A DNA stretch of 64,000 bases, taken from assembly GCA_014323925.1 (NCBI GenBank), contig JACONC010000002.1:58571-122570 (forward strand), written 5' to 3'. Position 1 is the first letter of the stretch. The number at the start of each line of letters is the position of its first letter. This document shows, piece after piece, positions 1 through 64,000 of this stretch. The notes under the pieces are model-generated. The model had not been told where the DNA came from. It saw only the letters and a program-made list of their open reading frames with translations, and made no database searches. The position numbers and the translations under genes were made by a program. Origin of the DNA: Chromatiales bacterium (GTDB lineage Bacteria; Pseudomonadota; Gammaproteobacteria; Poriferisulfidales; Oxydemutatoraceae).

Positions 1-1
1 G

Positions 2-55
2 TTGATCACTTCTGCTGCGCAGATTGCTAAGCGCTTTGAACCAGTCAGTCGTTGA
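2..55 (+). CDS. 3' end of upstream gene (partial; likely ABC permease of same operon)
   Basis: Open frame from window edge to TGA at 53-55, in frame with and immediately abutting the ABC ATPase gene; function inferred only from operon context. Confidence 0.3.
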   Translation: MITSAAQIAKRFEPVSR

Positions 56-772
56 TTGCAACTAAAAGCTATGGAACTTCAACTCAACCAGCTAAGCTAT
101 CACCGCGGTGATAAGCCACTCATTAACAATATTAATTTGCATAGTGCGTCGCAGCACTGTACTGCCTTGTTAGGTGAAAATGGCGCTGGCAAGACCTTAC
201 TGCTCTATTTATGCCACGGCTTGCTCAAGCCAAGTTGCGGTGAAGTATTGTGGAACGCACATCCGCCCCACGCTTGGCGAGGGGCGATTACTATGGTGTT
301 TCAAAAGCCTCTTTTACTCAGACGCACTGCGTATAAAAACATAGACCACGCATTGTTTTTGCAAGGACTGCCTAGGGCGAAGCGCACCACGCGCATCATG
401 ACTGCTCTAGAGCAGGTCGGTATGACCGAATATAGGGAATGTCATGCCCATCTATTGTCGGGCGGACAGCAACAACGCCTTGCTATCGCCCGTGCTTGGG
501 CATTACAACCGTCGGTAGTTCTGATGGATGAACCGACTTCGGACCTTGATATAAACTCGGCAGCAACAGTTGAGAATATCATAAAAGATATGCAGCGCAG
601 TGGCATAAAAATAATTATTACAACGCATAATCTTGCACAAGTAAAGCGCCTGTGTGATGAAGTGATATTTATGAATCGAGGAAGACTGTTGTCCCATTCA
701 AACAAGGATGATTTTTTCAAAGGGGCAACCGAAAAGCCGATATGTACATTTATACAATCGCAAGAGTTTTAG
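56..772 (+). CDS. ABC transporter ATP-binding protein (tungstate/molybdate-type, TupC-like)
   Basis: Walker A GENGAGKT, ABC signature LSGGQQQR, Walker B VLMDEPTS; ORF-track start at 56 is TTG, likely real ATG at 71 (MELQLN...); followed by TupA-like binding protein. Confidence 0.7.
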   Translation: MQLKAMELQLNQLSYHRGDKPLINNINLHSASQHCTALLGENGAGKTLLLYLCHGLLKPSCGEVLWNAHPPHAWRGAITMVFQKPLLLRRTAYKNIDHALFLQGLPRAKRTTRIMTALEQVGMTEYRECHAHLLSGGQQQRLAIARAWALQPSVVLMDEPTSDLDINSAATVENIIKDMQRSGIKIIITTHNLAQVKRLCDEVIFMNRGRLLSHSNKDDFFKGATEKPICTFIQSQEF

Positions 773-1581
773 TTGTCATTGTGGCGTTAACTGCTGTTGT
801 GCAAGCCACCGAACGCCGCATCGTTTTGGCTTCCACGACATCCGCAGACAACTCTGGTTTGTACGATTATCTATTACCTAGGTTTACTGCTACGACTGGT
901 ATAAGAGTAGATGTGATTGCTGCTGGTACTGGGCGCGCGCTCAAAATCGCCGAGCAAGGTGATGCTGATTTGTTAATAGTGCACGACGAACAGTCGGAAT
1001 TGGCTTTTGTCAACTCCGGCTACGGTATAGATCGCTGTACATTTATGTATAACGATTATGTACTCGTGGGAGCTGCGGCAGATAATCTCAGCATCAGCAA
1101 CAACCCGACCACGGACATTGCCCAAGCAATGCAAATAATTGCTACCAACGCCGCTACTTTTATATCACGCGGTGACGATAGCGGAACGCATAAAAAGGAA
1201 CTTGCCTTATGGGCTTTAGCTGGCGTTGATATAACTGCCGCCGACGCTTGGTATCGAGAGGTCGGTGCTGGCATGGGAGCGACCTTAAATATCGCCAACG
1301 AACTATCGGCTTATACTCTAGCCGACCGCTCTACTTGGATTAGCTTTAATAACCGCGACAATTTAGTCATCGTAAAGGAAAACGACCCATTGCTGTATAA
1401 CTATTACAGTGTCATACTAGTCAATCCCAAACGATGGTCTAAAATTAACTCGCAAGATGCACGTTCTTTTTATCAATGGTTACTTTCCCCACAAAGCCTA
1501 GAGTTGATAAAGTCCTTTAATATCCGGGGTCTACAGTTATTTTATCCTCTGAAAATAGACCATTCGTCCGAATTTTGCTAG
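742..1581 (+). CDS. Periplasmic substrate-binding protein, TupA-like (tungstate ABC transporter)
   Basis: N-terminal signal-like hydrophobic segment; TupA-type anion-binding motifs 'ASTTSADNSGL' and 'AAGTGRALKIAEQGDADLLIVH'. Confidence 0.6.
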   Translation: MYIYTIARVLVVIVALTAVVQATERRIVLASTTSADNSGLYDYLLPRFTATTGIRVDVIAAGTGRALKIAEQGDADLLIVHDEQSELAFVNSGYGIDRCTFMYNDYVLVGAAADNLSISNNPTTDIAQAMQIIATNAATFISRGDDSGTHKKELALWALAGVDITAADAWYREVGAGMGATLNIANELSAYTLADRSTWISFNNRDNLVIVKENDPLLYNYYSVILVNPKRWSKINSQDARSFYQWLLSPQSLELIKSFNIRGLQLFYPLKIDHSSEFC

Positions 1582-1743
1582 CAGCTACTGGACATTTGTT
1601 ATATTAAAGGATAGGCCTAAGCCTAAAAAAGCTAAAACAGTTTATGGCTTGCACTGGTACTTGCATTTTGTCGGTTTGGCGCCATATATGATAAACTTTA
1701 CATAACAAAAGCAGCCGAGATTGGATATCGAGAGAGGTGAGAA

Positions 1744-3681
1744 ATGAGTGACTTTTTAAAAAACCTAGTTTTGTGGATCATAATCGCTGCCGTAATGATG
1801 GCAGTGTTTAATAATTTTATCGGCAAAAGAGAACCGATGTCAGATATCTCTTATTCAAGATTTATTGCTGATGTAGAAAATCAACAAGTGCGTAGTGCTG
1901 AGATAGATCCTGACAAACGTACGATTACCGGATACTACACCGACAACCGCCGCTTTGTCACTTATATGCCGCAAGATCCGCAGTTGGTCGATCAGTTGCT
2001 TAGTAATAATGTAGAGATTATGACTAAACCGATAGAAAAGCCTTCTTTATTTATGGATATTTTAATCAGCTGGTTCCCGATGTTGCTACTAATTGGTGTT
2101 TGGATTTTCTTTATGCGCCAAATGCAGGGTAGTATTGGTGGACGCGGCGGTGCTATGTCTTTCGGCAAGAGCCGAGCTCGTCTAATGGGAGAAGATCAAA
2201 TTAAGGTAACATTCAAAGATGTTGCCGGTGTAGAGGAAGCTAAAGAGGAAGTACTAGAACTGGTTGATTTCTTAAAAGACCCGGATAAATTTCAAAAGCT
2301 AGGCGGTCGTATACCCAAAGGCGTGTTGATGGTAGGTTCTCCAGGGACTGGTAAAACACTGTTGGCAAGGGCGATTGCCGGTGAAGCCAAAGTGCCATTT
2401 TTTTCTATTTCAGGTTCGGACTTCGTCGAGATGTTCGTAGGTGTAGGTGCCTCTCGGGTTAGGGATATGTTCGCGCAAGCGAAGAAACAAGCACCTTGCA
2501 TTATATTTATTGATGAGATTGATGCGGTCGGTCGCCACCGTGGCACTGGTTTAGGAGGCGGGCACGACGAGCGCGAGCAAACGCTTAATCAATTACTTGT
2601 TGAGATGGACGGTTTTGAAGGGAGTGAGAGCATCATCGTTATCGCTGCCACCAACCGCCCGGATGTCTTAGATCCGGCACTACTGAGGCCGGGTCGTTTT
2701 GATAGGCAGGTGGTTGTGCCGTTGCCTGATGTGCGAGGTCGCGAACAGATACTCAAAGTACACATGCGTAAAGTACCTATATCAGACAATGTAAAATCGG
2801 ATTATTTGGCGCGTGGCACACCGGGTTTCTCAGGTGCTGATCTTGCTAATCTAGTCAACGAAGCCTCATTATTTGCCGCGCGTTATAACAAACAGAAAGT
2901 GGAAATGGATGATTTTGAACGCGCCAAAGATAAAATTATGATGGGTGCTGAGCGTAAATCTATGGTGATGAGTGAAGAGGAGAAGAAATTAACCGCTTAT
3001 CACGAGTCTGGACATGCCATCGTCGGTCGTTTAGTGCCGTCGCACGATCCGGTCTATAAGGTGACGATTATTCCTCGTGGTAGAGCGTTGGGTGTGACTA
3101 TGTTTTTGCCTGAGGAAGACCGCTATAGCCACACTCGTCAGCGTCTCAATAGTCAAATATCCAGTCTATTCGGTGGACGGGTTGCCGAAGAATTGATTTT
3201 TGGCGACGACTCGGTCACTACGGGTGCTTCCAACGATATAGAACGCGCAACCGAACTAGCCCGTAATATGGTTACAAAATGGGGTTTATCCGACCGTCTG
3301 GGGCCGTTAAATTATAGTGAGGAAGAAGGCCATCCGTTTCTAGGTAATAAAATGGCGCAACAAGCTAAAACATTTTCCGATAAAACAACAAAGACTATAG
3401 ATGAAGAAACCTCGCGTATTATTTCGGAGAACTACCAACGTACTAAAACCATACTGGAAGAAAATCTGGATAAATTGCATTTGATGGCTGACGCACTTAT
3501 GAAATACGAAACTATCGACAGCAACCAGATTGACGAAATTATGGAAGGTAAAGTACCGTCTCCGCCGGAAGGGTGGTCCGACGGTGACGATAGCAGTAGT
3601 ACTCCGCCTAAAGAAGCGCAGGATCAAGATGGTGATCAACCCCGGGACGATAAGCTAGGCGATCCGGCCAGTTCTCATTAA
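1744..3681 (+). CDS. ftsH: ATP-dependent zinc metalloprotease FtsH
   Basis: N-terminal TM segments, AAA Walker A GSPGTGKT, Walker [17 protein letters not shown] zinc motif (HESGHAIV); strong RBS GAGAGGTGAG. Confidence 0.95.
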
Positions 3682-3687
3682 ACAGTC

Positions 3688-3715
3688 AAGCCGTGCTGCA
3701 TAAATACACGGCTTT
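3688..3715 (+). terminator. Putative hairpin downstream of ftsH
   Basis: Inverted repeat AAGCCGTG...CACGGCTT followed by TTT. Confidence 0.4.
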
Positions 3716-3802
3716 AGAGGGCAGTTGCACGCTTTCACCAAAAGATAGCCCAAAGGGTTTGCTTTTTCCTGTGCTCTACTATTGAATCAACGGTGACAAT
3801 AA

Positions 3803-5164
3803 ATGGCTTCTAAAACTAAATTTTTTGGTACTGATGGTGTGCGCGGGCGCGTAGGCCAACCGCCTATGGATCCGAATACCGTACTAAAATTAGGTTGGGC
3901 AGTAGGTAAAACTCTGGGAGCCCAACATAACGCTAAAGTGTTGGTCGGTAAAGACACTCGTATTTCGGGATATATGTTTGAATCGGCTCTAGAAGCAGGT
4001 CTGTCGGCCGCGGGTGCCGATATCGGTTTGTTAGGTCCTTTTCCTACGCCCGGCATCGCCTATTTGACTCAAACCACGAAGGCTTGCGCTGGTATCGTAA
4101 TTAGTGCATCGCACAATCCGTATCACGATAACGGGATTAAGCTATTTTCTAACAAAGCAACCAAGCTTTCCGAACAACAAGAAATTGAAATAGAACATTG
4201 CTTAACCCATCAGATAGAGGATATAGATATCTCGAGCCTTGGTAAAGCTTTTCGTGTTTTGGAAGCGGAGGATCTTTATTATAGTTTTTGCAGGAATGTG
4301 CTACCACCTAAAATGAATTTGCAAGGTCTAAAGATAGTAGTTGATTGTGCCCATGGTGCGAACTATCGTATCGCCCCTAGAATATATTCCGATTTAGCTG
4401 CCAATCTGGAAGTCATCGGCGCGAAACCTAACGGCTTTAATATCAACGACGGTGTTGGGACTATGCATCCGCAAATGCTACAGCATCAGGTTTTAGAAAA
4501 CAAAGCCGATTTAGGGATTGCCTTTGACGGTGACGGCGACCGGCTATTGATGGTTGACGACTCAGGAGAACTCGTAGACGGCGACCAGTTGCTATTCTTA
4601 CTGGCTAAGCATGCGCAGCATCGGAAAAAATTAAAAGGTGGAGTAGTCGGCACTACGATGAGTAATTTTGGCTTGGAGCGCGCCTTGACCGAATGCGGAA
4701 TACCGTTTGTTCGCACTGAAGTGGGAGACCGATATGTTTTGCATAAACTTCAAGACAAACAGTGGCAATGGGGGGGGGAGACTTCGGGGCATATAGTCTG
4801 TTTGGATAAGGCGGCCACTGGCGATGCGATTATTGCCTCGCTACTTGTTTTACAGGCACTTATAGAAACCGATTGCACTTTGGCGGAAGCAGTTGCACCA
4901 ATGGAAAAATATCCACAAGCCCATGCCAATGTATCGATAGGTAATATTCATAACGGTGGCTTGCTGAAATTAGCATCGCCGGTTGAGGATATTATTAATC
5001 GTGCGCGTGAAGCATTGGCTGAGCAAGGACGCGTGTTGATTAGACCCTCTGGCACTGAGCCGATGTTACGCATTATGGTTGAGTCGCATAGCGAAGATGA
5101 GAGCCGATTATGGGCTGAGCGCATTGCTGTGGCTGCGCGTGAAAATTTACCGCGAAATTCTTAG
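3803..5164 (+). CDS. glmM: Phosphoglucosamine mutase
   Basis: Phosphoserine loop ISASHNPYHDNG, Mg site DGDGDR, sugar loop GGETSGH; synteny ftsH-glmM. Confidence 0.95.
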   Translation: MASKTKFFGTDGVRGRVGQPPMDPNTVLKLGWAVGKTLGAQHNAKVLVGKDTRISGYMFESALEAGLSAAGADIGLLGPFPTPGIAYLTQTTKACAGIVISASHNPYHDNGIKLFSNKATKLSEQQEIEIEHCLTHQIEDIDISSLGKAFRVLEAEDLYYSFCRNVLPPKMNLQGLKIVVDCAHGANYRIAPRIYSDLAANLEVIGAKPNGFNINDGVGTMHPQMLQHQVLENKADLGIAFDGDGDRLLMVDDSGELVDGDQLLFLLAKHAQHRKKLKGGVVGTTMSNFGLERALTECGIPFVRTEVGDRYVLHKLQDKQWQWGGETSGHIVCLDKAATGDAIIASLLVLQALIETDCTLAEAVAPMEKYPQAHANVSIGNIHNGGLLKLASPVEDIINRAREALAEQGRVLIRPSGTEPMLRIMVESHSEDESRLWAERIAVAARENLPRNS

Positions 5165-5172
5165 CTCCAGCG

Positions 5173-5922
5173 ATGGCAAATCCTCTACTAGTTGCTAACT
5201 GGAAATCGCACGGCAACCTGCACAAAAATCAAATATGGATAAAGCAATTTTTGGCACAGCCTTTATCCGCAGATATTGATTTGGTGGTCTGTCCACCGTT
5301 TCCTTATATCCCACAGCTACTCGATTTGTGTAAAGGCACTACGGTCGCAGTCGGCGCACAGAATTTGAGTGCATATCAACAGGGAGCTTATACTGGAGAA
5401 GTTTCGGCAGACATGCTTAGAGATTTGGGTTGCCGGTATGTTATTATTGGACACTCTGAGAGACGCTCTTTGCAAGCCGAAGACGATAAACAGCTTACTC
5501 TCAAGTTGCAAATGGCGATTGACTGTGATTTGATACCTATATTTTGCGTAGGTGAAACATTGCAGCAGCGCGAGCAGGCACAAACTCAAGCGGTGTTGAG
5601 CGATCAGTTATCGGCTATAGTATCAGTGCTAAAAAGCACATCGTTTATACTCGCTTATGAGCCGATTTGGGCGATAGGCAGCGGACAAACCGCAACGCCT
5701 GAGCAAGCGCAGCAGGTGCATCGCTTTTTGCGTGAATATTTAATCGAACGGTTGAGTAACAACGCAGCTGAGATTAGTATAATATATGGAGGTAGCGTTA
5801 ATCCGAATAATGCAAAGGAGTTATTTGCCGAGCGCGACATAAGTGGTGGTTTGGTTGGCGGTGCTTCGTTAAAAGCCGAAGATTTTTCACAAATATATGG
5901 CGCCTTCAAAGAAATGATATAA
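5173..5922 (+). CDS. tpiA: Triose-phosphate isomerase
   Basis: TIM motifs VANWK, IIGHSERR, AYEPIWAIGSG, GGSV. Confidence 0.9.
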   Translation: MANPLLVANWKSHGNLHKNQIWIKQFLAQPLSADIDLVVCPPFPYIPQLLDLCKGTTVAVGAQNLSAYQQGAYTGEVSADMLRDLGCRYVIIGHSERRSLQAEDDKQLTLKLQMAIDCDLIPIFCVGETLQQREQAQTQAVLSDQLSAIVSVLKSTSFILAYEPIWAIGSGQTATPEQAQQVHRFLREYLIERLSNNAAEISIIYGGSVNPNNAKELFAERDISGGLVGGASLKAEDFSQIYGAFKEMI

Positions 5923-5939
5923 GTTACAGGATATATTTT

Positions 5940-6425
5940 ATGTTATACAATGTTTTATTGGGATTTGAGACCATACTGGCGATTGTTATAGTCGTATTGA
6001 TTTTGCTGCATCGTGGGCGCGGTTCCGAAGCGGGTGCGGTTTTTACTGGCGGCTCTTCGGCTTCGGTTTTCGGTTCCAGAGGTTCCACGCCATTTCTAAC
6101 TAAACTGATAGCCTCGCTTGCCTTCGTTTTTATATTGAACAGTCTTAGCTTGGCTTATATCGCCAATCGCGATTTTGGTAGCGGTAGTGTGATAGAAGAA
6201 ATTAACATAGAGCAGCCACCAGTGGTAGATAGCTTGCCTGTTGACGCCGAAGATGATTTACCTGTAGAGGAAGAAGTGTTCGTCGATGAATTTATCGATG
6301 ATATACCAGAACAGATTATAGAACAGGAATCTAACGAAGATCTCTCGGATATTCCTATGCTAGACGAGAACGACCAAAGCGAAGAAACAATACCTCAAGA
6401 CTCTCCGACCGATGGAGTCCGGTAA
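5940..6425 (+). CDS. secG: Preprotein translocase subunit SecG (with long acidic C-terminal extension)
   Basis: Two TM helices with glycine-rich loop GGSSASVFGSRGS; position between tpiA/glmM and tRNA-Leu as in other gammaproteobacteria; C-terminal ~70 aa D/E-rich tail. Confidence 0.8.
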   Translation: MLYNVLLGFETILAIVIVVLILLHRGRGSEAGAVFTGGSSASVFGSRGSTPFLTKLIASLAFVFILNSLSLAYIANRDFGSGSVIEEINIEQPPVVDSLPVDAEDDLPVEEEVFVDEFIDDIPEQIIEQESNEDLSDIPMLDENDQSEETIPQDSPTDGVR

Positions 6426-6434
6426 ATAATCGGA

Positions 6435-6519
6435 GCCGATGTGGTGGAATTGGTAGACACGCTGTCTTGAGGGGGCAGTGGCGATAGCCGTGCCGGTTCG
6501 AGTCCGGCCATCGGCACCA
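6435..6519 (+). tRNA. tRNA-Leu (anticodon GAG)
   Basis: Hand-folded cloverleaf: acceptor GCCGATG/CATCGGC, anticodon loop TTGAGGG, long variable arm, T-arm GGTTCGAGTCC, 3' ACCA. Confidence 0.85.
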
Positions 6520-6534
6520 TAGTTACTACAGTTA

Positions 6535-7302
6535 TTACTCAGTTGTACTAAAGCCAGAACCCAGATATATATTACGGGCAGCTTTGTTTTTAAGTATCTC
6601 GTCGGGTGAACCATGACAGAGCACTTCACCGCCGTAGATGATATAGGCACGGTCGCAGATCTTTAGTGTTTCGCGCACATTATGGTCGGTAATAAGCAAA
6701 CCAATGCCTTGTTCCTTGAACTGCAATGTTAGTTTTTGCACTTCGCCGATGGCAATCGGATCTATGCCAGCAAAGGGTTCATCGAGTAGCATAAAAGAGG
6801 GTTCTATTGCCAGCAGTCGGGCAATTTCTACTCGTCGTCGTTCGCCACCTGATAAAGAAATAGCAAGTTGTTTGCGCACTCCTTGTAGCTTGAGTTCGTC
6901 GATTAGCTTCTCTATTTTGTCGGTTTTTTGTTTGCTTGCTAAATGCGACTGAATTTCTATCGCTGCCTTAATATTTTCTTCGACGGTCAATTTTCTAAAA
7001 ACCGATGCTGCCTGAGGTAGATAGCCGATACCTAGCTGTGCTCGTTTATGTACCGGTAATTCAGAAATATCTGAGCCGTTCAGTTTGATATGACCGCGAT
7101 TCGCTTTCAGTAATCCGACAATAGTATGGAAGGTGGTCGTTTTACCCGACCCATTGGGTCCTAGCAAGCCAACTATTTCACCGGTTCTCAGCGTTAATGA
7201 GATAGATTGAACTGCCCACAGATGCTTGTATTTTTTAGCTAAATCGACTACTTCCAATCGTTCGCTGTTATGTTTGGCATTCACGGTCAGAGGATGTATC
7301 AT
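6535..7302 (-). CDS. lptB: LPS export ABC transporter ATP-binding protein LptB
   Basis: Walker A GPNGSGKTT, signature LSGGERRRVEIAR, Walker B LLDEPFAGIDP; lptC-lptA-lptB order. Confidence 0.9.
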   Translation of the reverse strand: MIHPLTVNAKHNSERLEVVDLAKKYKHLWAVQSISLTLRTGEIVGLLGPNGSGKTTTFHTIVGLLKANRGHIKLNGSDISELPVHKRAQLGIGYLPQAASVFRKLTVEENIKAAIEIQSHLASKQKTDKIEKLIDELKLQGVRKQLAISLSGGERRRVEIARLLAIEPSFMLLDEPFAGIDPIAIGEVQKLTLQFKEQGIGLLITDHNVRETLKICDRAYIIYGGEVLCHGSPDEILKNKAARNIYLGSGFSTTE

Positions 7303-7784
7303 TCAACAGCTTCGGTCTCGGGTTGGATAATCAGTCTGACGCGATTTTTTTTCTTTTGCATATTGACGGTCTTTTTTTCTATATCATAAATAGCATAATC
7401 GCCAGTCAATAACTTACTCTCTTCCTTGATTTTCACTTGCCCAAGAAAATCGACAATGCCTTGTTGAACTTTATACTCAATGCGCTGTGCCTCTGCTGCG
7501 ATTGTTTGTTGCTGATCGCGACGCGTCAAACGGCTCGGATTAGCGGTTGCTATCAGCTTTGATACTTTATCGTCAACGGTGTGCACTTCAACCATATCAC
7601 CTTCAAGCGTTATATCACCCTGTGATATTTTGACATTGCCGCGATAGATAGCCACCCCAGTTCGATTGTTATAACTCACGCTATCCGCTTCCAACTCTAG
7701 AGCATCTTTGGCTTGTCCTATAACCCCTCCCGCTATCGTTGTTAAGAGTAGCACTGCCGTAATTATGTTTCTTAACTTAACCAT
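7299..7784 (-). CDS. lptA: LPS transport periplasmic protein LptA
   Basis: Signal peptide plus OstA-like beta-jellyroll sequence; 4-bp overlap with lptB. Confidence 0.75.
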   Translation of the reverse strand: MVKLRNIITAVLLLTTIAGGVIGQAKDALELEADSVSYNNRTGVAIYRGNVKISQGDITLEGDMVEVHTVDDKVSKLIATANPSRLTRRDQQQTIAAEAQRIEYKVQQGIVDFLGQVKIKEESKLLTGDYAIYDIEKKTVNMQKKKNRVRLIIQPETEAVE

Positions 7785-7798
7785 GTGTCACATTGAGT

Positions 7799-8353
7799 TC
7801 AACGAGTATTCAATACTTTTATATTTGATAGAAGCCGGATAGTTTGTTTTTCTAGGTCTGCAATCATACCCATGCCTTCTGTTATTTTGTTATGTTGCTT
7901 AAATGTAGCTTTCGCGTCGGTGTAAGCTGTTTTTTTGTCTAGATCAATCGTTGCATCACTGGTATATAAATACTCCGGCATATTAGTTTGCTGATTAATA
8001 CGGTAAATAGCAACATCACCTAATAAATCAATGAGTGCAGAGTCGTTATTAATATGCCCTTTATTTGCCGAAAGATTCAGCGGGGTGGCATCAGGGGTCT
8101 GATAGATGAACAGAGGTTTTTCAAACTCTAATCCGTTATCTTGTAGGTAAAGTATCACCGGACTAGTTAGTCGGTAAAGTAAATTTGCGTTATCGTCATA
8201 GGCGTTAATCGTCGCCTCTTCAAATCGACTATTATTACCGTTTTGCAACAAGGTGTCTACGCTGAGCTTGAAGTCGGCTTGCATCGTGCTACTCAGCAGC
8301 GCAATTAAGCCTAACGATAGGCAATATAAGCTAAATGAAAGTTGTTTATACAA
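7799..8353 (-). CDS. lptC: LPS export system protein LptC
   Basis: N-terminal TM anchor, size and position upstream of lptA. Confidence 0.6.
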   Translation of the reverse strand: MYKQLSFSLYCLSLGLIALLSSTMQADFKLSVDTLLQNGNNSRFEEATINAYDDNANLLYRLTSPVILYLQDNGLEFEKPLFIYQTPDATPLNLSANKGHINNDSALIDLLGDVAIYRINQQTNMPEYLYTSDATIDLDKKTAYTDAKATFKQHNKITEGMGMIADLEKQTIRLLSNIKVLNTR

Positions 8354-8376
8354 TGTTTTGTCTGTATTCCTGGTAG

Positions 8377-9069
8377 CTAAAGAGATTCTTTATTTGCTGA
8401 TGGTAATGTTTCATAAGAGTTGAAAATCTTGCAGAATACTTTTGCCGTGGCTTGAGCATCGTAGAGTGCTGAATGTGCCGAATTAGCATTCCATTCATAA
8501 CCGGCGACATCGGCAATTTTTGCCAGTACCGTTTGCTTATAAGCGAGTGCGCCCAAGGTGACCGTATCTAGACTACTAAATTTGTGAAAAGGATTATTTT
8601 TGACATTACTGCGGTGGATTGCAGCATTTAAAAATTTAAGGTCAAAAAAAGAATTGTGTCCGACGAGTATAGCTCGGCTACATCTATAGTACTGAAGTTC
8701 AGCGTGTATTTTATTAAAGGCAGTAGTCAATGCTTCGCGTTCGTCTAGTGCTAGTCGTAGCGGGCTGTAGGGATCGATACCGTTGACCTTAAGTGCGGTG
8801 GCTTCTAAGTTGGAACCTTGAAATGGCTTTACATGGTAATGCAAAGTTGTTTTTTCATACAACTTAAAGTTCCGATCAACACCAATAACGACCACTGCGA
8901 ATTCTAACAACGCATCAGTTTTTTCGTTGTAGCCGCCGGTTTCTATATCAACCACAACAGGTAAGAAGGAGCGAAACCGTTCTTGCATCCAATTTATTTG
9001 TTCGTTGTGTTGAGCGTTCACATCTACTTTCACTACAGCCGGATTATCCACGGGCAATACTCCATTCAA
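8377..9069 (-). CDS. rnt: Ribonuclease T (DEDDh 3'-5' exonuclease)
   Basis: Collinear with E. coli RNase T: VVVDIETGGYN, HNSFFDLKFL, HSALYDAQATAKVF. Confidence 0.9.
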   Translation of the reverse strand: MNGVLPVDNPAVVKVDVNAQHNEQINWMQERFRSFLPVVVDIETGGYNEKTDALLEFAVVVIGVDRNFKLYEKTTLHYHVKPFQGSNLEATALKVNGIDPYSPLRLALDEREALTTAFNKIHAELQYYRCSRAILVGHNSFFDLKFLNAAIHRSNVKNNPFHKFSSLDTVTLGALAYKQTVLAKIADVAGYEWNANSAHSALYDAQATAKVFCKIFNSYETLPSANKESL

Positions 9070-10081
9070 GTTTCTGGTTTGCTAACATAGGCACGATGTT
9101 CTCATCGCCAATATACTCAGCAACATGCATCGCTTTTTTCACTAGTTTAATCCGTTTTTTGTTGGTAGGAAGTTTATAAAAGCGCGCCCCGTTGATGCTT
9201 GAGAATTGCTCTAGTTTATGCAATTTGTGTTGGTTTTCAAATATTTGCGCATAAACACTCATTGCAACTGGTGCGTTGAATATACCAGCACAACCACAAG
9301 CACTCTCTTTTGCCGAACGGCTGTGTGGTGCGCTATCAGTACCTAGGAAAAAGCACTTGTACCCACTGCAAGCGGCTTCTATCAATGCTGTGCGATGTCT
9401 GTCACGCTGTGGTAGAGGCAAACAGTAGTTGTGCGGATGTAATCCTCCATCAAATAGCGCGTTGCGCGTATATAAAAGATGATGCGGTGTAATCGTCGCC
9501 GAAGTATAGTCGTCGTTATCCTTAACATATTGCACGGCGTCGCTCGTTGTAATATGTTCAAAAACGATTCTTAGCTCTGGGAATTGCTTTCTAATCGGCG
9601 TGAGACTGTTGTCAATAAAATGTTTCTCACGATCGAAGATATCTAGATCAGGGTCAGTGCTTTCGCCATGTACTAAAAGCGGTAGATCGCATTGTTGCAG
9701 TGCTTCTAAAATATGATAGATCGTGTCAACTGATCCAATGCCTTTTTCGGAATGTGTGGTTACTCCCCGAGGATATAATTTAACGCCATGAATAAAGTCG
9801 CAGGCTGCAGCCGCCCTAATAGTTTGTGCTGACATATCGTCGGTTAGATAAAGCGTCATCAATGGTTCAAAATCGGCAACCGCTGCAAGAATCCTGTTTT
9901 TATAGTCGCGGCACTGTGCAACTGTAGTTACAGGAGGACTTAAATTAGGCATAATGATTGCTCTCTTGAACACATCTGCACTATACCTTGCAACTGTTCG
10001 CAGTGTGTCCCCATCCCTCAAATGCAAATGCCAATCGTCGGGTTGAATAATTGTTAATTCCGATAATTCATGCTTGACCAT
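9044..10081 (-). CDS. pyrC: Dihydroorotase (class II, homodimeric type)
   Basis: DWHLHLRD metal-binding motif at N-terminus, ~345 aa as E. coli PyrC. Confidence 0.85.
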   Translation of the reverse strand: MVKHELSELTIIQPDDWHLHLRDGDTLRTVARYSADVFKRAIIMPNLSPPVTTVAQCRDYKNRILAAVADFEPLMTLYLTDDMSAQTIRAAAACDFIHGVKLYPRGVTTHSEKGIGSVDTIYHILEALQQCDLPLLVHGESTDPDLDIFDREKHFIDNSLTPIRKQFPELRIVFEHITTSDAVQYVKDNDDYTSATITPHHLLYTRNALFDGGLHPHNYCLPLPQRDRHRTALIEAACSGYKCFFLGTDSAPHSRSAKESACGCAGIFNAPVAMSVYAQIFENQHKLHKLEQFSSINGARFYKLPTNKKRIKLVKKAMHVAEYIGDENIVPMLANQKLEWSIARG

Positions 10082-10165
10082 AGCTGTTATTATATAAGAC
10101 CGCTTATAATATGCAGTTTAACTAGGTTTAATTAGATATGATAAGAGAAATTTTGAGTCACGCCC

Positions 10166-11371
10166 ATGTCGGATATTTCTAAAATAGTATTGGCTTATTC
10201 GGGTGGTCTGGATACTTCAATTATACTCAAATGGCTGCAGCAAGAATATAACACCGAAGTCTATGCTTTTATTGCCGATGTTGGGCAAGGGGAGGAAATT
10301 GAACCGGCGGTAAAAAAAGCCCGATTGTTGGGAGCTGCTGATGTTTTTGTTGAGGATTTACGAGAAACCTTTGTCGGTGATTTTGTCTTTCCTATGTTTC
10401 GCGCCAACACGGTTTATGAAGGGGAGTACTTATTAGGCACTTCTATTGCACGACCGCTCATTGCCCAATATCTAGTAAAAGCGGCCGCCGCAGTAGGAGC
10501 CGATGCTATTGCCCACGGAGCTACGGGGAAAGGCAATGATCAAGTGCGCTTTGAGTTATCTGCCTACGCGCTAAACTCCGATATTCGTATCATTGCCCCT
10601 TGGCGACAGTGGCAACTCAATTCGCGCAGCGCCTTGCTTGATTATGCCAGACAACACAACATACCCACTGAAAGTACTTCGGGTGGTGCACCTTATTCAA
10701 TGGATGCCAACCTGTTGCACACCTCTTATGAAGGTGGCATATTGGAAGATCCGTCGTCTGCGCCCGAACCGACGATGTGGCAAAGAACCGCTGATCCGCA
10801 AAACACTCCTGATATACCACAAACTGTAGAACTCGCTTTTAACAAAGGAGATCCGTGTGTGATAGATGGTGACACGCTGTCGCCGGCCAAGATGTTAGAA
10901 CGCTTAAATCAAATCGCCGGTACACACGGTGTAGGAAGAGTGGATATGGTTGAGAACCGCTATGTAGGCATGAAATCCAGAGGCTGTTATGAGACCCCCG
11001 GTGGCACACTATTGCTGAAAGCACACCGCGCAATAGAATCGCTTACTTTGGATAGAGAGTTGGCACACTTAAAAGATGAACTGATGCCGCGTTATGCTGC
11101 ACTAATTTATAACGGCTATTGGTGGAGTGAAGAGCGTAGAGCATTGCAACAACTTATTGATTATAGCCAAGCGAATGTGACTGGCACAGTACGCCTGAAG
11201 TTATACAAAGCGAATGTTGAAATCATCGGCAGACAGTCACCCAATAGTTTATTTGACAGTGCGGTTGCCAGCTTTGAGGATGACCAAGGCGCATACAACC
11301 CACGCGACGCTGAAGGTTTTATCAAACTTAACGCACTACGCCTGCGCAAATCAGGAGCTACTGATAACTAA
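10166..11371 (+). CDS. argG: Argininosuccinate synthase
   Basis: [11 protein letters not shown]-loop, conserved core [13 protein letters not shown]. Confidence 0.95.
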
Positions 11372-11541
11372 GAATAGTTTGCATACTACTAGACCTAAAG
11401 GGCGCACGCGTGTTGCTGGCTGTGGGCATGTGTAACCTGCTATGGCGCATCGTAGAGCCACCTAGTCATAGTAGCGGCATAAATACCCATTGAATATTTG
11501 CTGAGTTTTATTATAGATAACTAGGTTATAATTGCCTATCA

Positions 11542-12759
11542 ATGTCCTTAGTAGTCCAAAAGTTCGGCGGCACATCGGTTGCTTCCGTTGAATTAATCGA
11601 GCATGTTGCAACCTTAGTTAAAGACACCTGTAGCCAAGGCCATCAGGTTATCGTCGTGGTCTCGGCGATGAGCGGTGAGACTGACCGATTGCTCGGCTTG
11701 GCTGAGAAAGTGGATGAGTATTATAACGGTCGAGAACTAGACGCGCTATTGGCTACTGGTGAACAAGGCAGTGCTGCTTTATTGGCGATAGCTTTGAATA
11801 AGCAGGGCATTCAGGCAGTTTCTATGACCGGCTGGCAAGTCGGTATGCTGACCGACCAGAACTACAATAAAGCGCGCATCCAATCTATAGATGCAAGCAA
11901 GATAAAAAAGTGCTTGGAGCAGAGCAAGGTAGTCGTGGTAGCAGGTTTTCAAGGTATAGATGAGAATGGCAACATCACCACATTAGGGCGTGGTGGGTCG
12001 GATACCACCGCAGTTGCACTCGCAGCCGAACTTAAATGTTTGGAGTGCAGAATCTACACGGATGTGGACGGTATTTACACTACTGACCCGCGCATTGAAC
12101 CCAAAGCCCGCCGCCTCAAGTCGATTACTTTTGAAGAGATGCTAGAAATGGCGAGTTTGGGTTCCAAAGTGTTGCAGATACGCTCAGTGGAATTAGCCGG
12201 CAAGTATAATGTACCCATCAGAGTATTGTCTACCTTCAAAGAAGGTCGGGGTACACTGATTAGCTATGAGGAAAATTCAATGGAAAAGATGAGAATTTCG
12301 GGTGTTGCATCCAATCGTGATGAAGCGCAGCTGACTGTGCGCGGGGTGCCTGATAAGCCTGGGGTTGCAGCGAATATATTGGCACCAATCGCAGATGCCA
12401 ATATAGAAATAGATATGATTGTTCAAAATGTTGGTTCGCGGGATGGTATTGCCGACTTTACTTTTACTGTCCATCGCAGAGACTATCGCAAAGCGATGCA
12501 AGTTTTGGAGAACACAGTTGCAGAATTGGGATCTGGCCGAGTCATCGGCACTGACGACATTGTCAAGGTTTCTTTAGTCGGAGTTGGTATGCGCTCGCAC
12601 GCTGGGATTGCATCTAAAATGTTTAGTGCACTTGCGCAGGCCGATATAGACATCCGCATGATATCTACTTCAGAGATAAAAATCTCCGTTGTCATTAAAG
12701 AAGAACTCATGAACAAAGCGGTACAAGTTTTGCACGATGCTTTTGGTTTGGATAAATAG
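11542..12759 (+). CDS. lysC: Aspartate kinase (monofunctional, with ACT domains)
   Basis: VQKFGGTSV kinase N-terminus, two C-terminal ACT repeats. Confidence 0.9.
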   Translation: MSLVVQKFGGTSVASVELIEHVATLVKDTCSQGHQVIVVVSAMSGETDRLLGLAEKVDEYYNGRELDALLATGEQGSAALLAIALNKQGIQAVSMTGWQVGMLTDQNYNKARIQSIDASKIKKCLEQSKVVVVAGFQGIDENGNITTLGRGGSDTTAVALAAELKCLECRIYTDVDGIYTTDPRIEPKARRLKSITFEEMLEMASLGSKVLQIRSVELAGKYNVPIRVLSTFKEGRGTLISYEENSMEKMRISGVASNRDEAQLTVRGVPDKPGVAANILAPIADANIEIDMIVQNVGSRDGIADFTFTVHRRDYRKAMQVLENTVAELGSGRVIGTDDIVKVSLVGVGMRSHAGIASKMFSALAQADIDIRMISTSEIKISVVIKEELMNKAVQVLHDAFGLDK

Positions 12760-12893
12760 CACTGTCGAGTTTTATCAAGCCTGCCTACAGAACTTTACTG
12801 GTTGTGTAGTAGCGGAAACCTAAGGGATTTAATAAGTAGCTAAATATCCTGCTAAAAATCGCCCTTTTTTTCAAGAGATATGCACACTCACCG

Positions 12894-13316
12894 TTAAATA
12901 TCGGCTTCAAACCCAAGTGCTACCGAATTAATGCAATAGCGCAAACCTGTAGGTTGGGGGCCATCTTCAAATACATGTCCTAGATGCGCCTCGCAGACTT
13001 TGCATAGAACTTCGGTTCGCTTCATGCCTAAGGAATAATCGTCTCGCGTTTCTATTGCTTCCTCGTTGGCGGGAGCATAAAAACTTGGCCAACCACTCCC
13101 CGAATCAAATTTAGTTTGTGAAGAAAACAACAGGGCATTGCAACAAACACAACGATAAACTCCTTCAGCCTTGCTTGCATAGTATTGCCCACTAAACGGA
13201 GACTCCGTGCCTTTTAGACGACACACTCGGTACTGTTCGTCATCCAATATTTTGCGCCACTCCTGATTGCTTCTAATGATTTTATTCATAAGCAAAAATA
13301 ACGCTACAACTGCCAA
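12894..13316 (-). CDS. msrB: Peptide-methionine (R)-S-oxide reductase MsrB
   Basis: Two CxxC zinc pairs (CRLKGTES..., CVCCNALLF) and catalytic RYCINS motif; true start possibly internal (MNKII..). Confidence 0.85.
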
Positions 13317-13362
13317 GGTTGCAAGACAATGAAAAAGCTAAGCAAGGAGAGCTATAGGCGCA

Positions 13363-15450
13363 CTACTCAGAGTGCTTCATGGTCAATCGGACTCGTCCTT
13401 GTTTATCTATGTCTAGCACTTTCACCCTGACTTCATCGCCTTCATTGACTTTATCCCTAATATTCTTGACATGTTCTTCGCAAATCTGCGAGATATGCAA
13501 TAAGCCATCTTTGCCTGGCAAAACGGATACAAAGGCACCAAAATCCATAATACGTACAACCTTCCCGTCATAGATCTTTCCTATTTCTACATCGGCGGTT
13601 AGTTCTTCAATCCGACTTTTCGCTTGATTGGCTGACTCACCGTCTGGTGAGGCTATCACTATCGTACCGTCATCTTCTACATTAATGACAGCACCGGTTT
13701 CTTCAGTTAGCGCTTTGATTGTCGCCCCTCCTTTGCCGATAACATCTTTTATTTTACTCGGCTTAACCTTCAGGGTTAGCAGTTTAGGAGCATACTGTGA
13801 AAACGCCTTAGGACTATCAAGAACTGCATTCATTTTGCCAAGAATATGCAGGCGGCCGTCTCTAGCTTGCTCTAAAGCAACGAACATAATCTCTGGACTG
13901 ACGCCTTCTATCTTTATATCCATCTGCAATGCTGTGATACCTTTCTCAGTACCCGCAACCTTGAAATCCATATCTCCGAAATGATCCTCATCTCCCATAA
14001 TGTCGCTTAACACCGCATAACGCTCGTCTTGCAAGATCAATCCCATAGCAATGCCACCTACATGCGATTTAAGCGGAACGCCGGCATCCATCAATGACAT
14101 ACTGGCACCGCAAATCGACGCCATAGAACTGGAGCCATTTGATTCGGTTATTTCCGAGACAACTCGTATTACATAAGGAAATTCACTCTTGTCAGGCATT
14201 ACTGCCTGCAAGCCTCGCTTTGCTAAATTGCCATGACCTATCTCGCGACGCTTAGGAGAACCCATAAATCCAACTTCACCGACACAATAAGCCGGGAAAT
14301 TATAGTGCAACATAAAACGCTCTCGATACTCATTTTCAAGCCCGTCTATAATTTGAGCATCTTTATCAGTGCCTAGCGTTGTGCTAACAATAGCTTGGGT
14401 TTCACCGCGCGTAAATAAAGCGTCCCCATGCACCCTAGGCAATTGCCCGACTTCAATACTAATAGGTCTAATCGTACGAGTGTCGCGCCCGTCTATACGC
14501 GGATCTCCGTTGATAATTCTATTACGAACAATCTTCTTTTCTAGCATAGAAAATGCATTCAGTATTTGCATCTCACGGTTGTCTTTATCTTCTTCGTTAT
14601 TGTCATCAGCGAGTAATGTGAGTGCTCGCTCGCGTAACTCGGCAACTTTCTCTTGGCGTTCAATCTTATCAGCAATGGTATAAGCTGCTTGTAATGCAGA
14701 AGCGATGCTGTTCTCCAATTCTTGCATTAATCCATCAAGGTTAGCCATAGGTTGCCAATCCCACTTCGGATTACCAACTTCTTTCGCCATCTCCTTAATT
14801 GCAGTGATAGCCGGCTGCATCTGCTCGTGTCCGAAAACAACTGCACCCAACATCTGCTCTTCACTCAACTGGTTTGCTTTTGATTCAACCATAAGAACCG
14901 CCTTATCAGTGCCGGCTACAACCAGATCTAGGTCTGAAGCAGACAACTGATCTAATCTGGGGTTTAACAAATAATTCCCGTCTTGAAAACCGATACGCGC
15001 AGCTCCTATAGGACCGTTAAACGGAATACCTGAAATAGTAAGCGCAGCGGATGTTGCCAATAGAGCTGGGATATCTGCATCTACTTTGGGGTTTAGTGAT
15101 AGAACCGTGGCGACAACCTGTACTTCATCAGAAAAACCTTCCGGGAACAAAGGACGGATAGGCCTATCTATTAGCCTAGATGTTAAAGTTTCTTTTTCCG
15201 AAGGTCTGCCCTCGCGCTTAAAAAAACCTCCTGGTATTTTCCCAGCCGCGTATGTACGTTCCTGATAATAAACCGACAGTGGTAGAAAATCACGATAGGT
15301 GGAAGCTTCTCGCTTGCTAGCAACATTTGCCATAACTACAGTGTCGTCTATATTGACTACTACCGAACTATCAGCTTGCCGAGCAATTTTGCCAGTTTCT
15401 AATGTGACACTATGGGCACCATACTGGAATGTTTTCCGCACTACACGCAT
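13363..15450 (-). CDS. pnp: Polyribonucleotide nucleotidyltransferase (PNPase)
   Basis: Two RNase PH domains, KH and S1 domains, ~695 aa; downstream of rpsO. Confidence 0.95.
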
Positions 15451-15476
15451 ATTCTCTTTCTCTTCCGCCTAAATGA

Positions 15477-15746
15477 TTATCGGCGCAATCCCAGAGACGA
15501 TATTAAAGTTTGGTAGCGGTTTTTATCTTTGAATTTTAAGTAATCAAGAAGCTGGCGGCGTGAATTAACCATTCTAAGTAATCCCCTCCGCGAATGTGTA
15601 TCTTTCTTATGCTCTATGAAATGACTTTGGAGTCCATTGATACGCTTGGTCAATAGTGCAACTTGTACTTCGGTTGAACCAGTATCATTTTCGGAACGCG
15701 CATATTGCTTAACTACTTCAATTTTTTCTTCTTTACTTAAAGGCAT
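15477..15746 (-). CDS. rpsO: 30S ribosomal protein S15
   Basis: 89 aa, [15 protein letters not shown]...[11 protein letters not shown]...HSRRGLL; rpsO-pnp synteny. Confidence 0.95.
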
Positions 15747-16010
15747 TTTTTGTCTCTATTAATATCTGTGCATTATATCATAAAAAATAAGATAGCTTGT
15801 AAGTTAAATATTTAAGTGTAAGGGCAAAGCAGAAATGTGGGGCTTTTGAAAAAGTAGGCTTTATCCTCTGAAGCTATACTGGGATGAAAAATGTTGATGT
15901 GAACGAAAACCTTATCCAGTGAAAATAAAAATCTAAAGTGGCCGATAACCTCTTTTCCACTAAAACGCTGATACTAAAATCTAAAATGGATCACAGGCTA
16001 TATATAAACT

Positions 16011-16754
16011 TTAACTGCGATCCAGTATTATAGGAATTTCGTTCCAAATTTTTCCGTCAAGATCCCTACCATTGACCTTTTTGTTACGGCTCTGCCCATC
16101 TTCACCCCAACGTCCCCATTGTTTGAAAAAAAACGGAATCTTCTTTGTCTGGCATTGTTTTTGAATTGACATTACCCAGGCTTTATCCATCAATCTGGCT
16201 TTATGCCCGGATTCACCACCCACAATGACCCAATGAATACCATCCAAATCTATTACACCTAAATCTTCTAATAAGGGTTCTATAGATAAAAATCTTATTT
16301 TTGCTGAAATTTCACGCAGTATTGGTATTCTTGGAAGGCCATGTTTCTTATTTTCTACTGAAACACCAAGCCATATATTGTCAGGAATCATACGCTTATT
16401 AAAATATTTTGCCATGATTTTAGGGCGCTTGGTTAAAAGCTGATAGTTATGTTGTGGCGACTGGTGGATTGTCTCCATAACACGGTCAATAAAATGAAAC
16501 GGAACATAAGGATGGAATAAATCACTCATTGAGTTTATAAAATATATGGTCGGTGTTTTACGCAGCAACGGCTGCTTTAAGCGCTCTTCATGGCAAGACA
16601 CGGTAAAGCCGTTTTCATAACCAGAAACCCTCATAGCCTGCAATCGTCGTGCCATTACTTCGGCATAACAATACTTGCATCCTGCTGATATTTTTGTGCA
16701 ACCTGTAACAGGATTCCAAGTGCGTTCTGTCCATTCAATGCCTGAATTACTCAT
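16011..16754 (-). CDS. DUF5131 / phage Gp37-Gp68 family 'three-Cys-motif' protein
   Basis: Family-hallmark N-terminus IEWTERTWNPVTGCTKISAGCKYCYAE (Cx6Cx2C), downstream NSMSDLFH and GGESG motifs; last gene of R-M operon. Confidence 0.8.
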   Translation of the reverse strand: MSNSGIEWTERTWNPVTGCTKISAGCKYCYAEVMARRLQAMRVSGYENGFTVSCHEERLKQPLLRKTPTIYFINSMSDLFHPYVPFHFIDRVMETIHQSPQHNYQLLTKRPKIMAKYFNKRMIPDNIWLGVSVENKKHGLPRIPILREISAKIRFLSIEPLLEDLGVIDLDGIHWVIVGGESGHKARLMDKAWVMSIQKQCQTKKIPFFFKQWGRWGEDGQSRNKKVNGRDLDGKIWNEIPIILDRS

Positions 16755-16778
16755 GCTTCAAAACCATAATTTTATCCG

Positions 16779-17858
16779 TTAAAGAAATAAAGTTGGGTTT
16801 CTATTTTTTTTGAGAGAAATCGTAATTTTATCTTTGTATTTATTTCTGTCCTTGTATTCTGTTAGGTAGAAAGCACCTGGTGTTCTTTTCTGCTTCGGAA
16901 TAATTTCTAGTTTCCCTTCTATTTCCATTTCCTGTAGCACAGGGCGAACATCAGGAGGTAAAAAACCTTTCTTAACAATTTCTTCTGACAGTTCTGTATT
17001 ACTTATTGGTCCCTGTTTTTTAAGAAGCTCAGACAGATACTGATTTATTTGAGCATTATTAAAATCAGAAAAAGTTAGTTGCTGTTCTAGCTTATTTTTT
17101 ATATCATTTTTTGCTTTCAAAAATTTTTCTGCACCAGTTCTATGCTTAGTAATAAAAAATAAATGGTAGTGCGTATTTGCTACATTTCTGTTTTCTAATT
17201 CATAACTGTATCCATATTCAGTTTGCGCCATTTCTTTTAGAATTTTTATTAGTTTATCTGCAAAAGTGTGCTTTTTGCTTTTGCTTAATTCGCTCTCACT
17301 CATGCCTAAATTCAAAAGAAACCGGCGGGCAGGTTTATCTTTGTCATCTTTGTTATCTTTATCATCTTTGAATCTATAGATATGGTAGGTTGGCATAAAG
17401 ATCAAATAATCAATATTCCTTAAACTGAATAATCTAACTAAGTTGTCTTTTGAATATTGAGTATAGCCGTATGGATCTATAAAAACCAAGCTATGTAGAT
17501 TACGCTTTCCAGCCAAAAAATGGCTCATTCCATCTAGAAATTTTTTAGCATCCGCATTGAAAGTTTTCACAAAGTCTAAGTATTTATCCATTGATTTTTC
17601 TAGTCGCCGATGCTTTTCATCGTCTAGTTCGTTTAGAAATAAACGAATGTCTTTTTTATTATATTTTTCTCTAAATTCCTTTATAGTTTCTACCGCCACC
17701 ATTGCACTTCCTTTCTCTCCACCATCGTATACTCCTTCGCCTGCGAATGGTTCCCATACAGCAATCCTATCCCACTGATCTGAATTGCACATAACGAAAA
17801 GATAATGAGTTAGATACGCTTCGTATACGGCTATCTTCTCTTTTGTGTGTGGTTTCAT
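16779..17858 (-). CDS. TcmP-like partner protein (three-Cys-motif partner family), function unknown
   Basis: 359 aa; N-terminal HTKEKIAVYEAYLTHYL resembles recalled TcmP start; 24 bp upstream of DUF5131 gene on same strand; internal (DKD)n repeat; no HMM confirmation possible here. Confidence 0.45.
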   Translation of the reverse strand: MKPHTKEKIAVYEAYLTHYLFVMCNSDQWDRIAVWEPFAGEGVYDGGEKGSAMVAVETIKEFREKYNKKDIRLFLNELDDEKHRRLEKSMDKYLDFVKTFNADAKKFLDGMSHFLAGKRNLHSLVFIDPYGYTQYSKDNLVRLFSLRNIDYLIFMPTYHIYRFKDDKDNKDDKDKPARRFLLNLGMSESELSKSKKHTFADKLIKILKEMAQTEYGYSYELENRNVANTHYHLFFITKHRTGAEKFLKAKNDIKNKLEQQLTFSDFNNAQINQYLSELLKKQGPISNTELSEEIVKKGFLPPDVRPVLQEMEIEGKLEIIPKQKRTPGAFYLTEYKDRNKYKDKITISLKKNRNPTLFL

Positions 17859-17923
17859 TGAAGCATTATATGTTAAATGAGGTAAGTTTAGATTCTATAT
17901 ACTTTTTATAAAGTTGTTAGCTA

Positions 17924-20900
17924 TTAGTCAAAGATTGTAGAGATGTTGTTTGTCCAGTAACGGCTATATGCTTTGGAGGCGGTTGGCTCAGGGTTGAACA
18001 GCAAAAGTTTGATAGATACTTTTTGATTTTTTTTGTAGGTAAATAATTTAGGTTGTCCTGATTGCTCGAATAACTCTTTGTAACCGTCTATTTTGTGATA
18101 TGCGTTGGTGTGGGTTGTTCCTTTGGGGTCAACGAATACGATTTGATATTGGTTATCTTTACACATCCAAAAAATAAAATCAGGTAAAAATCGGCTATAG
18201 CTATGCACTTTGCTGTTGAAGTAGGGTATGTATATATTGTCCAGTGATTCATCTATTTTACTAAACATCCAGGCGTCCCATCGTCCGTTATCGTTTTGTG
18301 CAGTCCATTCTTCTAGTTTTTCAAGAAAATCAATCTCGCTCCGTTCTTTAACGATGTGCTGGATAAAGTTAGCCTGTTTGTGTCCGAGTATGATCGGCAG
18401 GTAATAGTGCTTGGCAATTTTTTTGATGGTCAGACCTTCGTGCTCCAGAGATTCTTCTCCGTCAATTATGTCTGCAAGCTGTTCGCGATTAATTAAGTCT
18501 TTTTCAAGTTTCTTAAATAATGCGGGCAGTTCCTCATCGGAGGTTTTACCGGCTTTAACCTGACGGATCTTCTTTGAAAGGTCGTTTAGGTATTTCTCTT
18601 GCACACGGATTTGGCGAAAATGGACAATGTCTTGCTGTCCTTCTGTTTCCTTGATGGGCCTCACCCCGCGGGTTTCTTCAATTTCGGTGTCAATGTGATG
18701 TAGCAGCCGACTTTGCAAAAAGGATAGTTGGTTGTAGTGTTTTTCTGGCTTAATCTCTATATGACTTTGTTGAGTAATCATTTTTTCTAAGCCATCAATC
18801 TGCGGTTTTGTCCATCTATCGCGAACGATGAACACTGATTCTGAAGTGGCTGCAAACCAGCGCTTGAATCTGTTCAGGGTTTGCTCGTTCATTGTAAATT
18901 TCGGTAGCTGTTGGCTACTACGCACCGCCCGATATTCGGGGACTAGCAAAGGCATTTTTACACGAGTGCTCTTGATTCTGGGTCTTTGTTCGAGTTCAAA
19001 CCCAGGCAACAATTCAAACGATGAATCTCTTTCCGTTTTCAATCCTTCTAAGACGGTCTTGATGGCTTCGCGATTAGTCGCGAATATAAACAATGTCTCA
19101 ATCGGCAATACTTTATCTAGGTGTTTTTCTAAGATAGCTTTTGTATTGTCGTCTAATTTAATCTCGCCCTGACTCGGCTGATAATTGCGTCTTTTCAAGT
19201 TAGCTTTTTTATTGCTGTCTTTCGTGAGCACTTGTTGTAGACGGCCGCGCTTGCTCGGAAGCGGTTGTATCCGCACTCCGCGGCCGATTGATTGGACGAC
19301 GAATTTTTTGGCATCGCTACCGACGCCGATATTGATATAGTTGATGATATTGGGGCGATTGGAATCCCAGCTTTCAAAAAATGAACGAGAGCCCATCAGG
19401 ATAGTAATCGGTCTTTTTTCTAGTTCGTCAAAGAACGATTTTTCTTGCAATGTGGTGGTTTCTTCATAGTTTGCAAGCAGATTGTTGCGCCACTTGGCAG
19501 TACTACCAATGCGTATCAATGCAAATGGCGAGGCAGCATTTTTCATCTGAAATGCTAGCTCTTTGTCATCTTTACTACGCACATATTGCAAGGCTCCCTT
19601 TCTTGTACTCAGAAAAACCATTTTTCGCAGCTTAGCAACCGTCATTTCTTCAATGGTTTTTTCGTCGCCGTCCAGGATATTTTGTTTGTTTGTGCTGAAA
19701 AGTAATTCTGCATTTTCCCAGTTGCTGACTAATTCCTCTTTTGCGGTCTTAAAAAGTTCATCAGTAATCTCTCCGCTGGCTATGCTACGCAAAGTTTCAA
19801 AAAAAGCTCGCAGATCATTTCGGTGGATATCGGTATTAACCGAATTGACCAAAGTCAGCATCAACGGTAAGTGATACAAATCGTTTCTCAAACCTGTGCT
19901 ATCTCGTAGCGCCTCAACCCGCATGGAAATATAAGCAAGGGCGATGAGTGATTTCAAAACTATTTTTTTTCGCTCAGTATCATTCACTTCTTCTCTTCTA
20001 TACCTAAATGCATCATACTCGCTTTCGTTCAGGTAGATGTTTTTACTTCGTCCTTCTTTTATAAACTCTGCCAAGTTATATTTTTTCACGGTGGTTGCAA
20101 TATCTTTTGGGTCAGTGAAAGTGGCAGAAAAGTTAAACAGAAATCCGTTGCGTGACATAACGGTATAATATGCTTGCCGTTTAGAATCTTCCTTAGTGCC
20201 TTTGTGCGCTTCGTCCAGTAAGATGAACCATTTGCCGTCTCTCTCGTAAGTTTGGTAGTCGGTCCGATTTTCTTTTTGTACATCGGAGATGTTGTCGCTG
20301 CGATGATAATATACCGGTATGGTATCTCCTAGAAGACCTTGATGTGCCCTCTGCATTGAGCGCAATGCGATTAAATCAATAGCTGCATCACGCGCATAGT
20401 TGAATTCATCAACCGTTTGCCGTATTTGCTTTAACAAATGCTCGCTTGGTGCCAGTATGAGAATGGGGTAGTTGGGAATTTCGTTGCGTTGCTGCAAAAA
20501 GTGCAAATACTCTATCAGTTTAATCATCACTAATGTTTTACCGCTGCCCGTTGCCATCCAAAAACACATTCGGTTGATCAGCTGGTGGTATTGGATAGAG
20601 GCTCCGTCGGGGGTAATGTATTCCGATAAGATACGGAACACTTCATTTTGTTTGTTTTTTTCTCTATTGGAGCGGGTGTCGTACTTTACTATGTCCGAAA
20701 ATTGAGCATTTGTATACAAAGCTCTGAAATTCCGCTTACGCCGCTCATCAGTTTGCTCTGGTTCGCTGGGTTGCCAATCGTATTTCTCTTGGTAATATCT
20801 AAACAGCGCGCAGGCAGCGTTCTTTAGAGCCGAGCGTTGATAGTCATATAATCGCTTGCGTTCGGAGAATGTGTAAATATCGTCTATACGCCAAGTTTCT

Positions 20901-20968
20901 GGTAGCTCGTCGTAGTGGACAGAACGGGCTATTTCTTCAAGGGTAGAAGTCATGCATTTCCCCACCAT
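17924..20968 (-). CDS. res: Type III restriction enzyme Res subunit (SF2 helicase-nuclease)
   Basis: Walker A MATGSGKTL, DEAH-box ILLDEAHKGT, C-terminal PD..D-x-K-like motif (LPDFIF...VFVDPKG); 19-nt overlap with upstream mod. Confidence 0.8.
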   Translation of the reverse strand: MVGKCMTSTLEEIARSVHYDELPETWRIDDIYTFSERKRLYDYQRSALKNAACALFRYYQEKYDWQPSEPEQTDERRKRNFRALYTNAQFSDIVKYDTRSNREKNKQNEVFRILSEYITPDGASIQYHQLINRMCFWMATGSGKTLVMIKLIEYLHFLQQRNEIPNYPILILAPSEHLLKQIRQTVDEFNYARDAAIDLIALRSMQRAHQGLLGDTIPVYYHRSDNISDVQKENRTDYQTYERDGKWFILLDEAHKGTKEDSKRQAYYTVMSRNGFLFNFSATFTDPKDIATTVKKYNLAEFIKEGRSKNIYLNESEYDAFRYRREEVNDTERKKIVLKSLIALAYISMRVEALRDSTGLRNDLYHLPLMLTLVNSVNTDIHRNDLRAFFETLRSIASGEITDELFKTAKEELVSNWENAELLFSTNKQNILDGDEKTIEEMTVAKLRKMVFLSTRKGALQYVRSKDDKELAFQMKNAASPFALIRIGSTAKWRNNLLANYEETTTLQEKSFFDELEKRPITILMGSRSFFESWDSNRPNIINYINIGVGSDAKKFVVQSIGRGVRIQPLPSKRGRLQQVLTKDSNKKANLKRRNYQPSQGEIKLDDNTKAILEKHLDKVLPIETLFIFATNREAIKTVLEGLKTERDSSFELLPGFELEQRPRIKSTRVKMPLLVPEYRAVRSSQQLPKFTMNEQTLNRFKRWFAATSESVFIVRDRWTKPQIDGLEKMITQQSHIEIKPEKHYNQLSFLQSRLLHHIDTEIEETRGVRPIKETEGQQDIVHFRQIRVQEKYLNDLSKKIRQVKAGKTSDEELPALFKKLEKDLINREQLADIIDGEESLEHEGLTIKKIAKHYYLPIILGHKQANFIQHIVKERSEIDFLEKLEEWTAQNDNGRWDAWMFSKIDESLDNIYIPYFNSKVHSYSRFLPDFIFWMCKDNQYQIVFVDPKGTTHTNAYHKIDGYKELFEQSGQPKLFTYKKNQKVSIKLLLFNPEPTASKAYSRYWTNNISTIFD

Positions 20969-23610
20969 AAATAAGGTTTCAGCAACGATATAAAATGAAT
21001 CTGCTCTTCTTTATCCATTTTGGTTGGGTTTATTTTCTCTACACTCCCATCGGCGAAGGTCACACTGTCTGCCGTTCGGCGCCGGATATGTTTACCTAGT
21101 ATGTTGGCTAGAGATTCGGCTATATCTATATCGGAACAAAGCGATTTCAGGTTGATTTTTAGCTTGCCACTTGTTAATGGTTTGACGATATGTGAGAGCT
21201 TGTCGTCGGCGAAAAAAACATATTGCTCAAACGGCGACTTTGCACTGTCTAGTTCCAATTGCTCGCCGTCTTCGTAGCGTGCATTTCTCAATGTTTCCTC
21301 GTATTGCTCTAAACTATAGTATTTCAGACAATGACTGCTACCTTCGCAAGACACCGGCTTTCCTTTGTTCCAATCTTTAGAATAGACAACCTTTTTGATA
21401 CGCGGCAATAGCACGGTGTGAAAATATTCACCCATTTCTACGAGCAGATATTTTCTGTTACCACCATCTTCTTGGTTTAGATTAATGATTGCATGGGCAG
21501 TTGTGCCAGAACCGGCGAAGTAGTCAAGAATAATTGAATGGGAATTTGCCCCTATGACCAAAGAATCCTTAACAGTATTTAGACTTTTGGGGTAGGAAAA
21601 TTTATCAAAATCATCACTAAACATTTTTTTTAATAATATCGTTCCGTGAGACGAAGCATCGTACTTAGAATCTACCCATATAGATTTGGGCATTATTTCT
21701 TGTTTGATTCTATCTTTAACATAAATTACGCAATTGTCTTTTCTCTCTTTTACTATAATTTCGGTTTTTAATTTACTTTGTAGTGTCTCTTTTCCCCATC
21801 TCCAAATTCTTTCTTTACCTGAATCATCTATGGGTAGAATTTCAATGTCGCTTTTCTGTTCTCTTTTTGTGGAAAGCTTTTTACTTTTAGGATTCCAAAA
21901 GAGCGGATAGTAAAGATTAGGCCTAGCTTGTCGTGTAGAATTAGAACCAGTACGCCTAAAAGGAACTTCTTTATATTTTCCCAAAGAATCTCTTTTGTTG
22001 TATGTCTGTTCAAGGACATCTTTATTTGCAGTAAACTTGCTTGTTTCAAGTTTTTGTATGTCTTTTGCATATAAAAGGCAGTAATCATGCGCCGCCGCCA
22101 AATGTTTGGCATCACTGCGCCCCCCCGGATTAGACATAATAGAAATATTACCCACATGATTATTACTTTCGAAAATGGACTTAAATAATATGCCAAGATA
22201 CTCCATTTCTTCATCATCTATAGCGACTTCCATTATCCCATTTGAAGATAGGTAGGATTTAGATAAATGCACCCTGTTTTCTATTAAGCATAAAAAAGAA
22301 GAGTGTTTATATGAGTTTTTATAAACAATTTCGGATGATGAAGTATTATATGGCGGATCAATATAAATACATTTCACTTGCTCTTTGTATCGTCTTTGTA
22401 GTGTGTTCAGTGCTTGCCAATTCTCACTATGCACCAATTCTCCGTCCAGTGCTTCGTCTAAGTTTCCCAAGCAGGCAAGAATTTCCAGTTCCAAATCTTT
22501 GAAGTGTCGGGTGTCTAGAGGTAGAAATTTATATTGACTGCCCACTTTGTTGGTATCGTCTATTCTGCGTTGTCCATTAAAAAGGTCTTTTATTAAAAAC
22601 TGATTATCTACTATTCCCAGTTCGTGCCATTCTTTGATCTGTGCTTTCACACCTTTGTGTTTGACTATTTCCTGCAGGACTTTATCGCTTAGCTTATCTA
22701 AAGTTACGACATAGTTCACATTGCGCACAAACTTGGGCTTTTCCCATATCCGACGAAGCTCGTCCTCAAACTGGGCAATAAAATCGATAATTTCATAGGC
22801 AGTATCTTTAATGGCTTGTAGTTGTTGGATCCGCTCAGCATCAAAATGGGTTGTTCCCTCAAAGATGTATTGATAAAGCCATAAATTAAATTGCTCTTGT
22901 AAAAAGCGCCTGGCATCTTTGTTGATAAAAAAATCTACCTCAGTTTGCTTGCGAAACACACTGATTGCTTTTTGAAGTTCGTCTTCGGTTAAACGAGTCT
23001 TTTGCTTGCGAGATTCTCTGATGATTTCTTCTGTCTGACTTTTTTTGTTGCCTTCTTTATAGCCGACTTTAAGACATATAACCTGCTTGTCTCCTTCCTT
23101 TTTCACCTTGTCAAATGCATAGATGAATTCGCGCCGTTCGTTATTTCTCTTGTGCGTGCATTCGCTTACATCAAAATAAAAATGTTGTGTGCTATACGAT
23201 TTATCCGCATCGCGTAATTCAACCGGCATAGAATGTACCAATACATCGGATTTAACATAGTAAAGCATTTGTGTTTTCCAAGATAATGCGACATCTTGCC
23301 CGTCTTGATAGACGCGCTCATAGATTTTAGAGAATGCCGGAAGATGGCGGAAGTAAATAGACCCACTGTCACAAAAATAGCGATGAAAAAAAGTATAGAG
23401 CTTGTCAAACAATTCTTCGCGAAAAGCGGTATTGGGTGTTGCTCGCCGCTTAATATTTTCCATCAGCTCAGGGCGTATAGAACGAAAGTAATTACGCTTG
23501 ATACACATCAGATTGACGAATCCGGAATCTCCTTCTACTTCGGCGCCAGTAAACAAAGATTCCAGTGCATCAAGGAATCGCTTTTCTTTGCGTGAGTCCG
23601 AATAAATCAT
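20950..23610 (-). CDS. mod: Type III R-M Mod subunit (beta-class N6-adenine DNA methyltransferase)
   Basis: Motif IV DPPYNT precedes motif I DYFAGSGTT (beta-class order typical of Type III Mod); 886 aa. Confidence 0.8.
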   Translation of the reverse strand: MIYSDSRKEKRFLDALESLFTGAEVEGDSGFVNLMCIKRNYFRSIRPELMENIKRRATPNTAFREELFDKLYTFFHRYFCDSGSIYFRHLPAFSKIYERVYQDGQDVALSWKTQMLYYVKSDVLVHSMPVELRDADKSYSTQHFYFDVSECTHKRNNERREFIYAFDKVKKEGDKQVICLKVGYKEGNKKSQTEEIIRESRKQKTRLTEDELQKAISVFRKQTEVDFFINKDARRFLQEQFNLWLYQYIFEGTTHFDAERIQQLQAIKDTAYEIIDFIAQFEDELRRIWEKPKFVRNVNYVVTLDKLSDKVLQEIVKHKGVKAQIKEWHELGIVDNQFLIKDLFNGQRRIDDTNKVGSQYKFLPLDTRHFKDLELEILACLGNLDEALDGELVHSENWQALNTLQRRYKEQVKCIYIDPPYNTSSSEIVYKNSYKHSSFLCLIENRVHLSKSYLSSNGIMEVAIDDEEMEYLGILFKSIFESNNHVGNISIMSNPGGRSDAKHLAAAHDYCLLYAKDIQKLETSKFTANKDVLEQTYNKRDSLGKYKEVPFRRTGSNSTRQARPNLYYPLFWNPKSKKLSTKREQKSDIEILPIDDSGKERIWRWGKETLQSKLKTEIIVKERKDNCVIYVKDRIKQEIMPKSIWVDSKYDASSHGTILLKKMFSDDFDKFSYPKSLNTVKDSLVIGANSHSIILDYFAGSGTTAHAIINLNQEDGGNRKYLLVEMGEYFHTVLLPRIKKVVYSKDWNKGKPVSCEGSSHCLKYYSLEQYEETLRNARYEDGEQLELDSAKSPFEQYVFFADDKLSHIVKPLTSGKLKINLKSLCSDIDIAESLANILGKHIRRRTADSVTFADGSVEKINPTKMDKEEQIHFISLLKPYLWWGNA

Positions 23611-24084
23611 ACTATAAACTTATAGCAATTAAACTATGCGTTAAAATGATAGGGATAACCCGTATCGTCGTATGTGTGTACTCCACAAAAGTATATCTCA
23701 GCTACAGATTTTTGATGAATTTGTGCCATTCTAGCATAGAGATTTGGAATATAGCCCGACTTTCCGACGAACGGTATTTACCTATACATTACTTGGAAAA
23801 TCAGGGTTTAGATGCGGGTTATTTTCCTTAATAGAGTTGACTTTTAATAAGGCATCAATGGCGATACCATTATAACTATGAGCGACCGCACAGTTCCCTT
23901 AACTACCTAACGCCTGTAGCGTTTGTGGAGAGAGTAGCTTAAGATGAAATCTCATCCATGCTATGACCCTGAAAAAGAGGGAAGGTCATATTCATATTGG
24001 ATAAGTCTAGGAATGAAGTAGCGAAGCGTTGCATAGAGGTTTGAGAACATAATCTCTCAAAGTTATATAGGGTTTGCCAATTAT

Positions 24085-24378
24085 TTAACCGTCGGTTTTA
24101 GAGCGATGCTTTTTAATGTTTTTCAAAGGCACTATCTGGTCGGTATGCGGTTCATCGGCATAACGCGGTCGCATTTTGACCGTAGATTTGTTGGATAATT
24201 TCTGCAGAGTTTGCTCGCGGGCAGAAATTAATGCAAAGCAATCGCGAATGTCCTTTAATGTGCTATCCTTTAAGGGATGACGCATACCACCCAGTGGCGT
24301 TGTGTCTTTCACAACATTTGCCAGTGTTTTGCGCATCATTATTAATATACGTTGCTCTATGGATAGATCGTCAATCAT
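24085..24378 (-). CDS. Hypothetical protein (97 aa)
   Basis: ORF only; no motif recognised. Confidence 0.35.
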   Translation of the reverse strand: MIDDLSIEQRILIMMRKTLANVVKDTTPLGGMRHPLKDSTLKDIRDCFALISAREQTLQKLSNKSTVKMRPRYADEPHTDQIVPLKNIKKHRSKTDG

Positions 24379-24466
24379 CGTGTTATTTCAACAAACAACG
24401 ATATTATAACTTGTTTATAGATTAAACCCTATATAATTACACTAGAACATAGAAACAGGAGATGTT

Positions 24467-24775
24467 ATGAAGCAAGCAGAATTTTCAATAGGACAAGTCG
24501 TCAGGCATAAATTGTTTGATTACTATGGTGTGATCTACGATGTCGACCCAATCTTTATGGAGGGCGATGATTGGTATCAAAAAGTAGCCAAAACGCGTCC
24601 GCCTAAGGATCAACCCTGGTATCGCGTGTTGGTTGATGGACATGAACTTGAAACTTATGTTGCGCAGCGCAATCTTGAGTATTGCGAATACCGCGACATT
24701 GACCATCCTATGATCAGTACTTATTTCAACGGTAGCGATAAAGGACGTTATAACCTCTGTATCCCGAAAATCTGA
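24467..24775 (+). CDS. hspQ: Heat-shock protein HspQ (YccV-like hemimethylated-DNA-binding domain)
   Basis: FSIGQVVRHKLFDYYGVIYDVDP...YRV collinear with E. coli HspQ; RBS AGGAG. Confidence 0.85.
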   Translation: MKQAEFSIGQVVRHKLFDYYGVIYDVDPIFMEGDDWYQKVAKTRPPKDQPWYRVLVDGHELETYVAQRNLEYCEYRDIDHPMISTYFNGSDKGRYNLCIPKI

Positions 24776-24781
24776 GCAATT

Positions 24782-25219
24782 ATGTTTGCGCATCTGAAAG
24801 CACTTTTTGTTGATAAATCTGAACAACAAAAAGATGAATTCGGTGCCGAGTTGCGAGCTGCCGCCATCTTGTTGATAGAAGTTTGCTATGCGAACTTTGA
24901 TATACAAAAAGAAGAATTGACCGAGGCGACCTCGGCACTGGTCACAATATACGGACTACGAGCAGACCAAGCAGAAGTGCTACTTAGCGAAACTATAGCC
25001 GAACACAAAGAAGTAGTCTCGCTCTTTGATTATACGAAATTGCTAAACGCGCACTTATCTACGCAACAGAAAGAGACTCTGCTACTCGCGCTATGGAAAG
25101 TCGCACACGCCGATCATCGAGTCGAAGCCATTGAAGAACATCGCATCAGAAAGCTGGCCGAACAACTGCACTTACCACATAAATCGTTTATACAAACCAA
25201 ACTGATGGCAGAGCAATAG
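24782..25219 (+). CDS. TerB-like / DUF533-type protein
   Basis: Helical ~145-aa protein with TerB-like pattern (weak); 7 bp after hspQ. Confidence 0.4.
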   Translation: MFAHLKALFVDKSEQQKDEFGAELRAAAILLIEVCYANFDIQKEELTEATSALVTIYGLRADQAEVLLSETIAEHKEVVSLFDYTKLLNAHLSTQQKETLLLALWKVAHADHRVEAIEEHRIRKLAEQLHLPHKSFIQTKLMAEQ

Positions 25220-25543
25220 CAGGCTGTTTGCTCAGTGCCGTATCTTAGTGATATGACGAATCCGGCAAACACTTTCTAGCAATCGAGGGCGACCATAAAC
25301 CCACTAATCGATATGAGCGTATTACCTATTGAACCAAAGAGTTATTATCAGAGTTAGGCGAAGATGCTATCCGTGAGAGTTTGATTAAAACACCGGCATA
25401 AAGTTTGGCTATTTCATTCCTTTATTTGCATATGCCCAAGCGTATAGCTTAGAGTAAATAAGCCGAATCTCAATATATCTGTCCCAGGTGTCGTGGCATC
25501 ACACAAAGGTGGACATCTGTGCTTTGATTTAATAGGCATCGTA

Positions 25544-25592
25544 AAAATACTTACAAAAAATACTAATATAAATACTTGCAAAAAATACTAAA
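25544..25592 (+). promoter_or_regulatory. Tandem direct repeats in iscR promoter (candidate IscR autoregulatory operators)
   Basis: AAATACTTACAAAAAATACTAAT and AAATACTTGCAAAAAATACTAAAG, two ~23-bp near-identical units ~40 bp upstream of iscR start. Confidence 0.4.
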
Positions 25593-25634
25593 GTATTATA
25601 TATTTAATATCAGCAAATACAGCAAGGAGTAATT

Positions 25635-26126
25635 ATGCGTTTAACGAATAGAGGTCGTTATGCGGTGACGGCAATAGCCGATCTCGCTATACACGGTCAA
25701 CTTATGCCGGTATCTTTGGCGGATATTTCAATACGCCAAGATATTCCTATATCTTATTTAGGGCAGCTATTCATGTTGCTACGGGCAGGTGGTTTAGTAA
25801 AGAGCCAACGCGGCCCTAACGGTGGTTATCGCCTAGCCAAAGATAGTTCGGAGATTTCTATCGTTGATGTCATCAATGCGGTTGATGAAAAAATCAACAC
25901 ACTACGCTGCGGTGGGCGCGTTAACTGCCAAAATAATCAGCAATGCCTGACGCATACCTTATGGGAAAACATAGATAACCGAATAAGGGATCTATTTGCA
26001 GAAGTTTATATTTCTGATATTGTTGCCAATGATCAAGTTATGGAAATTTCTGCTAGGCAGGACGCCTATTTGGCAAAACAGCAAACACATACTACCCTTA
26101 AAGCGGTCAATATGATAACAACTTGA
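25635..26126 (+). CDS. iscR: Fe-S cluster assembly transcriptional regulator IscR (Rrf2 family)
   Basis: [14 protein letters not shown]-terminal HTH; followed by iscSUA. Confidence 0.9.
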
Positions 26127-26133
26127 GAGGTTT

Positions 26134-27357
26134 ATGATGGACATTAAGTTACCTATTTATTTAGATTACAGTTCAACGACACCGGTAGACGAGCGGGTGG
26201 CGGAGAAAATGATGCAGTGCCTGACGCTAAACGGTGCCTTCGGTAATCCAGCATCGCGCAGTCACACCTTTGGCTGGCAAGCCGAAAAAGTGGTTGAACA
26301 GGCGCGCGAACAGATCGCCGATTTGGTCAATGCCGATCCTCGTGAAATCGTCTGGACTAGCGGTGCAACTGAGTCGAATAACCTCGCTATCAAAGGCGTT
26401 GGGCATTTTTATGCAAAAAAAGGCAAGCACATAATTACCTTAAAAACAGAGCATAAAGCGGTACTGGATGCCTGCAGACAGCTGGAGAAAGAAGGTTATG
26501 AGCTTAGCTACCTAAACCCTAAAGATAACGGCTTGTTGGATTTGGATGAACTGGAAGATACTATACGAGACGATACCGTTCTTATTTCTATCATGCATGT
26601 AAACAATGAAATTGGTGTGATACAAGATATACAAAAGATCGGTGATTTGGCTCGCGAAAAAGGCATTATCTTTCATGTCGATGCGGCACAAAGTGCCGGT
26701 AAAGTGCCCATTGATCTACAATCTCTGAAAGTCGATTTGATGAGCTTCTCGGCGCATAAAATTTACGGTCCTAAAGGCATTGGCGCGCTTTATGTCAGAC
26801 GCAAGCCCCGGGTGCGGGTAGAAGCGCAGATGCACGGCGGTGGTCACGAACGTGGCATGCGCTCAGGAACATTATCCACCCATCAAATTGCTGGCATGGG
26901 GGAAGCATTCGCCATTGCTCAACAGGAAATGGACAGCGAGCAAGAGCGCATCCTATCGTTGCGCCACCATTTATGGAACGGCATCAAGACGATGGACGAA
27001 GTCTATTGTAACGGAGACTATAAGCAGCGCGTTGCCGGCAATCTGAATGTCAGTTTTAATTATGTTGAAGGAGAATCGTTGATTATGGCACTTAAAAACA
27101 TTGCCGTATCAAGCGGTTCGGCTTGTACCTCGGCATCCTTAGAGCCGAGTTATGTATTACGTGCCTTAGGGCGCAACGACGAATTGGCGCACAGTTCTAT
27201 TCGCTTCACGGTAGGTCGCTATACGACTGCCGAAGAAGTTGACTACACAATAGAACTTGTTAGAAATTCGGTTGAAAAACTGCGCGAACTTTCACCGTTA
27301 TGGGAGATGCACCAAGATGGCATTGACCTAGACACGGTGGAGTGGGCAGTGCATTAA
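26134..27357 (+). CDS. iscS: Cysteine desulfurase IscS
   Basis: PLP lysine [12 protein letters not shown], active-site loop SSGSACTS. Confidence 0.95.
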
Positions 27358-27380
27358 TTTATAGAAAGAGGAGTACTACA

Positions 27381-27764
27381 ATGTCTTATGGAGAAAAGGT
27401 CTTAGACCACTACGAAAACCCACGCAATGTGGGTAGCTTGGATAAGAGCGACTTGCAAGTAGGTACCGGTATGGTCGGAGCGCCGGCCTGCGGCGATGTC
27501 ATGAAACTACAAATCAAAGTCAACGATTCGGGCATTATAGAAGATGCCAAGTTTAAGACTTACGGTTGTGGTTCGGCGATTGCATCGTCTAGCTTGCTGA
27601 CCGAAAAGGTCATTGGTAAAACGATAGATGAAGCTCAGCAGATCAAAAATACCGAAATTGTTGAAGAACTGTCGCTACCGCCGGTCAAAATACATTGCTC
27701 GGTTTTAGCCGAAGATGCAATTAAAGCCGCACTCAAAGACTACCATAGTAAGCAAGCTAAGTAA
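27381..27764 (+). CDS. iscU: Fe-S cluster scaffold IscU
   Basis: [36 protein letters not shown]; start moved to ATG 27381 behind AGAGGAG RBS. Confidence 0.95.
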
Positions 27765-27768
27765 AACT

Positions 27769-28089
27769 ATGATCACGCTAACGACTGCAGCAGGCAATCA
27801 CATAGAGCGTTTTCTGCAGAAGCGTGGCAAGGGTTTAGGCATACGTCTAGCCGTGAAAACTACCGGCTGTTCAGGATTGTCTTATGTTATAGAGTATGCC
27901 GATGAAGCCAGTATAGACGATACTGTTTTTGAAGATAAAGGCATTAAAGTCATCATTGACGCTAAGAGCTTAGTTTACCTTGACGGCACCCAGTTGGATT
28001 TCGTCAAAGAAGGCTTAAACGAAGGGTTCAAATTCACTAACCCTAACGAAAAAAGCCGTTGCGGGTGCGGCGAGAGTTTTTCTATTTAA
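27769..28089 (+). CDS. iscA: Iron-binding A-type carrier IscA
   Basis: 107 aa from ATG 27769; C-terminal CGCGESF cysteine triad. Confidence 0.9.
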
Positions 28090-28149
28090 GCGATTATTTT
28101 CACCAGTGGCGGGCGCGATACGACGCCAAGCAATGTCGCCGATATTACA

Positions 28150-28680
28150 ATGTCTTTAGATAATCGACAAAATTATTTTGATTTATTCGGCATAGAACCT
28201 AGCTATGCCGTTGATAAACGAGCATTAGAAGAGGTTTATTTGAAATTGCAGAGCTTATCGCACCCAGATCGTTTTGCTGCGGAGAGCGAGCAACAACGGC
28301 GCATCGCCGCACAGCAGTCGGCTTATTTGAACGATGCCTACAATATACTAAGTGATGATTGCAGTCGTGCTGACTACTTGTTGCAATTACGAGGCTACAC
28401 GACTAACCCTGATGCTTCTATGTCTGGTGATACTTTTTTAATGCAACAAATGGAATATAGAGAAAAATTAGAGCAAGTAGCAGCCGAACAGTCCGATACA
28501 CAGGCGGTTGCCTTGTACGATGAAATTAACAGACAAAGTGTCCAAATAAATAAAGATTTTGAACAAGCATACAACGAAGAGATATTTGATAAAGCACAAT
28601 CACTTTTAACGCAAATGCAATTTATCAAAAAACTAAAAGCCGAAGTCAAAAAAGTCATACATTCAAAGGCTACCCTCTGA
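28150..28680 (+). CDS. hscB: Co-chaperone HscB (J-domain)
   Basis: J-domain HPD (SLSHPDRF), isc operon position. Confidence 0.85.
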   Translation: MSLDNRQNYFDLFGIEPSYAVDKRALEEVYLKLQSLSHPDRFAAESEQQRRIAAQQSAYLNDAYNILSDDCSRADYLLQLRGYTTNPDASMSGDTFLMQQMEYREKLEQVAAEQSDTQAVALYDEINRQSVQINKDFEQAYNEEIFDKAQSLLTQMQFIKKLKAEVKKVIHSKATL

Positions 28681-28717
28681 TGCCCTCTCTGATGCCCCTC
28701 TGATGCCCCCTCCGATG
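28673..28717 (+). repeat. Pyrimidine-rich tandem repeat (4 x ~11 bp, CCCTCTGATG-like) spanning hscB stop to hscA start
   Basis: CCCTCTGATG / CCCTCTCTGATG / CCCCTCTGATG / CCCCCTCCGATG read directly; each unit carries an ATG. Confidence 0.8.
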
Positions 28718-30604
28718 CCTTTGTTGCAGATCACTGAACCGGGTCTATCAGCTACGCAAGCAAAGCAATCGCTATGCGTTGCCGGCATAGATTTAGGCAC
28801 TACAAACTCGCTGATTGCAATTGTCGAGGACGGGAAACCACGCGCGTTAGCCGATCAACAGCAACAAGTACATTTACCATCGGTTGTGCATTACCGCGCC
28901 GATGCGCCACCCTTGGTAGGCAACGAAGCTCTGGCTAGATCTGCGCAATTTCCGCTCGATACCATCGTCTCTATCAAACGATTGGTCGGACGAGGTATCG
29001 AACAAAGCGATGCGCTTAAAGCAACCTTCGGCTACCGTTTTGTAACCGACGATCCTAAAGTACCAAGAATTAGCACTGCCGCAGGGAATAAAAGTGCGGT
29101 AGAAATATCTGCCGATATATTAAAAGCTCTGATGTTACGCGCAGAGCAGACCTTAGGAGATACTTTGGCGGGTGTGGTCATTACGGTGCCAGCATATTTT
29201 GATGATGCGCAGCGACAAGCGACCAAAGACGCTGCAGCCTTAGCTAACTTAAAAGTGTACCGTTTGTTGAACGAACCGACCGCAGCCGCCGTTGCTTACG
29301 GATTAGATCGGGTTGCCGAAAAAGAATTGATTTTGGTCTACGATTTAGGTGGCGGCACTTTTGATTTATCAATTCTCAAAATGGAACGGGGCATATTGCG
29401 CGTATTAGCAACTGGTGGTGACACCATGCTGGGAGGAGATGATTTTGACTCGTTAATCGCACAACACTTTATGAGCCAAGCACCGACCTCAGTAGAACCA
29501 ACCAGCGAAGCGATGCGTGGTCTATTGAGTGAAGCACGCAGAGCAAAACATATCCTCAGCGAGCAACCTGAATATCGCGGTCGCGTAGAACTTGCCGACT
29601 CGCAACCATGGGATGTATTTTTAAGGCGCTCGGAGTTGGAAGTATTACTTAGCCCAGCGATTGAAAAAACTTTGCATATATGCAAGCAGGTGCTGAACGA
29701 TGCTGGTGTTACTGCACAGCAAATACACAATATCGTTTTAGTGGGCGGTTCTACCCGCATCCCGTTGGTACGCAATCGTATCCAACAAGCGATAGGTATC
29801 GCACCTTTGCTTGGTATAAACCCAGACCAAGTCGTCGCACTTGGGGCTGCCATACAAGCCTCTGTGCTAGCCGGCAATGCGCAAACCGACGATAAACTAT
29901 TGCTGTTAGATGTGGTGCCGTTATCTCTGGGTATCGAGACTATGGGTGGCCTGGTTGAGAGAATAATACCTAGAAATAGTGTAATACCAACATCCAAAAC
30001 ACAGGAATTTACGACTTACAAAGACGGTCAAACGGGTATGACATTACATGTAGTGCAAGGTGAGCGAGAACTGGTTGACGATTGTCGGTCGCTGGCTCGT
30101 TTTGAATTGAAAGGCATCACCCCCAAAGTTGCTGGAGCATCTAAGGTCGGTGTTACTTTTAATGTTGATGCCGACGGCCTGTTGTCAGTGTCGGCAATTG
30201 ATGTCGATAGTGGCGCACAAGCACATGTCGAAGTGAAGCCATCCTACGGCTTATCCGACACTGAGATAGAGCAAATGATCAAAGAATCGGCAAAGCACGC
30301 GAAGGAAGATGTTACCGAGCGTAAACTCAAAGAAAAACTAGTAGAAGGCCAACGCGTGCTCGATGCATTGGCTACCGCACTTGCACAACATCAGGCCTTG
30401 ATATCCGATGACAACGAAAAACAAAATATACTCAAGGCACGCGATCAGCTGCAGCACGAACTAGAGAGCAACAATGTAGAGCGTATCGAGCAAGCGATAA
30501 AACACCTAGAAGAGAGCAGCGAGGCGTTCATTGCGCGGCGCATGAACGCCACTATACGAGAAGTTTTGCACGGCAAGTCAGCAAAAGATTTCATTGAAAA
30601 CTAA
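28715..30604 (+). CDS. hscA: Fe-S protein assembly chaperone HscA (Hsp70)
   Basis: MPLLQITEPG...AGIDLGTTNS matches HscA N-terminus; ORF track's 28703 start adds MPPP from the repeat; true start likely ATG 28715. Confidence 0.9.
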   Translation: MPLLQITEPGLSATQAKQSLCVAGIDLGTTNSLIAIVEDGKPRALADQQQQVHLPSVVHYRADAPPLVGNEALARSAQFPLDTIVSIKRLVGRGIEQSDALKATFGYRFVTDDPKVPRISTAAGNKSAVEISADILKALMLRAEQTLGDTLAGVVITVPAYFDDAQRQATKDAAALANLKVYRLLNEPTAAAVAYGLDRVAEKELILVYDLGGGTFDLSILKMERGILRVLATGGDTMLGGDDFDSLIAQHFMSQAPTSVEPTSEAMRGLLSEARRAKHILSEQPEYRGRVELADSQPWDVFLRRSELEVLLSPAIEKTLHICKQVLNDAGVTAQQIHNIVLVGGSTRIPLVRNRIQQAIGIAPLLGINPDQVVALGAAIQASVLAGNAQTDDKLLLLDVVPLSLGIETMGGLVERIIPRNSVIPTSKTQEFTTYKDGQTGMTLHVVQGERELVDDCRSLARFELKGITPKVAGASKVGVTFNVDADGLLSVSAIDVDSGAQAHVEVKPSYGLSDTEIEQMIKESAKHAKEDVTERKLKEKLVEGQRVLDALATALAQHQALISDDNEKQNILKARDQLQHELESNNVERIEQAIKHLEESSEAFIARRMNATIREVLHGKSAKDFIEN

Positions 30605-30615
30605 GGGATATCGCA

Positions 30616-30954
30616 ATGCCTAAAATCACTTTTTTAGCCCACGAAAAGCTATGTCCGCAAGACAAAGTAGTAGAAGTAGAGAGCGGCACCAGTATTTGTG
30701 ATGCAGCATTAAGCAACGACATAGAACTGGAACATGCGTGCGAGAAATCTTGCGCCTGCACAACCTGCCATGTATATGTACGCGAAGGCTACGATACACT
30801 CGATGAACCCACCGAGAACGAAGAAGACTATCTTGATAAAGCGTGGGGGTTAGATCCCGATTCAAGACTCAGTTGCCAAGCTATCGTAAAAGACCAAGAT
30901 CTAGTCGTAGAGATACCCAAATATACGATTAATCTAGTATCCGAGCAGCATTAA
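30616..30954 (+). CDS. fdx: [2Fe-2S] ferredoxin (isc-type)
   Basis: CEKSCACTTCH ... C cysteine pattern, follows hscA. Confidence 0.9.
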   Translation: MPKITFLAHEKLCPQDKVVEVESGTSICDAALSNDIELEHACEKSCACTTCHVYVREGYDTLDEPTENEEDYLDKAWGLDPDSRLSCQAIVKDQDLVVEIPKYTINLVSEQH

Positions 30955-31093
30955 AATCGCTGGTCGGTCACTTTAGTTACGCTTTTATAAAGTAGCGGTG
31001 TTATCCGCCTGCTAGATAAAGCATATAGGTCTCATCAGCAGTGTTAGAATAAAAATAAATGATATAGCAAAATTTTTCCTTTTACTGCAGCTA

Positions 31094-32098
31094 ATGAACC
31101 ACTCTGGTAGTCAATCGTCAATGAGTTGGCAACGGCAATTGGGCAACGCCGTAACCGATATCACGACACTGCTCAAAGCACTGCAAATCAGTCCCGCACA
31201 AGCACACCTTGCAGGCATTGATAGTGAACCGCTATTCCCACTAAAAATACCATGGAGTTATTTATCTCGTATACAAAAAGGCTGCATTGACGACCCTTTG
31301 CTACGACAGGTGCTGGCATTGAAAAGTGAACATCTATCAACCGCCGATGAGACAGACGATCCAGTGGGAGATTTACCAGCGCGCCAATTAAGCGGGTTGA
31401 TTCATAAATATTATGGGCGCGTCCTGCTAACCGTCTCTGGTGCCTGTGCCATTCACTGCCGTTATTGCTTTCGTAAAAACTTTCCTTATAACAAAAATAC
31501 TCTAACAAATAACCTAGTGCCAATATACGAATATATAAAGCAACGACCGGAAATATCAGAAGTGATTCTCAGCGGTGGCGATCCCTTAACTTATAGCAAT
31601 AATAAATTGTTTGCACTCTGTGAGCAATTAGAGAGCATCGCGCATATTAGCAGGATACGCATACACACACGCCTGCCTATAGTGGTGCCGGCGCGAGTTG
31701 ACAAGCAGCTAAACGAATGGTTAAAACAACGACCCAAACACTATGTTATCGTCTTCCACATTAATCACCCTAAGGAAATAAACGATGAGGTTGAAGTAGC
31801 AACGGCGAAGCTACGCCATTTGTGTCTGCTCAATCAGTCCGTGCTGTTGCGCAGCGTCAACGACCAAGCTGCAATCTTAAAAGAACTAAGCATCCGCTGT
31901 TTTCAGGTAGGCATTTTGCCTTATTATTTGCATTTGCTAGATCCCGTCAGTGGCAGTTCTCACTTTAATGTGCCGCGTAGAGAAGCCATTAACATAATGA
32001 AAAAACTACACGCTGAATTGCCCGGCTATTTAGTACCAAGACTAGTCAAAGAATATCCGCGCGAAGCATCTAAAACACCCATCGCAATTAGATTTTAG
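31094..32098 (+). CDS. epmB: EF-P beta-lysylation protein EpmB (lysine 2,3-aminomutase-like radical SAM)
   Basis: Radical-SAM CAIHCRYCFRK motif, ~334 aa KamA-like. Confidence 0.8.
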   Translation: MNHSGSQSSMSWQRQLGNAVTDITTLLKALQISPAQAHLAGIDSEPLFPLKIPWSYLSRIQKGCIDDPLLRQVLALKSEHLSTADETDDPVGDLPARQLSGLIHKYYGRVLLTVSGACAIHCRYCFRKNFPYNKNTLTNNLVPIYEYIKQRPEISEVILSGGDPLTYSNNKLFALCEQLESIAHISRIRIHTRLPIVVPARVDKQLNEWLKQRPKHYVIVFHINHPKEINDEVEVATAKLRHLCLLNQSVLLRSVNDQAAILKELSIRCFQVGILPYYLHLLDPVSGSSHFNVPRREAINIMKKLHAELPGYLVPRLVKEYPREASKTPIAIRF

Positions 32099-32157
32099 CT
32101 GGGAGACCGCTGAGATGTGGTGTCTTTGAGTAAGGCTTTAATGCGTGGAATATTGGC

Positions 32158-32178
32158 AATGCCTCATTATCAGGCATT
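32158..32178. terminator. Putative bidirectional hairpin between convergent epmB and R-M gene
   Basis: AATGCCT-cattatc-AGGCATT followed by T/A-rich run. Confidence 0.35.
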
Positions 32179-32269
32179 ATTGAAATGTTTATATCATCTA
32201 GTATTGTTGCGCTTAGCTTCCTTGCGGTAATGCTTCTGCTTTGCTCGCTGTCAAAACTAAAGCTTTTCC

Positions 32270-35200
32270 TCATCCAAATTCGTTGTAACCCAGTCCTCTC
32301 ACATAAGGTTCCTTATGAAGTAAATCGCGTAGTTCGGCAAGCCCATCCTTGTCCCATTCCAATGCGTCAGCCACCGCCTCGTCCCATAGGCGACGCACTT
32401 CGCACTCGCCGTCTCGATATTGTGGCACCTCGATGTCGGCAGTTTGTTGCCAGCAATCGGCAAGGATAGTGCATATGCGTTTATCGCTGAGAGCGGGACA
32501 TCTGATATCCTTCCAAACAGCAGGGTTGTATATCGGAAATGTTAGCATTTGAGACCGCTTACCCAGTAACTGCAACCGCCCAAGAGTTGAATTAAGGAAT
32601 ACGGCGACAGCCTTTGCTTGTATCAATGACAAACCGCGCACTGGTTGCCAACCTAAACCGACATATTTTTTATCGCTCACCACTGCGGTCAACCGAGCAG
32701 TACTGATGTTTTGACCAGCTGTGACTAGCAAGTTTTCTGCCTTCTCTAGAAGTCTTGCAGTTTCGGCATGGTCTTGTTTTTTATGTATCCAATATTGATC
32801 AGGTTTCGCTGTAATGCACTTCTGAGCATCCTCGCCCTTCGATTTAAGGATAGGAAATCCACTGTTGATTTCAGTCTCCGTGAAGTGAACTGATAGTGTT
32901 GGCGCTGTTGAGGACGAGCTTGCGCCTTGATCCATCAAGCGCATTAATGCTTCTTTGGTAGCTATCTCCGCAGTAGCTTTGGCAAGAATCGGTGAGCGAA
33001 AAGCCGCAGCTATCCAGTTGCCTGCTTCCATGTATTCGGCAGGCCATTCGGAAACTTCCCCCCAACCATATGGGATGAGACCTTCTACAAGACCGTCAAG
33101 ACAGCTGTGCAGATCGGCAGCTGATGATTCATCAAGTGGCAATTTATCAAGGTTGATAATTCGTGTAGGTGGCACTGAGTCCTCACCTGAATGTCGTTTG
33201 GCAATAATGATGCTTTCGTTGATTTTAGTATTCTGGCTCAGATTAGGTTGGCTTGGCTGGTGGCTGGTAAGCAATGTGTGGATATGAAAGCGTTTCGCTA
33301 ATAAAATGCGTTCCTGCGCTGCCGCCACACCTGTTAGGACTATGGTAGGTCTGATCATTGCCAATGTCCCATCCTTCGAATCAAGGCATCGTTCTGCCAA
33401 CGCAACAAACATGGGACCGATAGATCTTCTGGATACAAAATCCTCCATCTCAGGATCAGACGACACCAAACCATCCTCAAACGAATCTACCCGTTCCCGC
33501 ATTCTTTCGCGAGTTTCCATCGGATATTTCTCACCCATTTTGGTGCGTTCAGTAAATGGCGGGTTCATCATAATAACACGAGCACCCAAAGCGGCTTTGG
33601 TTCCATCCACAAGGGCTGGATTGGTTCCATCCACAAGAGCCGGAGCAGTCTCCCTCATTTCCAACTGCTCTGATACAGCATCCGATTGATGTAAGTCCAG
33701 CTCGTCAGGTCTGGGAACAATCTTACGCTGCCCAAGTAATTCAAGCGAACCTACTTTTACTTGATCATCCTCAGGACCATAAGGCATTCTATACAAGCCC
33801 ATGTTTCTATAAGGCACATTGACATTACCCGCTGTCAGCTGGGCTGCAGCCAGTTGTAGCGAAACAATATTAATGTCCAGCCCGCAAAGTGTTTCCTCTA
33901 CAGCCAATTTTTGTAGTTCTGCCAGTTGCTGTGTGCTGGCACCTCTTTCCTGTGCTCGACGCTTCATTTCTGTTAATGATGCGGCGAGCAATGTCCCTGA
34001 ACCGCACGCCAAATCGGTGATTTTATTTGCCTGCCAAGTATTGGGAGTTGTCCAGTCTGCCTTGCTTGCCACTACATCTAAAGTAAGCCGTGCAAGTAGT
34101 GAGGCAGATTCTGGCCGGGTAAAAAAAGCGCCGTCCGATGTCTGGTTGCCCATAATTTTATTGAACAATTCACCGGCATAATCGGCACCCATCTCGGCAT
34201 AGTCCTCAGCCAAGCGTTGTGCTTCACCGGCGATGTGCCGCACTGCTTTGTTTAGCCCTGATTTTCTTCCGGTATCCTGTATTTTTTCAATGATTTCGAT
34301 GGCAGGTTCAATCACAGGGAGAAAATCGTGGCGAGTAATCTTGTTCCACTGACGATGGACTTGGTCGGCAGCGTCTGGATGACTCTTGATGTTATCAAGT
34401 CCGTCAACGCCATCCAACCACCTGCCGGCAGCAATCCGATGATGTAGCATGGCGGCATTCATCAAAAGTAAAGCCGCAATGGTGCAACCATCGGCACGAT
34501 CTTTGCCGATCTGCTGATCCAAACCAAAATAGTTATTCAGTTCTCCGTCAAGTTCTTCTTCTTTCAAGCAGTGTTTCGCTTCCCTGATAGCTTCCTCGAT
34601 AGTATTGACGCTTCGCTTTGCCTTATTTCGACAAAGCCCGGACTTTTCTAACAGATTAACGAAAATTCCCATATCATCGGCTTTAGACTGCTGTAGCAGG
34701 TTCAAAGTTTGTTGTTCTTTGAGTGCGGCTCTTTCCTCTGCGGTTTTACGATGGCGCGGGATTTTGCGCCCAGTTTTGCCATTGAGCATATCTTTGGCTG
34801 TTTTTTTGGTCTTTTTTATATTGATCGGTCCTGGCGTACCGTCCGCTCTAGGCCGGTCTCTTTCAATCCCTTGTTCGCGTATTTCAATGCTTCCGTCTGA
34901 GTTTTTCTTTCCACTGACTATACGGTTGGGTTCAATGCATTGCTGCAGCGGGTGAACTGTATGCTCGTCTGCTTTGTCAGTGTCGTTTTCAGAATCGTGC
35001 AGGGTCTCGCTGAGTGGTTCGAACACATCTTTGCGCTGCTCCTTCCCGTTCAGCGTATTTTCAACATGCGTCTCCACAGTCCCAGGCTTGCCTGTATGCA
35101 TGTGGTAGGAGGCTCTGCCGTGTTCAATTCCGAGGGCTACCACAGTAGACTCATCTTCGACAGTCCTCGGCGGAAGATAGATTTTCATTAGATCGCTGAG

Positions 35201-37210
35201 TTCATCCTCAATGCGCGAGTCATGGGCGCGCAACGCTCTCAATATTTGACCCAATGCTTGCCATCCATCTTCAGGAGAGCTGTTCGCGAGCCAACTCTCT
35301 GCATCAGTGTTTCGAGGGATTAGAATAGGGCAGAGGACATAGCCTAGTTGTTTCTCTTCGGCGCGACGCATAACCCGTCCTACTGCCTGAATCACTTCCA
35401 CCGGAGATTTGCGTGGTTCAAGGAAACCCACTGCCGAGAGCGAGGGCGCATCTGTTCCTTCGCCGAAAATGCCGACATTGAGGATACCTTGTGGCACCGC
35501 CTCTGTCGCCTTGACAAGTTGCGCTATGGCTTGTTCGCGCTTCTCTACATTGCTTTTGGCATCAAGGTGCTGCAAGTGATATTTATTGACTCCTTCGCAC
35601 ACGCCATCCTCTGCTAGTCGGTGCCCCACCCATTGACGCACAGTAGCAGATTGGAGTGCCTCAGTCATTTTTTTTGACCTATCAACCGTATTCATAAAGT
35701 TGATAGACGAACGGATGTTATGTCCGTTTTTGCGGGTGCCTCCGCCCATAACCAAAGCAAGAACCAGTCCGCGCAAGAACTGCGAAGTGGACAGACCTTT
35801 GGTATCTGTCGCCAGTTGGTTAGCAGTCTTATAGGCTTCTTCATCATTAACGCCGAGGGCAATGATACGATAATCTGAAAGCCAACCGTTATTTACCGCG
35901 TCACGATAGTCTTTTCTATAAATCTCTGGTCCGAAAATATCCTCGTCGTCCATGCTACGAGTAATCCATTCCCTGTTGTTTACCCTCCACTCAGCGTTGC
36001 GTTGCCTTTCAGTTTTATAAACCTTTGGGGTTGCCGTTTGATAAATCCGGTATTTTGCACGGAAACGAAGCTGGTTGTGACAAACAGTGAAATCGCGTAG
36101 TTGCCCTTCTTTCCCTTTAACACGCCGAATCCCTGCTGTTCGGTGTGCTTCATCGGCTACCATTACAGTAATCGTTTTACTACTTGATTGCAGCGCATCG
36201 GCAATTTTATGGCTGGACTGATAAGTGCCGAAGATAACACCAATGCTATCCTGTGGCACTGCATCCATCCACCGCACTATTTCGGCGGGGTCTGTGGTAA
36301 CGCTACCTTTGATGCCACGGGTGCTTGCTTGACTCAAATCCGCCGTTTGGTCTTTTGACAAATCGCTGCTTTGTGCTGCGGTTTGGTCAGAACACACTGC
36401 CAACGCCATCAGCTGTTTGGAGCTGTTGACGAGAAATTCGCGGCGTAATTGAGCAACCAGCGCAATGGATGGGCAGAGGATTGCCGAGATTTCTCCTGCT
36501 TCGGTTAGTGTTTCTATTATCCGCAGCGCGATACGCGACTTGCCAGTTCCGCATGGGAGAATGATCTTGCCCCTGGCATCCCCTTTTCCGCTATTTGCCT
36601 GCGCCTTAAGCTTTCCCACCGCTATCTCGACAGCCTCCTGCTGCATAGCATCCCGCGTCTGTTTGCTGTCTACCTCTTCACGGGGCACTTGATCTTCGTC
36701 AATGTTGCTACTGGTAGCGTCAAGGTGTTTCCTGATATCTGAATGTAAATTGACCTGCTTGACATTGTTCTCACAGAGCACCTTATCGGCGTTTGAGCTA
36801 GTACCAACGGCGCCATTAACGACTAACCAGAGCTCTTCCCAATCTTCAGTGCGGATCGTTGATTCGGCAATAAAGCTGTTAATTTCGCGCCTGTTTATCG
36901 GATTACCTTCGCCATTATCACCTAGCTGCCTGGACTTGCATTGAATGGCTATGTGCTTGCCGTCGTGCCGCTTGGCAACCACATCAATACCGCAATCTCG
37001 GTATTCCTTACCTGGCCAATCATCCCACTTCCAGGCTTCGCAGACATCCCATTCGGCGATAAGGGGGGCACAATCAGCAGTCAATTGCTCCAACCATTTC
37101 CCATCTGTCTGCTGGCTTGACATTTCTTCAATTGTAACCAACGCCTCTCTTAGTCTATTCAAGTCGTTGGTATCGTTATTGTCGGGTACGCGCTCTGTGT
37201 TTGGCATCAT
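32270..37210 (-). CDS. Single-polypeptide Type ISP-like restriction-modification enzyme (Mrr-like nuclease + SF2 helicase + gamma-class N6-adenine MTase + TRD)
   Basis: N-terminal PD-(D/E)xK Mrr-like (GIDVVAK...IAIQCK); helicase motifs I PCGTGKSR, II VADEAHR, VI QAVGRVMRR; MTase motif I DLACGSGTLL then motif IV NPPF; 1646 aa. Confidence 0.7.
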   Translation of the reverse strand: MMPNTERVPDNNDTNDLNRLREALVTIEEMSSQQTDGKWLEQLTADCAPLIAEWDVCEAWKWDDWPGKEYRDCGIDVVAKRHDGKHIAIQCKSRQLGDNGEGNPINRREINSFIAESTIRTEDWEELWLVVNGAVGTSSNADKVLCENNVKQVNLHSDIRKHLDATSSNIDEDQVPREEVDSKQTRDAMQQEAVEIAVGKLKAQANSGKGDARGKIILPCGTGKSRIALRIIETLTEAGEISAILCPSIALVAQLRREFLVNSSKQLMALAVCSDQTAAQSSDLSKDQTADLSQASTRGIKGSVTTDPAEIVRWMDAVPQDSIGVIFGTYQSSHKIADALQSSSKTITVMVADEAHRTAGIRRVKGKEGQLRDFTVCHNQLRFRAKYRIYQTATPKVYKTERQRNAEWRVNNREWITRSMDDEDIFGPEIYRKDYRDAVNNGWLSDYRIIALGVNDEEAYKTANQLATDTKGLSTSQFLRGLVLALVMGGGTRKNGHNIRSSINFMNTVDRSKKMTEALQSATVRQWVGHRLAEDGVCEGVNKYHLQHLDAKSNVEKREQAIAQLVKATEAVPQGILNVGIFGEGTDAPSLSAVGFLEPRKSPVEVIQAVGRVMRRAEEKQLGYVLCPILIPRNTDAESWLANSSPEDGWQALGQILRALRAHDSRIEDELSDLMKIYLPPRTVEDESTVVALGIEHGRASYHMHTGKPGTVETHVENTLNGKEQRKDVFEPLSETLHDSENDTDKADEHTVHPLQQCIEPNRIVSGKKNSDGSIEIREQGIERDRPRADGTPGPINIKKTKKTAKDMLNGKTGRKIPRHRKTAEERAALKEQQTLNLLQQSKADDMGIFVNLLEKSGLCRNKAKRSVNTIEEAIREAKHCLKEEELDGELNNYFGLDQQIGKDRADGCTIAALLLMNAAMLHHRIAAGRWLDGVDGLDNIKSHPDAADQVHRQWNKITRHDFLPVIEPAIEIIEKIQDTGRKSGLNKAVRHIAGEAQRLAEDYAEMGADYAGELFNKIMGNQTSDGAFFTRPESASLLARLTLDVVASKADWTTPNTWQANKITDLACGSGTLLAASLTEMKRRAQERGASTQQLAELQKLAVEETLCGLDINIVSLQLAAAQLTAGNVNVPYRNMGLYRMPYGPEDDQVKVGSLELLGQRKIVPRPDELDLHQSDAVSEQLEMRETAPALVDGTNPALVDGTKAALGARVIMMNPPFTERTKMGEKYPMETRERMRERVDSFEDGLVSSDPEMEDFVSRRSIGPMFVALAERCLDSKDGTLAMIRPTIVLTGVAAAQERILLAKRFHIHTLLTSHQPSQPNLSQNTKINESIIIAKRHSGEDSVPPTRIINLDKLPLDESSAADLHSCLDGLVEGLIPYGWGEVSEWPAEYMEAGNWIAAAFRSPILAKATAEIATKEALMRLMDQGASSSSTAPTLSVHFTETEINSGFPILKSKGEDAQKCITAKPDQYWIHKKQDHAETARLLEKAENLLVTAGQNISTARLTAVVSDKKYVGLGWQPVRGLSLIQAKAVAVFLNSTLGRLQLLGKRSQMLTFPIYNPAVWKDIRCPALSDKRICTILADCWQQTADIEVPQYRDGECEVRRLWDEAVADALEWDKDGLAELRDLLHKEPYVRGLGYNEFG
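33597..33644 (-). repeat. In-frame 24-bp tandem duplication inside R-M gene (encodes PALVDGTN/PALVDGTK)
   Basis: TTGGTTCCATCCACAAGGGCTGGA / TTGGTTCCATCCACAAGAGCCGGA adjacent copies, 2 mismatches, ~10 codons upstream of NPPF motif. Confidence 0.85.
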
Positions 37211-37747
37211 CAGTTAAAATATCGGAAGTTGATAGCAAGGACGATTCAGTGCATTCTATACGCTTCCAAGCAAATTGAGTAACGACGACCGCTTGGCGGT
37301 ATGACACAATTATCGCTGCAAATATTATTTACTTGGAAACTGTCAACTATTTTGTTAACTTTGTAGGTATAGCTTGTATTGTTATCGTTTCTGTATAGCG
37401 AAATATGGGGGTGTTTTTACTTAGTTAGATTATTTAATAATCGAATTTGTAAACATACCATGGCCCCGTTGCATCTGGGCCGCCAGGTGCTTCTCCGCAA
37501 CGAAATTTTCTTTTAGCTTGATCCTCTTTCTCTCTTCTTTCGGGGTTTGTTGTGATACCTACTTGACATGCCATAATTTATATCTCCTAAATTTAGTTTA
37601 TCGTGTTTTTTTTATTACAATCATATCATAAAAACTTTATCATCAATGCGATTGCCGCACAATCGCTTCGTCGGGTGGAACGCCTAGCTTCCGTCAATGC
37701 ATTGTATAAAGCTATCTCTGACATTTTTGTTTATTCCTTGTACTTTT

Positions 37748-39247
37748 TTATAGTATTTTGCTGCTCCAAAAATACACCACCAAAGTCATTATAACGATAG
37801 CGCAAATATTAATAATCAGACCTGCTTTCACCATGTCTTTAATTTTTAGATAACCAGATCCTAAAACGATGGCGTTGGGTGCGGTGGCAATCGGCATCAT
37901 AAAGGCGCAGCTAGCACTCATTGTGGCTGCGGTAATTGCTGCTATCGGATCAATACCTGCGTTCATCGCCAGAGCAGAGATGATTGGCACCAGTGTTGCG
38001 GTCGTGGCAGTGTTGGAAGTAACTTCAGTTAGCAAAACAACCAAAGCAACGATAGCTAATATAATAAAAATAATAGGCAACTCCGATAACACGGTAAGTT
38101 GCCCACCGATAATAGTGTCTACCCCATAAGTCTTGATAGCTTGTGCTAATGCCAACCCGCCACCGAATAAGAAAATAATATGCCAGGGTAACTTTTTCGC
38201 AGTATCCCAGTCCAATGTTGGTTGTCGTTTACTCGCCGGTATCACGAATAGCAAGACCACCGCCAACAGTGCAATGCCAGAGTCCGACAGACCAGTAAAA
38301 GGCCTGACTATGCCGCTATCAGTCGTAAAACTCAGTGCTTCTAGACGAGTTCTACTCAGCCATAAAACTATCGTTAGCGCAAACACTGCTATAGTAATTT
38401 TACCGCCGCGTTCTAGTGGTGGTAGTTGAGTATATTGTCTGCGCAGTAGTTCTTTGCCACCCAATATCGTCTGATTAGAAATCGGGAAAATAAACTTTGT
38501 CAATAACAGCCAAGTGAGTGGAAGTAGCACCAATACTGCAGGCAACACTGCGCTGCTCCAAGCCAAAAAACTTATCTCGTACGCTAATATATCTTCGGCA
38601 AAGCCGACCGTAAAAGCATTCGGAGGAGTGCCTACTATCGTCGCAATACCACCTATATTACATGCATAAGCAATCCCCAACATCAGCACTATGGCAAAGT
38701 TTCTCTGCATATTCTCGCCACCAGCCTGTGATTGCTTATTCAGAAGTGTAATGATAGTTAATCCAATAGGCAACATCATCGCCGCCGTTGCTGTATTAGA
38801 AATAAAGGCACTCAACCCAGCGCACAACAGCATAAATCCTAAAATCAGCTTTCTAGGTTGGCTACCTATATTAGATAAAATCAATAGCGCAATGCGTTTG
38901 TCAACACCCCACTTCTGCAGTGATAAGCCTATTATAAAGCCGCCTAATAGTAGGAATATCACTGGTGAACTATAAGCCTGAGCAACCGTTTTAATGCTGC
39001 TGGGCGTTAATAGTGGGAATAGCAGTAACGGAAGCAACCCGACGACGGCGATAGAAATCGCTTCAAAAAGCCACCATACAACCATCCATATCAATATCGC
39101 AATAATTATCTTAGCGGAGTCGCTAAAAACCAACTGCTCATTATGTACATCACTATAAATATCAGGTAGCAACAAGTAGACTACTACAGCTAACAGCGGC
39201 CCTAGCACCAAAGCTTTGAGCTTACGCGGGTTAACTAAATCGCTCAC
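37748..39247 (-). CDS. DASS/SLC13-family anion:Na+ symporter
   Basis: ~13 predicted TM segments and two hairpin-tip SNT motifs (FISNTATAAM; VTSNTATTATL) diagnostic of DASS fold. Confidence 0.75.
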   Translation of the reverse strand: MSDLVNPRKLKALVLGPLLAVVVYLLLPDIYSDVHNEQLVFSDSAKIIIAILIWMVVWWLFEAISIAVVGLLPLLLFPLLTPSSIKTVAQAYSSPVIFLLLGGFIIGLSLQKWGVDKRIALLILSNIGSQPRKLILGFMLLCAGLSAFISNTATAAMMLPIGLTIITLLNKQSQAGGENMQRNFAIVLMLGIAYACNIGGIATIVGTPPNAFTVGFAEDILAYEISFLAWSSAVLPAVLVLLPLTWLLLTKFIFPISNQTILGGKELLRRQYTQLPPLERGGKITIAVFALTIVLWLSRTRLEALSFTTDSGIVRPFTGLSDSGIALLAVVLLFVIPASKRQPTLDWDTAKKLPWHIIFLFGGGLALAQAIKTYGVDTIIGGQLTVLSELPIIFIILAIVALVVLLTEVTSNTATTATLVPIISALAMNAGIDPIAAITAATMSASCAFMMPIATAPNAIVLGSGYLKIKDMVKAGLIINICAIVIMTLVVYFWSSKIL

Positions 39248-39254
39248 AACGAGT

Positions 39255-40142
39255 TTATAGTTCTATATTTTTGAGGGCTGATATCCTATCTTCTATGGGT
39301 GGATGGCTACTGAACAAACGGCGTGATAAAGACCTGCCGACACTGCCGGAAATACCGAAAGCTGCCATCTCCTTAGGCAAGTCTTTTTCTTCGCTTTTAG
39401 CTTGTAGTCGTTGCAACGCAGCAATCATTTTATCGCGCCCAGCTAACACAGCACCGCCATAATCGGCACGAAATTCACGCCGACGAGAAAACCACATAAC
39501 AACGATGCTTGCCAGCACACCCAGAACCATTTGGGCAAAAAGCACAGTCATAAAATAACCGATGCTATAGCCTCGCGATTTGAGTATCACCCGATCTACT
39601 ATGTGCCCTATAACACGCGAGAAAAAAATGACAAAAGTATTCAGCACTCCCTGTATTAGGGTTAAAGTCACCATATCGCCGTTCGCAATGTGGCTGACTT
39701 CGTGCCCCAGCACTGCCTCGACTTGATCAGCATCCATACTCATCAGCAAACCTTTGCTAACCGCAACCAAAGAATTGTTACGCGACATACCAGTTGCGAA
39801 CGCATTCGGTTGCATAGAATCAAAGATGCCAACCTCAGGCATGCCGATACCTGCTCTTTCGGCTTGCCCAGCGACGGTGTTCAGTAACCATTCTTCGTCT
39901 TGGTTGCTGGGCTGCTCAATAATTTTCACACCCATAGTCCGTTTGGCGATAGTTTTAGATAGTGCGAGTGAAATAAACGAGCCGGAAAACCCGAAAATGA
40001 GAGAGATAATTAGCAAACCAGTTATATTGAGATTGCTACCACTTTGATGTAGCCAATCTTCTATACCAAACAGCTGCAGAACGATGTTCAGTACGAACAA
40101 GATAGCTAGGTTGGTACCTACCAGTAATAGTATTCTTTGCAT
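39255..40142 (-). CDS. htpX: Membrane zinc metalloprotease HtpX
   Basis: HEVSHIANGD (HExxH), 4 TM layout, 295 aa. Confidence 0.9.
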   Translation of the reverse strand: MQRILLLVGTNLAILFVLNIVLQLFGIEDWLHQSGSNLNITGLLIISLIFGFSGSFISLALSKTIAKRTMGVKIIEQPSNQDEEWLLNTVAGQAERAGIGMPEVGIFDSMQPNAFATGMSRNNSLVAVSKGLLMSMDADQVEAVLGHEVSHIANGDMVTLTLIQGVLNTFVIFFSRVIGHIVDRVILKSRGYSIGYFMTVLFAQMVLGVLASIVVMWFSRRREFRADYGGAVLAGRDKMIAALQRLQAKSEEKDLPKEMAAFGISGSVGRSLSRRLFSSHPPIEDRISALKNIEL

Positions 40143-40452
40143 CTGTTTATCTTCTCACCAGTTTATTATACATATAACATCCCCGACAGAAATAGGGCGT
40201 AAGGGCAACCCTGCATTGCTAATATTCTGCACATGGCAACGGCGTTTGCTATCGTAGCATGTTGGGTATTATTGCCGCAGGTATGTATAACGATATTATA
40301 ACAATAGATAGTTCGCCTGGCGCAACAATTCCAACAAAAGGTCAAGCAAAATAGCACAGAAGATATAGTGCTACCTCTACAGAAAATTGACAATGATAGG
40401 CGATAGATTGTAAAATTAGAACTGAAATCAGCAGATAAGTTTTTATATCACA

Positions 40453-40938
40453 ATGAAAGACAATGAGTTTGTAAACTATTTTATGGCGATACTGGGTGTT
40501 CTAGTCGCAGTTGCTGCCATTATATTGGTGTTGGCTAATAGCTTAGCGGATAGTCAACAAACGATGGATATGGCAATGCTTGAACGTACTAAGGAGCGTA
40601 TCGCGCCTATAGGTCAAGTCAATATAGGAAGTGTCCCCGCGCAAAAAGCATCTATGTCGGCCACTGCTGGCAAGACGGATGCGGTAGCATTTAGTGCAGA
40701 AGGTGTTTATCAAGCGGTCTGCCATGCTTGCCATGGCACCGGCGTGTTGGAGTCACCGCGTCTAGACGATACCGAAGCATGGAAAACACGCATGGCAAAA
40801 GGCATAGACAATGTATACCAGATGGCAATAAACGGGATCGGCAATATGCCACCTAAAGGTGGGCGAACTGATCTATCAGATGCCAACTTCAAGCAGATCA
40901 TCGACTATATGTTAAAGCAAGCGGGAGTTTCTCCGTGA
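40453..40938 (+). CDS. Cytochrome c5-family monohaem cytochrome (membrane-anchored)
   Basis: N-terminal TM anchor, single CHACHG haem-binding site, Met ligand (GIGNMPPKGG). Confidence 0.7.
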   Translation: MKDNEFVNYFMAILGVLVAVAAIILVLANSLADSQQTMDMAMLERTKERIAPIGQVNIGSVPAQKASMSATAGKTDAVAFSAEGVYQAVCHACHGTGVLESPRLDDTEAWKTRMAKGIDNVYQMAINGIGNMPPKGGRTDLSDANFKQIIDYMLKQAGVSP

Positions 40939-40960
40939 TGGCTTCCTCAGCATATTATTC

Positions 40961-42484
40961 TCAAACTCGTAGTAATTTATCTAGAGATCTGTAAGCGACT
41001 GCTTCTAGCAAGTGGCACTCTTCTATCGTATCGGCAGCCGCTAAATCGGCAATCGTTCTAGCCACTCTGAGGATGCGGTAATAAGCCCGCGCCGATAGTT
41101 CCATTTTGTCTACAACGCGGGCTAGTAATTTCTGTTCGGATTGTGCGAGTTTACAAAAACGCTCTATCTCTTTGGTTTCTAGTAGTGCGTTGTTTTTGCC
41201 TTGTCTATTTAACTGCTTATGCCAGGCGGTTAGTACGCGTGCTTTTATAACCGCACTGGTTTCACCGCGGTGCTCTATATTATCCCGCTTAGTCCATTGA
41301 ATACGCGGCACGCGTATATGCAAGTCTATGCGATCTAGCATCGGCGATGAAAGCCTACGATAATAATGTATTAATCTTTGTTCGCTACAGGTGCATCTGC
41401 CGAATTCATCAACATCAGAACCATCAGGACAAGGATTCATCGCTGCAATTAATTGAAAACATGCTGGATAAGTAACGCTTGAAGCTACTCGTGCCAAATT
41501 AATCACACCTGTTTCTATGGGCTCGCGCAATCCGTCTATAGCTTGACGGTTAAACTCAGTTAATTCGTCTAAAAAGAGAACACCGTTGTGTGCCTTGGAT
41601 ATCTCGCCAGGCTGGGGATGTGTGCCGCCACCTAACAGCGCTGCTGACGACGCACTATGGTGCGGGGCTCGAAACGGTCGCGTGTAGAAATCTTTGTCAC
41701 TTAACACCTCAGTTGCCAACGATAGTATCGTTGCGGTTTCTATCGCTTCGTCTTTATTCATCGGTGGTAAAATTGTTGGAAAGCGGCGCGCTAGCATCGT
41801 TTTGCCGCTACCGGGAGAACCCAACATCAGACAATGATGGCGACCGCTTGCCGCAATTTCAAGCGCACGCACGGCCTGACCTTGTGCGCGAACCTCGGAC
41901 ATATCTTCGCTTTGGCAGTCGGCGACAGTAGTTTTCAACATAGGTACGAGATTGGGTTGGTGTTGTCCGCTCAGCCAACGATAAACCTCAACTAAATGCT
42001 TGGCACTATAAATTTTGGCCTGGCGACGAGCTGACAAAATCAAGCCGGCTTCTTTTGCGTTTGCCTGCGGAATAACCAAACGACGGTTTGCTTCTATTGC
42101 TGCGAGTATAGCCGGAATGACACCTTTCACCGACAAAAGATCACCGCTTAAACTGAGTTCGGATAAAAACTCGTATTTTGCTAATCGCTCGTGTTCTAAT
42201 TGACCGCTGGCAGCTAATATCCCTAAGGCAATAGGCAAATCAAAACGACCTCCCTCTTTGGGTAAATCGGCGGGAGATAAATTGACTGTCACACGTTGCT
42301 GAGGAAACTTAAATTGATTATGCGACAACGCCGCTCGTACCCGATGTTGACTTTCTTTAACCGCAGTCTCAGGCAACCCGACTATATGCATACGCGGCAC
42401 TCCCGAAGAAATAAATACTTCTACAGTAACTGCAATAGCTTCCATCCCACGACAAGTTCTGCTATGCACGGTTGCAAGACGCAT
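40961..42484 (-). CDS. yifB: YifB/ComM-family Mg-chelatase-like AAA+ ATPase
   Basis: Lon-like N-domain, Walker A GSPGSGKTM, Walker B LFLDELTEF, 507 aa. Confidence 0.85.
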   Translation of the reverse strand: MRLATVHSRTCRGMEAIAVTVEVFISSGVPRMHIVGLPETAVKESQHRVRAALSHNQFKFPQQRVTVNLSPADLPKEGGRFDLPIALGILAASGQLEHERLAKYEFLSELSLSGDLLSVKGVIPAILAAIEANRRLVIPQANAKEAGLILSARRQAKIYSAKHLVEVYRWLSGQHQPNLVPMLKTTVADCQSEDMSEVRAQGQAVRALEIAASGRHHCLMLGSPGSGKTMLARRFPTILPPMNKDEAIETATILSLATEVLSDKDFYTRPFRAPHHSASSAALLGGGTHPQPGEISKAHNGVLFLDELTEFNRQAIDGLREPIETGVINLARVASSVTYPACFQLIAAMNPCPDGSDVDEFGRCTCSEQRLIHYYRRLSSPMLDRIDLHIRVPRIQWTKRDNIEHRGETSAVIKARVLTAWHKQLNRQGKNNALLETKEIERFCKLAQSEQKLLARVVDKMELSARAYYRILRVARTIADLAAADTIEECHLLEAVAYRSLDKLLRV

Positions 42485-42619
42485 AAAAGTTATCCTCGCT
42501 TAAAAAACAGCAGGATAATGGAATTTTAGGTGCGGGCAGCCTCTTTCCGATAAAAGCTGCTAATTAGCTGACGAATGGTTGAATGTCAGTGCAATGAGGA
42601 CTAAATGGGTAAAAATGAT

Positions 42620-42856
42620 CTACTGCTTCTCGGCTTCGGCTAGGCGTTTTTCTAGATCGTCAACTTGCTTTAATAGGCGATGCAACAGTGCGACTTGTGC
42701 GTCGTATTCTTCACGACTCACTAGATTCATCTTTTTAATCAGTGCTTCCAGTCCTAGTCGTATGCCTTGCTCGACCTCTTGACGAGCGGCACCAACAAAA
42801 GGCGGTAGTTCTTTTACGATTTCTTGAACCAGTTGATTAATTTCTCCTTTTTTCAT
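42620..42856 (-). CDS. ubiK: Ubiquinone biosynthesis accessory factor UbiK (YqiC/BMFP family)
   Basis: 78-aa coiled coil with LVSREEYDAQ motif like YqiC LVSREEFDVQ. Confidence 0.6.
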   Translation of the reverse strand: MKKGEINQLVQEIVKELPPFVGAARQEVEQGIRLGLEALIKKMNLVSREEYDAQVALLHRLLKQVDDLEKRLAEAEKQ

Positions 42857-42892
42857 AGGGCAGCAAATATAGACTATATCTTTAAGCTAACA

Positions 42893-43963
42893 TCAGTGTT
42901 TAGTACTTGAAAAATCCATCATCTTGCGCGTAGCACGCAGTGCGCCTTGCCGTATCGCTTCGGGAATATGAATCTCGTTGTCGAGTTTATCTAGGCTACG
43001 CTCCAGGTTATCTAAGCCGTTCATTGCCATCCACGGACAATGTGCGCAGCTTTTACAAGTCGCTCCTTCCCCGGCGGTCGGCGCTTCAATGAATTCTTTG
43101 TCGTTAGCGAGCTGTCTCATCTTATAGAAAATACGATTATCAGTTGCTACGATAAAGCGTTTATTCGGCAGTTCCACGGCGGCTTTAATCAGTGCACTGG
43201 TCGAACCCACTGCATCGGCTATCTCAATCACCGCTTCGGGAGATTCTGGATGGACCAACACGGCAGCATCAGGGTAGCGTTGCTTCAGTTCTAAAACACC
43301 ACTATATTTGAATTCCTCGTGTACCACACAGCTACCTTGCCACAACAGCATATCGGCACCACTGACTTTTTGAATATAACGACCCAAATATCTGTCGGGC
43401 GCCCAGAGAATTTTATTACCCTGATCCATTAAGTAAGAAATAATCTGCACTGCATTGCTCGAGGTCACCACCCAGTCGGCGAGTGACTTAACTTCAGCGC
43501 TGGTGTTTGCATAAACAACCACCACTCTATCCGAATGTTGTTTGCAGAACGATGCAAAGCTCTCGGCTGGGCAGCTTAGATCTAATGAGCAGGTCGCATC
43601 CAATGTGGGCATCAATACTCGTTTCTCAGGATTTAAAATCTTCGCAGTTTCTCCCATAAAGCGCACACCGGCGACCACCAAGGTATTGCTTGCAACTTGT
43701 TGTCCGAATTTTGCCATCTCCAATGAATCGCCAACAAATCCACCAGTCTTATCGGCTAATTCTTGTATATCCTCATGTACATAATAATGAGCAATTAAAG
43801 AGGCATTGAGTGCCTCGAGCTTCTCGGCGATGCGCGCAAGCCGTAAATCTCGCTCCGCTCCATGGTATTCGGGAGTAAGCATACAAATATCCTTGGTTAG
43901 CGGTGCTTTAGCGGTAACCGCTCGCATAATATGTTGCATTGTTTGTCTTTCGCTAGAAATCAT
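42893..43963 (-). CDS. nadA: Quinolinate synthase A
   Basis: NadA-type triple-repeat fold, conserved Cys ligands (CSLD, CVVH, CAHCPWM), 356 aa. Confidence 0.9.
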
Positions 43964-44072
43964 AATTGCGCATGTATCATTACAATAATTTACAAAGAAT
44001 TACGAATACATAATACCATATCATCGCTTATCGTACATAGAACTGCTTCAGTAATCCGACATTTAGACGGTG

Positions 44073-44564
44073 TTATATAGTAGTTGCTTTTCTGCTTATT
44101 ATTTTCTTTTGTCCCGAAAGAGTCTGCCATTCAAGCCTTATCAGAAAATGTTGCCCAGACTGCCCGATACTCAGTGATGCATGGGCAAACGGAGGTTTTG
44201 TAGTAGCGAATTTTTGGCATAGACTAGCGTCCCGTACAACCCTGCAATGCCATAATGCTAATTGAAAATGGGCGAATTCTTTGGGGTTACATAATTTCTG
44301 CAGACAATTTGAGGCGCCTAAAGTGCTATTCCCACTACTTAAATAGTACTCGGGATGAGGGCTGTGCCGTAGCACTGCGGAAATTTCGTTCAATAGTAGG
44401 TGTGCATGCAACGAACGCACCAGTTCTCGTTCAACGACTAAATTTTTTTGTTGTAGCTGTGCAGACCCTAGTAGTGCAGTAACTGAGATTGCCAAAGCCA
44501 TTAGTAGTTCTATCAAACTAAACCCTAAACACGCTGAACAGTGATGGGAGTGAGCGTGTTGCAT
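44073..44564 (-). CDS. Type IV pilus minor pilin (PilV-like)
   Basis: Prepilin N-methylation signal GFSLIELLMALAI. Confidence 0.55.
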   Translation of the reverse strand: MQHAHSHHCSACLGFSLIELLMALAISVTALLGSAQLQQKNLVVERELVRSLHAHLLLNEISAVLRHSPHPEYYLSSGNSTLGASNCLQKLCNPKEFAHFQLALWHCRVVRDASLCQKFATTKPPFAHASLSIGQSGQHFLIRLEWQTLSGQKKIISRKATTI

Positions 44565-44567
44565 CGG

Positions 44568-45122
44568 TTAATGCAAGCAGTTATTTATGTCTGAGGGCTG
44601 TTTATTATCGTGATACGACACCAAGCGTACCCGACCACTTTGGTTGATGACAAGTTCCGATATCACGCGTGCCGGCCGCTTTGTGCAGATTATAAAACGG
44701 CCGTTGTAATCAGCTTTTCCGAACCGATTATAGGTGATTGATCGGGTGAAAGTTTTAGAGCGTATACTGAGATTATCGGCATTATTTTTTTGCATCAACA
44801 GGATATTTTCACCATAATCCAGCGTGCCGTTGACCGCATCGGAGAGTTCGCTAAAAACAATCCAGGCGTTTTCATAAGCGGCTCCCGAGCAACTTTCGTT
44901 GCCATCACTACTGCATATGCTAATCGCATACCCAGTGATTAGTGCATAACTGCGGGCAAATTCTAGTGCTTCTAAAAATTGGGTGGTGTGGTGTATAAAT
45001 CTATTTTGTTGGAGCCAATAGGTAGGTAATGCCAGAGTAGACAATAATAATAAACTGCTGATTCCCAGTGCCAACAGCAACTCAATCAGGGTGAAACCGG
45101 AAACGGTGTATTGCTCTTTCAT
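44568..45122 (-). CDS. Type IV pilus minor pilin (FimT/GspH-like)
   Basis: Prepilin signal GFTLIELLLALGI; 3 bp upstream of second pilin gene. Confidence 0.55.
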   Translation of the reverse strand: MKEQYTVSGFTLIELLLALGISSLLLLSTLALPTYWLQQNRFIHHTTQFLEALEFARSYALITGYAISICSSDGNESCSGAAYENAWIVFSELSDAVNGTLDYGENILLMQKNNADNLSIRSKTFTRSITYNRFGKADYNGRFIICTKRPARVISELVINQSGRVRLVSYHDNKQPSDINNCLH

Positions 45123-45239
45123 AGCGTTAGATTAAACAATGGCAAACTGCCGACGGCTCTTTTTACGACCAACGCGCATAAATAAACGATAAAGCCTCTA
45201 TTTCGTTGTTTTTGCTGATGATGGTATAATATCCTTTTA

Positions 45240-46238
45240 GTGAAACAGATAGCTAAGAAACCTTCCCCTGCCATCCGCCTGCAACTCAATAAGCAAGGTG
45301 AATTGAGGCACCTTCTTTGTATAGAAGGTCTTTCTAAAGAAATATTGAAAAGATTGTTTGACACCGCTACTGCGTTTCTTCGCGAACAAAACTCAGTGGT
45401 CAAAAAAGTGCCTCTGCTACGAGCTAAGACGGTTGCTAATCTATTCTTTGAGAGTAGTACCCGTACCCGATCGACTTTTGAACTTGCTGCCAAACGGCTG
45501 TCTGCCGATGTACTCAATTTGAATACCAGCGTTGCAGCAGTGCAGAAAGGCGAGTCGTTGCTTGACACGCTGAAAAGTCTCGAGGCTATGAATGTTGATA
45601 TATTTGTTGTCCGCCATAGCGACAGCGGTGCAGCCCAATTTATTGCCAAACATTTGAAAAAGGGTGTTGCAGTCATTAACGCTGGCGACGGTAGCCACGC
45701 ACACCCGACACAAGCGTTGCTGGATATGTATACGATTATGCAGCATAAGCCGAACTGTAGTGAACTGACTGTCGCAATCATCGGTGATATACGTCATTCT
45801 CGTGTTGCCCGCTCGCAGATTGCTATTCTCAGAGTGATGGGGGTAAGAAAAATTCACCTGATAGGTCCTAGCACTTTATTACCGCCATTTGCTGAAAAGC
45901 TTGAAGGTAAAGTGTTTCATACTATAGAAGAAGGCATTGCCGGTGTTGATGTGATCATCGTACTGCGGTTGCAAAAAGAACGCATGCAAAGTGGTTTCTT
46001 GCCTAGTATGAACGAATATTATCATCGCTATGGAATGACCTTAGAGCGATTAAAGTTGGCTGCAACCGACGCTATCGTGATGCATCCCGGACCTATTAAT
46101 CGTGGCGTTGAGATTAACTCTTTGGTTGCAGACGGGCATCGTTCAGTGATACTGGAACAAGTAACCTACGGTATTGCAATTAGGATGGCAGTGATGTCCC
46201 ATGTCGCCAGTGGGCAAATACAAGAATCCGCCGAATGA
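45240..46238 (+). CDS. pyrB: Aspartate carbamoyltransferase catalytic subunit
   Basis: STRTR carbamoyl-P motif, HPTQ, HPGP. Confidence 0.9.
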
Positions 46239-47512
46239 ATATACTGATAACAGGTGCGCGGTTGCTCACTAACAAAAAAGCGGATAACCAGATAACTGAT
46301 ATTGCTATCAAGCAGGGCGCAATAGAAGCCATAGGTTCTATTCCTAAAGATTTTTTTGCCGAACATACTATTAAAGCAGATGGCTTGCTGGCGATCCCTG
46401 GTTTAGTCGATTTGGCTACTTATTTACGCGACCCTGGCTTTGAATACAAAGCAACGATTGAATCAGAAACCAAAGCAGCGGCGGCCAGCGGAGTAACTAC
46501 TCTATGCTGCATGCCGTACACTGAGCCTAAAATAGACTCGGCAGCCACCGTTGAACTCATACAAAAGCGTGCACACGAAGCCGATTTCTGCAAGGTGCTA
46601 ACGATAGGTGCAATGACCAAAAGCCTAGCCGGTCTAGAACTAAGTGATATGGCAGCTCTTAAAGAGGCTGGGTGTGTGGCGGTGAGCCATTGCTTATGTC
46701 CGTTTGCCGATGCTTTGGTGCTACGGCGGGCGATGGAATACGCCGCCGGATTAGATCTGAAAATATTTGTACAACCTTTTGATAGAGCTTTGGCTGCCAA
46801 CGGGTGTGCCCACGAGGGTGCACTAGCATTACATCTAGGTTTAGTTGGTATTCCGGTAGCCAGCGAGACTGCATTTTTGAGTCAATGCATAGAAATCGCC
46901 AAGGATTTAGGTATCGCTGTGCATTTTTGTCGGCTTTCGTGTGCGCGGTCGGTTGAGTTAATAGCTAACGCACAAGCACGCGGCATTGCGGTAAGTGCCG
47001 ATGTCAGTGCACACCAATTATTCCTCAGCGAAGAGATGCTAATACATTTTGATCCTAATTATCATGTGGTACCGCCGTTGCGTAGTGAGCAGGATCGTGA
47101 CGCATTACGAGAGGCGATTAAAGACGGTACCATCTCGGCGATATGCTCTGACCATCAGCCGCACGATATCAGTGCCAAGTTAGTGCCTTTTCCATCCAGT
47201 GAACCGGGCATTTCTGCACTAGAAACCTTGCTTGCCTTAACGCTACGCTTGGTCGAGGAAAATGTCGTTGATTTGACCCAAGCGATAGATTTGGTGACTC
47301 GCGGACCGGCAGCCATACTCAATTGGGGTTGCGGAACATTACACAAAGGCGGGGTGGCTGATCTTTGCCTAGTTGATTTGAACGAAACCTGGACTTTATT
47401 GGCACCGCACATGTACAGTAGCGGTACTAATTCGCCCTTTATAGGTGAAACCTTCAAAGGGCGTATACGCTATACAATCTGTAACGGCAAACTAAGCTAT
47501 GACGCTCAATAA
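46235..47512 (+). CDS. Dihydroorotase-like protein (likely non-catalytic PyrC' partner of PyrB)
   Basis: 425-aa amidohydrolase-fold protein 4-bp-overlapping pyrB, as in pyrB-pyrC' operons; a canonical pyrC exists at 9044..10081. Confidence 0.7.
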
Positions 47513-48386
47513 ACTGGCTAGACACGCAACGATATTCGTAGAACAGGCACGAGTATTAAGCCATACCGCTTATGCGGCGAAGCAATACCGCATAGTTTTA
47601 CAGGCGCCGCGTTGTGCGCAGACTGCCCAACCGGCCAATTTCGTGCATTTGCGTTGTAGCGAAGCTTTGGCAATGAGACGGCCGTATTCAATTATGTCGG
47701 TAGCAAAGGAACACGGTTGTATAGAGATATTGTATAAAGTAGTCGGCAAAGGCAGTCGCACCCTTTCCCAGCGACAAGTCGGTGACGAGATCAATCTTCT
47801 AGGTCCTATAGGAAATAGTTTTACACTGAACCCACAGAGAACCGAGCTGTTATTATTAGGTGGCGGAGTCGGGGTTCCTCCGATCTTGTTTTTAGCCGAA
47901 CAGCTCAAGCAACATCCAGCTTATAAACCGTTGGTGATGATTGGTTCCGAGGTCCCCTTTCCATTTAAATTGACACCGTCAAAGCTACAGGTAACCGGCA
48001 TAGACGCAGATCATTCTCTCTCGTTAACGAGGCTTGATACTTTGGGTATTCCATCACGGTTGGCAAGCGGACAAAAACAAGCGGGATGTTTTGAAGGCTA
48101 TATAGATGCCTTTGCGCGCAGCTACTTAACACAAGCTAGCGAGCAGCAACTGGGCAGTATGCAGATATACGCTTGTGGGCCTGAGCCTATGTTAAAAAGC
48201 ATTACCAAGCTGGCCGGTGAATTTCAGGTACCTTGTCAACTGGCGGTAGAAGAGTATATGGCGTGTGCAGTCGGTGGGTGTGCAGGGTGTGCGATTGCGG
48301 TTCGCGAAAACGGCAAAACCACAATGAAACGCGTATGTGTAGACGGTCCAGTATTTAACGCCAATTGTTTAGTAGGCTTTGTCTAG
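47499..48386 (+). CDS. PyrK-like FAD/NAD(P)-binding oxidoreductase with C-terminal [2Fe-2S] motif
   Basis: RPYSI FAD motif, LLLGGGVGVPP NAD motif, C-terminal CAVGGCAGCAI...CVDGPVF cysteine cluster. Confidence 0.6.
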   Translation: MTLNKLARHATIFVEQARVLSHTAYAAKQYRIVLQAPRCAQTAQPANFVHLRCSEALAMRRPYSIMSVAKEHGCIEILYKVVGKGSRTLSQRQVGDEINLLGPIGNSFTLNPQRTELLLLGGGVGVPPILFLAEQLKQHPAYKPLVMIGSEVPFPFKLTPSKLQVTGIDADHSLSLTRLDTLGIPSRLASGQKQAGCFEGYIDAFARSYLTQASEQQLGSMQIYACGPEPMLKSITKLAGEFQVPCQLAVEEYMACAVGGCAGCAIAVRENGKTTMKRVCVDGPVFNANCLVGFV

Positions 48387-49071
48387 ACATCCGAACATAA
48401 GTGCTAATCTGTCACAGTTGCGAGCAGCGATAGCACAAGCTGAAACTCAGGCACACCGTCCTTGTGGTAGTGTGCGATTACTGGCAGTTAGCAAAACTAA
48501 AGAAGTATCTCTGATTCGTGCAGCGATCGCAGCTGGACAGCACGATTTCGGCGAGAATTATTTGCAAGAGGCACTCGCTAAAATTAACGCACTCAACGAC
48601 CAAAAAATTGACTGGCATTTTATAGGTTTGATACAGAGCAACAAAGCACGCGATATTGCTAATCATTTTGATTGGGTGCATAGCATAGGAAAAATATCCA
48701 TTGCCCGGCGCATCGATCGGCTACGCCCAGCAACCATGCCACCACTCAATGTATGCCTACAAGTCAACATAGATAAAGAACCAAGCAAGTCAGGTTGTAG
48801 CGTCGAGCAAGTGTATGCCCTAGCCGACGAAGTCGCACAACTACCGCGTCTTAAGTTACGCGGTTTGATGGCCATTCCTAAACCTACTTCGGATACGCAA
48901 CAACAATATAAAACATTTACCGAACTGTATACCCTGTTTGCACAACTAAAATCCCGCTATCAAGATTTTGATACGCTATCAGCCGGCATGAGTGGCGACT
49001 TTGAGCAAGCAATCCGAGCAGGTGCGACGCTTATCCGTGTCGGTAGTGCTATATTCGGACCGCGCAAATAA
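48379..49071 (+). CDS. yggS: YggS-family PLP homeostasis protein
   Basis: LLAVSKTK PLP-lysine motif, 230 aa. Confidence 0.85.
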   Translation: MSRHPNISANLSQLRAAIAQAETQAHRPCGSVRLLAVSKTKEVSLIRAAIAAGQHDFGENYLQEALAKINALNDQKIDWHFIGLIQSNKARDIANHFDWVHSIGKISIARRIDRLRPATMPPLNVCLQVNIDKEPSKSGCSVEQVYALADEVAQLPRLKLRGLMAIPKPTSDTQQQYKTFTELYTLFAQLKSRYQDFDTLSAGMSGDFEQAIRAGATLIRVGSAIFGPRK

Positions 49072-49312
49072 CCCTCCTAGCTTTTTGTACTGTTCTACAA
49101 TGGCTATGATCAATGATATACAAAAATAAAAATTGATATAGTGATAGCGGTTGCCTGATATCTTAGTCTCTTAGGAGACCAACAAAAGTATCGTAACGGA
49201 AGTATCCAACCAAGTAAAAACCGACCTAAAGTGGCAAGTCGATACTGATTATCAAAACAAGAGTATAAACTGGTGGCTTCGACTTTTGGCCGCGGATAAT
49301 GTGAAAGTGCTA

Positions 49313-49978
49313 TTATGATGCTTTGCCGTGAACAATAAGATGACGGTCGCTGATGACCTCAGTGTTCAAGTGAGTCAGTCCAGCTTTTTTTAATTGCGCC
49401 TTTACTTCTTCGGGCGTGAAGGCCGCACGCAGCGAGTTTCTAAAATCTCTTTGTAAGATTGGCGCTTCAGTAGCCGCATATTGTTCTACGAATTGATCTA
49501 TTTGTTGCTTGTTTTGTGGACGACACAAGTCCGCGATAAAGATTCGCGCGTTAGGCTTGGCAAGCATCTTGACACTGCGCCATAGAACTTGTGGCGTATG
49601 TAAATGATGTAGCAAGCTGGTCGACAAAATACCGTCGTAGCTATGTTCAGTAACCGGAATATCAGGGAGGGTTGCTTGAATCAACCTTATTTGTTCGGTC
49701 ACATCCTCTGCCATCAGACGGACTCTCGCTTGATCTAGCATTGCTGCGGATCCGTCGACCGCATCTATACATGCTTTTGGACAGAGTCTCGCCAGACGAG
49801 TGGTGATTTCAGCATCTCCGCAACCCAAATCAATCCACGCTCCGGTTTTAGGCAAATTCGGCATGCAACGCACAAAGTGTTCCATTAAAAAGCTATGTGG
49901 CTGACTAAAATCGGCAGTTGCATAAGCACGCGCTTGCTGTTCGTCTAGCATGAGTTCGGGTTCAGTTATTCTTTGCAT
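49313..49978 (-). CDS. Class I SAM-dependent methyltransferase
   Basis: Motif I IDLGCGDA; 13-bp overlap with lysA end. Confidence 0.7.
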   Translation of the reverse strand: MQRITEPELMLDEQQARAYATADFSQPHSFLMEHFVRCMPNLPKTGAWIDLGCGDAEITTRLARLCPKACIDAVDGSAAMLDQARVRLMAEDVTEQIRLIQATLPDIPVTEHSYDGILSTSLLHHLHTPQVLWRSVKMLAKPNARIFIADLCRPQNKQQIDQFVEQYAATEAPILQRDFRNSLRAAFTPEEVKAQLKKAGLTHLNTEVISDRHLIVHGKAS

Positions 49979-51243
49979 AAGTCGTTATTTTCCCATGGAA
50001 TGCATTCCATCTCTATCATATCTAGCGAACTCTCACGGCACCTAATGATATGAAAATTGTCACCATCAACCAGCACCTCGGCCGGTTTAGTTCGGGTATT
50101 GTAGTTACCAGACATGCTAAAGCCGTAAGCACCGGCCGACAATATGGCGAGTAAATCACCCGGATATAAAGCTAATCGCCGTTGATAGCCTAGAACATCG
50201 GCACTCTCGCACACCGGACCGACTATATCGTAGTCCCGGCACTCGCCTTTGTGTGCCTTAACCGCAACGATATCGTGCCATGCTTCGTATAAAGACGGTC
50301 TCAATAAATCGTTCATTGCGGCATCCACTACCGCAAAATACTTCTGGTAGGTTTGTTTGAGGTGTATAACTTGGGTGAGTAATACACCAGCATTACCGAC
50401 AATAAAGCGTCCTGGCTCGAGTATTAAACGATAGGGACAGTCGGCAATAATGTCGTTAACCACAGTTGCATAATCTGAGATAGTAGGTGGTGTTTCATCT
50501 TGATAACGGATACCGAATCCGCCACCTATATCTATGTGTGTTATTTGCAAGCCATCTTTACAAAGTTGGTCTGCTATTGCGACGAGTTGCTGTAATGCCT
50601 TGGCATAAGGTTCGGGCGACATAATCTGCGAACCAATATGACAGGCGATGCCGTGTTCTTGCAGAAAAGGGCTGCGACGGATTTTTTGATAGAGCTCTAT
50701 TGCTTGTTGGGCGTCTACACCGAATTTATTATGATGCAATCCTGTTGCAATATAAGGATGCGTCTGGGCATCGATATCAGGGTTGACGCGTATTGCCACC
50801 GCCGCAACTATATTCAGGTAGCTTGCAACCTTCTCTATCAGTAAAAGTTCCGATTCTGACTCTATGTTAATACAACCGATACCTCCCCGCAAAGCTGCCT
50901 CTATTTCCCATTGTTGTTTGCCTACTCCCGAAAATACGGTTTTGCTGATGTCGCCACCGCTACGGCGTACTCGTTCGAGTTCACCGCCTGACACCACATC
51001 AAAGCCGCTACCTAGTCGTGCCAACATATAGAGTATTGCAATATTAGAGCAAGCCTTGACTGCATAATGTATTTGGTATCGTTGATGCTTAAAGGCAGTG
51101 GATAAATCACACCAATTTTTTTCAATAGCTGCTTTTGAATAAATATATGTAGGCGTACCGCATTGCTCGGCTATTTTAGCAAGCGCAACATCCTCGCAAT
51201 ACATTTGTTGTTGTACGAGATGTAAACAGTGATGCTCTTTCAT
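49966..51243 (-). CDS. lysA: Diaminopimelate decarboxylase
   Basis: Fold-III PLP decarboxylase: YAVKAC (PLP Lys), GGGFG, EPGR; 425 aa. Confidence 0.85.
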   Translation of the reverse strand: MKEHHCLHLVQQQMYCEDVALAKIAEQCGTPTYIYSKAAIEKNWCDLSTAFKHQRYQIHYAVKACSNIAILYMLARLGSGFDVVSGGELERVRRSGGDISKTVFSGVGKQQWEIEAALRGGIGCINIESESELLLIEKVASYLNIVAAVAIRVNPDIDAQTHPYIATGLHHNKFGVDAQQAIELYQKIRRSPFLQEHGIACHIGSQIMSPEPYAKALQQLVAIADQLCKDGLQITHIDIGGGFGIRYQDETPPTISDYATVVNDIIADCPYRLILEPGRFIVGNAGVLLTQVIHLKQTYQKYFAVVDAAMNDLLRPSLYEAWHDIVAVKAHKGECRDYDIVGPVCESADVLGYQRRLALYPGDLLAILSAGAYGFSMSGNYNTRTKPAEVLVDGDNFHIIRCRESSLDMIEMECIPWENNDLCKE

Positions 51244-51447
51244 TGAACTTCTTTCTGCTGAGTTTCTTCGGGCGGCAAATACAGAGGTCCCGACTGCCCA
51301 CAGGCGCCGAGCACTAATGTCATAAGCAAGTAATATAAAATGATAATTCGCAAATCAGATTTTCTATAGTTTACAATTAATACATCTTATCAGATAAAAG
51401 AAAAATTATTGTAAAAGTTTAATGCGAAACACATGATGATACTTTAG

Positions 51448-52251
51448 ATGGATTCAATGAATAGTATAAGCCTAAAAAAGAAGTTAAGCATCCTAAGAAA
51501 TATCATAAGAGAAATAAAGGCAATGGAGTCACTAGGAATTTTTCTCGCAAGATTGACTAGCCATAATATGTTATGGAGCCGACCAGCGAGTGGTAATCAC
51601 TGGGTACGCTTTATCGCTGAATATGTAACCGGCCACCCGACCGGTGGTTGTATTAATAATAAACAGGATGCACCTATTCACTTGCATAAATTTCCTGATG
51701 GAGATAAACCGTTATCCCATGTAAAAGCAAGAAAAACCTATGTTTTACATAAAGAGCATAACCCGGACTATCTCTGCTACCGCTACCATCCCATTGGTCT
51801 ATTGATACTGTTAATTCGTGATTTCCACGAATATATAGCGCATAGGAGCGGTTATACAAATTTTGTAAGTCTTGAAACTGAGAAGCAGTACTATTTGCTG
51901 TATATAGAACTTATAAAAGCGTATGATGATTTCACTGGGACTAAAATAGTTATCTATTACGAGGATCTAATCCTAAAACCAGAGCGAGAAATATTGCGCA
52001 TCAAAAATATTTTAGGCGGCTCTGAAATCCGCTATAAAACTCTTATCCACCGTTACGATTATTATGCAAAACTTTCGAGAAATGCTAAGAACAGGGCATG
52101 GCGTGGTAGTATTTCCGGAATGGATTTAATATTTCATCGAACTACGAGCGATAAAAAAGAACTGCAAAGACGGCTGGAATTATTTCACAAACTTCTCTCC
52201 AACCGTCGCTTCCAACAAGTAAAGCCTTATCTAGATAGATATTTAAGATAG
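51448..52251 (+). CDS. Hypothetical protein (267 aa), AT-rich
   Basis: ORF only; preceded by very AT-rich 200 bp; no motif recognised. Confidence 0.4.
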   Translation: MDSMNSISLKKKLSILRNIIREIKAMESLGIFLARLTSHNMLWSRPASGNHWVRFIAEYVTGHPTGGCINNKQDAPIHLHKFPDGDKPLSHVKARKTYVLHKEHNPDYLCYRYHPIGLLILLIRDFHEYIAHRSGYTNFVSLETEKQYYLLYIELIKAYDDFTGTKIVIYYEDLILKPEREILRIKNILGGSEIRYKTLIHRYDYYAKLSRNAKNRAWRGSISGMDLIFHRTTSDKKELQRRLELFHKLLSNRRFQQVKPYLDRYLR

Positions 52252-52429
52252 CACTCTTTCTTTATGAGAGACTGGTTTTGGTGCGCTTTTGCAGACTTGA
52301 AATGCAGAGACCTAGACTGCCTGCAGCACTGAGTACTAATAGCATAAGCGAGCGGTAAAATGGTCATTTGCAAATTCTATTTTATGCAACATGTTATAAT
52401 TTTTGTGTTGAAGTAAGAGGGAAAGATAG

Positions 52430-52873
52430 ATGGATAACCAGCGCAGAAAATTCATTGAAAACAGTATCGTCGTCGGCACCGCATCTCTGTTAGCACCATC
52501 GCTAATGTTTGCCGAGTGGCCGCAGAATGCATTTAACGAGACCGAACTAGACCAGGCACTTGTCGCTATTGCACAGGGACCTCTGGAGGAAGGAGATATT
52601 ACTTTGGTGGCACCTAAAATTGCCGAAAACGGTTCACAGGTTAGGGTTGATGTGCAGGTTATGATGGATCATGTAGAATGGATTAGCATTTTGGTAGACA
52701 AAAACCCAGTGCCACTGACTTCACAATTCTTAATGATGGGCAGGAGTGAGCCGTATATTGCTACCAATATAAAAGTGCGTGAGACTTCCAATATCATTGT
52801 ACTGGTCAAAGCTGACAACAAATATTACAGTACCCGCCAACAAGTTAGAGTTTCTGCCGGCGGTTGCGGTTAA
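52430..52873 (+). CDS. soxY: Sulfur-carrier protein SoxY
   Basis: Tat signal QRRKFIE...ASLLAPSLMFA and terminal ...SAGGCG-stop with the carrier cysteine. Confidence 0.8.
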   Translation: MDNQRRKFIENSIVVGTASLLAPSLMFAEWPQNAFNETELDQALVAIAQGPLEEGDITLVAPKIAENGSQVRVDVQVMMDHVEWISILVDKNPVPLTSQFLMMGRSEPYIATNIKVRETSNIIVLVKADNKYYSTRQQVRVSAGGCG

Positions 52874-52888
52874 GGGTAAAATACAGCT

Positions 52889-53200
52889 ATGGCGAATTCG
52901 ATAAAAATGCGTATTAGCAAAAAAGGTGACGAAGTAATCGTCAAAGCACTTATTAAACATCCGATGGAAACCGGGCGCAAAGTAGACCCCGATACTGGCG
53001 AGACTATCCCGGCGCATTTTATACAAACGGTGATAGGCGAATACGACGGTAGAAAAGTATTTACTGCCTATTGGGGAACCGGCGTGTCAGAAAATCCGTT
53101 CATATCCTTTAAATTTAAGGGTGGGGAAGAATCTAAAATGGTTAAACTCAGCTGGTTTGACAATCAAGGTGCATCGGATAGCTTGGAAGTCCCCATCTAA
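52889..53200 (+). CDS. soxZ: Sulfur-carrier complex protein SoxZ
   Basis: 103 aa immediately after soxY, KALIKHPMETG SoxZ-type beta sandwich. Confidence 0.7.
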   Translation: MANSIKMRISKKGDEVIVKALIKHPMETGRKVDPDTGETIPAHFIQTVIGEYDGRKVFTAYWGTGVSENPFISFKFKGGEESKMVKLSWFDNQGASDSLEVPI

Positions 53201-53300
53201 TCGACGATCTACCAACGCTAGGCTTCGTGTATTTCTATAGCAATTCTTTCCGACCCATATCGTGTACCATAGACATTGGTGTATATACGATGTCATTTGA

Positions 53301-54140
53301 GTGATGTATTCTAATATCGTTTCAACAAAAGAGCTTTTTGAGCAGCGAACCAATCCTAAGTGGATTGTTTTTGATTGTCGCTTTAATGTTACCCGACCAC
53401 ATTGGGGAGCGGAGCAATACCGTAGCGGTCATATACCAGGTGCTTTTTATTGTAATTTAGATAACGATTTATCTTCTCCGCCTACTCCCAATAGTGGTCG
53501 CCATCCATTGCCTAACCCTCAAGACTTGGCAACCAAACTAGCTGCCTGGGGTGTATCTAACGACAGTCAAGTGGTGGTTTACGACGAATCAGTCGGAGCT
53601 GTTGCTGCAAGAATGTGGTGGGAGTTGCGATGGCTTGGGCATACTTCGGTTGCAGTTCTAGATGGTGGTCTGGTTCAGTGGAACGAAGCTGGTTATCCGT
53701 TGACTACGGAGTTGCCTAAAGTCAAAGCTAAAGGCAATTTCCAGCCACATCCTAACAATGACTTATGGGTCTCTGTTGCCGAAGTTGAAAGGATTAGAGA
53801 AGATGACCAAACAGTTTTAATCGATGCCCGATCTAGAGTTCGCTTTAGCGGCGAGCAAGAACAAGTAGATGCGGTGGGCGGCCATATACCCGGCGCGCTA
53901 AACCGGCCGCTGACTGATAATATAGATGATAACGGCTGCTTCCTACCAGCTGAACAATTACGCAATTATTATCAACCTTTATGTGGTGAGCGCACTATTC
54001 ATTATTGTGGTTCAGGAGTGACTGCCTGCCATAATCTATTAGCGATGGAGTTGGCTGGGTTGGGGTTGCAACAACTATATGTGGGGTCTTGGAGTGAATG
54101 GATACGCTCTGCAGATCGTCCGATAGCAAAAGGAGACTAA
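53301..54140 (+). CDS. sseA: Two-domain rhodanese (thiosulfate/3-mercaptopyruvate sulfurtransferase)
   Basis: Tandem rhodanese domains, active-site loop CGSGVTAC in second domain. Confidence 0.8.
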   Translation: MMYSNIVSTKELFEQRTNPKWIVFDCRFNVTRPHWGAEQYRSGHIPGAFYCNLDNDLSSPPTPNSGRHPLPNPQDLATKLAAWGVSNDSQVVVYDESVGAVAARMWWELRWLGHTSVAVLDGGLVQWNEAGYPLTTELPKVKAKGNFQPHPNNDLWVSVAEVERIREDDQTVLIDARSRVRFSGEQEQVDAVGGHIPGALNRPLTDNIDDNGCFLPAEQLRNYYQPLCGERTIHYCGSGVTACHNLLAMELAGLGLQQLYVGSWSEWIRSADRPIAKGD

Positions 54141-54188
54141 AATCTATAAACTAGTCTTCAGACAAATCAACAGAGAGAGGATAGATAT

Positions 54189-54728
54189 ATGGAAAAAATA
54201 ACGGTACAAGAGCTGAAAAAAGCAATTGATGCAGGGACCTCTGCACAAATCGTAGATGTTAGAACACCTAGCGAATATATTAGCGAGCGACTAGAAGCAG
54301 CGATGTCAGTGCCGCTAACTCACTTTGATCAATTAGCAATGAGTCTGGATAAATCTCGTGATGTTTATGTAATGTGCCGTAGTGGACGCAGAGCCGAAGA
54401 GTTTTGTCAAAGAATGGATGCTTTGGGTTATCGCACATTTTGTGTAGACGGCGGCCTGCAAGCGTGGCTTAAGCAGGACTTCCCAGTACTGCGCACACCA
54501 GGTCAGCCTTGGTCTCTTGAGCGACAAACACGCTTTGCGATAGGTCTACTAGTGCTTGTTGGCGTATTGCTGGCATTAACTGTACACCCTGGCTTTATCT
54601 ACCTATGCGGTTTTATCGGTTTAGGATTGATGTATGCGGGAGCTACTGATTTCTGTGGAATGTCTTTGTTGCTGGCTAGACTACCGTGGAACAAACCGCG
54701 CGAGAGTATGCAACAGGCATCACGGTGA
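54189..54728 (+). CDS. Membrane-anchored single-domain rhodanese (YgaP-like)
   Basis: Rhodanese domain with CRSGRRA active-site loop plus two C-terminal TM helices (DUF2892-like). Confidence 0.7.
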   Translation: MEKITVQELKKAIDAGTSAQIVDVRTPSEYISERLEAAMSVPLTHFDQLAMSLDKSRDVYVMCRSGRRAEEFCQRMDALGYRTFCVDGGLQAWLKQDFPVLRTPGQPWSLERQTRFAIGLLVLVGVLLALTVHPGFIYLCGFIGLGLMYAGATDFCGMSLLLARLPWNKPRESMQQASR

Positions 54729-55291
54729 ACTATTGCAGTGAGTGTGGTTCTGATAGATTAGTCTATAGACTACCGCAAGGTGATACTAGAAAACGAACAG
54801 TATGCAACTCGTGCGGTCATACCTTTTACAGTAACCCTAAAATCGTAACTGGGTGCATACTAGAATGGCAGAAGCGTATTCTATTATGTAAGCGTGCGAT
54901 AGAACCGCGTATTAATCTCTGGACCGTACCAGCCGGATTTTTAGAGAACGGTGAGTCGGTTATTGAGGCTGCAGCTCGCGAAGCTGAAGAAGAGGCATGT
55001 GCGAAATCTGAAAATCTAGTGATTCACAGCTTTTATAATATTAGGTATGTTAACCAAGTATATATACTTTACCGCGGTTCCTTAAAGGACGGCAACTATG
55101 GCGTCGGACATGAAAGTAACGATGCCATGTTATGCGCCGAAACTGATATCCCATGGCAACAAATTGCTTTTCCAGTAATAGCAGATGCATTAAAGCTCTA
55201 TTTTGCCGATCGCGGTCGCTGCCATTATCAATACCACGAAGGCGACATCTACAAAGGTGACGATAATCAAGCTCGTATCGTCCGTTATTAA
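54686..55291 (+). CDS. NUDIX hydrolase with N-terminal zinc ribbon
   Basis: CSECGS...CNSCGH ribbon; Nudix box GFLENGESVIEAAAREAEEEA. Confidence 0.7.
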   Translation: MEQTAREYATGITVNYCSECGSDRLVYRLPQGDTRKRTVCNSCGHTFYSNPKIVTGCILEWQKRILLCKRAIEPRINLWTVPAGFLENGESVIEAAAREAEEEACAKSENLVIHSFYNIRYVNQVYILYRGSLKDGNYGVGHESNDAMLCAETDIPWQQIAFPVIADALKLYFADRGRCHYQYHEGDIYKGDDNQARIVRY

Positions 55292-55292
55292 C

Positions 55293-55634
55293 TTAACTGG
55301 CTTTTGCAGAACCTCCCAAGCAAGGCGGCGATTTTTTCACTTGCTTATTTTTAGCCTGCCATTCTCTTGGGCTTAGAGTGTGCAACGCAAGCGCGTGCAC
55401 ACCTTCTTGCATTAGCTGAGCAAGTGCCGAGTACACCGCCTGATGTCGTTTGACCAATCCGAGTCGTTCAAACCCGCTTGCCACTATGATTACCTTAAAA
55501 TGAGATTCGGCACCAGGCGGCACATTGTGTTGACTACTCTCGTTGATAACTTCGAGATAATCCGGCGTGAAAGTTTGCTGTAATTTATGTTCTATTAGTT
55601 GCTGTTTGTTTTGCATTAGATTCTCCATAATCAT
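55293..55634 (-). CDS. BolA-family protein
   Basis: ~110 aa with BolA-type helix-turn-helix fold pattern (HFKVIIVAS...). Confidence 0.7.
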   Translation of the reverse strand: MIMENLMQNKQQLIEHKLQQTFTPDYLEVINESSQHNVPPGAESHFKVIIVASGFERLGLVKRHQAVYSALAQLMQEGVHALALHTLSPREWQAKNKQVKKSPPCLGGSAKAS

Positions 55635-56428
55635 CTGTTAGCCATTATAGCTTTGCTGTAAAAATTGTAGCTATTATTAATCGTTTGCTCAATCAAATCA
55701 GTTATCTCAACTTTGCGTCTTTGGGCAATATCTTGTGCTATGTAGGGAAGGTATGCCGGCTCGTTCGGTTTGTTATAAAACGATTTGCCTAAACTGCGCG
55801 GTATTAGATAAGGGGCATCGGTTTCTAGCAGCAAGCGATCATCTGGTATCGCAGTAATAGCGTCGCGTAGATCTGCGGCACGCCGATCGTCACAAATCCA
55901 TCCGGTCACACCAATATATAAGTCTAAAGCTAAATAATCCTCGAGCATAGCGCGGTTACCAGTAAAGCAATGTACGACGGCATTGTTGATATGTTCGCGA
56001 TAGGGTTTCAATATTTTTATGAAATCCTCGTGGGCGTCGCGTTGATGCATAAATAAAGGTAAGCCGGTGTCAATCGCTAACTCTATTTGTTGTGCAAAAA
56101 CAGATTGCTGTATCTTAGGTGACGATAGGTTTCTATAATAATCCAAGCCAGTTTCACCAATTGCAACAACCTTCTCTCGAACAGCCAAATCTCTGAGGGT
56201 TTCATAACTGGTATCGTTCCATTGCTCAGCCTGGTGGGGATGGGTGCCGACACTTGCCCAAAGACAGTTTGTATGTTGATTGGCTAAAGCGATGGCGGCA
56301 CCGCTATCTGCGACATCAGATGCGGTGACTATCATCGTATGGACGCCGGCCTGCAGTGCCCGTTCTAGCACCTGCGATAACTGCGCGTTAAGTTTTGTGT
56401 GGGTAAGATTACAACAGATATCAATCAT
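55631..56428 (-). CDS. TatD-family metal-dependent hydrolase
   Basis: TatD His motifs (IDICCNLTH, VGTHPH, GETGLDY, VVHCF, LLETDAPYL). Confidence 0.85.
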   Translation of the reverse strand: MIDICCNLTHTKLNAQLSQVLERALQAGVHTMIVTASDVADSGAAIALANQHTNCLWASVGTHPHQAEQWNDTSYETLRDLAVREKVVAIGETGLDYYRNLSSPKIQQSVFAQQIELAIDTGLPLFMHQRDAHEDFIKILKPYREHINNAVVHCFTGNRAMLEDYLALDLYIGVTGWICDDRRAADLRDAITAIPDDRLLLETDAPYLIPRSLGKSFYNKPNEPAYLPYIAQDIAQRRKVEITDLIEQTINNSYNFYSKAIMANR

Positions 56429-56449
56429 CAGTAATATCTGAATGAATGG

Positions 56450-57382
56450 TTAGATAAGCATCAGTCGGTCGAGTTCAAACTGCAACTGTTTTAGAAGTTT
56501 GCACTCAACAACACTTATTTCTTTTATGACATCTCCGTAGTTATGCCCAGCCGGCGCATACAAAATAATATTCAGGTGGGGTTCGTGTTGTCTAGTTTTA
56601 CGAAGCAAAATGGGCGCTGCGTCATTCGTCTCACTACCGCTAGTAACAAAAATAGCAATTTTGGCTTTTGCCCAATTGATGATTTCGAATATGTCTTCTG
56701 CGGAAGTTTCAGCATCTAAATAAATCGGATGCCACTTATAGGCAGCAACTGTAGCCAACGCTTTTAAGCCGCTCAATTCAAAATCGTTCTCCAACGAACA
56801 AACCACCGCAGTAAAACGTTCTTTTGCTTGCCGCGTTGCTAATGTTAACAGATAAGATCTGATTAGATTATTAAAGACTTTGCGGTGCCCGTTCAGCAGA
56901 TTACCTCTGCGACATTCGTCACGCACATAAGATACCAATGGCGTCAACAGATCTTCTATCATAAATACTGTCCCTAGAGATTTTTCTGCCCGTACTAGCG
57001 TATTGAACAATATATGAGAATCAAATTGATTGACCGCAACCACGCAAGCCTCCATATAATCCATTACCGACGCAGTACTTTTTCTTTGTAAGCCGGCAAT
57101 AATCGGTTCGCTAGCACCTTCGTCTTGTTCGACCATATCCAGCAACTTGGCGTCGGACAACTGTACGATATCGCTGATGCGCCGCCCACCTCGGCAGGCC
57201 TTAGCTAATAAAATTAACCGTTGCACATCAGCGTCGCTATAGATCCGTTTGCCATGGTTACCACGCTGAGGTGAAACTGCGTTATAGCGGTTTTCCCATG
57301 CGCGTATCACCTCCGGAGTTAAACCACAATATCTTGCAACCACACCAATAGTGTGTATATTGTTCTTTTTTGAGTGGTTCAT
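56450..57382 (-). CDS. MerR-family transcriptional regulator with large C-terminal (possibly B12-binding-like, LitR/CarH-type) domain
   Basis: N-terminal MerR HTH (IGVVARYCGLTPEVIRAWENRY); ~200-aa C-terminal Rossmann-like domain; canonical ExHxxG not seen. Confidence 0.5.
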   Translation of the reverse strand: MNHSKKNNIHTIGVVARYCGLTPEVIRAWENRYNAVSPQRGNHGKRIYSDADVQRLILLAKACRGGRRISDIVQLSDAKLLDMVEQDEGASEPIIAGLQRKSTASVMDYMEACVVAVNQFDSHILFNTLVRAEKSLGTVFMIEDLLTPLVSYVRDECRRGNLLNGHRKVFNNLIRSYLLTLATRQAKERFTAVVCSLENDFELSGLKALATVAAYKWHPIYLDAETSAEDIFEIINWAKAKIAIFVTSGSETNDAAPILLRKTRQHEPHLNIILYAPAGHNYGDVIKEISVVECKLLKQLQFELDRLMLI

Positions 57383-57566
57383 TTTGTACAGATGTTATTA
57401 ATGTAAATTATCCTTTATATATCAATAATAATAGCATTAAAGTACTTTTTGTATTGTACAAAATGCTCAAAAATATCTTTTTTTTGTATAAAAAGCCTAT
57501 ACTATAACTATCTGTAAGCGGACTAGTACTGCTTATGAAGTTAAACTAGTAAATGGAGATAATACG

Positions 57567-58709
57567 ATGAATAAGTTTTTAATCAACATTCGTTATATGA
57601 TCGCACCTGTGACAATACTGCTTGCTATGTGGGGAGTCTTTATAGGCGGCCCTTGGGTATGGCTAGGTGTTTATATGTTAGGTGCAGGCATTTTGTTGGA
57701 TGCTCTCGTTCCTAAAAAAACAATGGGCGCAGGTTTTGACGAGAACGGCGATACCAACGGTATTCCAGGTTTTCAAAACGGCGTCATGTACTTTATGCTA
57801 GCAGTATTTGTGCTGTTGCAAATAAACTTGGCATGGCGCGTTTACGAATACGCAGCTGGTATTCCTTTGGGAACCACTGAGATGTTCGGCATTACCGTCT
57901 ATCAAGGTATCACTGGTCTACAATTAGTTGGTGCAGTCATCTCATCCGGAATTTTTGCCGGTATAGGCATCATATATGGACATGAGTTGGCACACACCAA
58001 AGGCTTTAGCTTCGTAATTGCTCGGTGGATGATGGCGTTGAGTGGTTCTTCCCACTTCTGCTATGCGCATGTTTACAACCATCATTTAGAGTTAGGTTGC
58101 TCGGACGACCCGGCAACTGCACCGCGTGGCCGCAGCCTATACGGACACCTTCCGTTGTCCTACTTAGGACAATCGAAATTCCTATATGGTATGGAAAAAA
58201 ATCGTTTAGAGCGTCTAGGCGTACCTTTTCTATCATGGCAAAACCGTTGGCTTAGAGGTTATGCGATGAGCTTACCTTCGCTATTTCTATTCTGGTTAGC
58301 GGGTGGTTGGCTTGGCGTTTTGTGTCTTGCTTTGGTTTGGATAATTTCCAACTTTGAACTGGAAGCACTGAACTATCTAGAGCACTACGGCTTGATTCGT
58401 GAGAAAGGTCAACCGATAGACTATCGTCATTCGTGGGATAACTCAACCGCTTTGACTAGTTGGTATTTCATAGAAATTGGTCGCCAAGCGGATCACCACG
58501 ATCGTGGCGAGACCCATTTCTGGGAGCTTGACGAAGTCGGTGCTCCTAATACTAACTGCGGCTACTTTATGTTGTTTGCCATTGCTCTATTTCCTATGCT
58601 GTTCCACAAGCTCATGGAAAAAGAACTGAAGAAATGGGACGACAACGAAGCCGTTGAAGGTGAGCGTCAAATTGCTGACACAATGAACCAACACGCAGGC
58701 TACGCTTAA
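57567..58709 (+). CDS. AlkB-family integral-membrane di-iron hydroxylase (alkane 1-monooxygenase / desaturase-like)
   Basis: Four His boxes in AlkB order: HELAH, HVYNHH, NYLEHYGL, ADHHD; multiple TM helices. Confidence 0.65.
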   Translation: MNKFLINIRYMIAPVTILLAMWGVFIGGPWVWLGVYMLGAGILLDALVPKKTMGAGFDENGDTNGIPGFQNGVMYFMLAVFVLLQINLAWRVYEYAAGIPLGTTEMFGITVYQGITGLQLVGAVISSGIFAGIGIIYGHELAHTKGFSFVIARWMMALSGSSHFCYAHVYNHHLELGCSDDPATAPRGRSLYGHLPLSYLGQSKFLYGMEKNRLERLGVPFLSWQNRWLRGYAMSLPSLFLFWLAGGWLGVLCLALVWIISNFELEALNYLEHYGLIREKGQPIDYRHSWDNSTALTSWYFIEIGRQADHHDRGETHFWELDEVGAPNTNCGYFMLFAIALFPMLFHKLMEKELKKWDDNEAVEGERQIADTMNQHAGYA

Positions 58710-58738
58710 TATTCAATTTATTAGATCCCTGTGTAAAG

Positions 58739-58769
58739 CCGCCGGCACCTTGGTGTCGGCGGTCTTTTT
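58739..58769 (+). terminator. Rho-independent terminator after AlkB-like gene
   Basis: 10-bp GC stem CCGCCGGCAC-cttg-GTGTCGGCGG followed by TCTTTTTA. Confidence 0.7.
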
Positions 58770-58815
58770 ATACCTAAATGGTAGTATGTCTATTGGTGGA
58801 TAGTGGTTTATAATT

Positions 58816-59514
58816 TTGTCTGTGAATGATGAATTAATAAATCAGATCATATCCGACAGCGATGAGCGACCAAGCCACGCTGCTCTAGAAAATCGTTTGC
58901 GCGAGATAGAGCAAACTTTAGCGCATCTACCCACCACCGTAACCGAAAAACAACAATTACTCATACTCGAGAAAGCCGAAATTCTAGTCGAATTAGGAGA
59001 TAAGCAGCAAGCATGGCAACTCGCACGGACTGGCTTTGATTATTTTCTTGCAAGCAAGCAATGGCAATACGCAGTACAGGCGTGCGAGATAGCTTATCGC
59101 TGCGATTGCGAGGATTCAATAGCAGCGTTGGGCATGGCGTGTTGGCTGGCGATCACTTACCCTATAGAGCCGCTACTATCGATTCGCGTGCTACATTATG
59201 TAATAGACGAAACCCCAGACAACTCCGACGGTGCTGCTGTGGTGGCAGTTGTTGCACATTATTTAGTCGATCTGCGGGTAGCAGATAAGCAAAGAGATAG
59301 CCTATTATTCATAACCAAACAAAAGATTGCTGATGTTGCCCGCCGTCATCGTAATATAGCAGACGAAGAAAGTATCAATATCTGGATGGATATCTTAGGC
59401 CTCAAAGACCCTAAAGAATTTTTACCTAAGATGGCAAAAGTTATAGAAATAATCACTGATGACAAATGGTGGTTTGACCGCGAACAACTACGCGCTCAGT
59501 TGCCAGTTAATTGA
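58816..59514 (+). CDS. Hypothetical protein (232 aa) translationally coupled to dinB
   Basis: ORF only; ATGA stop/start overlap with dinB. Confidence 0.4.
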   Translation: MSVNDELINQIISDSDERPSHAALENRLREIEQTLAHLPTTVTEKQQLLILEKAEILVELGDKQQAWQLARTGFDYFLASKQWQYAVQACEIAYRCDCEDSIAALGMACWLAITYPIEPLLSIRVLHYVIDETPDNSDGAAVVAVVAHYLVDLRVADKQRDSLLFITKQKIADVARRHRNIADEESINIWMDILGLKDPKEFLPKMAKVIEIITDDKWWFDREQLRAQLPVN

Positions 59515-60584
59515 TGGATCAACAAAGGTATATCGTTCATTTTGATATGGATGCTTTTTTTGCATCTATAGAACAACGAGACTTCCCGGCATATGCCGGC
59601 AAACCGATTATAGTCGGAGGCAAACCGGGTGAGCGTGGCGTTGTTGCTACTTGTAGTTACGAGGCACGACCTTTTGGTGTGGCTTCGGCAATGCCCTCTA
59701 CAACTGCCGCTCGCTTATGCCCGCAGGCAATATTCGTAAAACCCCGCTTTGAAGTCTATCGACAGGTGTCCGCACAAATACAAAGAATTTTCCGAAACTA
59801 TACCGACCTCGTAGAAATGTTATCGCTGGACGAAGCGTATTTAGATGTGAGTGACTCGGTAGCAAGTATTGAAGCTGCACGACAACTCGCATATCAAGTT
59901 AAAAACCAAATACTAAAAGAAACACAACTTACCGTATCGGCGGGTATTTCCTATAATAAATTTCTAGCTAAAATTGCCTCAGATATGGACAAACCGAACG
60001 GTTGCTATCTGATTAGCCGCAAAGATAGTTTAGATTTTGTTGCCCAATTACCTATCGGAAGATTCCACGGCATAGGCAAGGTTACGCAAAAGCGTATGCA
60101 GGAGATAGGAATTACAACTGGCTTAGATCTAAGACAGTGTACCCGCGAACTACTCATTAAAAAGTTTGGTAGAGTAGGTGATTATTATTATCACGCTGCG
60201 CGTGGCATAGACCACCGGCCAGTGGTGCCAAAACGACCTCGAAAATCGGTAGGAACAGAGACTACTTTTAGGCACGATCTCAACCACAACGATGCTATTT
60301 ATGAAGCATTAAAACAGCGAGCACTGGAAGTTGCCCGTATACTCACCTCGCGCAACCTAAGCGGGCGAACGGTGACCTTAAAGGTTAAATATGCCGATTT
60401 TCAACAAGTCACTCGTAGCCATACGCTAGATCATCCGTTAACTGGCTTACAAGAGATGTGGGCAATCATACTCGGCTTGTTGCAAAAAACCCAAGCTGGC
60501 AAAAGGCCAATACGTTTGTTAGGTATAGCGGTATCCAATCTATGTAGTTCAGCCACTCTGCGGCAAGAGCAACTTAAGTTTTAG
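59511..60584 (+). CDS. dinB: DNA polymerase IV (Y-family)
   Basis: HFDMDAFFASIEQRD (catalytic Asp), SLDEAYLD. Confidence 0.9.
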   Translation: MMDQQRYIVHFDMDAFFASIEQRDFPAYAGKPIIVGGKPGERGVVATCSYEARPFGVASAMPSTTAARLCPQAIFVKPRFEVYRQVSAQIQRIFRNYTDLVEMLSLDEAYLDVSDSVASIEAARQLAYQVKNQILKETQLTVSAGISYNKFLAKIASDMDKPNGCYLISRKDSLDFVAQLPIGRFHGIGKVTQKRMQEIGITTGLDLRQCTRELLIKKFGRVGDYYYHAARGIDHRPVVPKRPRKSVGTETTFRHDLNHNDAIYEALKQRALEVARILTSRNLSGRTVTLKVKYADFQQVTRSHTLDHPLTGLQEMWAIILGLLQKTQAGKRPIRLLGIAVSNLCSSATLRQEQLKF

Positions 60585-60786
60585 GTTTTCAGTCGCTCGA
60601 TACAACGCCGCGCTGCTTCATTTGTTGTTTTTTTCGTATGACTTCCCAAGCACTGCATATGCCGCAATGTTTAGCTTACAGTAAATAAGCTCGACTCAAT
60701 ATACCTATCGTGGCATCGTACATACACCCATTATACCCGTGCTAAAATGCTACGGTGAATGATACTCAGCGATATTTCTTATACTG

Positions 60787-60862
<76 letters not shown>

Positions 60863-60888
60863 GTTTAGTCCGCCCCGGCCTAAGACAT

Positions 60889-60964
60889 GCGCCCGTAGCT
60901 CAGTGGATAGAGCGTTGCCCTCCGGAGGCAAAAGTCGCAGGTTCGAATCCTGCCGGGCGCGCCA
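60889..60964 (+). tRNA. tRNA-Arg (anticodon CCG)
   Basis: Hand-folded: acceptor GCGCCCG/CGGGCGC, anticodon loop CTCCGGA, T-arm GCAGGTTCGAATCCTGC, GCCA. Confidence 0.85.
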
Positions 60965-60971
60965 TCGGCAA

Positions 60972-62573
60972 CTACTTAGTATCCCAGTGTAGATTTTCGC
61001 GCAGTTTAATTCTCAGTAGCAATAAACTAATAAAATAAACAATGGCACCTGATACGACGAGGCCGGCTAGTGTGCTGACCCGATAAGGTGCACTCCAAGT
61101 ATTCCAATCGGGCAACATCCGCATAACTAAAACAAGCAGTAACCCCATCATCAATGACGCAATGAGTATCTTTTTGGCAAATGTTTTAGTTTCTGTCTCA
61201 ATGCGGAATATGCCATGGTGGCGGAGCGCACGATACAATAAAAAGCTATTCAGTAATGCCGATACACTGGTTGCCAACGCTAATGCGGCATGCGGTGCAA
61301 CCCAGCCTATATACTGCCATAGTAAAACAAAAACAATATTCAATGCGATGTTGCTAAGCATCGCAACCACTGCGATACGCATAGGAAGTTTCGTGTTTTG
61401 ATGCGCAAAAAAAGCACAAGAAAATATCTTAATCAGCATAAACATAGGTAGCCCTATGGCATAAGCCATCAGACTGATGCTCACCATCAATGTATCGTCA
61501 GCGGTGAATTGGCGATATTGTATCAACGAGACAAGTATCGGTTTTGCTAACACAACTAGTCCGACTACACACGGCAAAGCAAGCATTAACGCGGCGCGTA
61601 TACCCCAATCCATCGTGCGCTTAAAACTATCTATATCAGTGGCAGTGCGGTGCTCCGATAGACGCGCCAGCAACACCGTGCTAATAGCGATGCCGAAGAC
61701 ACCCATCGGCAGTTCGACAAAGCGATCCGAGATATAAAGCCAGCTAATGCTACCGGCGACTAAAAATGATGCTATCAGCGTATCAAATAAGAGATTCACT
61801 TGCACAATAGCAGAACTGAACACTGCCGGTAGCATCAGCTTTCCGACGCGTCGCACCCCGCGATGATAGAAATCCAGTCGTAATCGGAAAGACCAACCAA
61901 TACGCCTAAGCCAAAGTACTATGAAGCTAAGTTGTGCTATACCAGCGATTAAAACCCCCCAAGCAAGCGCAGTGATTGGTTCATCCATTTTAGGCGCAGC
62001 CCACAATGTTGCAATAATCAATGATAAATTCATCAACACCGGCGTAAAAGCCGGTGCGCCGAAATGACCGTAACTATTGAGTATGCCAACTGCAAGCGCA
62101 GTCAGAGAAATAAATAACAGATAGGGAAAAGTGATACGCAACATCTGTGCTGATAAATCAAATCTATCACTTTCATCTATAAAACCCGGAGCGAAAATGG
62201 TAATCAATAGCGGTGCGGCGACTATGCCAATGGCAGTGATAACAAGCAATATGACGCCGAGCGTGCCGGCAGCACAATCGGCAAACCGATGCAATTCTGC
62301 ATCACTGGAATGTTTTTTATATTCTTGGAATACTGGCACGAAAGCCTGAGAGAGTGCCCCTTCTCCGAACAGTCGACGCATCAAGTTGGGCAACCTAAAC
62401 GCGACCAAAAAAGCATCAGTGGCACCACCTGCACCGAATATAATGAAGATAATCGCATCTCTGGCATAGCCTAAAACACGCGACAGCATAGTCAAAAGAC
62501 TAAACGAAGCGGTTGACTTAACGAGTTTCTTCCCTAGACTCAACGAGCGATCTGGTATTGCTTGCTTAGTCAA
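60972..62573 (-). CDS. murJ: Lipid II flippase MurJ (MviN)
   Basis: 14-TM MOP-family protein with MurJ N-terminal motifs (SRVLGYARD, DAFLVAFRLPN). Confidence 0.9.
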   Translation of the reverse strand: MTKQAIPDRSLSLGKKLVKSTASFSLLTMLSRVLGYARDAIIFIIFGAGGATDAFLVAFRLPNLMRRLFGEGALSQAFVPVFQEYKKHSSDAELHRFADCAAGTLGVILLVITAIGIVAAPLLITIFAPGFIDESDRFDLSAQMLRITFPYLLFISLTALAVGILNSYGHFGAPAFTPVLMNLSLIIATLWAAPKMDEPITALAWGVLIAGIAQLSFIVLWLRRIGWSFRLRLDFYHRGVRRVGKLMLPAVFSSAIVQVNLLFDTLIASFLVAGSISWLYISDRFVELPMGVFGIAISTVLLARLSEHRTATDIDSFKRTMDWGIRAALMLALPCVVGLVVLAKPILVSLIQYRQFTADDTLMVSISLMAYAIGLPMFMLIKIFSCAFFAHQNTKLPMRIAVVAMLSNIALNIVFVLLWQYIGWVAPHAALALATSVSALLNSFLLYRALRHHGIFRIETETKTFAKKILIASLMMGLLLVLVMRMLPDWNTWSAPYRVSTLAGLVVSGAIVYFISLLLLRIKLRENLHWDTK

Positions 62574-62612
62574 TTTATCCGTAGACTCTAGTCATAAAAC
62601 AGCCTTGCTTGA

Positions 62613-63605
62613 TTAATTCTGTTTTTCTAATTTTTCAATAATTTTTTCAGCTAAAGACTTAAAATCATTATAACAACTAGATACTGCTTTTTGCTGTGCA
62701 CCGATAACACCGTCGGCTGGTTTCAACATAAACATTGGTTTGTTTGCCTCCTGAGCAATCGGCATCAATGATCGATAATCCTTTAAGTGTGCCAGAAGAT
62801 ATTCGTCATTGTCCACTTTAGTGACTTGAGGTTTGGCTTCTTGAAGCACTGATTCTCTATACTCTAAAGGCATTTTTTCAATCCATCTGGCATAGGCTTT
62901 GACCGGACGGCTTAAGTGAATTGAATGTCTCATCAAAATATAGCCAAGTGGTTGCATAGCACCTGATGGTAGATTGAGGTCTAAACCTTTCGGTTTCCCT
63001 TTGGTGCGCTTTGCCCATGCTTCTCTCCATTTTATAAGCGTAGGTCCTACATTGCGCAGACCTTGTAGTGAAAACAAATCGGCTGCAAGAGGAATGATAA
63101 CGAAATTACTAGCTATTAAAGCTGCTCTATTAATAGCGCCTAAATTAGGACCAACATCTATCAATACTAGATCTGCTTTAAAGGTATCATGCGCATAATT
63201 TATTGTTCGAGCAAACGCTGTTATCACACGAAATGCCCTTGGATTGTCTTGATCTAGACAATTAGACCATTGGGTAGACAATTCATCCTCTCGCTTTGAT
63301 AATTCTAAGTCTCCGGCTAGCAAGCCTATTCGTTCGTCTATTTCCTCAATATGAGGGGATGTAGAAATATCGCCTATTCCGTCAAATAGAGGTAAGATAT
63401 CTTGGTTGATGGTTTGTTTATTTTGGTCTTGCCAAATTTCTAATAACCTCTCTTCGCTTAGGAACATGCTACTGAGGTTGGCTTGCGGATCTAAGTCGGC
63501 GACGATGATGCGATATCCCAATTCGGAAAACATCCATGACAAATGATAGACCAATGATGTCTTCCCGACTCCACCCTTATTATTAAAAAGTGCTATTGCT
63601 TTCAA
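62613..63605 (-). CDS. ParA/MinD-family P-loop ATPase (enlarged, 330 aa)
   Basis: Deviant Walker A NNKGGVGKTS, DLDPQANLS motif. Confidence 0.7.
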   Translation of the reverse strand: MKAIALFNNKGGVGKTSLVYHLSWMFSELGYRIIVADLDPQANLSSMFLSEERLLEIWQDQNKQTINQDILPLFDGIGDISTSPHIEEIDERIGLLAGDLELSKREDELSTQWSNCLDQDNPRAFRVITAFARTINYAHDTFKADLVLIDVGPNLGAINRAALIASNFVIIPLAADLFSLQGLRNVGPTLIKWREAWAKRTKGKPKGLDLNLPSGAMQPLGYILMRHSIHLSRPVKAYARWIEKMPLEYRESVLQEAKPQVTKVDNDEYLLAHLKDYRSLMPIAQEANKPMFMLKPADGVIGAQQKAVSSCYNDFKSLAEKIIEKLEKQN

Positions 63606-64000
63606 GGTCTTCTCTCCACTGTTGCAGAAACAAAATTTTCCTGTATATCAAAACTAGCCTGCTTATTACCGTTCTCTTTTAAGGTCCGCTCGACTGTGGC
63701 AAGACCCATGCCAAATCTCTGCATAAAACCCATGTTCTTCATTGCTTCAGCAATAGTAGGATTGCGATAACCCGTGTATCCTCTCCCGAAATTCTTGCGG
63801 GATACCCCGTAAAGACCGCCTGGGCTAACAATGGTAATTTTGTCTGCATACCAATAAACTCGTATTGGTGTATAACAACCTTGGTAATCTCTATGAATAA
63901 CTGCGTTGCGCACAAGTTCTCGCAATGCCTCATAAGGATAATCCGGCAACTGCGCATGGGTTTCTCCGCTTGTATCCAGTGCGGTAGATATATTGGCTTT
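63602..64000 (-). CDS. C-terminal part of an AlbA_2/HATPase_c_4 ('RecG-like' putative DNA-binding ATPase) protein; gene continues beyond window
   Basis: ELVRNAVIHRDY signature; frame stays open to position 64000; ORF-track 'M' at 63949 is a TTG, not the real start. Confidence 0.55.
   Translation of the reverse strand, partial: KANISTALDTSGETHAQLPDYPYEALRELVRNAVIHRDYQGCYTPIRVYWYADKITIVSPGGLYGVSRKNFGRGYTGYRNPTIAEAMKNMGFMQRFGMGLATVERTLKENGNKQASFDIQENFVSATVERRP

Follow-up and report, generated by a model that had tools for sequence, protein, structure and literature searches.

A probable long-Mod Type III restriction-modification system with a divergent Res subunit in a Chromatiales bacterium

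Eco86II of E. coli NCTC86 is a Type III restriction-modification enzyme that produces m4C at GAGCC and cleaves approximately 25 bp 3' of its site (Murray et al. 2021, PMC8259958), a cut that was seen on substrates with head-to-head sites (PMC8259958). Two alleles have been named, EcoF9792I and EcoB4103II, and in two further systems, DthLIII and FnoB1III, Mod requires Res for efficient methylation; the Mods that make m4C are diverse (PMC8259958). Here we examined a stretch of 64,000 nucleotides from a Chromatiales bacterium (contig JACONC010000002.1; hereafter, the window), in which a mod-res gene pair lies between rpsO and hspQ together with genes for TcmP and a DUF5131 protein. All four genes are on the minus strand, as are the features described within them below. 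We consider it likely that mod and res form a self-contained, coupled long-Mod Type III system beside the unrelated TcmP and DUF5131 genes, in a block that was probably acquired horizontally. The closest characterised relative that we found for the pair is Eco86II.

The mod gene (20950..23610) encodes, in an intact reading frame, a beta-class amino-methyltransferase of 886 aa that is the Mod subunit of a Type III system; we place it in the long-Mod branch. The protein matched Pfam N6_N4_Mtase (E 6.5e-23) and, over its full length, the PADLOC model MTase_III PDLC03638 (E 7e-197), with Type II models scoring far lower. A sequence search of the PDB placed three Type III Mods at the top (Mbo45V, H. 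pylori and EcoP15I), and Foldseek returned the same trio as its best structural matches. Profile comparison with PDB entries gave E 2.6e-51 for Mbo45V and E 8e-44 for EcoP15I Mod, with motifs IV and I aligned. Sequence and fold both mark the protein as a genuine Type III Mod, beyond plain homology to Type II beta-class methyltransferases. The earlier note on this DNA had placed motif IV, DPPY, before motif I, FAGSGTT, and both positions hold in alignments with the solved Type III Mods: the catalytic DPPY lies at aa 418-421 (22348..22359) and the AdoMet-binding FAGSGTT at aa 698-704 (21499..21519), each invariant or nearly so among 42 Mod homologues. This order, with DPPY N-terminal of FAGSGTT and a variable region between the two, matches the beta-class layout.

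The variable central region of Mod (approximately aa 440-690, 21541..22293 by alignment) is the presumed target-recognition domain (TRD). The consensus of the 42-sequence alignment drops out there while the flanks are conserved, and several homologues, at 60-64% identity, match just 55-59% of the query. Conserved ends around a variable centre are as expected for TRD exchange. A search of mod and res for phase-variation repeats gave none that were convincing: it turned up one 7-nt run of G/C (22120..22126) and some T8 tracts. Mod also carries an N-terminal region of approximately 390 aa (22441..23610) that is absent from EcoP15I-type Mods; alignments to the solved Mods start only at profile position ~390. 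The region is well conserved across the 42 homologues, and the long Mod of E. coli has it too, with matches beginning at aa 48 by BLASTP and at aa 60 by hhalign. Pfam at E <= 1 returned nothing credible for this extension or for the C-terminal one of approximately 130 aa.

The res gene (17924..20953), also intact, encodes a 1009-aa protein of a divergent Type III Res branch, with an SF2 ATPase followed by a predicted C-terminal PD-(D/E)xK-type nuclease. Res matched Pfam ResIII (E 1.2e-17). Alignment with 42 homologues (53-68% identity) located Walker A, GSGKT, at aa 136-140 (20534..20548); Walker B, DEAH, at aa 247-250 (20204..20215); motif V, ESWDSNRPN, at 19349..19375; and helicase motif VI, QSIGRGVR (QxxGRGxR), at aa 554-561 (19271..19294). 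The core residues of these motifs and of SAT are invariant or nearly so. The nuclease motif, PDF (aa 924-926)...DPK (aa 942-944), occupies 18122..18184 by alignment and by the AF2 model, and P924-D925, D942-P943-K944 and E873 are invariant in the same 42 homologues. Walker A, the DEAH box and the C-terminal PD..DxK-like motif, all read from the sequence beforehand, are therefore conserved without exception in this set, and the invariance of the SF2 and PD...DPK motifs speaks for selection that maintains the ATPase as well as the nuclease activity.

In the AF2 model (pLDDT mostly ~75-89), PD sits just before a strand at 926-932 and DPK at the end of a strand at 935-942, and a helix at 871-887 carrying E873 precedes both. 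The C-terminal motif block is collinear with PDF...K of EcoP1I Res at E 0.0028, but at a low probability of 11%, and the PDF...DPK block aligned to the PDF..IDPKG block of the Res from the E. coli long-Mod system. No independent fold match was obtained for the C-terminal nuclease domain, and a Pfam search at E <= 1 found no credible domain in aa 570-1009. At the level of motifs and model, Res is thus predicted to have a C-terminal PD-(D/E)xK endonuclease domain. The best fold match of Res was EcoP15I Res. The Type III Res models of PADLOC (REase_III) and NCBIfam did not match it, and PDB sequence searches gave no match recognising it. The protein is also sparse in sequence space, with 1071 matches at E <= 1e-3 among 1.84 billion representatives. 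Res is therefore missed by the Type III Res models, yet it appears to keep the domain order and catalytic motifs of a Res subunit.

A 19-nt overlap between mod and res had been proposed from the longest open reading frame (17924..20968), and this did not hold. Public gene calls start res at the ATG at 20953, the 1014-aa product of the longer frame is absent from the records, Res homologues begin at the residue matching that ATG, and GGGGA lies 5 nt upstream of it. The start of res is most likely ATG 20953, which leaves a 4-nt ATGA overlap between the mod stop and the res start (20950..20953) that is seen in relatives too. This arrangement suggests translational coupling of the two genes. Here mod directly precedes res in the same orientation. 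A Mod homologue lay upstream, again in the same orientation, in 75 of the 85 loci that carry a Res homologue, and most of the others had too little upstream sequence to judge. Relatives often have further genes embedded between mod and res, namely toxin-antitoxin genes or other defence genes.

Profile comparison also linked both subunits to a locus in E. coli NCTC86 (hhalign probability 100%, E 4.7e-97 over 693 columns for Mod; 99.4%, E 4.3e-21 for Res). That locus has a helicase-like gene 5' of a mod of ~3.1 kb and recurs in strains F9792 and B4103-1. We take it to be Eco86II because it fits the published description (PMC8259958), the identification being by description and not by accession number. 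Given that identification, both subunits would have homologues in a Type III enzyme whose activity has been verified by experiment. The Type III assignment of the earlier note stands on this homology to the NCTC86 pair together with the sequence and fold of Mod and the domain order and motifs of Res. Judged from its sequence, the pair appears to be an intact, ordinary kind of anti-phage defence system in a widespread and poorly annotated branch.

By analogy with EcoP15I and Eco86II, a Mod dimer would read a short asymmetric site via its variable central domain and, with AdoMet, would methylate one strand, at N6 of adenine or N4 of cytosine. In one Mod-bound Res, the SF2 ATPase would act as a switch, triggered by ATP, that allows long-range travel along the DNA. 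When two complexes met after setting out from unmethylated sites in inverse orientation, the PD...DxK nuclease would cut near one of these sites. Methylation would shield host DNA, and incoming phage or plasmid DNA would be cut.

Some readings would alter this scheme to different degrees. A sub-variant, possible but rather doubtful, is that the pair belongs to the m4C subgroup of Type III systems and that Mod needs Res for efficient methylation. The mod-res family is present in Thermotogota and Rhodothermus as well, which fits this idea. To infer gene sizes for DthLIII and FnoB1III we assumed a pRRS vector of ~2.7 kb. The plasmid sizes given for these systems (PMC8259958) then imply a mod of ~2.6 kb and a res of ~3.0 kb, compared with 2.66 and 3.03 kb here, and Eco86II, the only characterised relative found, makes m4C (PMC8259958). 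However, the identity to the NCTC86 Mod is only ~30%, and because m6A and m4C Mods share the DPPY/F motif, the modified base is unreadable from sequence (PMC8259958). A more radical reading, which we regard as unlikely, is that the pair resembles Type III in parts only and works, for example, by Type I/ISP-like loop extrusion, or by using the N-terminal domain of Mod to sense DNA that is modified or foreign. The isolation of Res in sequence space, its failure to match any classical Res profile and the two unexplained extensions of Mod would be consistent with such a departure. Against it, the best fold match of Res is a classical Type III Res, and Eco86II, which has the same long Mod and Res type, behaves as a classical Type III enzyme in its cleavage distance and its use of head-to-head sites. 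It is also possible, but rather doubtful, that the two-gene long-Mod clade is a mechanistically distinct Type III branch, in which the enzyme would work differently owing to its divergent Res and to the conserved N-terminal domain of Mod. Examples would be Res-dependent methylation, an m4C product, or an N-terminal domain that replaces the separate SNF2 ATPase of the Eco86II type. We retain the classical Type III scheme as the main reading.

The two remaining genes of the block are neighbours of the R-M pair and not part of it. tcmP (three-Cys-motif partner protein; 16779..17858) matched NCBIfam TIGR04474 (E 1.7e-36) and PADLOC PDC-M30A (E 1e-53), and the gene for its partner, the Gp37/Gp68-like DUF5131 protein (16011..16754), matched Pfam DUF5131 (E 4e-106), PADLOC PDC-M30B (E 8e-112) and PHROG 2045. 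These two genes, which adjoin res, thus match PDC-M30, a candidate defence system of TcmP and DUF5131 in PADLOC; in the literature on TcmP/DUF5131 and PDC-M30 we found no functional study or experimental characterisation. That all four genes make up one functional system could be argued from their adjacency on one strand with short gaps of 24-65 nt, and from a GC content that is below that of the flanks in each of them. However, DUF5131 was absent from all 85 Res-homologue loci, and TcmP had no convincing match in them, only two weak ones at 24% identity; on this survey we reject the four genes as a single system, for which we leave only a very small probability. Mod-Res stands alone in unrelated contexts, TcmP and DUF5131 match a PADLOC system of their own, and the GC3 of tcmP is much below that of mod or res. 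The distribution across the 85 loci indicates that the block comprises two separate modules, and Mod-Res and TcmP-DUF5131 are accordingly best read as independent modules.

The block was described beforehand as more AT-rich than its flanks and rich in Lys, Asn, Ile and Phe, and both features were confirmed: the four genes have a G+C content of 0.33-0.42 compared with 0.445 +/- 0.026 for the other 48 ORFs, and a K/N/I/F content of 26-30% compared with 20%. The composition check of GC and codon usage agreed with an insertion only in part. Overall GC is lower, but GC3 is 0.45 in res, above the window mean of 0.414, and 0.368 in mod (z = -1.2), and the synonymous codon usage of mod and res is not atypical; tcmP is the only clear GC3 outlier (0.278, z = -3.6). 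The AT-richness of the block is mostly due to amino-acid composition.

Whether the block was inserted between rpsO and hspQ or is ancestral to the lineage has to be judged from its borders and its neighbourhood. The earlier note had seen no integrase or tRNA there, and indeed no tRNA and no intact integrase are present, but a decayed IS3-type transposase remnant with stop codons lies directly upstream of mod (~23730..23942, plus strand; translation ...YNYERPHSSLNYLTPVAF...). It represents the C-terminal part of the transposase (Pfam rve_3, E 2.1e-7; 31 bits, cut-off 26.5) and marks the border of the block on the hspQ side with the scar of a mobile element. The unusual neighbourhood of rpsO that had been pointed out is real: of 66 other proteobacterial loci, 52 have truB immediately 5' of rpsO, a linkage that is missing here, with no truB in the window. 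The closest Mod and Res homologues (66-72% identity) are in unrelated genomic contexts, and the distribution of Mod-Res is patchy across phyla. Strain L004 (~98% identical) departs from the window exactly 59 nt past the DUF5131 stop, at ~15952, although the junction covers only 34 nt, and one metagenome assembly breaks at both flanks of the block. An ancestral block, whose lower GC would reflect the K/N/I/F-rich proteins it encodes, has to contend with each of these observations, and we think it rather improbable. In its favour, mod and res have host-like GC3 and codon usage, strains L002 and L003 (~97% identical) carry DUF5131 in that position beside rpsO as well, and the block has neither flanking direct repeats nor an intact integrase. 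The search for flanking repeats, terminators and promoters gave nothing above chance. A PNPase-based scan of genome contigs found no empty site, the closest genome being only 65% identical in PNPase. An exact-pattern scan of JGI metagenomes with the rpsO upstream region gave no match, and for S15, HspQ and a 97-aa ORF, exact-protein look-ups led only to short contigs, all from the same strain or from strains 97-98% identical. Of the proposed horizontally acquired island, then, the IS remnant, the broken truB-rpsO linkage, the cross-phylum distribution, the lower GC and the possible L004 junction speak for acquisition; the host-like GC3 and codon usage of the mod-res pair, the DUF5131 gene of L002 and L003 and the failure to find an empty site or a close relative speak against it. 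Horizontal acquisition of the four-gene block is plausible, with only moderate support.

Taken by itself, the pair is a further example of a restriction-modification system; it comes from a sponge-associated gammaproteobacterium that is uncultured. The two-gene long-Mod clade to which it belongs is widespread, with ~290 clusters at 50% identity (E <= 1e-30) in many phyla, and the Res partners in this branch are named only 'DEAD/DEAH box helicase family protein'. Since PADLOC and NCBIfam lack a Res model for the branch, such systems are scored as orphan methyltransferases; long-Mod systems are probably undercounted in defence inventories, their Mods being read as orphan methylases. The practical value of the analysis is the annotation of a common branch that is missed by the defence-model libraries tested, and homology to the NCTC86 locus, identified as Eco86II by description, gives that branch an experimental anchor. 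The genes embedded at the mod-res junction in relatives may merit a systematic look.

Finally, we compared the locus with the known systems. EcoP15I and EcoP1I (PDB 4ZCF) share with it the order of mod then res, a Mod core of motif IV, TRD and motif I that aligns at E 8e-44, and a Res in which an SF2 ATPase is followed by a C-terminal PD-(D/E)xK domain. They differ in that Mod here has the extra ~390-aa N-terminal region and a different C-terminal tail, and sequence and profile searches with their Res miss the Res described here, save for the weak nuclease-motif match. The thermophile m4C Type III systems DthLIII, FnoB1III and TmeBIV have a two-gene architecture like that of mod-res, a likeness by inferred gene size and not by sequence; a homologue search started from the Athalassotoga Mod yielded no named protein of Fervidobacterium or Desulfurobacterium. 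Eco86II differs from mod-res in its ~30% identity, in its larger Mod and Res (1040 and 1126 aa) and in a third, SNF2-related gene 5' of mod in the E. coli locus; tblastn with the SNF2-related protein found no match in the window or in the 85 related loci. However, Eco86II likewise has a long Mod with the shared N-terminal domain, its E. coli alleles differ only in the centre of Mod (the TRD), its Res belongs to the same type, the helicase blocks being collinear and a PDF...DPKG block standing near the C terminus, and its mod lies immediately upstream of res.

Between hspQ and rpsO lie four minus-strand genes: mod (20950..23610, 886 aa), res (17924..20953, 1009 aa), tcmP (16779..17858, 359 aa) and a DUF5131 gene (16011..16754, 247 aa). 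Window-type DNA, either identical or 97-98% identical, can be found in several metagenome assemblies, of which at least one carries a sponge metagenome label. The 19-nt overlap of mod and res described in the earlier note proved to be a product of choosing the longest ORF; the genes instead overlap by an ATGA that joins stop and start, as they do in relatives. The 1009-aa Res starting at ATG 20953 is present in public records, which lack the 1014-aa product of the longest ORF. Res homologues begin at the residue equivalent to this start, and GGGGA lies 5 nt upstream of it. Judged from sequence, mod and res are predicted to form a genuine Type III R-M system that is intact and belongs to an under-annotated branch, in agreement with the earlier assignment: Mod is recognized by models, profile and fold, and both subunits match a locus of E. 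coli NCTC86.

The Type III assignment of Mod is strong. The DPPY motif (aa 418-421) upstream of FAGSGTT (aa 698-704) is real, as are both motifs' core residues, invariant or nearly so in an alignment of 42 homologues (53-72% identity). One PADLOC Type III methyltransferase model covers Mod end to end (E 7e-197). A profile of the Mod family matched three solved Type III Mods, those of Mbo45V (E 2.6e-51), H. pylori (E 2e-45) and EcoP15I (E 8e-44), with motifs IV and I aligned, and the same three ranked on top in a Foldseek search with a moderate-quality AF2 model. Among homologues the centre of Mod (~aa 440-690) is variable and both ends are conserved, the usual signature of target-recognition-domain exchange; some homologues align across just 55-59% of the query length. 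Compared with EcoP15I Mod, the window Mod is longer by ~390 residues at its N-terminus and differs in its C-terminal tail; Pfam matches neither part. Within the variable region is a run of 7 C at 22120..22126 (G7 on the coding strand, Pro-Gly-Gly), short for a phase-variation tract and the sole simple repeat found in mod or res.

Assigning Res to Type III is harder than assigning Mod. The motifs noticed earlier, GSGKT (aa 136-140), DEAH (247-250), PDF (924-926) and DPK (942-944), are genuine and are joined by SAT (276-278), ESWDSNRPN (527-535) and QSIGRGVR (554-561); again, core residues are invariant or nearly so among 42 homologues of 53-72% identity. Pfam detects the N-terminal ResIII/DEAD ATPase. 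In the structural model, PD begins and DPK ends two successive beta-strands and the preceding helix carries an invariant E873, a predicted arrangement that is the canonical PD-(D/E)xK layout. No PADLOC model matches Res, NCBIfam gave just Walker-A-level matches far under the cut-offs, and PDB chains gave zero matches, even with a 42-sequence profile. Against EcoP1I Res, hhalign aligned the extreme C-terminal PDF...K block alone, collinear but weak (E 0.0028, probability 11%). Among 1.84 billion representatives, exhaustive phmmer searching returned just 1071 matches (290 at E <= 1e-30), and the Res family is therefore compact and isolated. In public records Res goes by the name 'DEAD/DEAH box helicase family protein'. 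The Mod subfamily is covered by a full-length PADLOC model, but no PADLOC model matches its Res, and NCBIfam likewise lacks a Res model. Tools that rely on such models probably count these systems as orphan methyltransferases.

We also compared 85 Res-homologue loci: 80 on metagenome contigs, three on contigs of metagenome assemblies (one of which is in NCBI as well) and two on plasmids. In 75 of these, the res homologue is preceded on its own strand by a Mod homologue, and in most of the remainder the upstream sequence is too short to judge. DUF5131 and a convincing TcmP were each found in 0 of the 85; the closest Mod/Res relatives (63-72% identity) adjoin type II secretion or ATP synthase genes, and Rhodothermus and Athalassotoga plasmids carry others. 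Mod and Res therefore make up a self-contained, mobile pair of their own. A second pair, TcmP and DUF5131, is separate from it and matches the PADLOC candidate PDC-M30, for which we found no functional study in the literature; mod/res lies next to this unrelated candidate defence pair in a block that was probably acquired. For the DUF5131 protein there are further matches to PHROG 2045 and, at a weak level, to 'radical SAM mobile pair protein A', and tcmP contains a 9-nt tandem repeat (17335..17370) encoding a DKDNKDDKDK stretch. In 29 of the 85 loci (L090, L097, L104, L112, L114, L115, L117, L123, L145, L149, L156, L158, L170 and others) mod and res are separated by ~0.4-2.5 kb, nearly always filled by a same-strand gene. 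These include nucleotidyltransferase and HEPN pairs, Schlafen AlbA_2/HATPase_c_4, Fic, RhuM, a CBASS-like SMODS and Cap15 on the Rhodothermus plasmid, and larger ORFs (485-776 aa) with P-loop-like motifs. Embedded toxin-antitoxin or defence genes seem to favour the mod-res junction. The homologues P0004/P0007 and P0130/P0136 all have a longest contig of 2,339,990 bp; if these are one and the same contig, an assembly of ~2.34 Mb holds two paralogous Mod-Res pairs of this family.

The earlier reading of the block as a horizontally acquired, AT-rich island was only partly borne out. Its GC is indeed low (0.33-0.42; elsewhere in the window 0.445 +/- 0.026), but synonymous codon usage is host-like for mod and res, the GC3 of res (0.45) exceeds the window mean, and that of mod falls within about 1 sd. 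The AT-richness of these two genes therefore mostly reflects proteins rich in Lys, Asn, Ile and Phe. The sole clear composition outlier is tcmP, whose GC3 of 0.278 is the lowest of all window ORFs analysed. Two other window ORFs, 51448..52251 and 7799..8353, have low GC as well (0.374 and 0.386) and are likewise high in K/N/I/F, so low GC is not unique to the four-gene block.

At the borders we found no tRNA and no intact integrase, as first reported, but a decayed IS3-type transposase C-terminus with in-frame stops lies directly upstream of mod on the plus strand (~23730..23942, possibly to about 23990; rve_3, E 2e-7). Its translation contains YNYERPHSSLNYLTPVAF, it takes up a large part of the 475 nt separating mod from a 97-aa ORF, a short inverted repeat (TGACC...GGTCA) follows its stop, and no second copy exists within the window. 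The usual truB-rpsO linkage is broken: of 66 other proteobacterial loci, 52 have truB immediately upstream of rpsO, and the window has no truB. A ~98% identical strain (L004, JGI 3300012946) departs from the window at ~15952, 59 nt past the DUF5131 stop, and in SRR10406140, contigs matching the window at 100% identity stop or begin at the block's two flanks (window 15875, 15926, 23937). Together these may reflect presence/absence variation, 34 nt of the alternative sequence being available (L004:1-34). Two ~97% identical strains (L002, L003) have DUF5131 at the same site. No repeats flanking the block were found, and a metagenome pattern scan for its junction gave no match. Related strains (L006:339-585, L007:1-52) carry an extra ~247 bp, including a called 55-aa ORF, in the intergenic region that separates the 97-aa ORF from hspQ; absent from the window, this insertion would fall at 24441/24447. 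The evidence is mixed: the IS3-type remnant, missing truB, lower GC, patchy spread of Mod-Res across phyla and the L004 and SRR10406140 breaks favour an insertion, whereas the host-like GC3 and codons of mod and res, DUF5131 at the same site in L002 and L003, and the lack of a tRNA, intact integrase or flanking repeats count against a recent one, nor did we find an empty site (the nearest of 185,579 species-representative genomes has a PNPase just 65% identical). Horizontal acquisition is likely, though neither recent nor proven.

Finally, complete E. coli genomes were searched with mod by low-stringency blastn, and long 'site-specific DNA-methyltransferase' genes matched in 167 of 5426, many alleles differing in the central Mod part alone. 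They belong to a three-gene locus encoding an SNF2-related protein, a methyltransferase (1034-1057 aa) and a DEAD/DEAH protein (1126 aa). E. coli NCTC86, F9792 and O27:H7 B4103-1 all carry it, with a different central Mod region, and are the sources of Eco86II, EcoF9792I and EcoB4103II (Murray et al. 2021, PMC8259958); from the strain names and descriptions in that paper we infer that the NCTC86 locus is Eco86II. According to that paper, a helicase-like ATPase is encoded 5' of its mod and the mod insert is ~3.2 kb; the enzyme makes m4C at GAGCC and, on substrates with head-to-head sites, cleaves on the 3' side, ~25 bp from the site (PMC8259958). By hhalign, the Mod profile matched NCTC86 Mod over 693 columns, N-terminal region included (probability 100%, E 4.7e-97), and the Res profile matched NCTC86 Res (probability 99.4%, E 4.3e-21); BLASTP of Res against an E. 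coli allele nearly identical to NCTC86 Res (strain FDAARGOS_536) also aligned the C-terminal PDF...DPKG block. In E. coli the locus (L177-L179) lies within a variable region; its neighbours are CbtA/YeeU toxin-antitoxin genes, a 'phosphorothioated DNA-binding restriction endonuclease' and, for one strain, tRNA-Leu.

By analogy with Eco86II and with EcoP15I (PDB 4ZCF; PMC4490356), a Mod dimer would read an asymmetric site through its variable domain and methylate one strand, Mod-bound Res would hydrolyse little ATP to enter a sliding state, and on its meeting another complex, bound to an unmethylated site in inverse orientation, the PD...DxK nuclease would cut. The sequence does not distinguish m6A from m4C; Eco86II, which makes m4C, is only 30% identical, and m4C Mods share the DPPY motif (PMC8259958). 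Eco86II also differs in its third, SNF2-like gene, found neither in the window nor in the 85 Res-homologue loci. The matches to both NCTC86 subunits place the window pair in the long-Mod Type III branch, with an experimentally verified relative in Eco86II, an m4C maker and the closest characterised relative found.

Follow-up and report, generated by a model that had tools for sequence, protein, structure and literature searches.

A single uninterrupted open reading frame (ORF) with an ATG start occupies positions 32270..37210 on the minus strand of the window, the 64,000-nucleotide stretch of DNA analysed here, and encodes a 1646-aa polypeptide carrying nuclease, motor, methyltransferase (MTase) and target recognition domain (TRD) functions on one chain. 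The identical 1646-aa gene was called by two independent public assemblies (ENA and JGI), in both of which the ORF is intact. Downstream lies epmB (31094..32098, plus strand), which is convergent with the enzyme gene, and upstream a DASS transporter gene (37748..39247, minus strand); the first-pass annotation had described the enzyme gene as convergent with both flanks, which holds for epmB but not for the DASS gene, located on the same strand. The window neighbours comprise epmB, the isc operon, the DASS transporter gene and a peptidase M48 gene. The upstream gap (37211..37747, minus strand; 537 bp, GC content 0.371) is AT-rich and presumably contains the promoter. It agrees in length with the ~540-bp non-coding region noted earlier, though it holds a 46-aa ORF (37434..37574) that is preceded by AGGAG and was called by two pipelines; this small ORF showed no Pfam match and no relatives among the homologous loci. 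A promoter/terminator consensus scan revealed no minus-strand site upstream of the enzyme gene and nothing convincing.

The history of the locus was apparent from two related genomes (L087 and L088), whose EpmB proteins are 76% and 73% identical to that of the window and whose contigs measure 2.3–3.0 Mb. In these, the DASS gene and the peptidase M48 gene (both on the minus strand) come 21 and 44 bp, respectively, after epmB (plus strand), and no enzyme gene lies between. Since epmB lies directly beside the DASS gene in both, the 5649-bp segment 32099..37747, which separates the 3' end of epmB from that of the DASS gene, is an insertion, and the enzyme gene arrived with it as a 5.6-kb gain at the epmB/DASS junction. 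These empty sites support the separate acquisition proposed initially more strongly than base composition alone. The 48 window ORFs average a GC content of 0.442 (SD 0.032); at 0.489, the enzyme ORF does have the highest value, but the excess that had been called visible is small, at +1.5 SD. No words of at least 10 nt, direct or inverted, were common to both boundary zones when target-site duplications and terminal repeats were sought, no integrase or transposase was found near the insertion, and the inserted segment gave no Rfam match. Elsewhere in the same genome there is a Type III island, separate from the enzyme insertion.

Pfam searches located, from the N- to the C-terminus of the single ORF, Mrr_cat_2, ResIII, Helicase_C and N6_Mtase domains, which are followed by a TRD recognized in the predicted structure. 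Motif residues were read straight from the protein sequence and their coordinates verified. The Mrr-family PD-(D/E)xK nuclease spans residues ~37–160 (36731..37102, minus strand), as supported by the Mrr_cat_2 match (residues 56–156, E 8.7e-12) and by alignment to the nuclease domain of LlaBIII. Its catalytic residues E41, D72, D76, Q90 and K92 (D72 to K92 at 36935..36997) are invariant or at least 90% conserved in 44 homologues, and they align with residues E38, D74, D78, Q92 and K94 of LlaGI, whose importance was shown by mutagenesis (PMC2790908). The nuclease is followed by an SF2 helicase-like ATPase with two RecA cores (residues ~188–680; 35171..36649, minus strand), assigned by Pfam (ResIII, residues 188–396, E 1.2e-16; Helicase_C, residues 542–616, E 2.2e-5) and by homology to LlaBIII and LlaGI. 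Four helicase motifs on the minus strand, GTGKS (residues 221–225; 36536..36550), DEAH (353–356; 36143..36154), TATP (392–395; 36026..36037) and QAVGRVMR, of the form QxxGRxxR (608–615; 35366..35389), do not vary across the 44 homologues.

Several comparisons tied this N-terminal half to the Type ISP enzymes. The protein matched LlaBIII (PDB 4xqk; E 7e-59, residues 68–673) and LlaGI (PDB 5ffj; E 2.8e-52), and the family profile matched the solved Type ISP enzymes at E 9.6e-89 over positions 11–670. A protein annotated by PGAP as 'type ISP restriction/modification enzyme' is 29% identical over residues 17–674, and the PADLOC matches REase_MTase_IIG (5.7e-93) and REase_MTase_I (3.7e-60) are both confined to residues ~56–672. 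Neither the whole protein nor the family profile matched LlaBIII or LlaGI in the PDB past residue ~673, and the idea that the enzyme is simply a divergent LlaGI orthologue was dropped because the PDB matches stop there. Likewise, each of 642 matching plasmid records covers at most the N-terminal ~47% of the enzyme.

The C-terminal half begins with a linker (residues 681–850; 34661..35170, minus strand), which is the least conserved stretch of the enzyme and sits where Type ISP enzymes have their coupler. Predicted within it are a small beta-rich element and, after this, a poorly ordered segment rich in Lys and Arg (AF2 model m857661b7181d, with strands at model residues 7–27 and 83–101 and pLDDT <50 at 58–77 and 140–179). 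An all-helical domain precedes the MTase fold (residues 851–1050; 34061..34660, minus strand) and is, in our interpretation, similar to the helical domain at the N-terminus of Type I HsdM. The catalytic domain of a gamma-class N6-adenine DNA MTase (residues 1051–1350; 33161..34060, minus strand), which is one of the defining elements of Type ISP enzymes, is present, with motif I DLACGSGTL at residues 1066–1074 (33989..34015, minus strand) and motif IV NPPF at residues 1216–1219 (33554..33565, minus strand). The N6_Mtase match (~residues 1023–1125) scored 19.2 bits with the whole protein, against a Pfam cut-off of 20.4, and 21.6 bits with the C-terminal half alone; a Pfam scan of 22 C-terminal modules matched this domain in all of them. 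All 44 homologues share D-x-A-C-G-S-G-T-L and N-P-P without variation, and the conservation of F1219 among them is at least 90%.

The TRD, assigned from predicted structure, comprises residues 1351–1646 (32273..33160, minus strand). A model of residues 681–1646 reached a pLDDT of 82, its best structural matches being TRD-bearing adenine DNA MTases, and a TRD-only model (pLDDT 88.9) matched the TRDs of BpuSI, BseCI, CamA, PglX, MmeI, HsdS and M.TaqI. A putative C-terminal TRD of ~450 aa had been proposed; the domain is indeed predicted there, but with a length of ~300 aa. When 668 pairs with at least 80% helicase identity were compared, mismatches peaked at residues 1221–1300 and 1361–1520, which we read as a signature of target specificity and which is the same pattern as that described for 552 Type ISP sequences (PMC4872093).

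A canonical Type ISP enzyme served as a control for the coupler and specificity models, matching PF22240 (ISP_coupler) at 4.5e-49 and PF18135 (Type_ISP_C) at 7.8e-100. In our enzyme, Pfam searches gave no PF22240 match at E<=1 and no match to the PF18135 specificity domain. Profile comparison with the canonical enzyme (hhalign) aligned the MTase core only (86% probability, 17% identity), and the coupler region gave no alignment; the helical region at residues 851–1050 is at most a candidate counterpart of the coupler. Judged from these sequence comparisons, the methylase and reader half is of a lineage other than that of the studied Type ISP enzymes. NCBIfam returned no family-level match for our enzyme nor for the canonical one, and it is thus unusable as a membership test.

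Taken together, the ORF, the Pfam domains, the motifs and the predicted folds agree with the single-chain, Type ISP-like nuclease-helicase-MTase-TRD enzyme that the first-pass annotation had proposed. Far from being degenerate or absent, the nuclease and helicase modules have invariant or nearly invariant catalytic residues, as does the MTase, in 44 homologues of 51–64% identity, these residues correspond to ones found essential in LlaGI (PMC2790908), and a complete LlaGI-type motor is present instead of a PglX-like or Type IIG architecture. The sequence thus characterized points to a real, probably active Type ISP-like restriction-modification (R-M) enzyme and, very probably, a self-contained phage-defence protein of the Type ISP kind. 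The label 'Type ISP-like' is right, but placing the protein within the Type ISP family as present models define it goes beyond the evidence, because the sequence match to the LlaGI/LlaBIII family is confined to the N-terminal ~670 residues, the coupler and TRD being of another type.

The enzyme belongs to a large family, with more than 100 full-length homologues (49–64% identity, 99% coverage) that carry, where they are named at source at all, the name 'DEAD/DEAH box helicase family protein'. Its closest members were found in metagenome-assembled genomes (MAGs) that represent no fewer than 10 phylum-level groups and include many lineages that we take to be sponge-associated, and the family moves between distant bacterial phyla. 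Such an enzyme had been considered unusual in a gammaproteobacterial chemolithotroph, a view contradicted, as far as Gammaproteobacteria are concerned, by the ~17 gammaproteobacterial MAGs among the 80 best genomic loci. Homologous loci showed mobile-element contexts (SSB, NikA-like, TraT, transposase), and one paralogue (L046) is interrupted. A literature search on Type ISP enzymes together with sponges retrieved nothing relevant.

Based on sequence motifs and structural models, we consider it highly likely that the protein acts as a stand-alone, ATP-dependent, single-polypeptide R-M enzyme in the manner of Type ISP. The C-terminal clamp formed by the MTase and TRD would read a short DNA sequence, and since a single TRD lies in one chain, an asymmetric rather than a bipartite target is expected. 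On host DNA, the enzyme would methylate one adenine at N6 on one strand, leaving the site presumably hemimethylated. On unmodified foreign DNA, target binding would instead switch on the N-terminal SF2 motor, which would translocate along double-stranded DNA in a direction that we infer, and the Mrr-type nuclease would cut non-specifically, most probably upon collision of two converging enzymes. Given such collision-driven cutting, restriction would need at least two head-to-head sites. How target recognition would be coupled to the motor is likewise inferred, given a linker that is unlike the coupler of LlaGI.

A different possibility is that the protein is not autonomous and forms part of a multi-gene methylation-based defence (BREX-, DISARM- or MANTIS/Gao_RL-like), which we regard as very unlikely. 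It could draw on weak PADLOC matches to PglX (E 0.037) and DrmMI, yet both have E>0.03. It could also draw on a DUF7689 gene, translationally coupled downstream and overlapping the enzyme stop codon, in 24–25 of ~80 homologous loci in the ~49%-identity clade; this overlap indicates that some relatives may require a partner. When neighbour ORFs were clustered across 84 loci, the only recurrent ones were DUF7689 (25 loci of a different clade) and, within the closest clade, a 55-aa ORF, neither of which occurs in the window, and no conserved partner gene was found in this enzyme's clade or in the window. Neighbours differ among the homologous loci L001, L003 and L004, and in relatives the empty site is bordered by the same genes that neighbour the enzyme in the window, so that the insertion brought only the enzyme gene and the 46-aa ORF. 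The MTase of BREX or MANTIS lies beside BrxA, B, C, L and PglZ or MtsA, B and D, and the neighbours here are housekeeping genes. The MANTIS/Gao_RL model was also rejected on its composition of four genes, which in MANTIS encode a PLD nuclease-helicase plus three further proteins (10.64898/2026.09.23.753747).

Two further readings question the activities themselves. In one, which we hold to be very unlikely, the protein is a methylation-dependent (Type IV-like) or modification-sensing motor nuclease whose MTase-TRD portion serves as a non-methylating binding or sensor module. Modification dependence is the classical behaviour of Mrr-family nucleases, the helicase weakly resembles those of the Type IV enzymes PADLOC mREase_IV (8.8e-5) and SauUSI (7clg, 1.2e-4), and the whole-protein N6_Mtase score lies slightly under the Pfam cut-off. 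However, this domain was matched in every C-terminal module scanned, and the invariance of the SAM-binding motif and N-P-P at 51–64% identity argues for selection on catalysis; moreover, LlaGI too has an Mrr nuclease and yet restricts unmodified DNA (PMC2790908, PMC2790903). In the other, most improbable reading, the gene is a remnant, either decaying or domesticated, and encodes a helicase that serves DNA repair or replication and not defence. The generic source names of homologues, weak NCBIfam similarity to XPB, RadD and Hef, and the interrupted paralogue would fit this, but the ORF is full-length with the motifs of all four activities intact, and patchy occurrence among phyla, mobile-element contexts and empty sites form the pattern of an accessory defence gene, not of core repair.

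Beyond the stand-alone R-M enzyme itself, a broader reading can be offered tentatively, one that we judge slightly more doubtful than credible. Under it, the family would represent a second class of motor-driven R-M enzymes on a single chain, put together independently, in which a LlaGI-type Mrr nuclease and SF2 translocase was joined to a BpuSI/PglX-type MTase-TRD through a different connector in place of the Type ISP coupler. As a defence gene, it would also have passed between no fewer than 10 phylum-level lineages, many of them characteristic of marine sponge microbiomes, and it is paired with DUF7689 in one clade. The connector would consist of the modelled beta-rich element, the basic disordered segment and the HsdM-N-terminal-like helical domain. 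If this were true, the switch from target recognition to translocation would have evolved two times. The simplest model of how sequence recognition leads to long-range translocation and cleavage is provided by Type ISP enzymes, and to our knowledge all mechanistic and structural work on them comes from two near-identical lactococcal proteins. The same nuclease and motor with another connector and a BpuSI/PglX-like reader would allow the general parts of the coupling to be tested. Pfam, NCBIfam and PADLOC recognize generic domains or the N-terminal nuclease/motor only and contain no family-specific model; with such generic recognition and naming, surveys of defence systems, such as those in sponge symbionts, may overlook members or assign them to other classes. 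For this genome, the locus represents a clean, recent 5.6-kb defence-gene gain at a housekeeping site.

The enzyme can be compared with several known systems. In classical Type I systems, HsdR, HsdM and HsdS are separate subunits, whereas here all functions reside on one chain with a LlaGI-type motor, NCBIfam HsdR models matching only weakly (E>0.01). PglX/BrxX of BREX (PDB 8c45, 9ewz) lacks nuclease and helicase and is part of a six-gene system, and no other BREX genes lie near the enzyme gene. Type IIG/IIL enzymes such as BpuSI and MmeI are motor-free nuclease-MTase-TRD fusions, a plan interrupted here by the SF2 ATPase between nuclease and MTase. BpuSI (Type IIG, PDB 3s1s), M.BseCI and CamA all lack an SF2 motor, unlike the enzyme; BpuSI, whose N-terminal nuclease is a different one, needs no ATP to cut and does so at a fixed distance, and BseCI and CamA are methyltransferases only. 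The closest parallel is with the Type ISP enzymes LlaGI and LlaBIII, which are likewise single polypeptides of ~1600 aa and whose parts follow one another as they do here, from the Mrr nuclease through the SF2 motor, the linker and the gamma-class N6-adenine MTase to the C-terminal TRD. Homology to their sequences covers the nuclease and the motor (29–30% identity), and the unusual combination of Mrr motifs, E, D-x3-D and Q-x-K, is common to both. The PF22240 and PF18135 matches of a canonical Type ISP enzyme are missing from ours, and where the coupler of LlaGI is all-helical, the linker here is predicted to be beta-rich, basic and poorly ordered. With no match to the coupler or specificity models and the MTase core alone aligned, recognition could be coupled to the motor differently from LlaGI.

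The gene at 32270..37210 on the reverse strand of the window is a single unbroken ORF with an ATG start, encoding 1646 amino acids. Two public metagenome assemblies produced independently, one from ENA (158-kb contig) and one from JGI (130-kb contig), both contain this gene next to the genes that flank it in the window, so an assembly or frameshift artefact is unlikely. A Pfam scan of the protein identified Mrr_cat_2 (residues 56-156, 8.7e-12), ResIII (residues 188-396, 1.2e-16), Helicase_C (residues 542-616, 2.2e-5) and the start of an N6_Mtase domain (residues 1023-1125), the last scoring 19.2 bits with the whole protein (cut-off 20.4) versus 21.6 bits with the C-terminal half alone. The intact reading frame and the domain order proposed in the first-pass annotation are thereby confirmed, and every motif that it listed was found, with coordinates checked; the TRD, however, comprises about 300 aa instead of the ~450 aa originally assigned to it.

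When the enzyme was compared with all PDB sequences using phmmer, it matched LlaBIII (4xqk, E 7.4e-59) and LlaGI (5ffj, 2.8e-52), and a profile of 44 homologues matched the same structures at 9.6e-89 and 8.3e-78, respectively. All these matches were confined to residues ~11-673, where the nuclease and both RecA cores lie. Enzyme residues E41, D72, D76, Q90 and K92 align with E38, D74, D78, Q92 and K94 of LlaGI, which mutagenesis identified as critical or important for cleavage (PMC2790908). Among the 44 homologues, the five enzyme residues show either no variation or at least 90% conservation. Helicase motifs I (GTGKS), II (DEAH), III (TATP) and VI (QAVGRVMR) are invariant in the same set. Both the nuclease and the helicase module anticipated by the annotation are present, with conserved catalytic motifs, and the N-terminal half is, judged by its sequence, genuinely related to the Type ISP enzymes of solved structure.

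Past residue ~673, no match to LlaBIII was obtained with either the single sequence or the family profiles. The canonical enzyme used for comparison, a 1640-aa protein of E. coli plasmid pDY612-5 named by PGAP as a type ISP restriction/modification enzyme, matches the Pfam models Type_ISP_C (PF18135, 7.8e-100) and ISP_coupler (PF22240, 4.5e-49). Neither model matched the window enzyme at E<=1 or the C-terminal modules of the wider family at E<=0.1 (0/22), which matched N6_Mtase (22/22), MmeI_Mtase (19/22) and Eco57I (16/22). BLASTP aligned the window enzyme with the canonical one at 29% identity over residues 17-674 and found nothing significant beyond, and when the family profile of the C-terminal half was compared with its canonical counterpart by hhalign, the MTase core alone aligned (86% probability, 17% identity). 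In a tblastn search of 72,556 plasmid records, 642 matched the enzyme, all below 60% identity and the best of them often annotated as Type ISP; none covered 80% of the enzyme, the best coverage being 47%.

The model of residues 681-1646 (mean pLDDT 82.2, pTM 0.73) retrieved BpuSI (6e-16), BrxX/PglX (9e-16) and LlaBIII (1.8e-10) in Foldseek, as well as CamA (target TM 0.67) and M.BseCI. Motif I (DLACGSGTL, residues 1066-1074) is followed by NPPF (residues 1216-1219) and then by the TRD, which is the gamma-class order. Since the residues for SAM binding and catalysis vary little or not at all among the 44 homologues, the methyltransferase is probably active. The C-terminal half combines an adenine methyltransferase with a TRD and is not of the LlaGI type. 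In the model, the connector between helicase and MTase consists of a small beta-rich element, a Lys/Arg-rich low-confidence segment and a helical domain (residues 851-1050), the latter interpreted, from HsdM matches, as resembling the HsdM N-terminal domain. The stretch between MTase motifs I and IV includes an inserted loop of low confidence, in which 8 residues are duplicated in tandem (APALVDGT followed by NPALVDGT; residues 1189-1204, window 33599..33646, reverse strand).

A word-indexed search returned 1529 relatives, more than 100 of them full length (1620-1800 aa, 49-64% identity, 99% coverage); where a source gives a name, which is rarely the case, it is 'DEAD/DEAH box helicase family protein'. 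With residues 851-1646 as query, 1859 cluster representatives passed E<=1e-3 in an exhaustive HMMER search, of which 353 also passed E<=1e-30. Three distant members that were scanned (~1470 aa, 30-33% identity) share the order Mrr, ResIII, Helicase_C, N6_Mtase/Eco57I, and ISP-specific domains were absent from all three. Conservation of the C-terminal domain is at first sight too high for a TRD. Among 668 pairs whose helicases are 80% or more identical, mismatches are most frequent at residues 1221-1300 and 1361-1520, and they peak elsewhere only at the extreme N-terminus and in the disordered linker. [quoted passage not shown] The pattern fits a specificity altered by substitutions while the scaffold stays fixed. 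Two genomes carry two family copies each: in OY763410.1 (loci L029 and L048) the helicases are 66% identical and residues 1401-1500 just 43%, and in OZ220737.1 (L046 and L079) the L046 copy is interrupted, its longest ORF spanning 1214 aa.

A genome scan of GTDB species representatives yielded 431 relatives. The best 80 of these (47-65% identity), nearly all from MAGs, fall into at least 10 phylum-level groups, including Dehalococcoidia and other Chloroflexota, Gamma- and Alphaproteobacteria, Poribacteria, Latescibacterota, Entotheonella, Gemmatimonadota, Acidimicrobiia (including Candidatus Poriferisodalis), Cyanobacteria and Rhodothermales, with names such as Porisulfidus, Caldilineaceae and Arenicellales. 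From the names, we take many of these lineages and MAG series to be typical of marine sponge microbiomes. The spread of the best 80 over phyla implies horizontal transfer of the enzyme family. Some homologues adjoin SSB, NikA-like, TraT or transposase genes. At one homologous locus (L003), a gene for a 1628-aa protein without Pfam match (12176-17062) follows the enzyme gene, accompanied by SSB, YAcAr and NikA-like genes, a context pointing to an element of conjugative or integrative type.

When the ORFs lying up to 3.5 kb from the gene at 84 loci were all clustered, one recurrent neighbour emerged, DUF7689 (PF24738, 142-179 aa). Its gene and the end of the enzyme homologue, stop codon included, overlap by 10-64 nt at 24-25 of ~80 loci (for example L004:12330-12782, L016, L029, L048, L050, L070 and L079), all in a ~49%-identity clade that spans several phyla, and DUF7689 may be a translationally coupled partner. 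Neither the window nor the closest clade has it, so the window enzyme is best regarded as autonomous.

The enzyme gene is flanked on the left by the isc operon (iscR, iscS ... hscB, hscA, fdx) and epmB (31094..32098, forward strand; named as sources name its homologues), and on the right by a DASS/Na-sulfate symporter gene (37748..39247, reverse strand) and a peptidase M48 gene. The convergent arrangement described earlier holds for epmB but not for the DASS gene, which lies upstream on the same strand. In two related genomes, in which EpmB is 76% and 73% identical and the contigs measure 3.0 and 2.3 Mb, 21 and 44 bp, respectively, separate epmB from the DASS and M48 genes, which keep their orientation, and the enzyme gene is absent in between. 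Given this direct adjacency in both relatives, window 32099..37747 (5649 bp) is more likely an insertion than a segment lost from both by deletion, in agreement with the separate acquisition originally suggested. The segment comprises the enzyme gene, 171 bp downstream and an AT-rich upstream region of 537 bp, close to the ~540 bp reported but containing a 46-aa ORF (MACQVGITTNPERREKEDQAKRKFRCGEAPGGPDATGPWYVYKFDY; 37434..37574, reverse strand) that is preceded by AGGAG and called by the ENA and JGI pipelines. Pfam gave no match for this ORF, and the 84 homologous loci contain no relatives of it. The GC excess noted by the annotation exists but is small: at 0.489 versus 0.437 for the rest of the window, the enzyme ORF ranks highest of 48 window ORFs, only 1.5 SD above their mean. 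Neither direct or inverted repeats of at least 10 nt at the insertion boundaries (32099..32269 and 37700..37790) nor a recombinase gene nearby was found. A second, compositionally different defence island (16011..23610, reverse strand, GC 0.33-0.42) lies 9 kb away and encodes, all on that strand, a Type III-like Mod (N6_N4_Mtase, 20950..23610), Res (ResIII/SWI2_SNF2, 17924..20968), a protein with a weak GMT-like wHTH match (16779..17858) and a DUF5131 protein (16011..16754).

The best-supported proposal is that the enzyme operates in a Type ISP-like manner. The MTase and TRD would recognise an asymmetric site, and N6-adenine methylation of one strand would protect host DNA; the SF2 motor would translocate, in an ATP-dependent manner, away from unmodified sites, and the Mrr nuclease would cleave non-specifically upon collision of two converging enzymes. 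Of this scheme, the analysis shows the architecture, the homology, the integrity of the motifs, the folds and the variation pattern. We infer hemimethylation, the directionality, the dependence on collision and the route of coupling; the last is where the scheme is most vulnerable, as no trace of the known coupler was detected. Conserved motifs, the context of the gene and a distribution like that of accessory genes each speak against three other explanations: that the protein belongs as a subunit to a system like BREX or MANTIS, which is very improbable, that it is a modification-dependent nuclease with an inactive MTase, which is slightly more improbable still, and that it is a non-defence helicase, which hardly deserves credence.

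Regarding known systems, the Type ISP-like architecture put forward in the annotation stands, with a nuclease and motor homologous to those of LlaBIII/LlaGI followed by an MTase and a TRD, and the overall biology of the enzyme is as would be expected. Its alternative connector and TRD could be used for testing the generality of the Type ISP coupling mechanism. Membership in the LlaGI/LlaBIII family was considered and dropped, since two of the modelled domains that define that family, ISP_coupler and Type_ISP_C, are not detected. The window enzyme shares its nuclease and motor by descent with Type ISP enzymes, and the description that suits it best is that of a LlaGI-type motor nuclease linked to an MTase and TRD of the BpuSI/PglX type.
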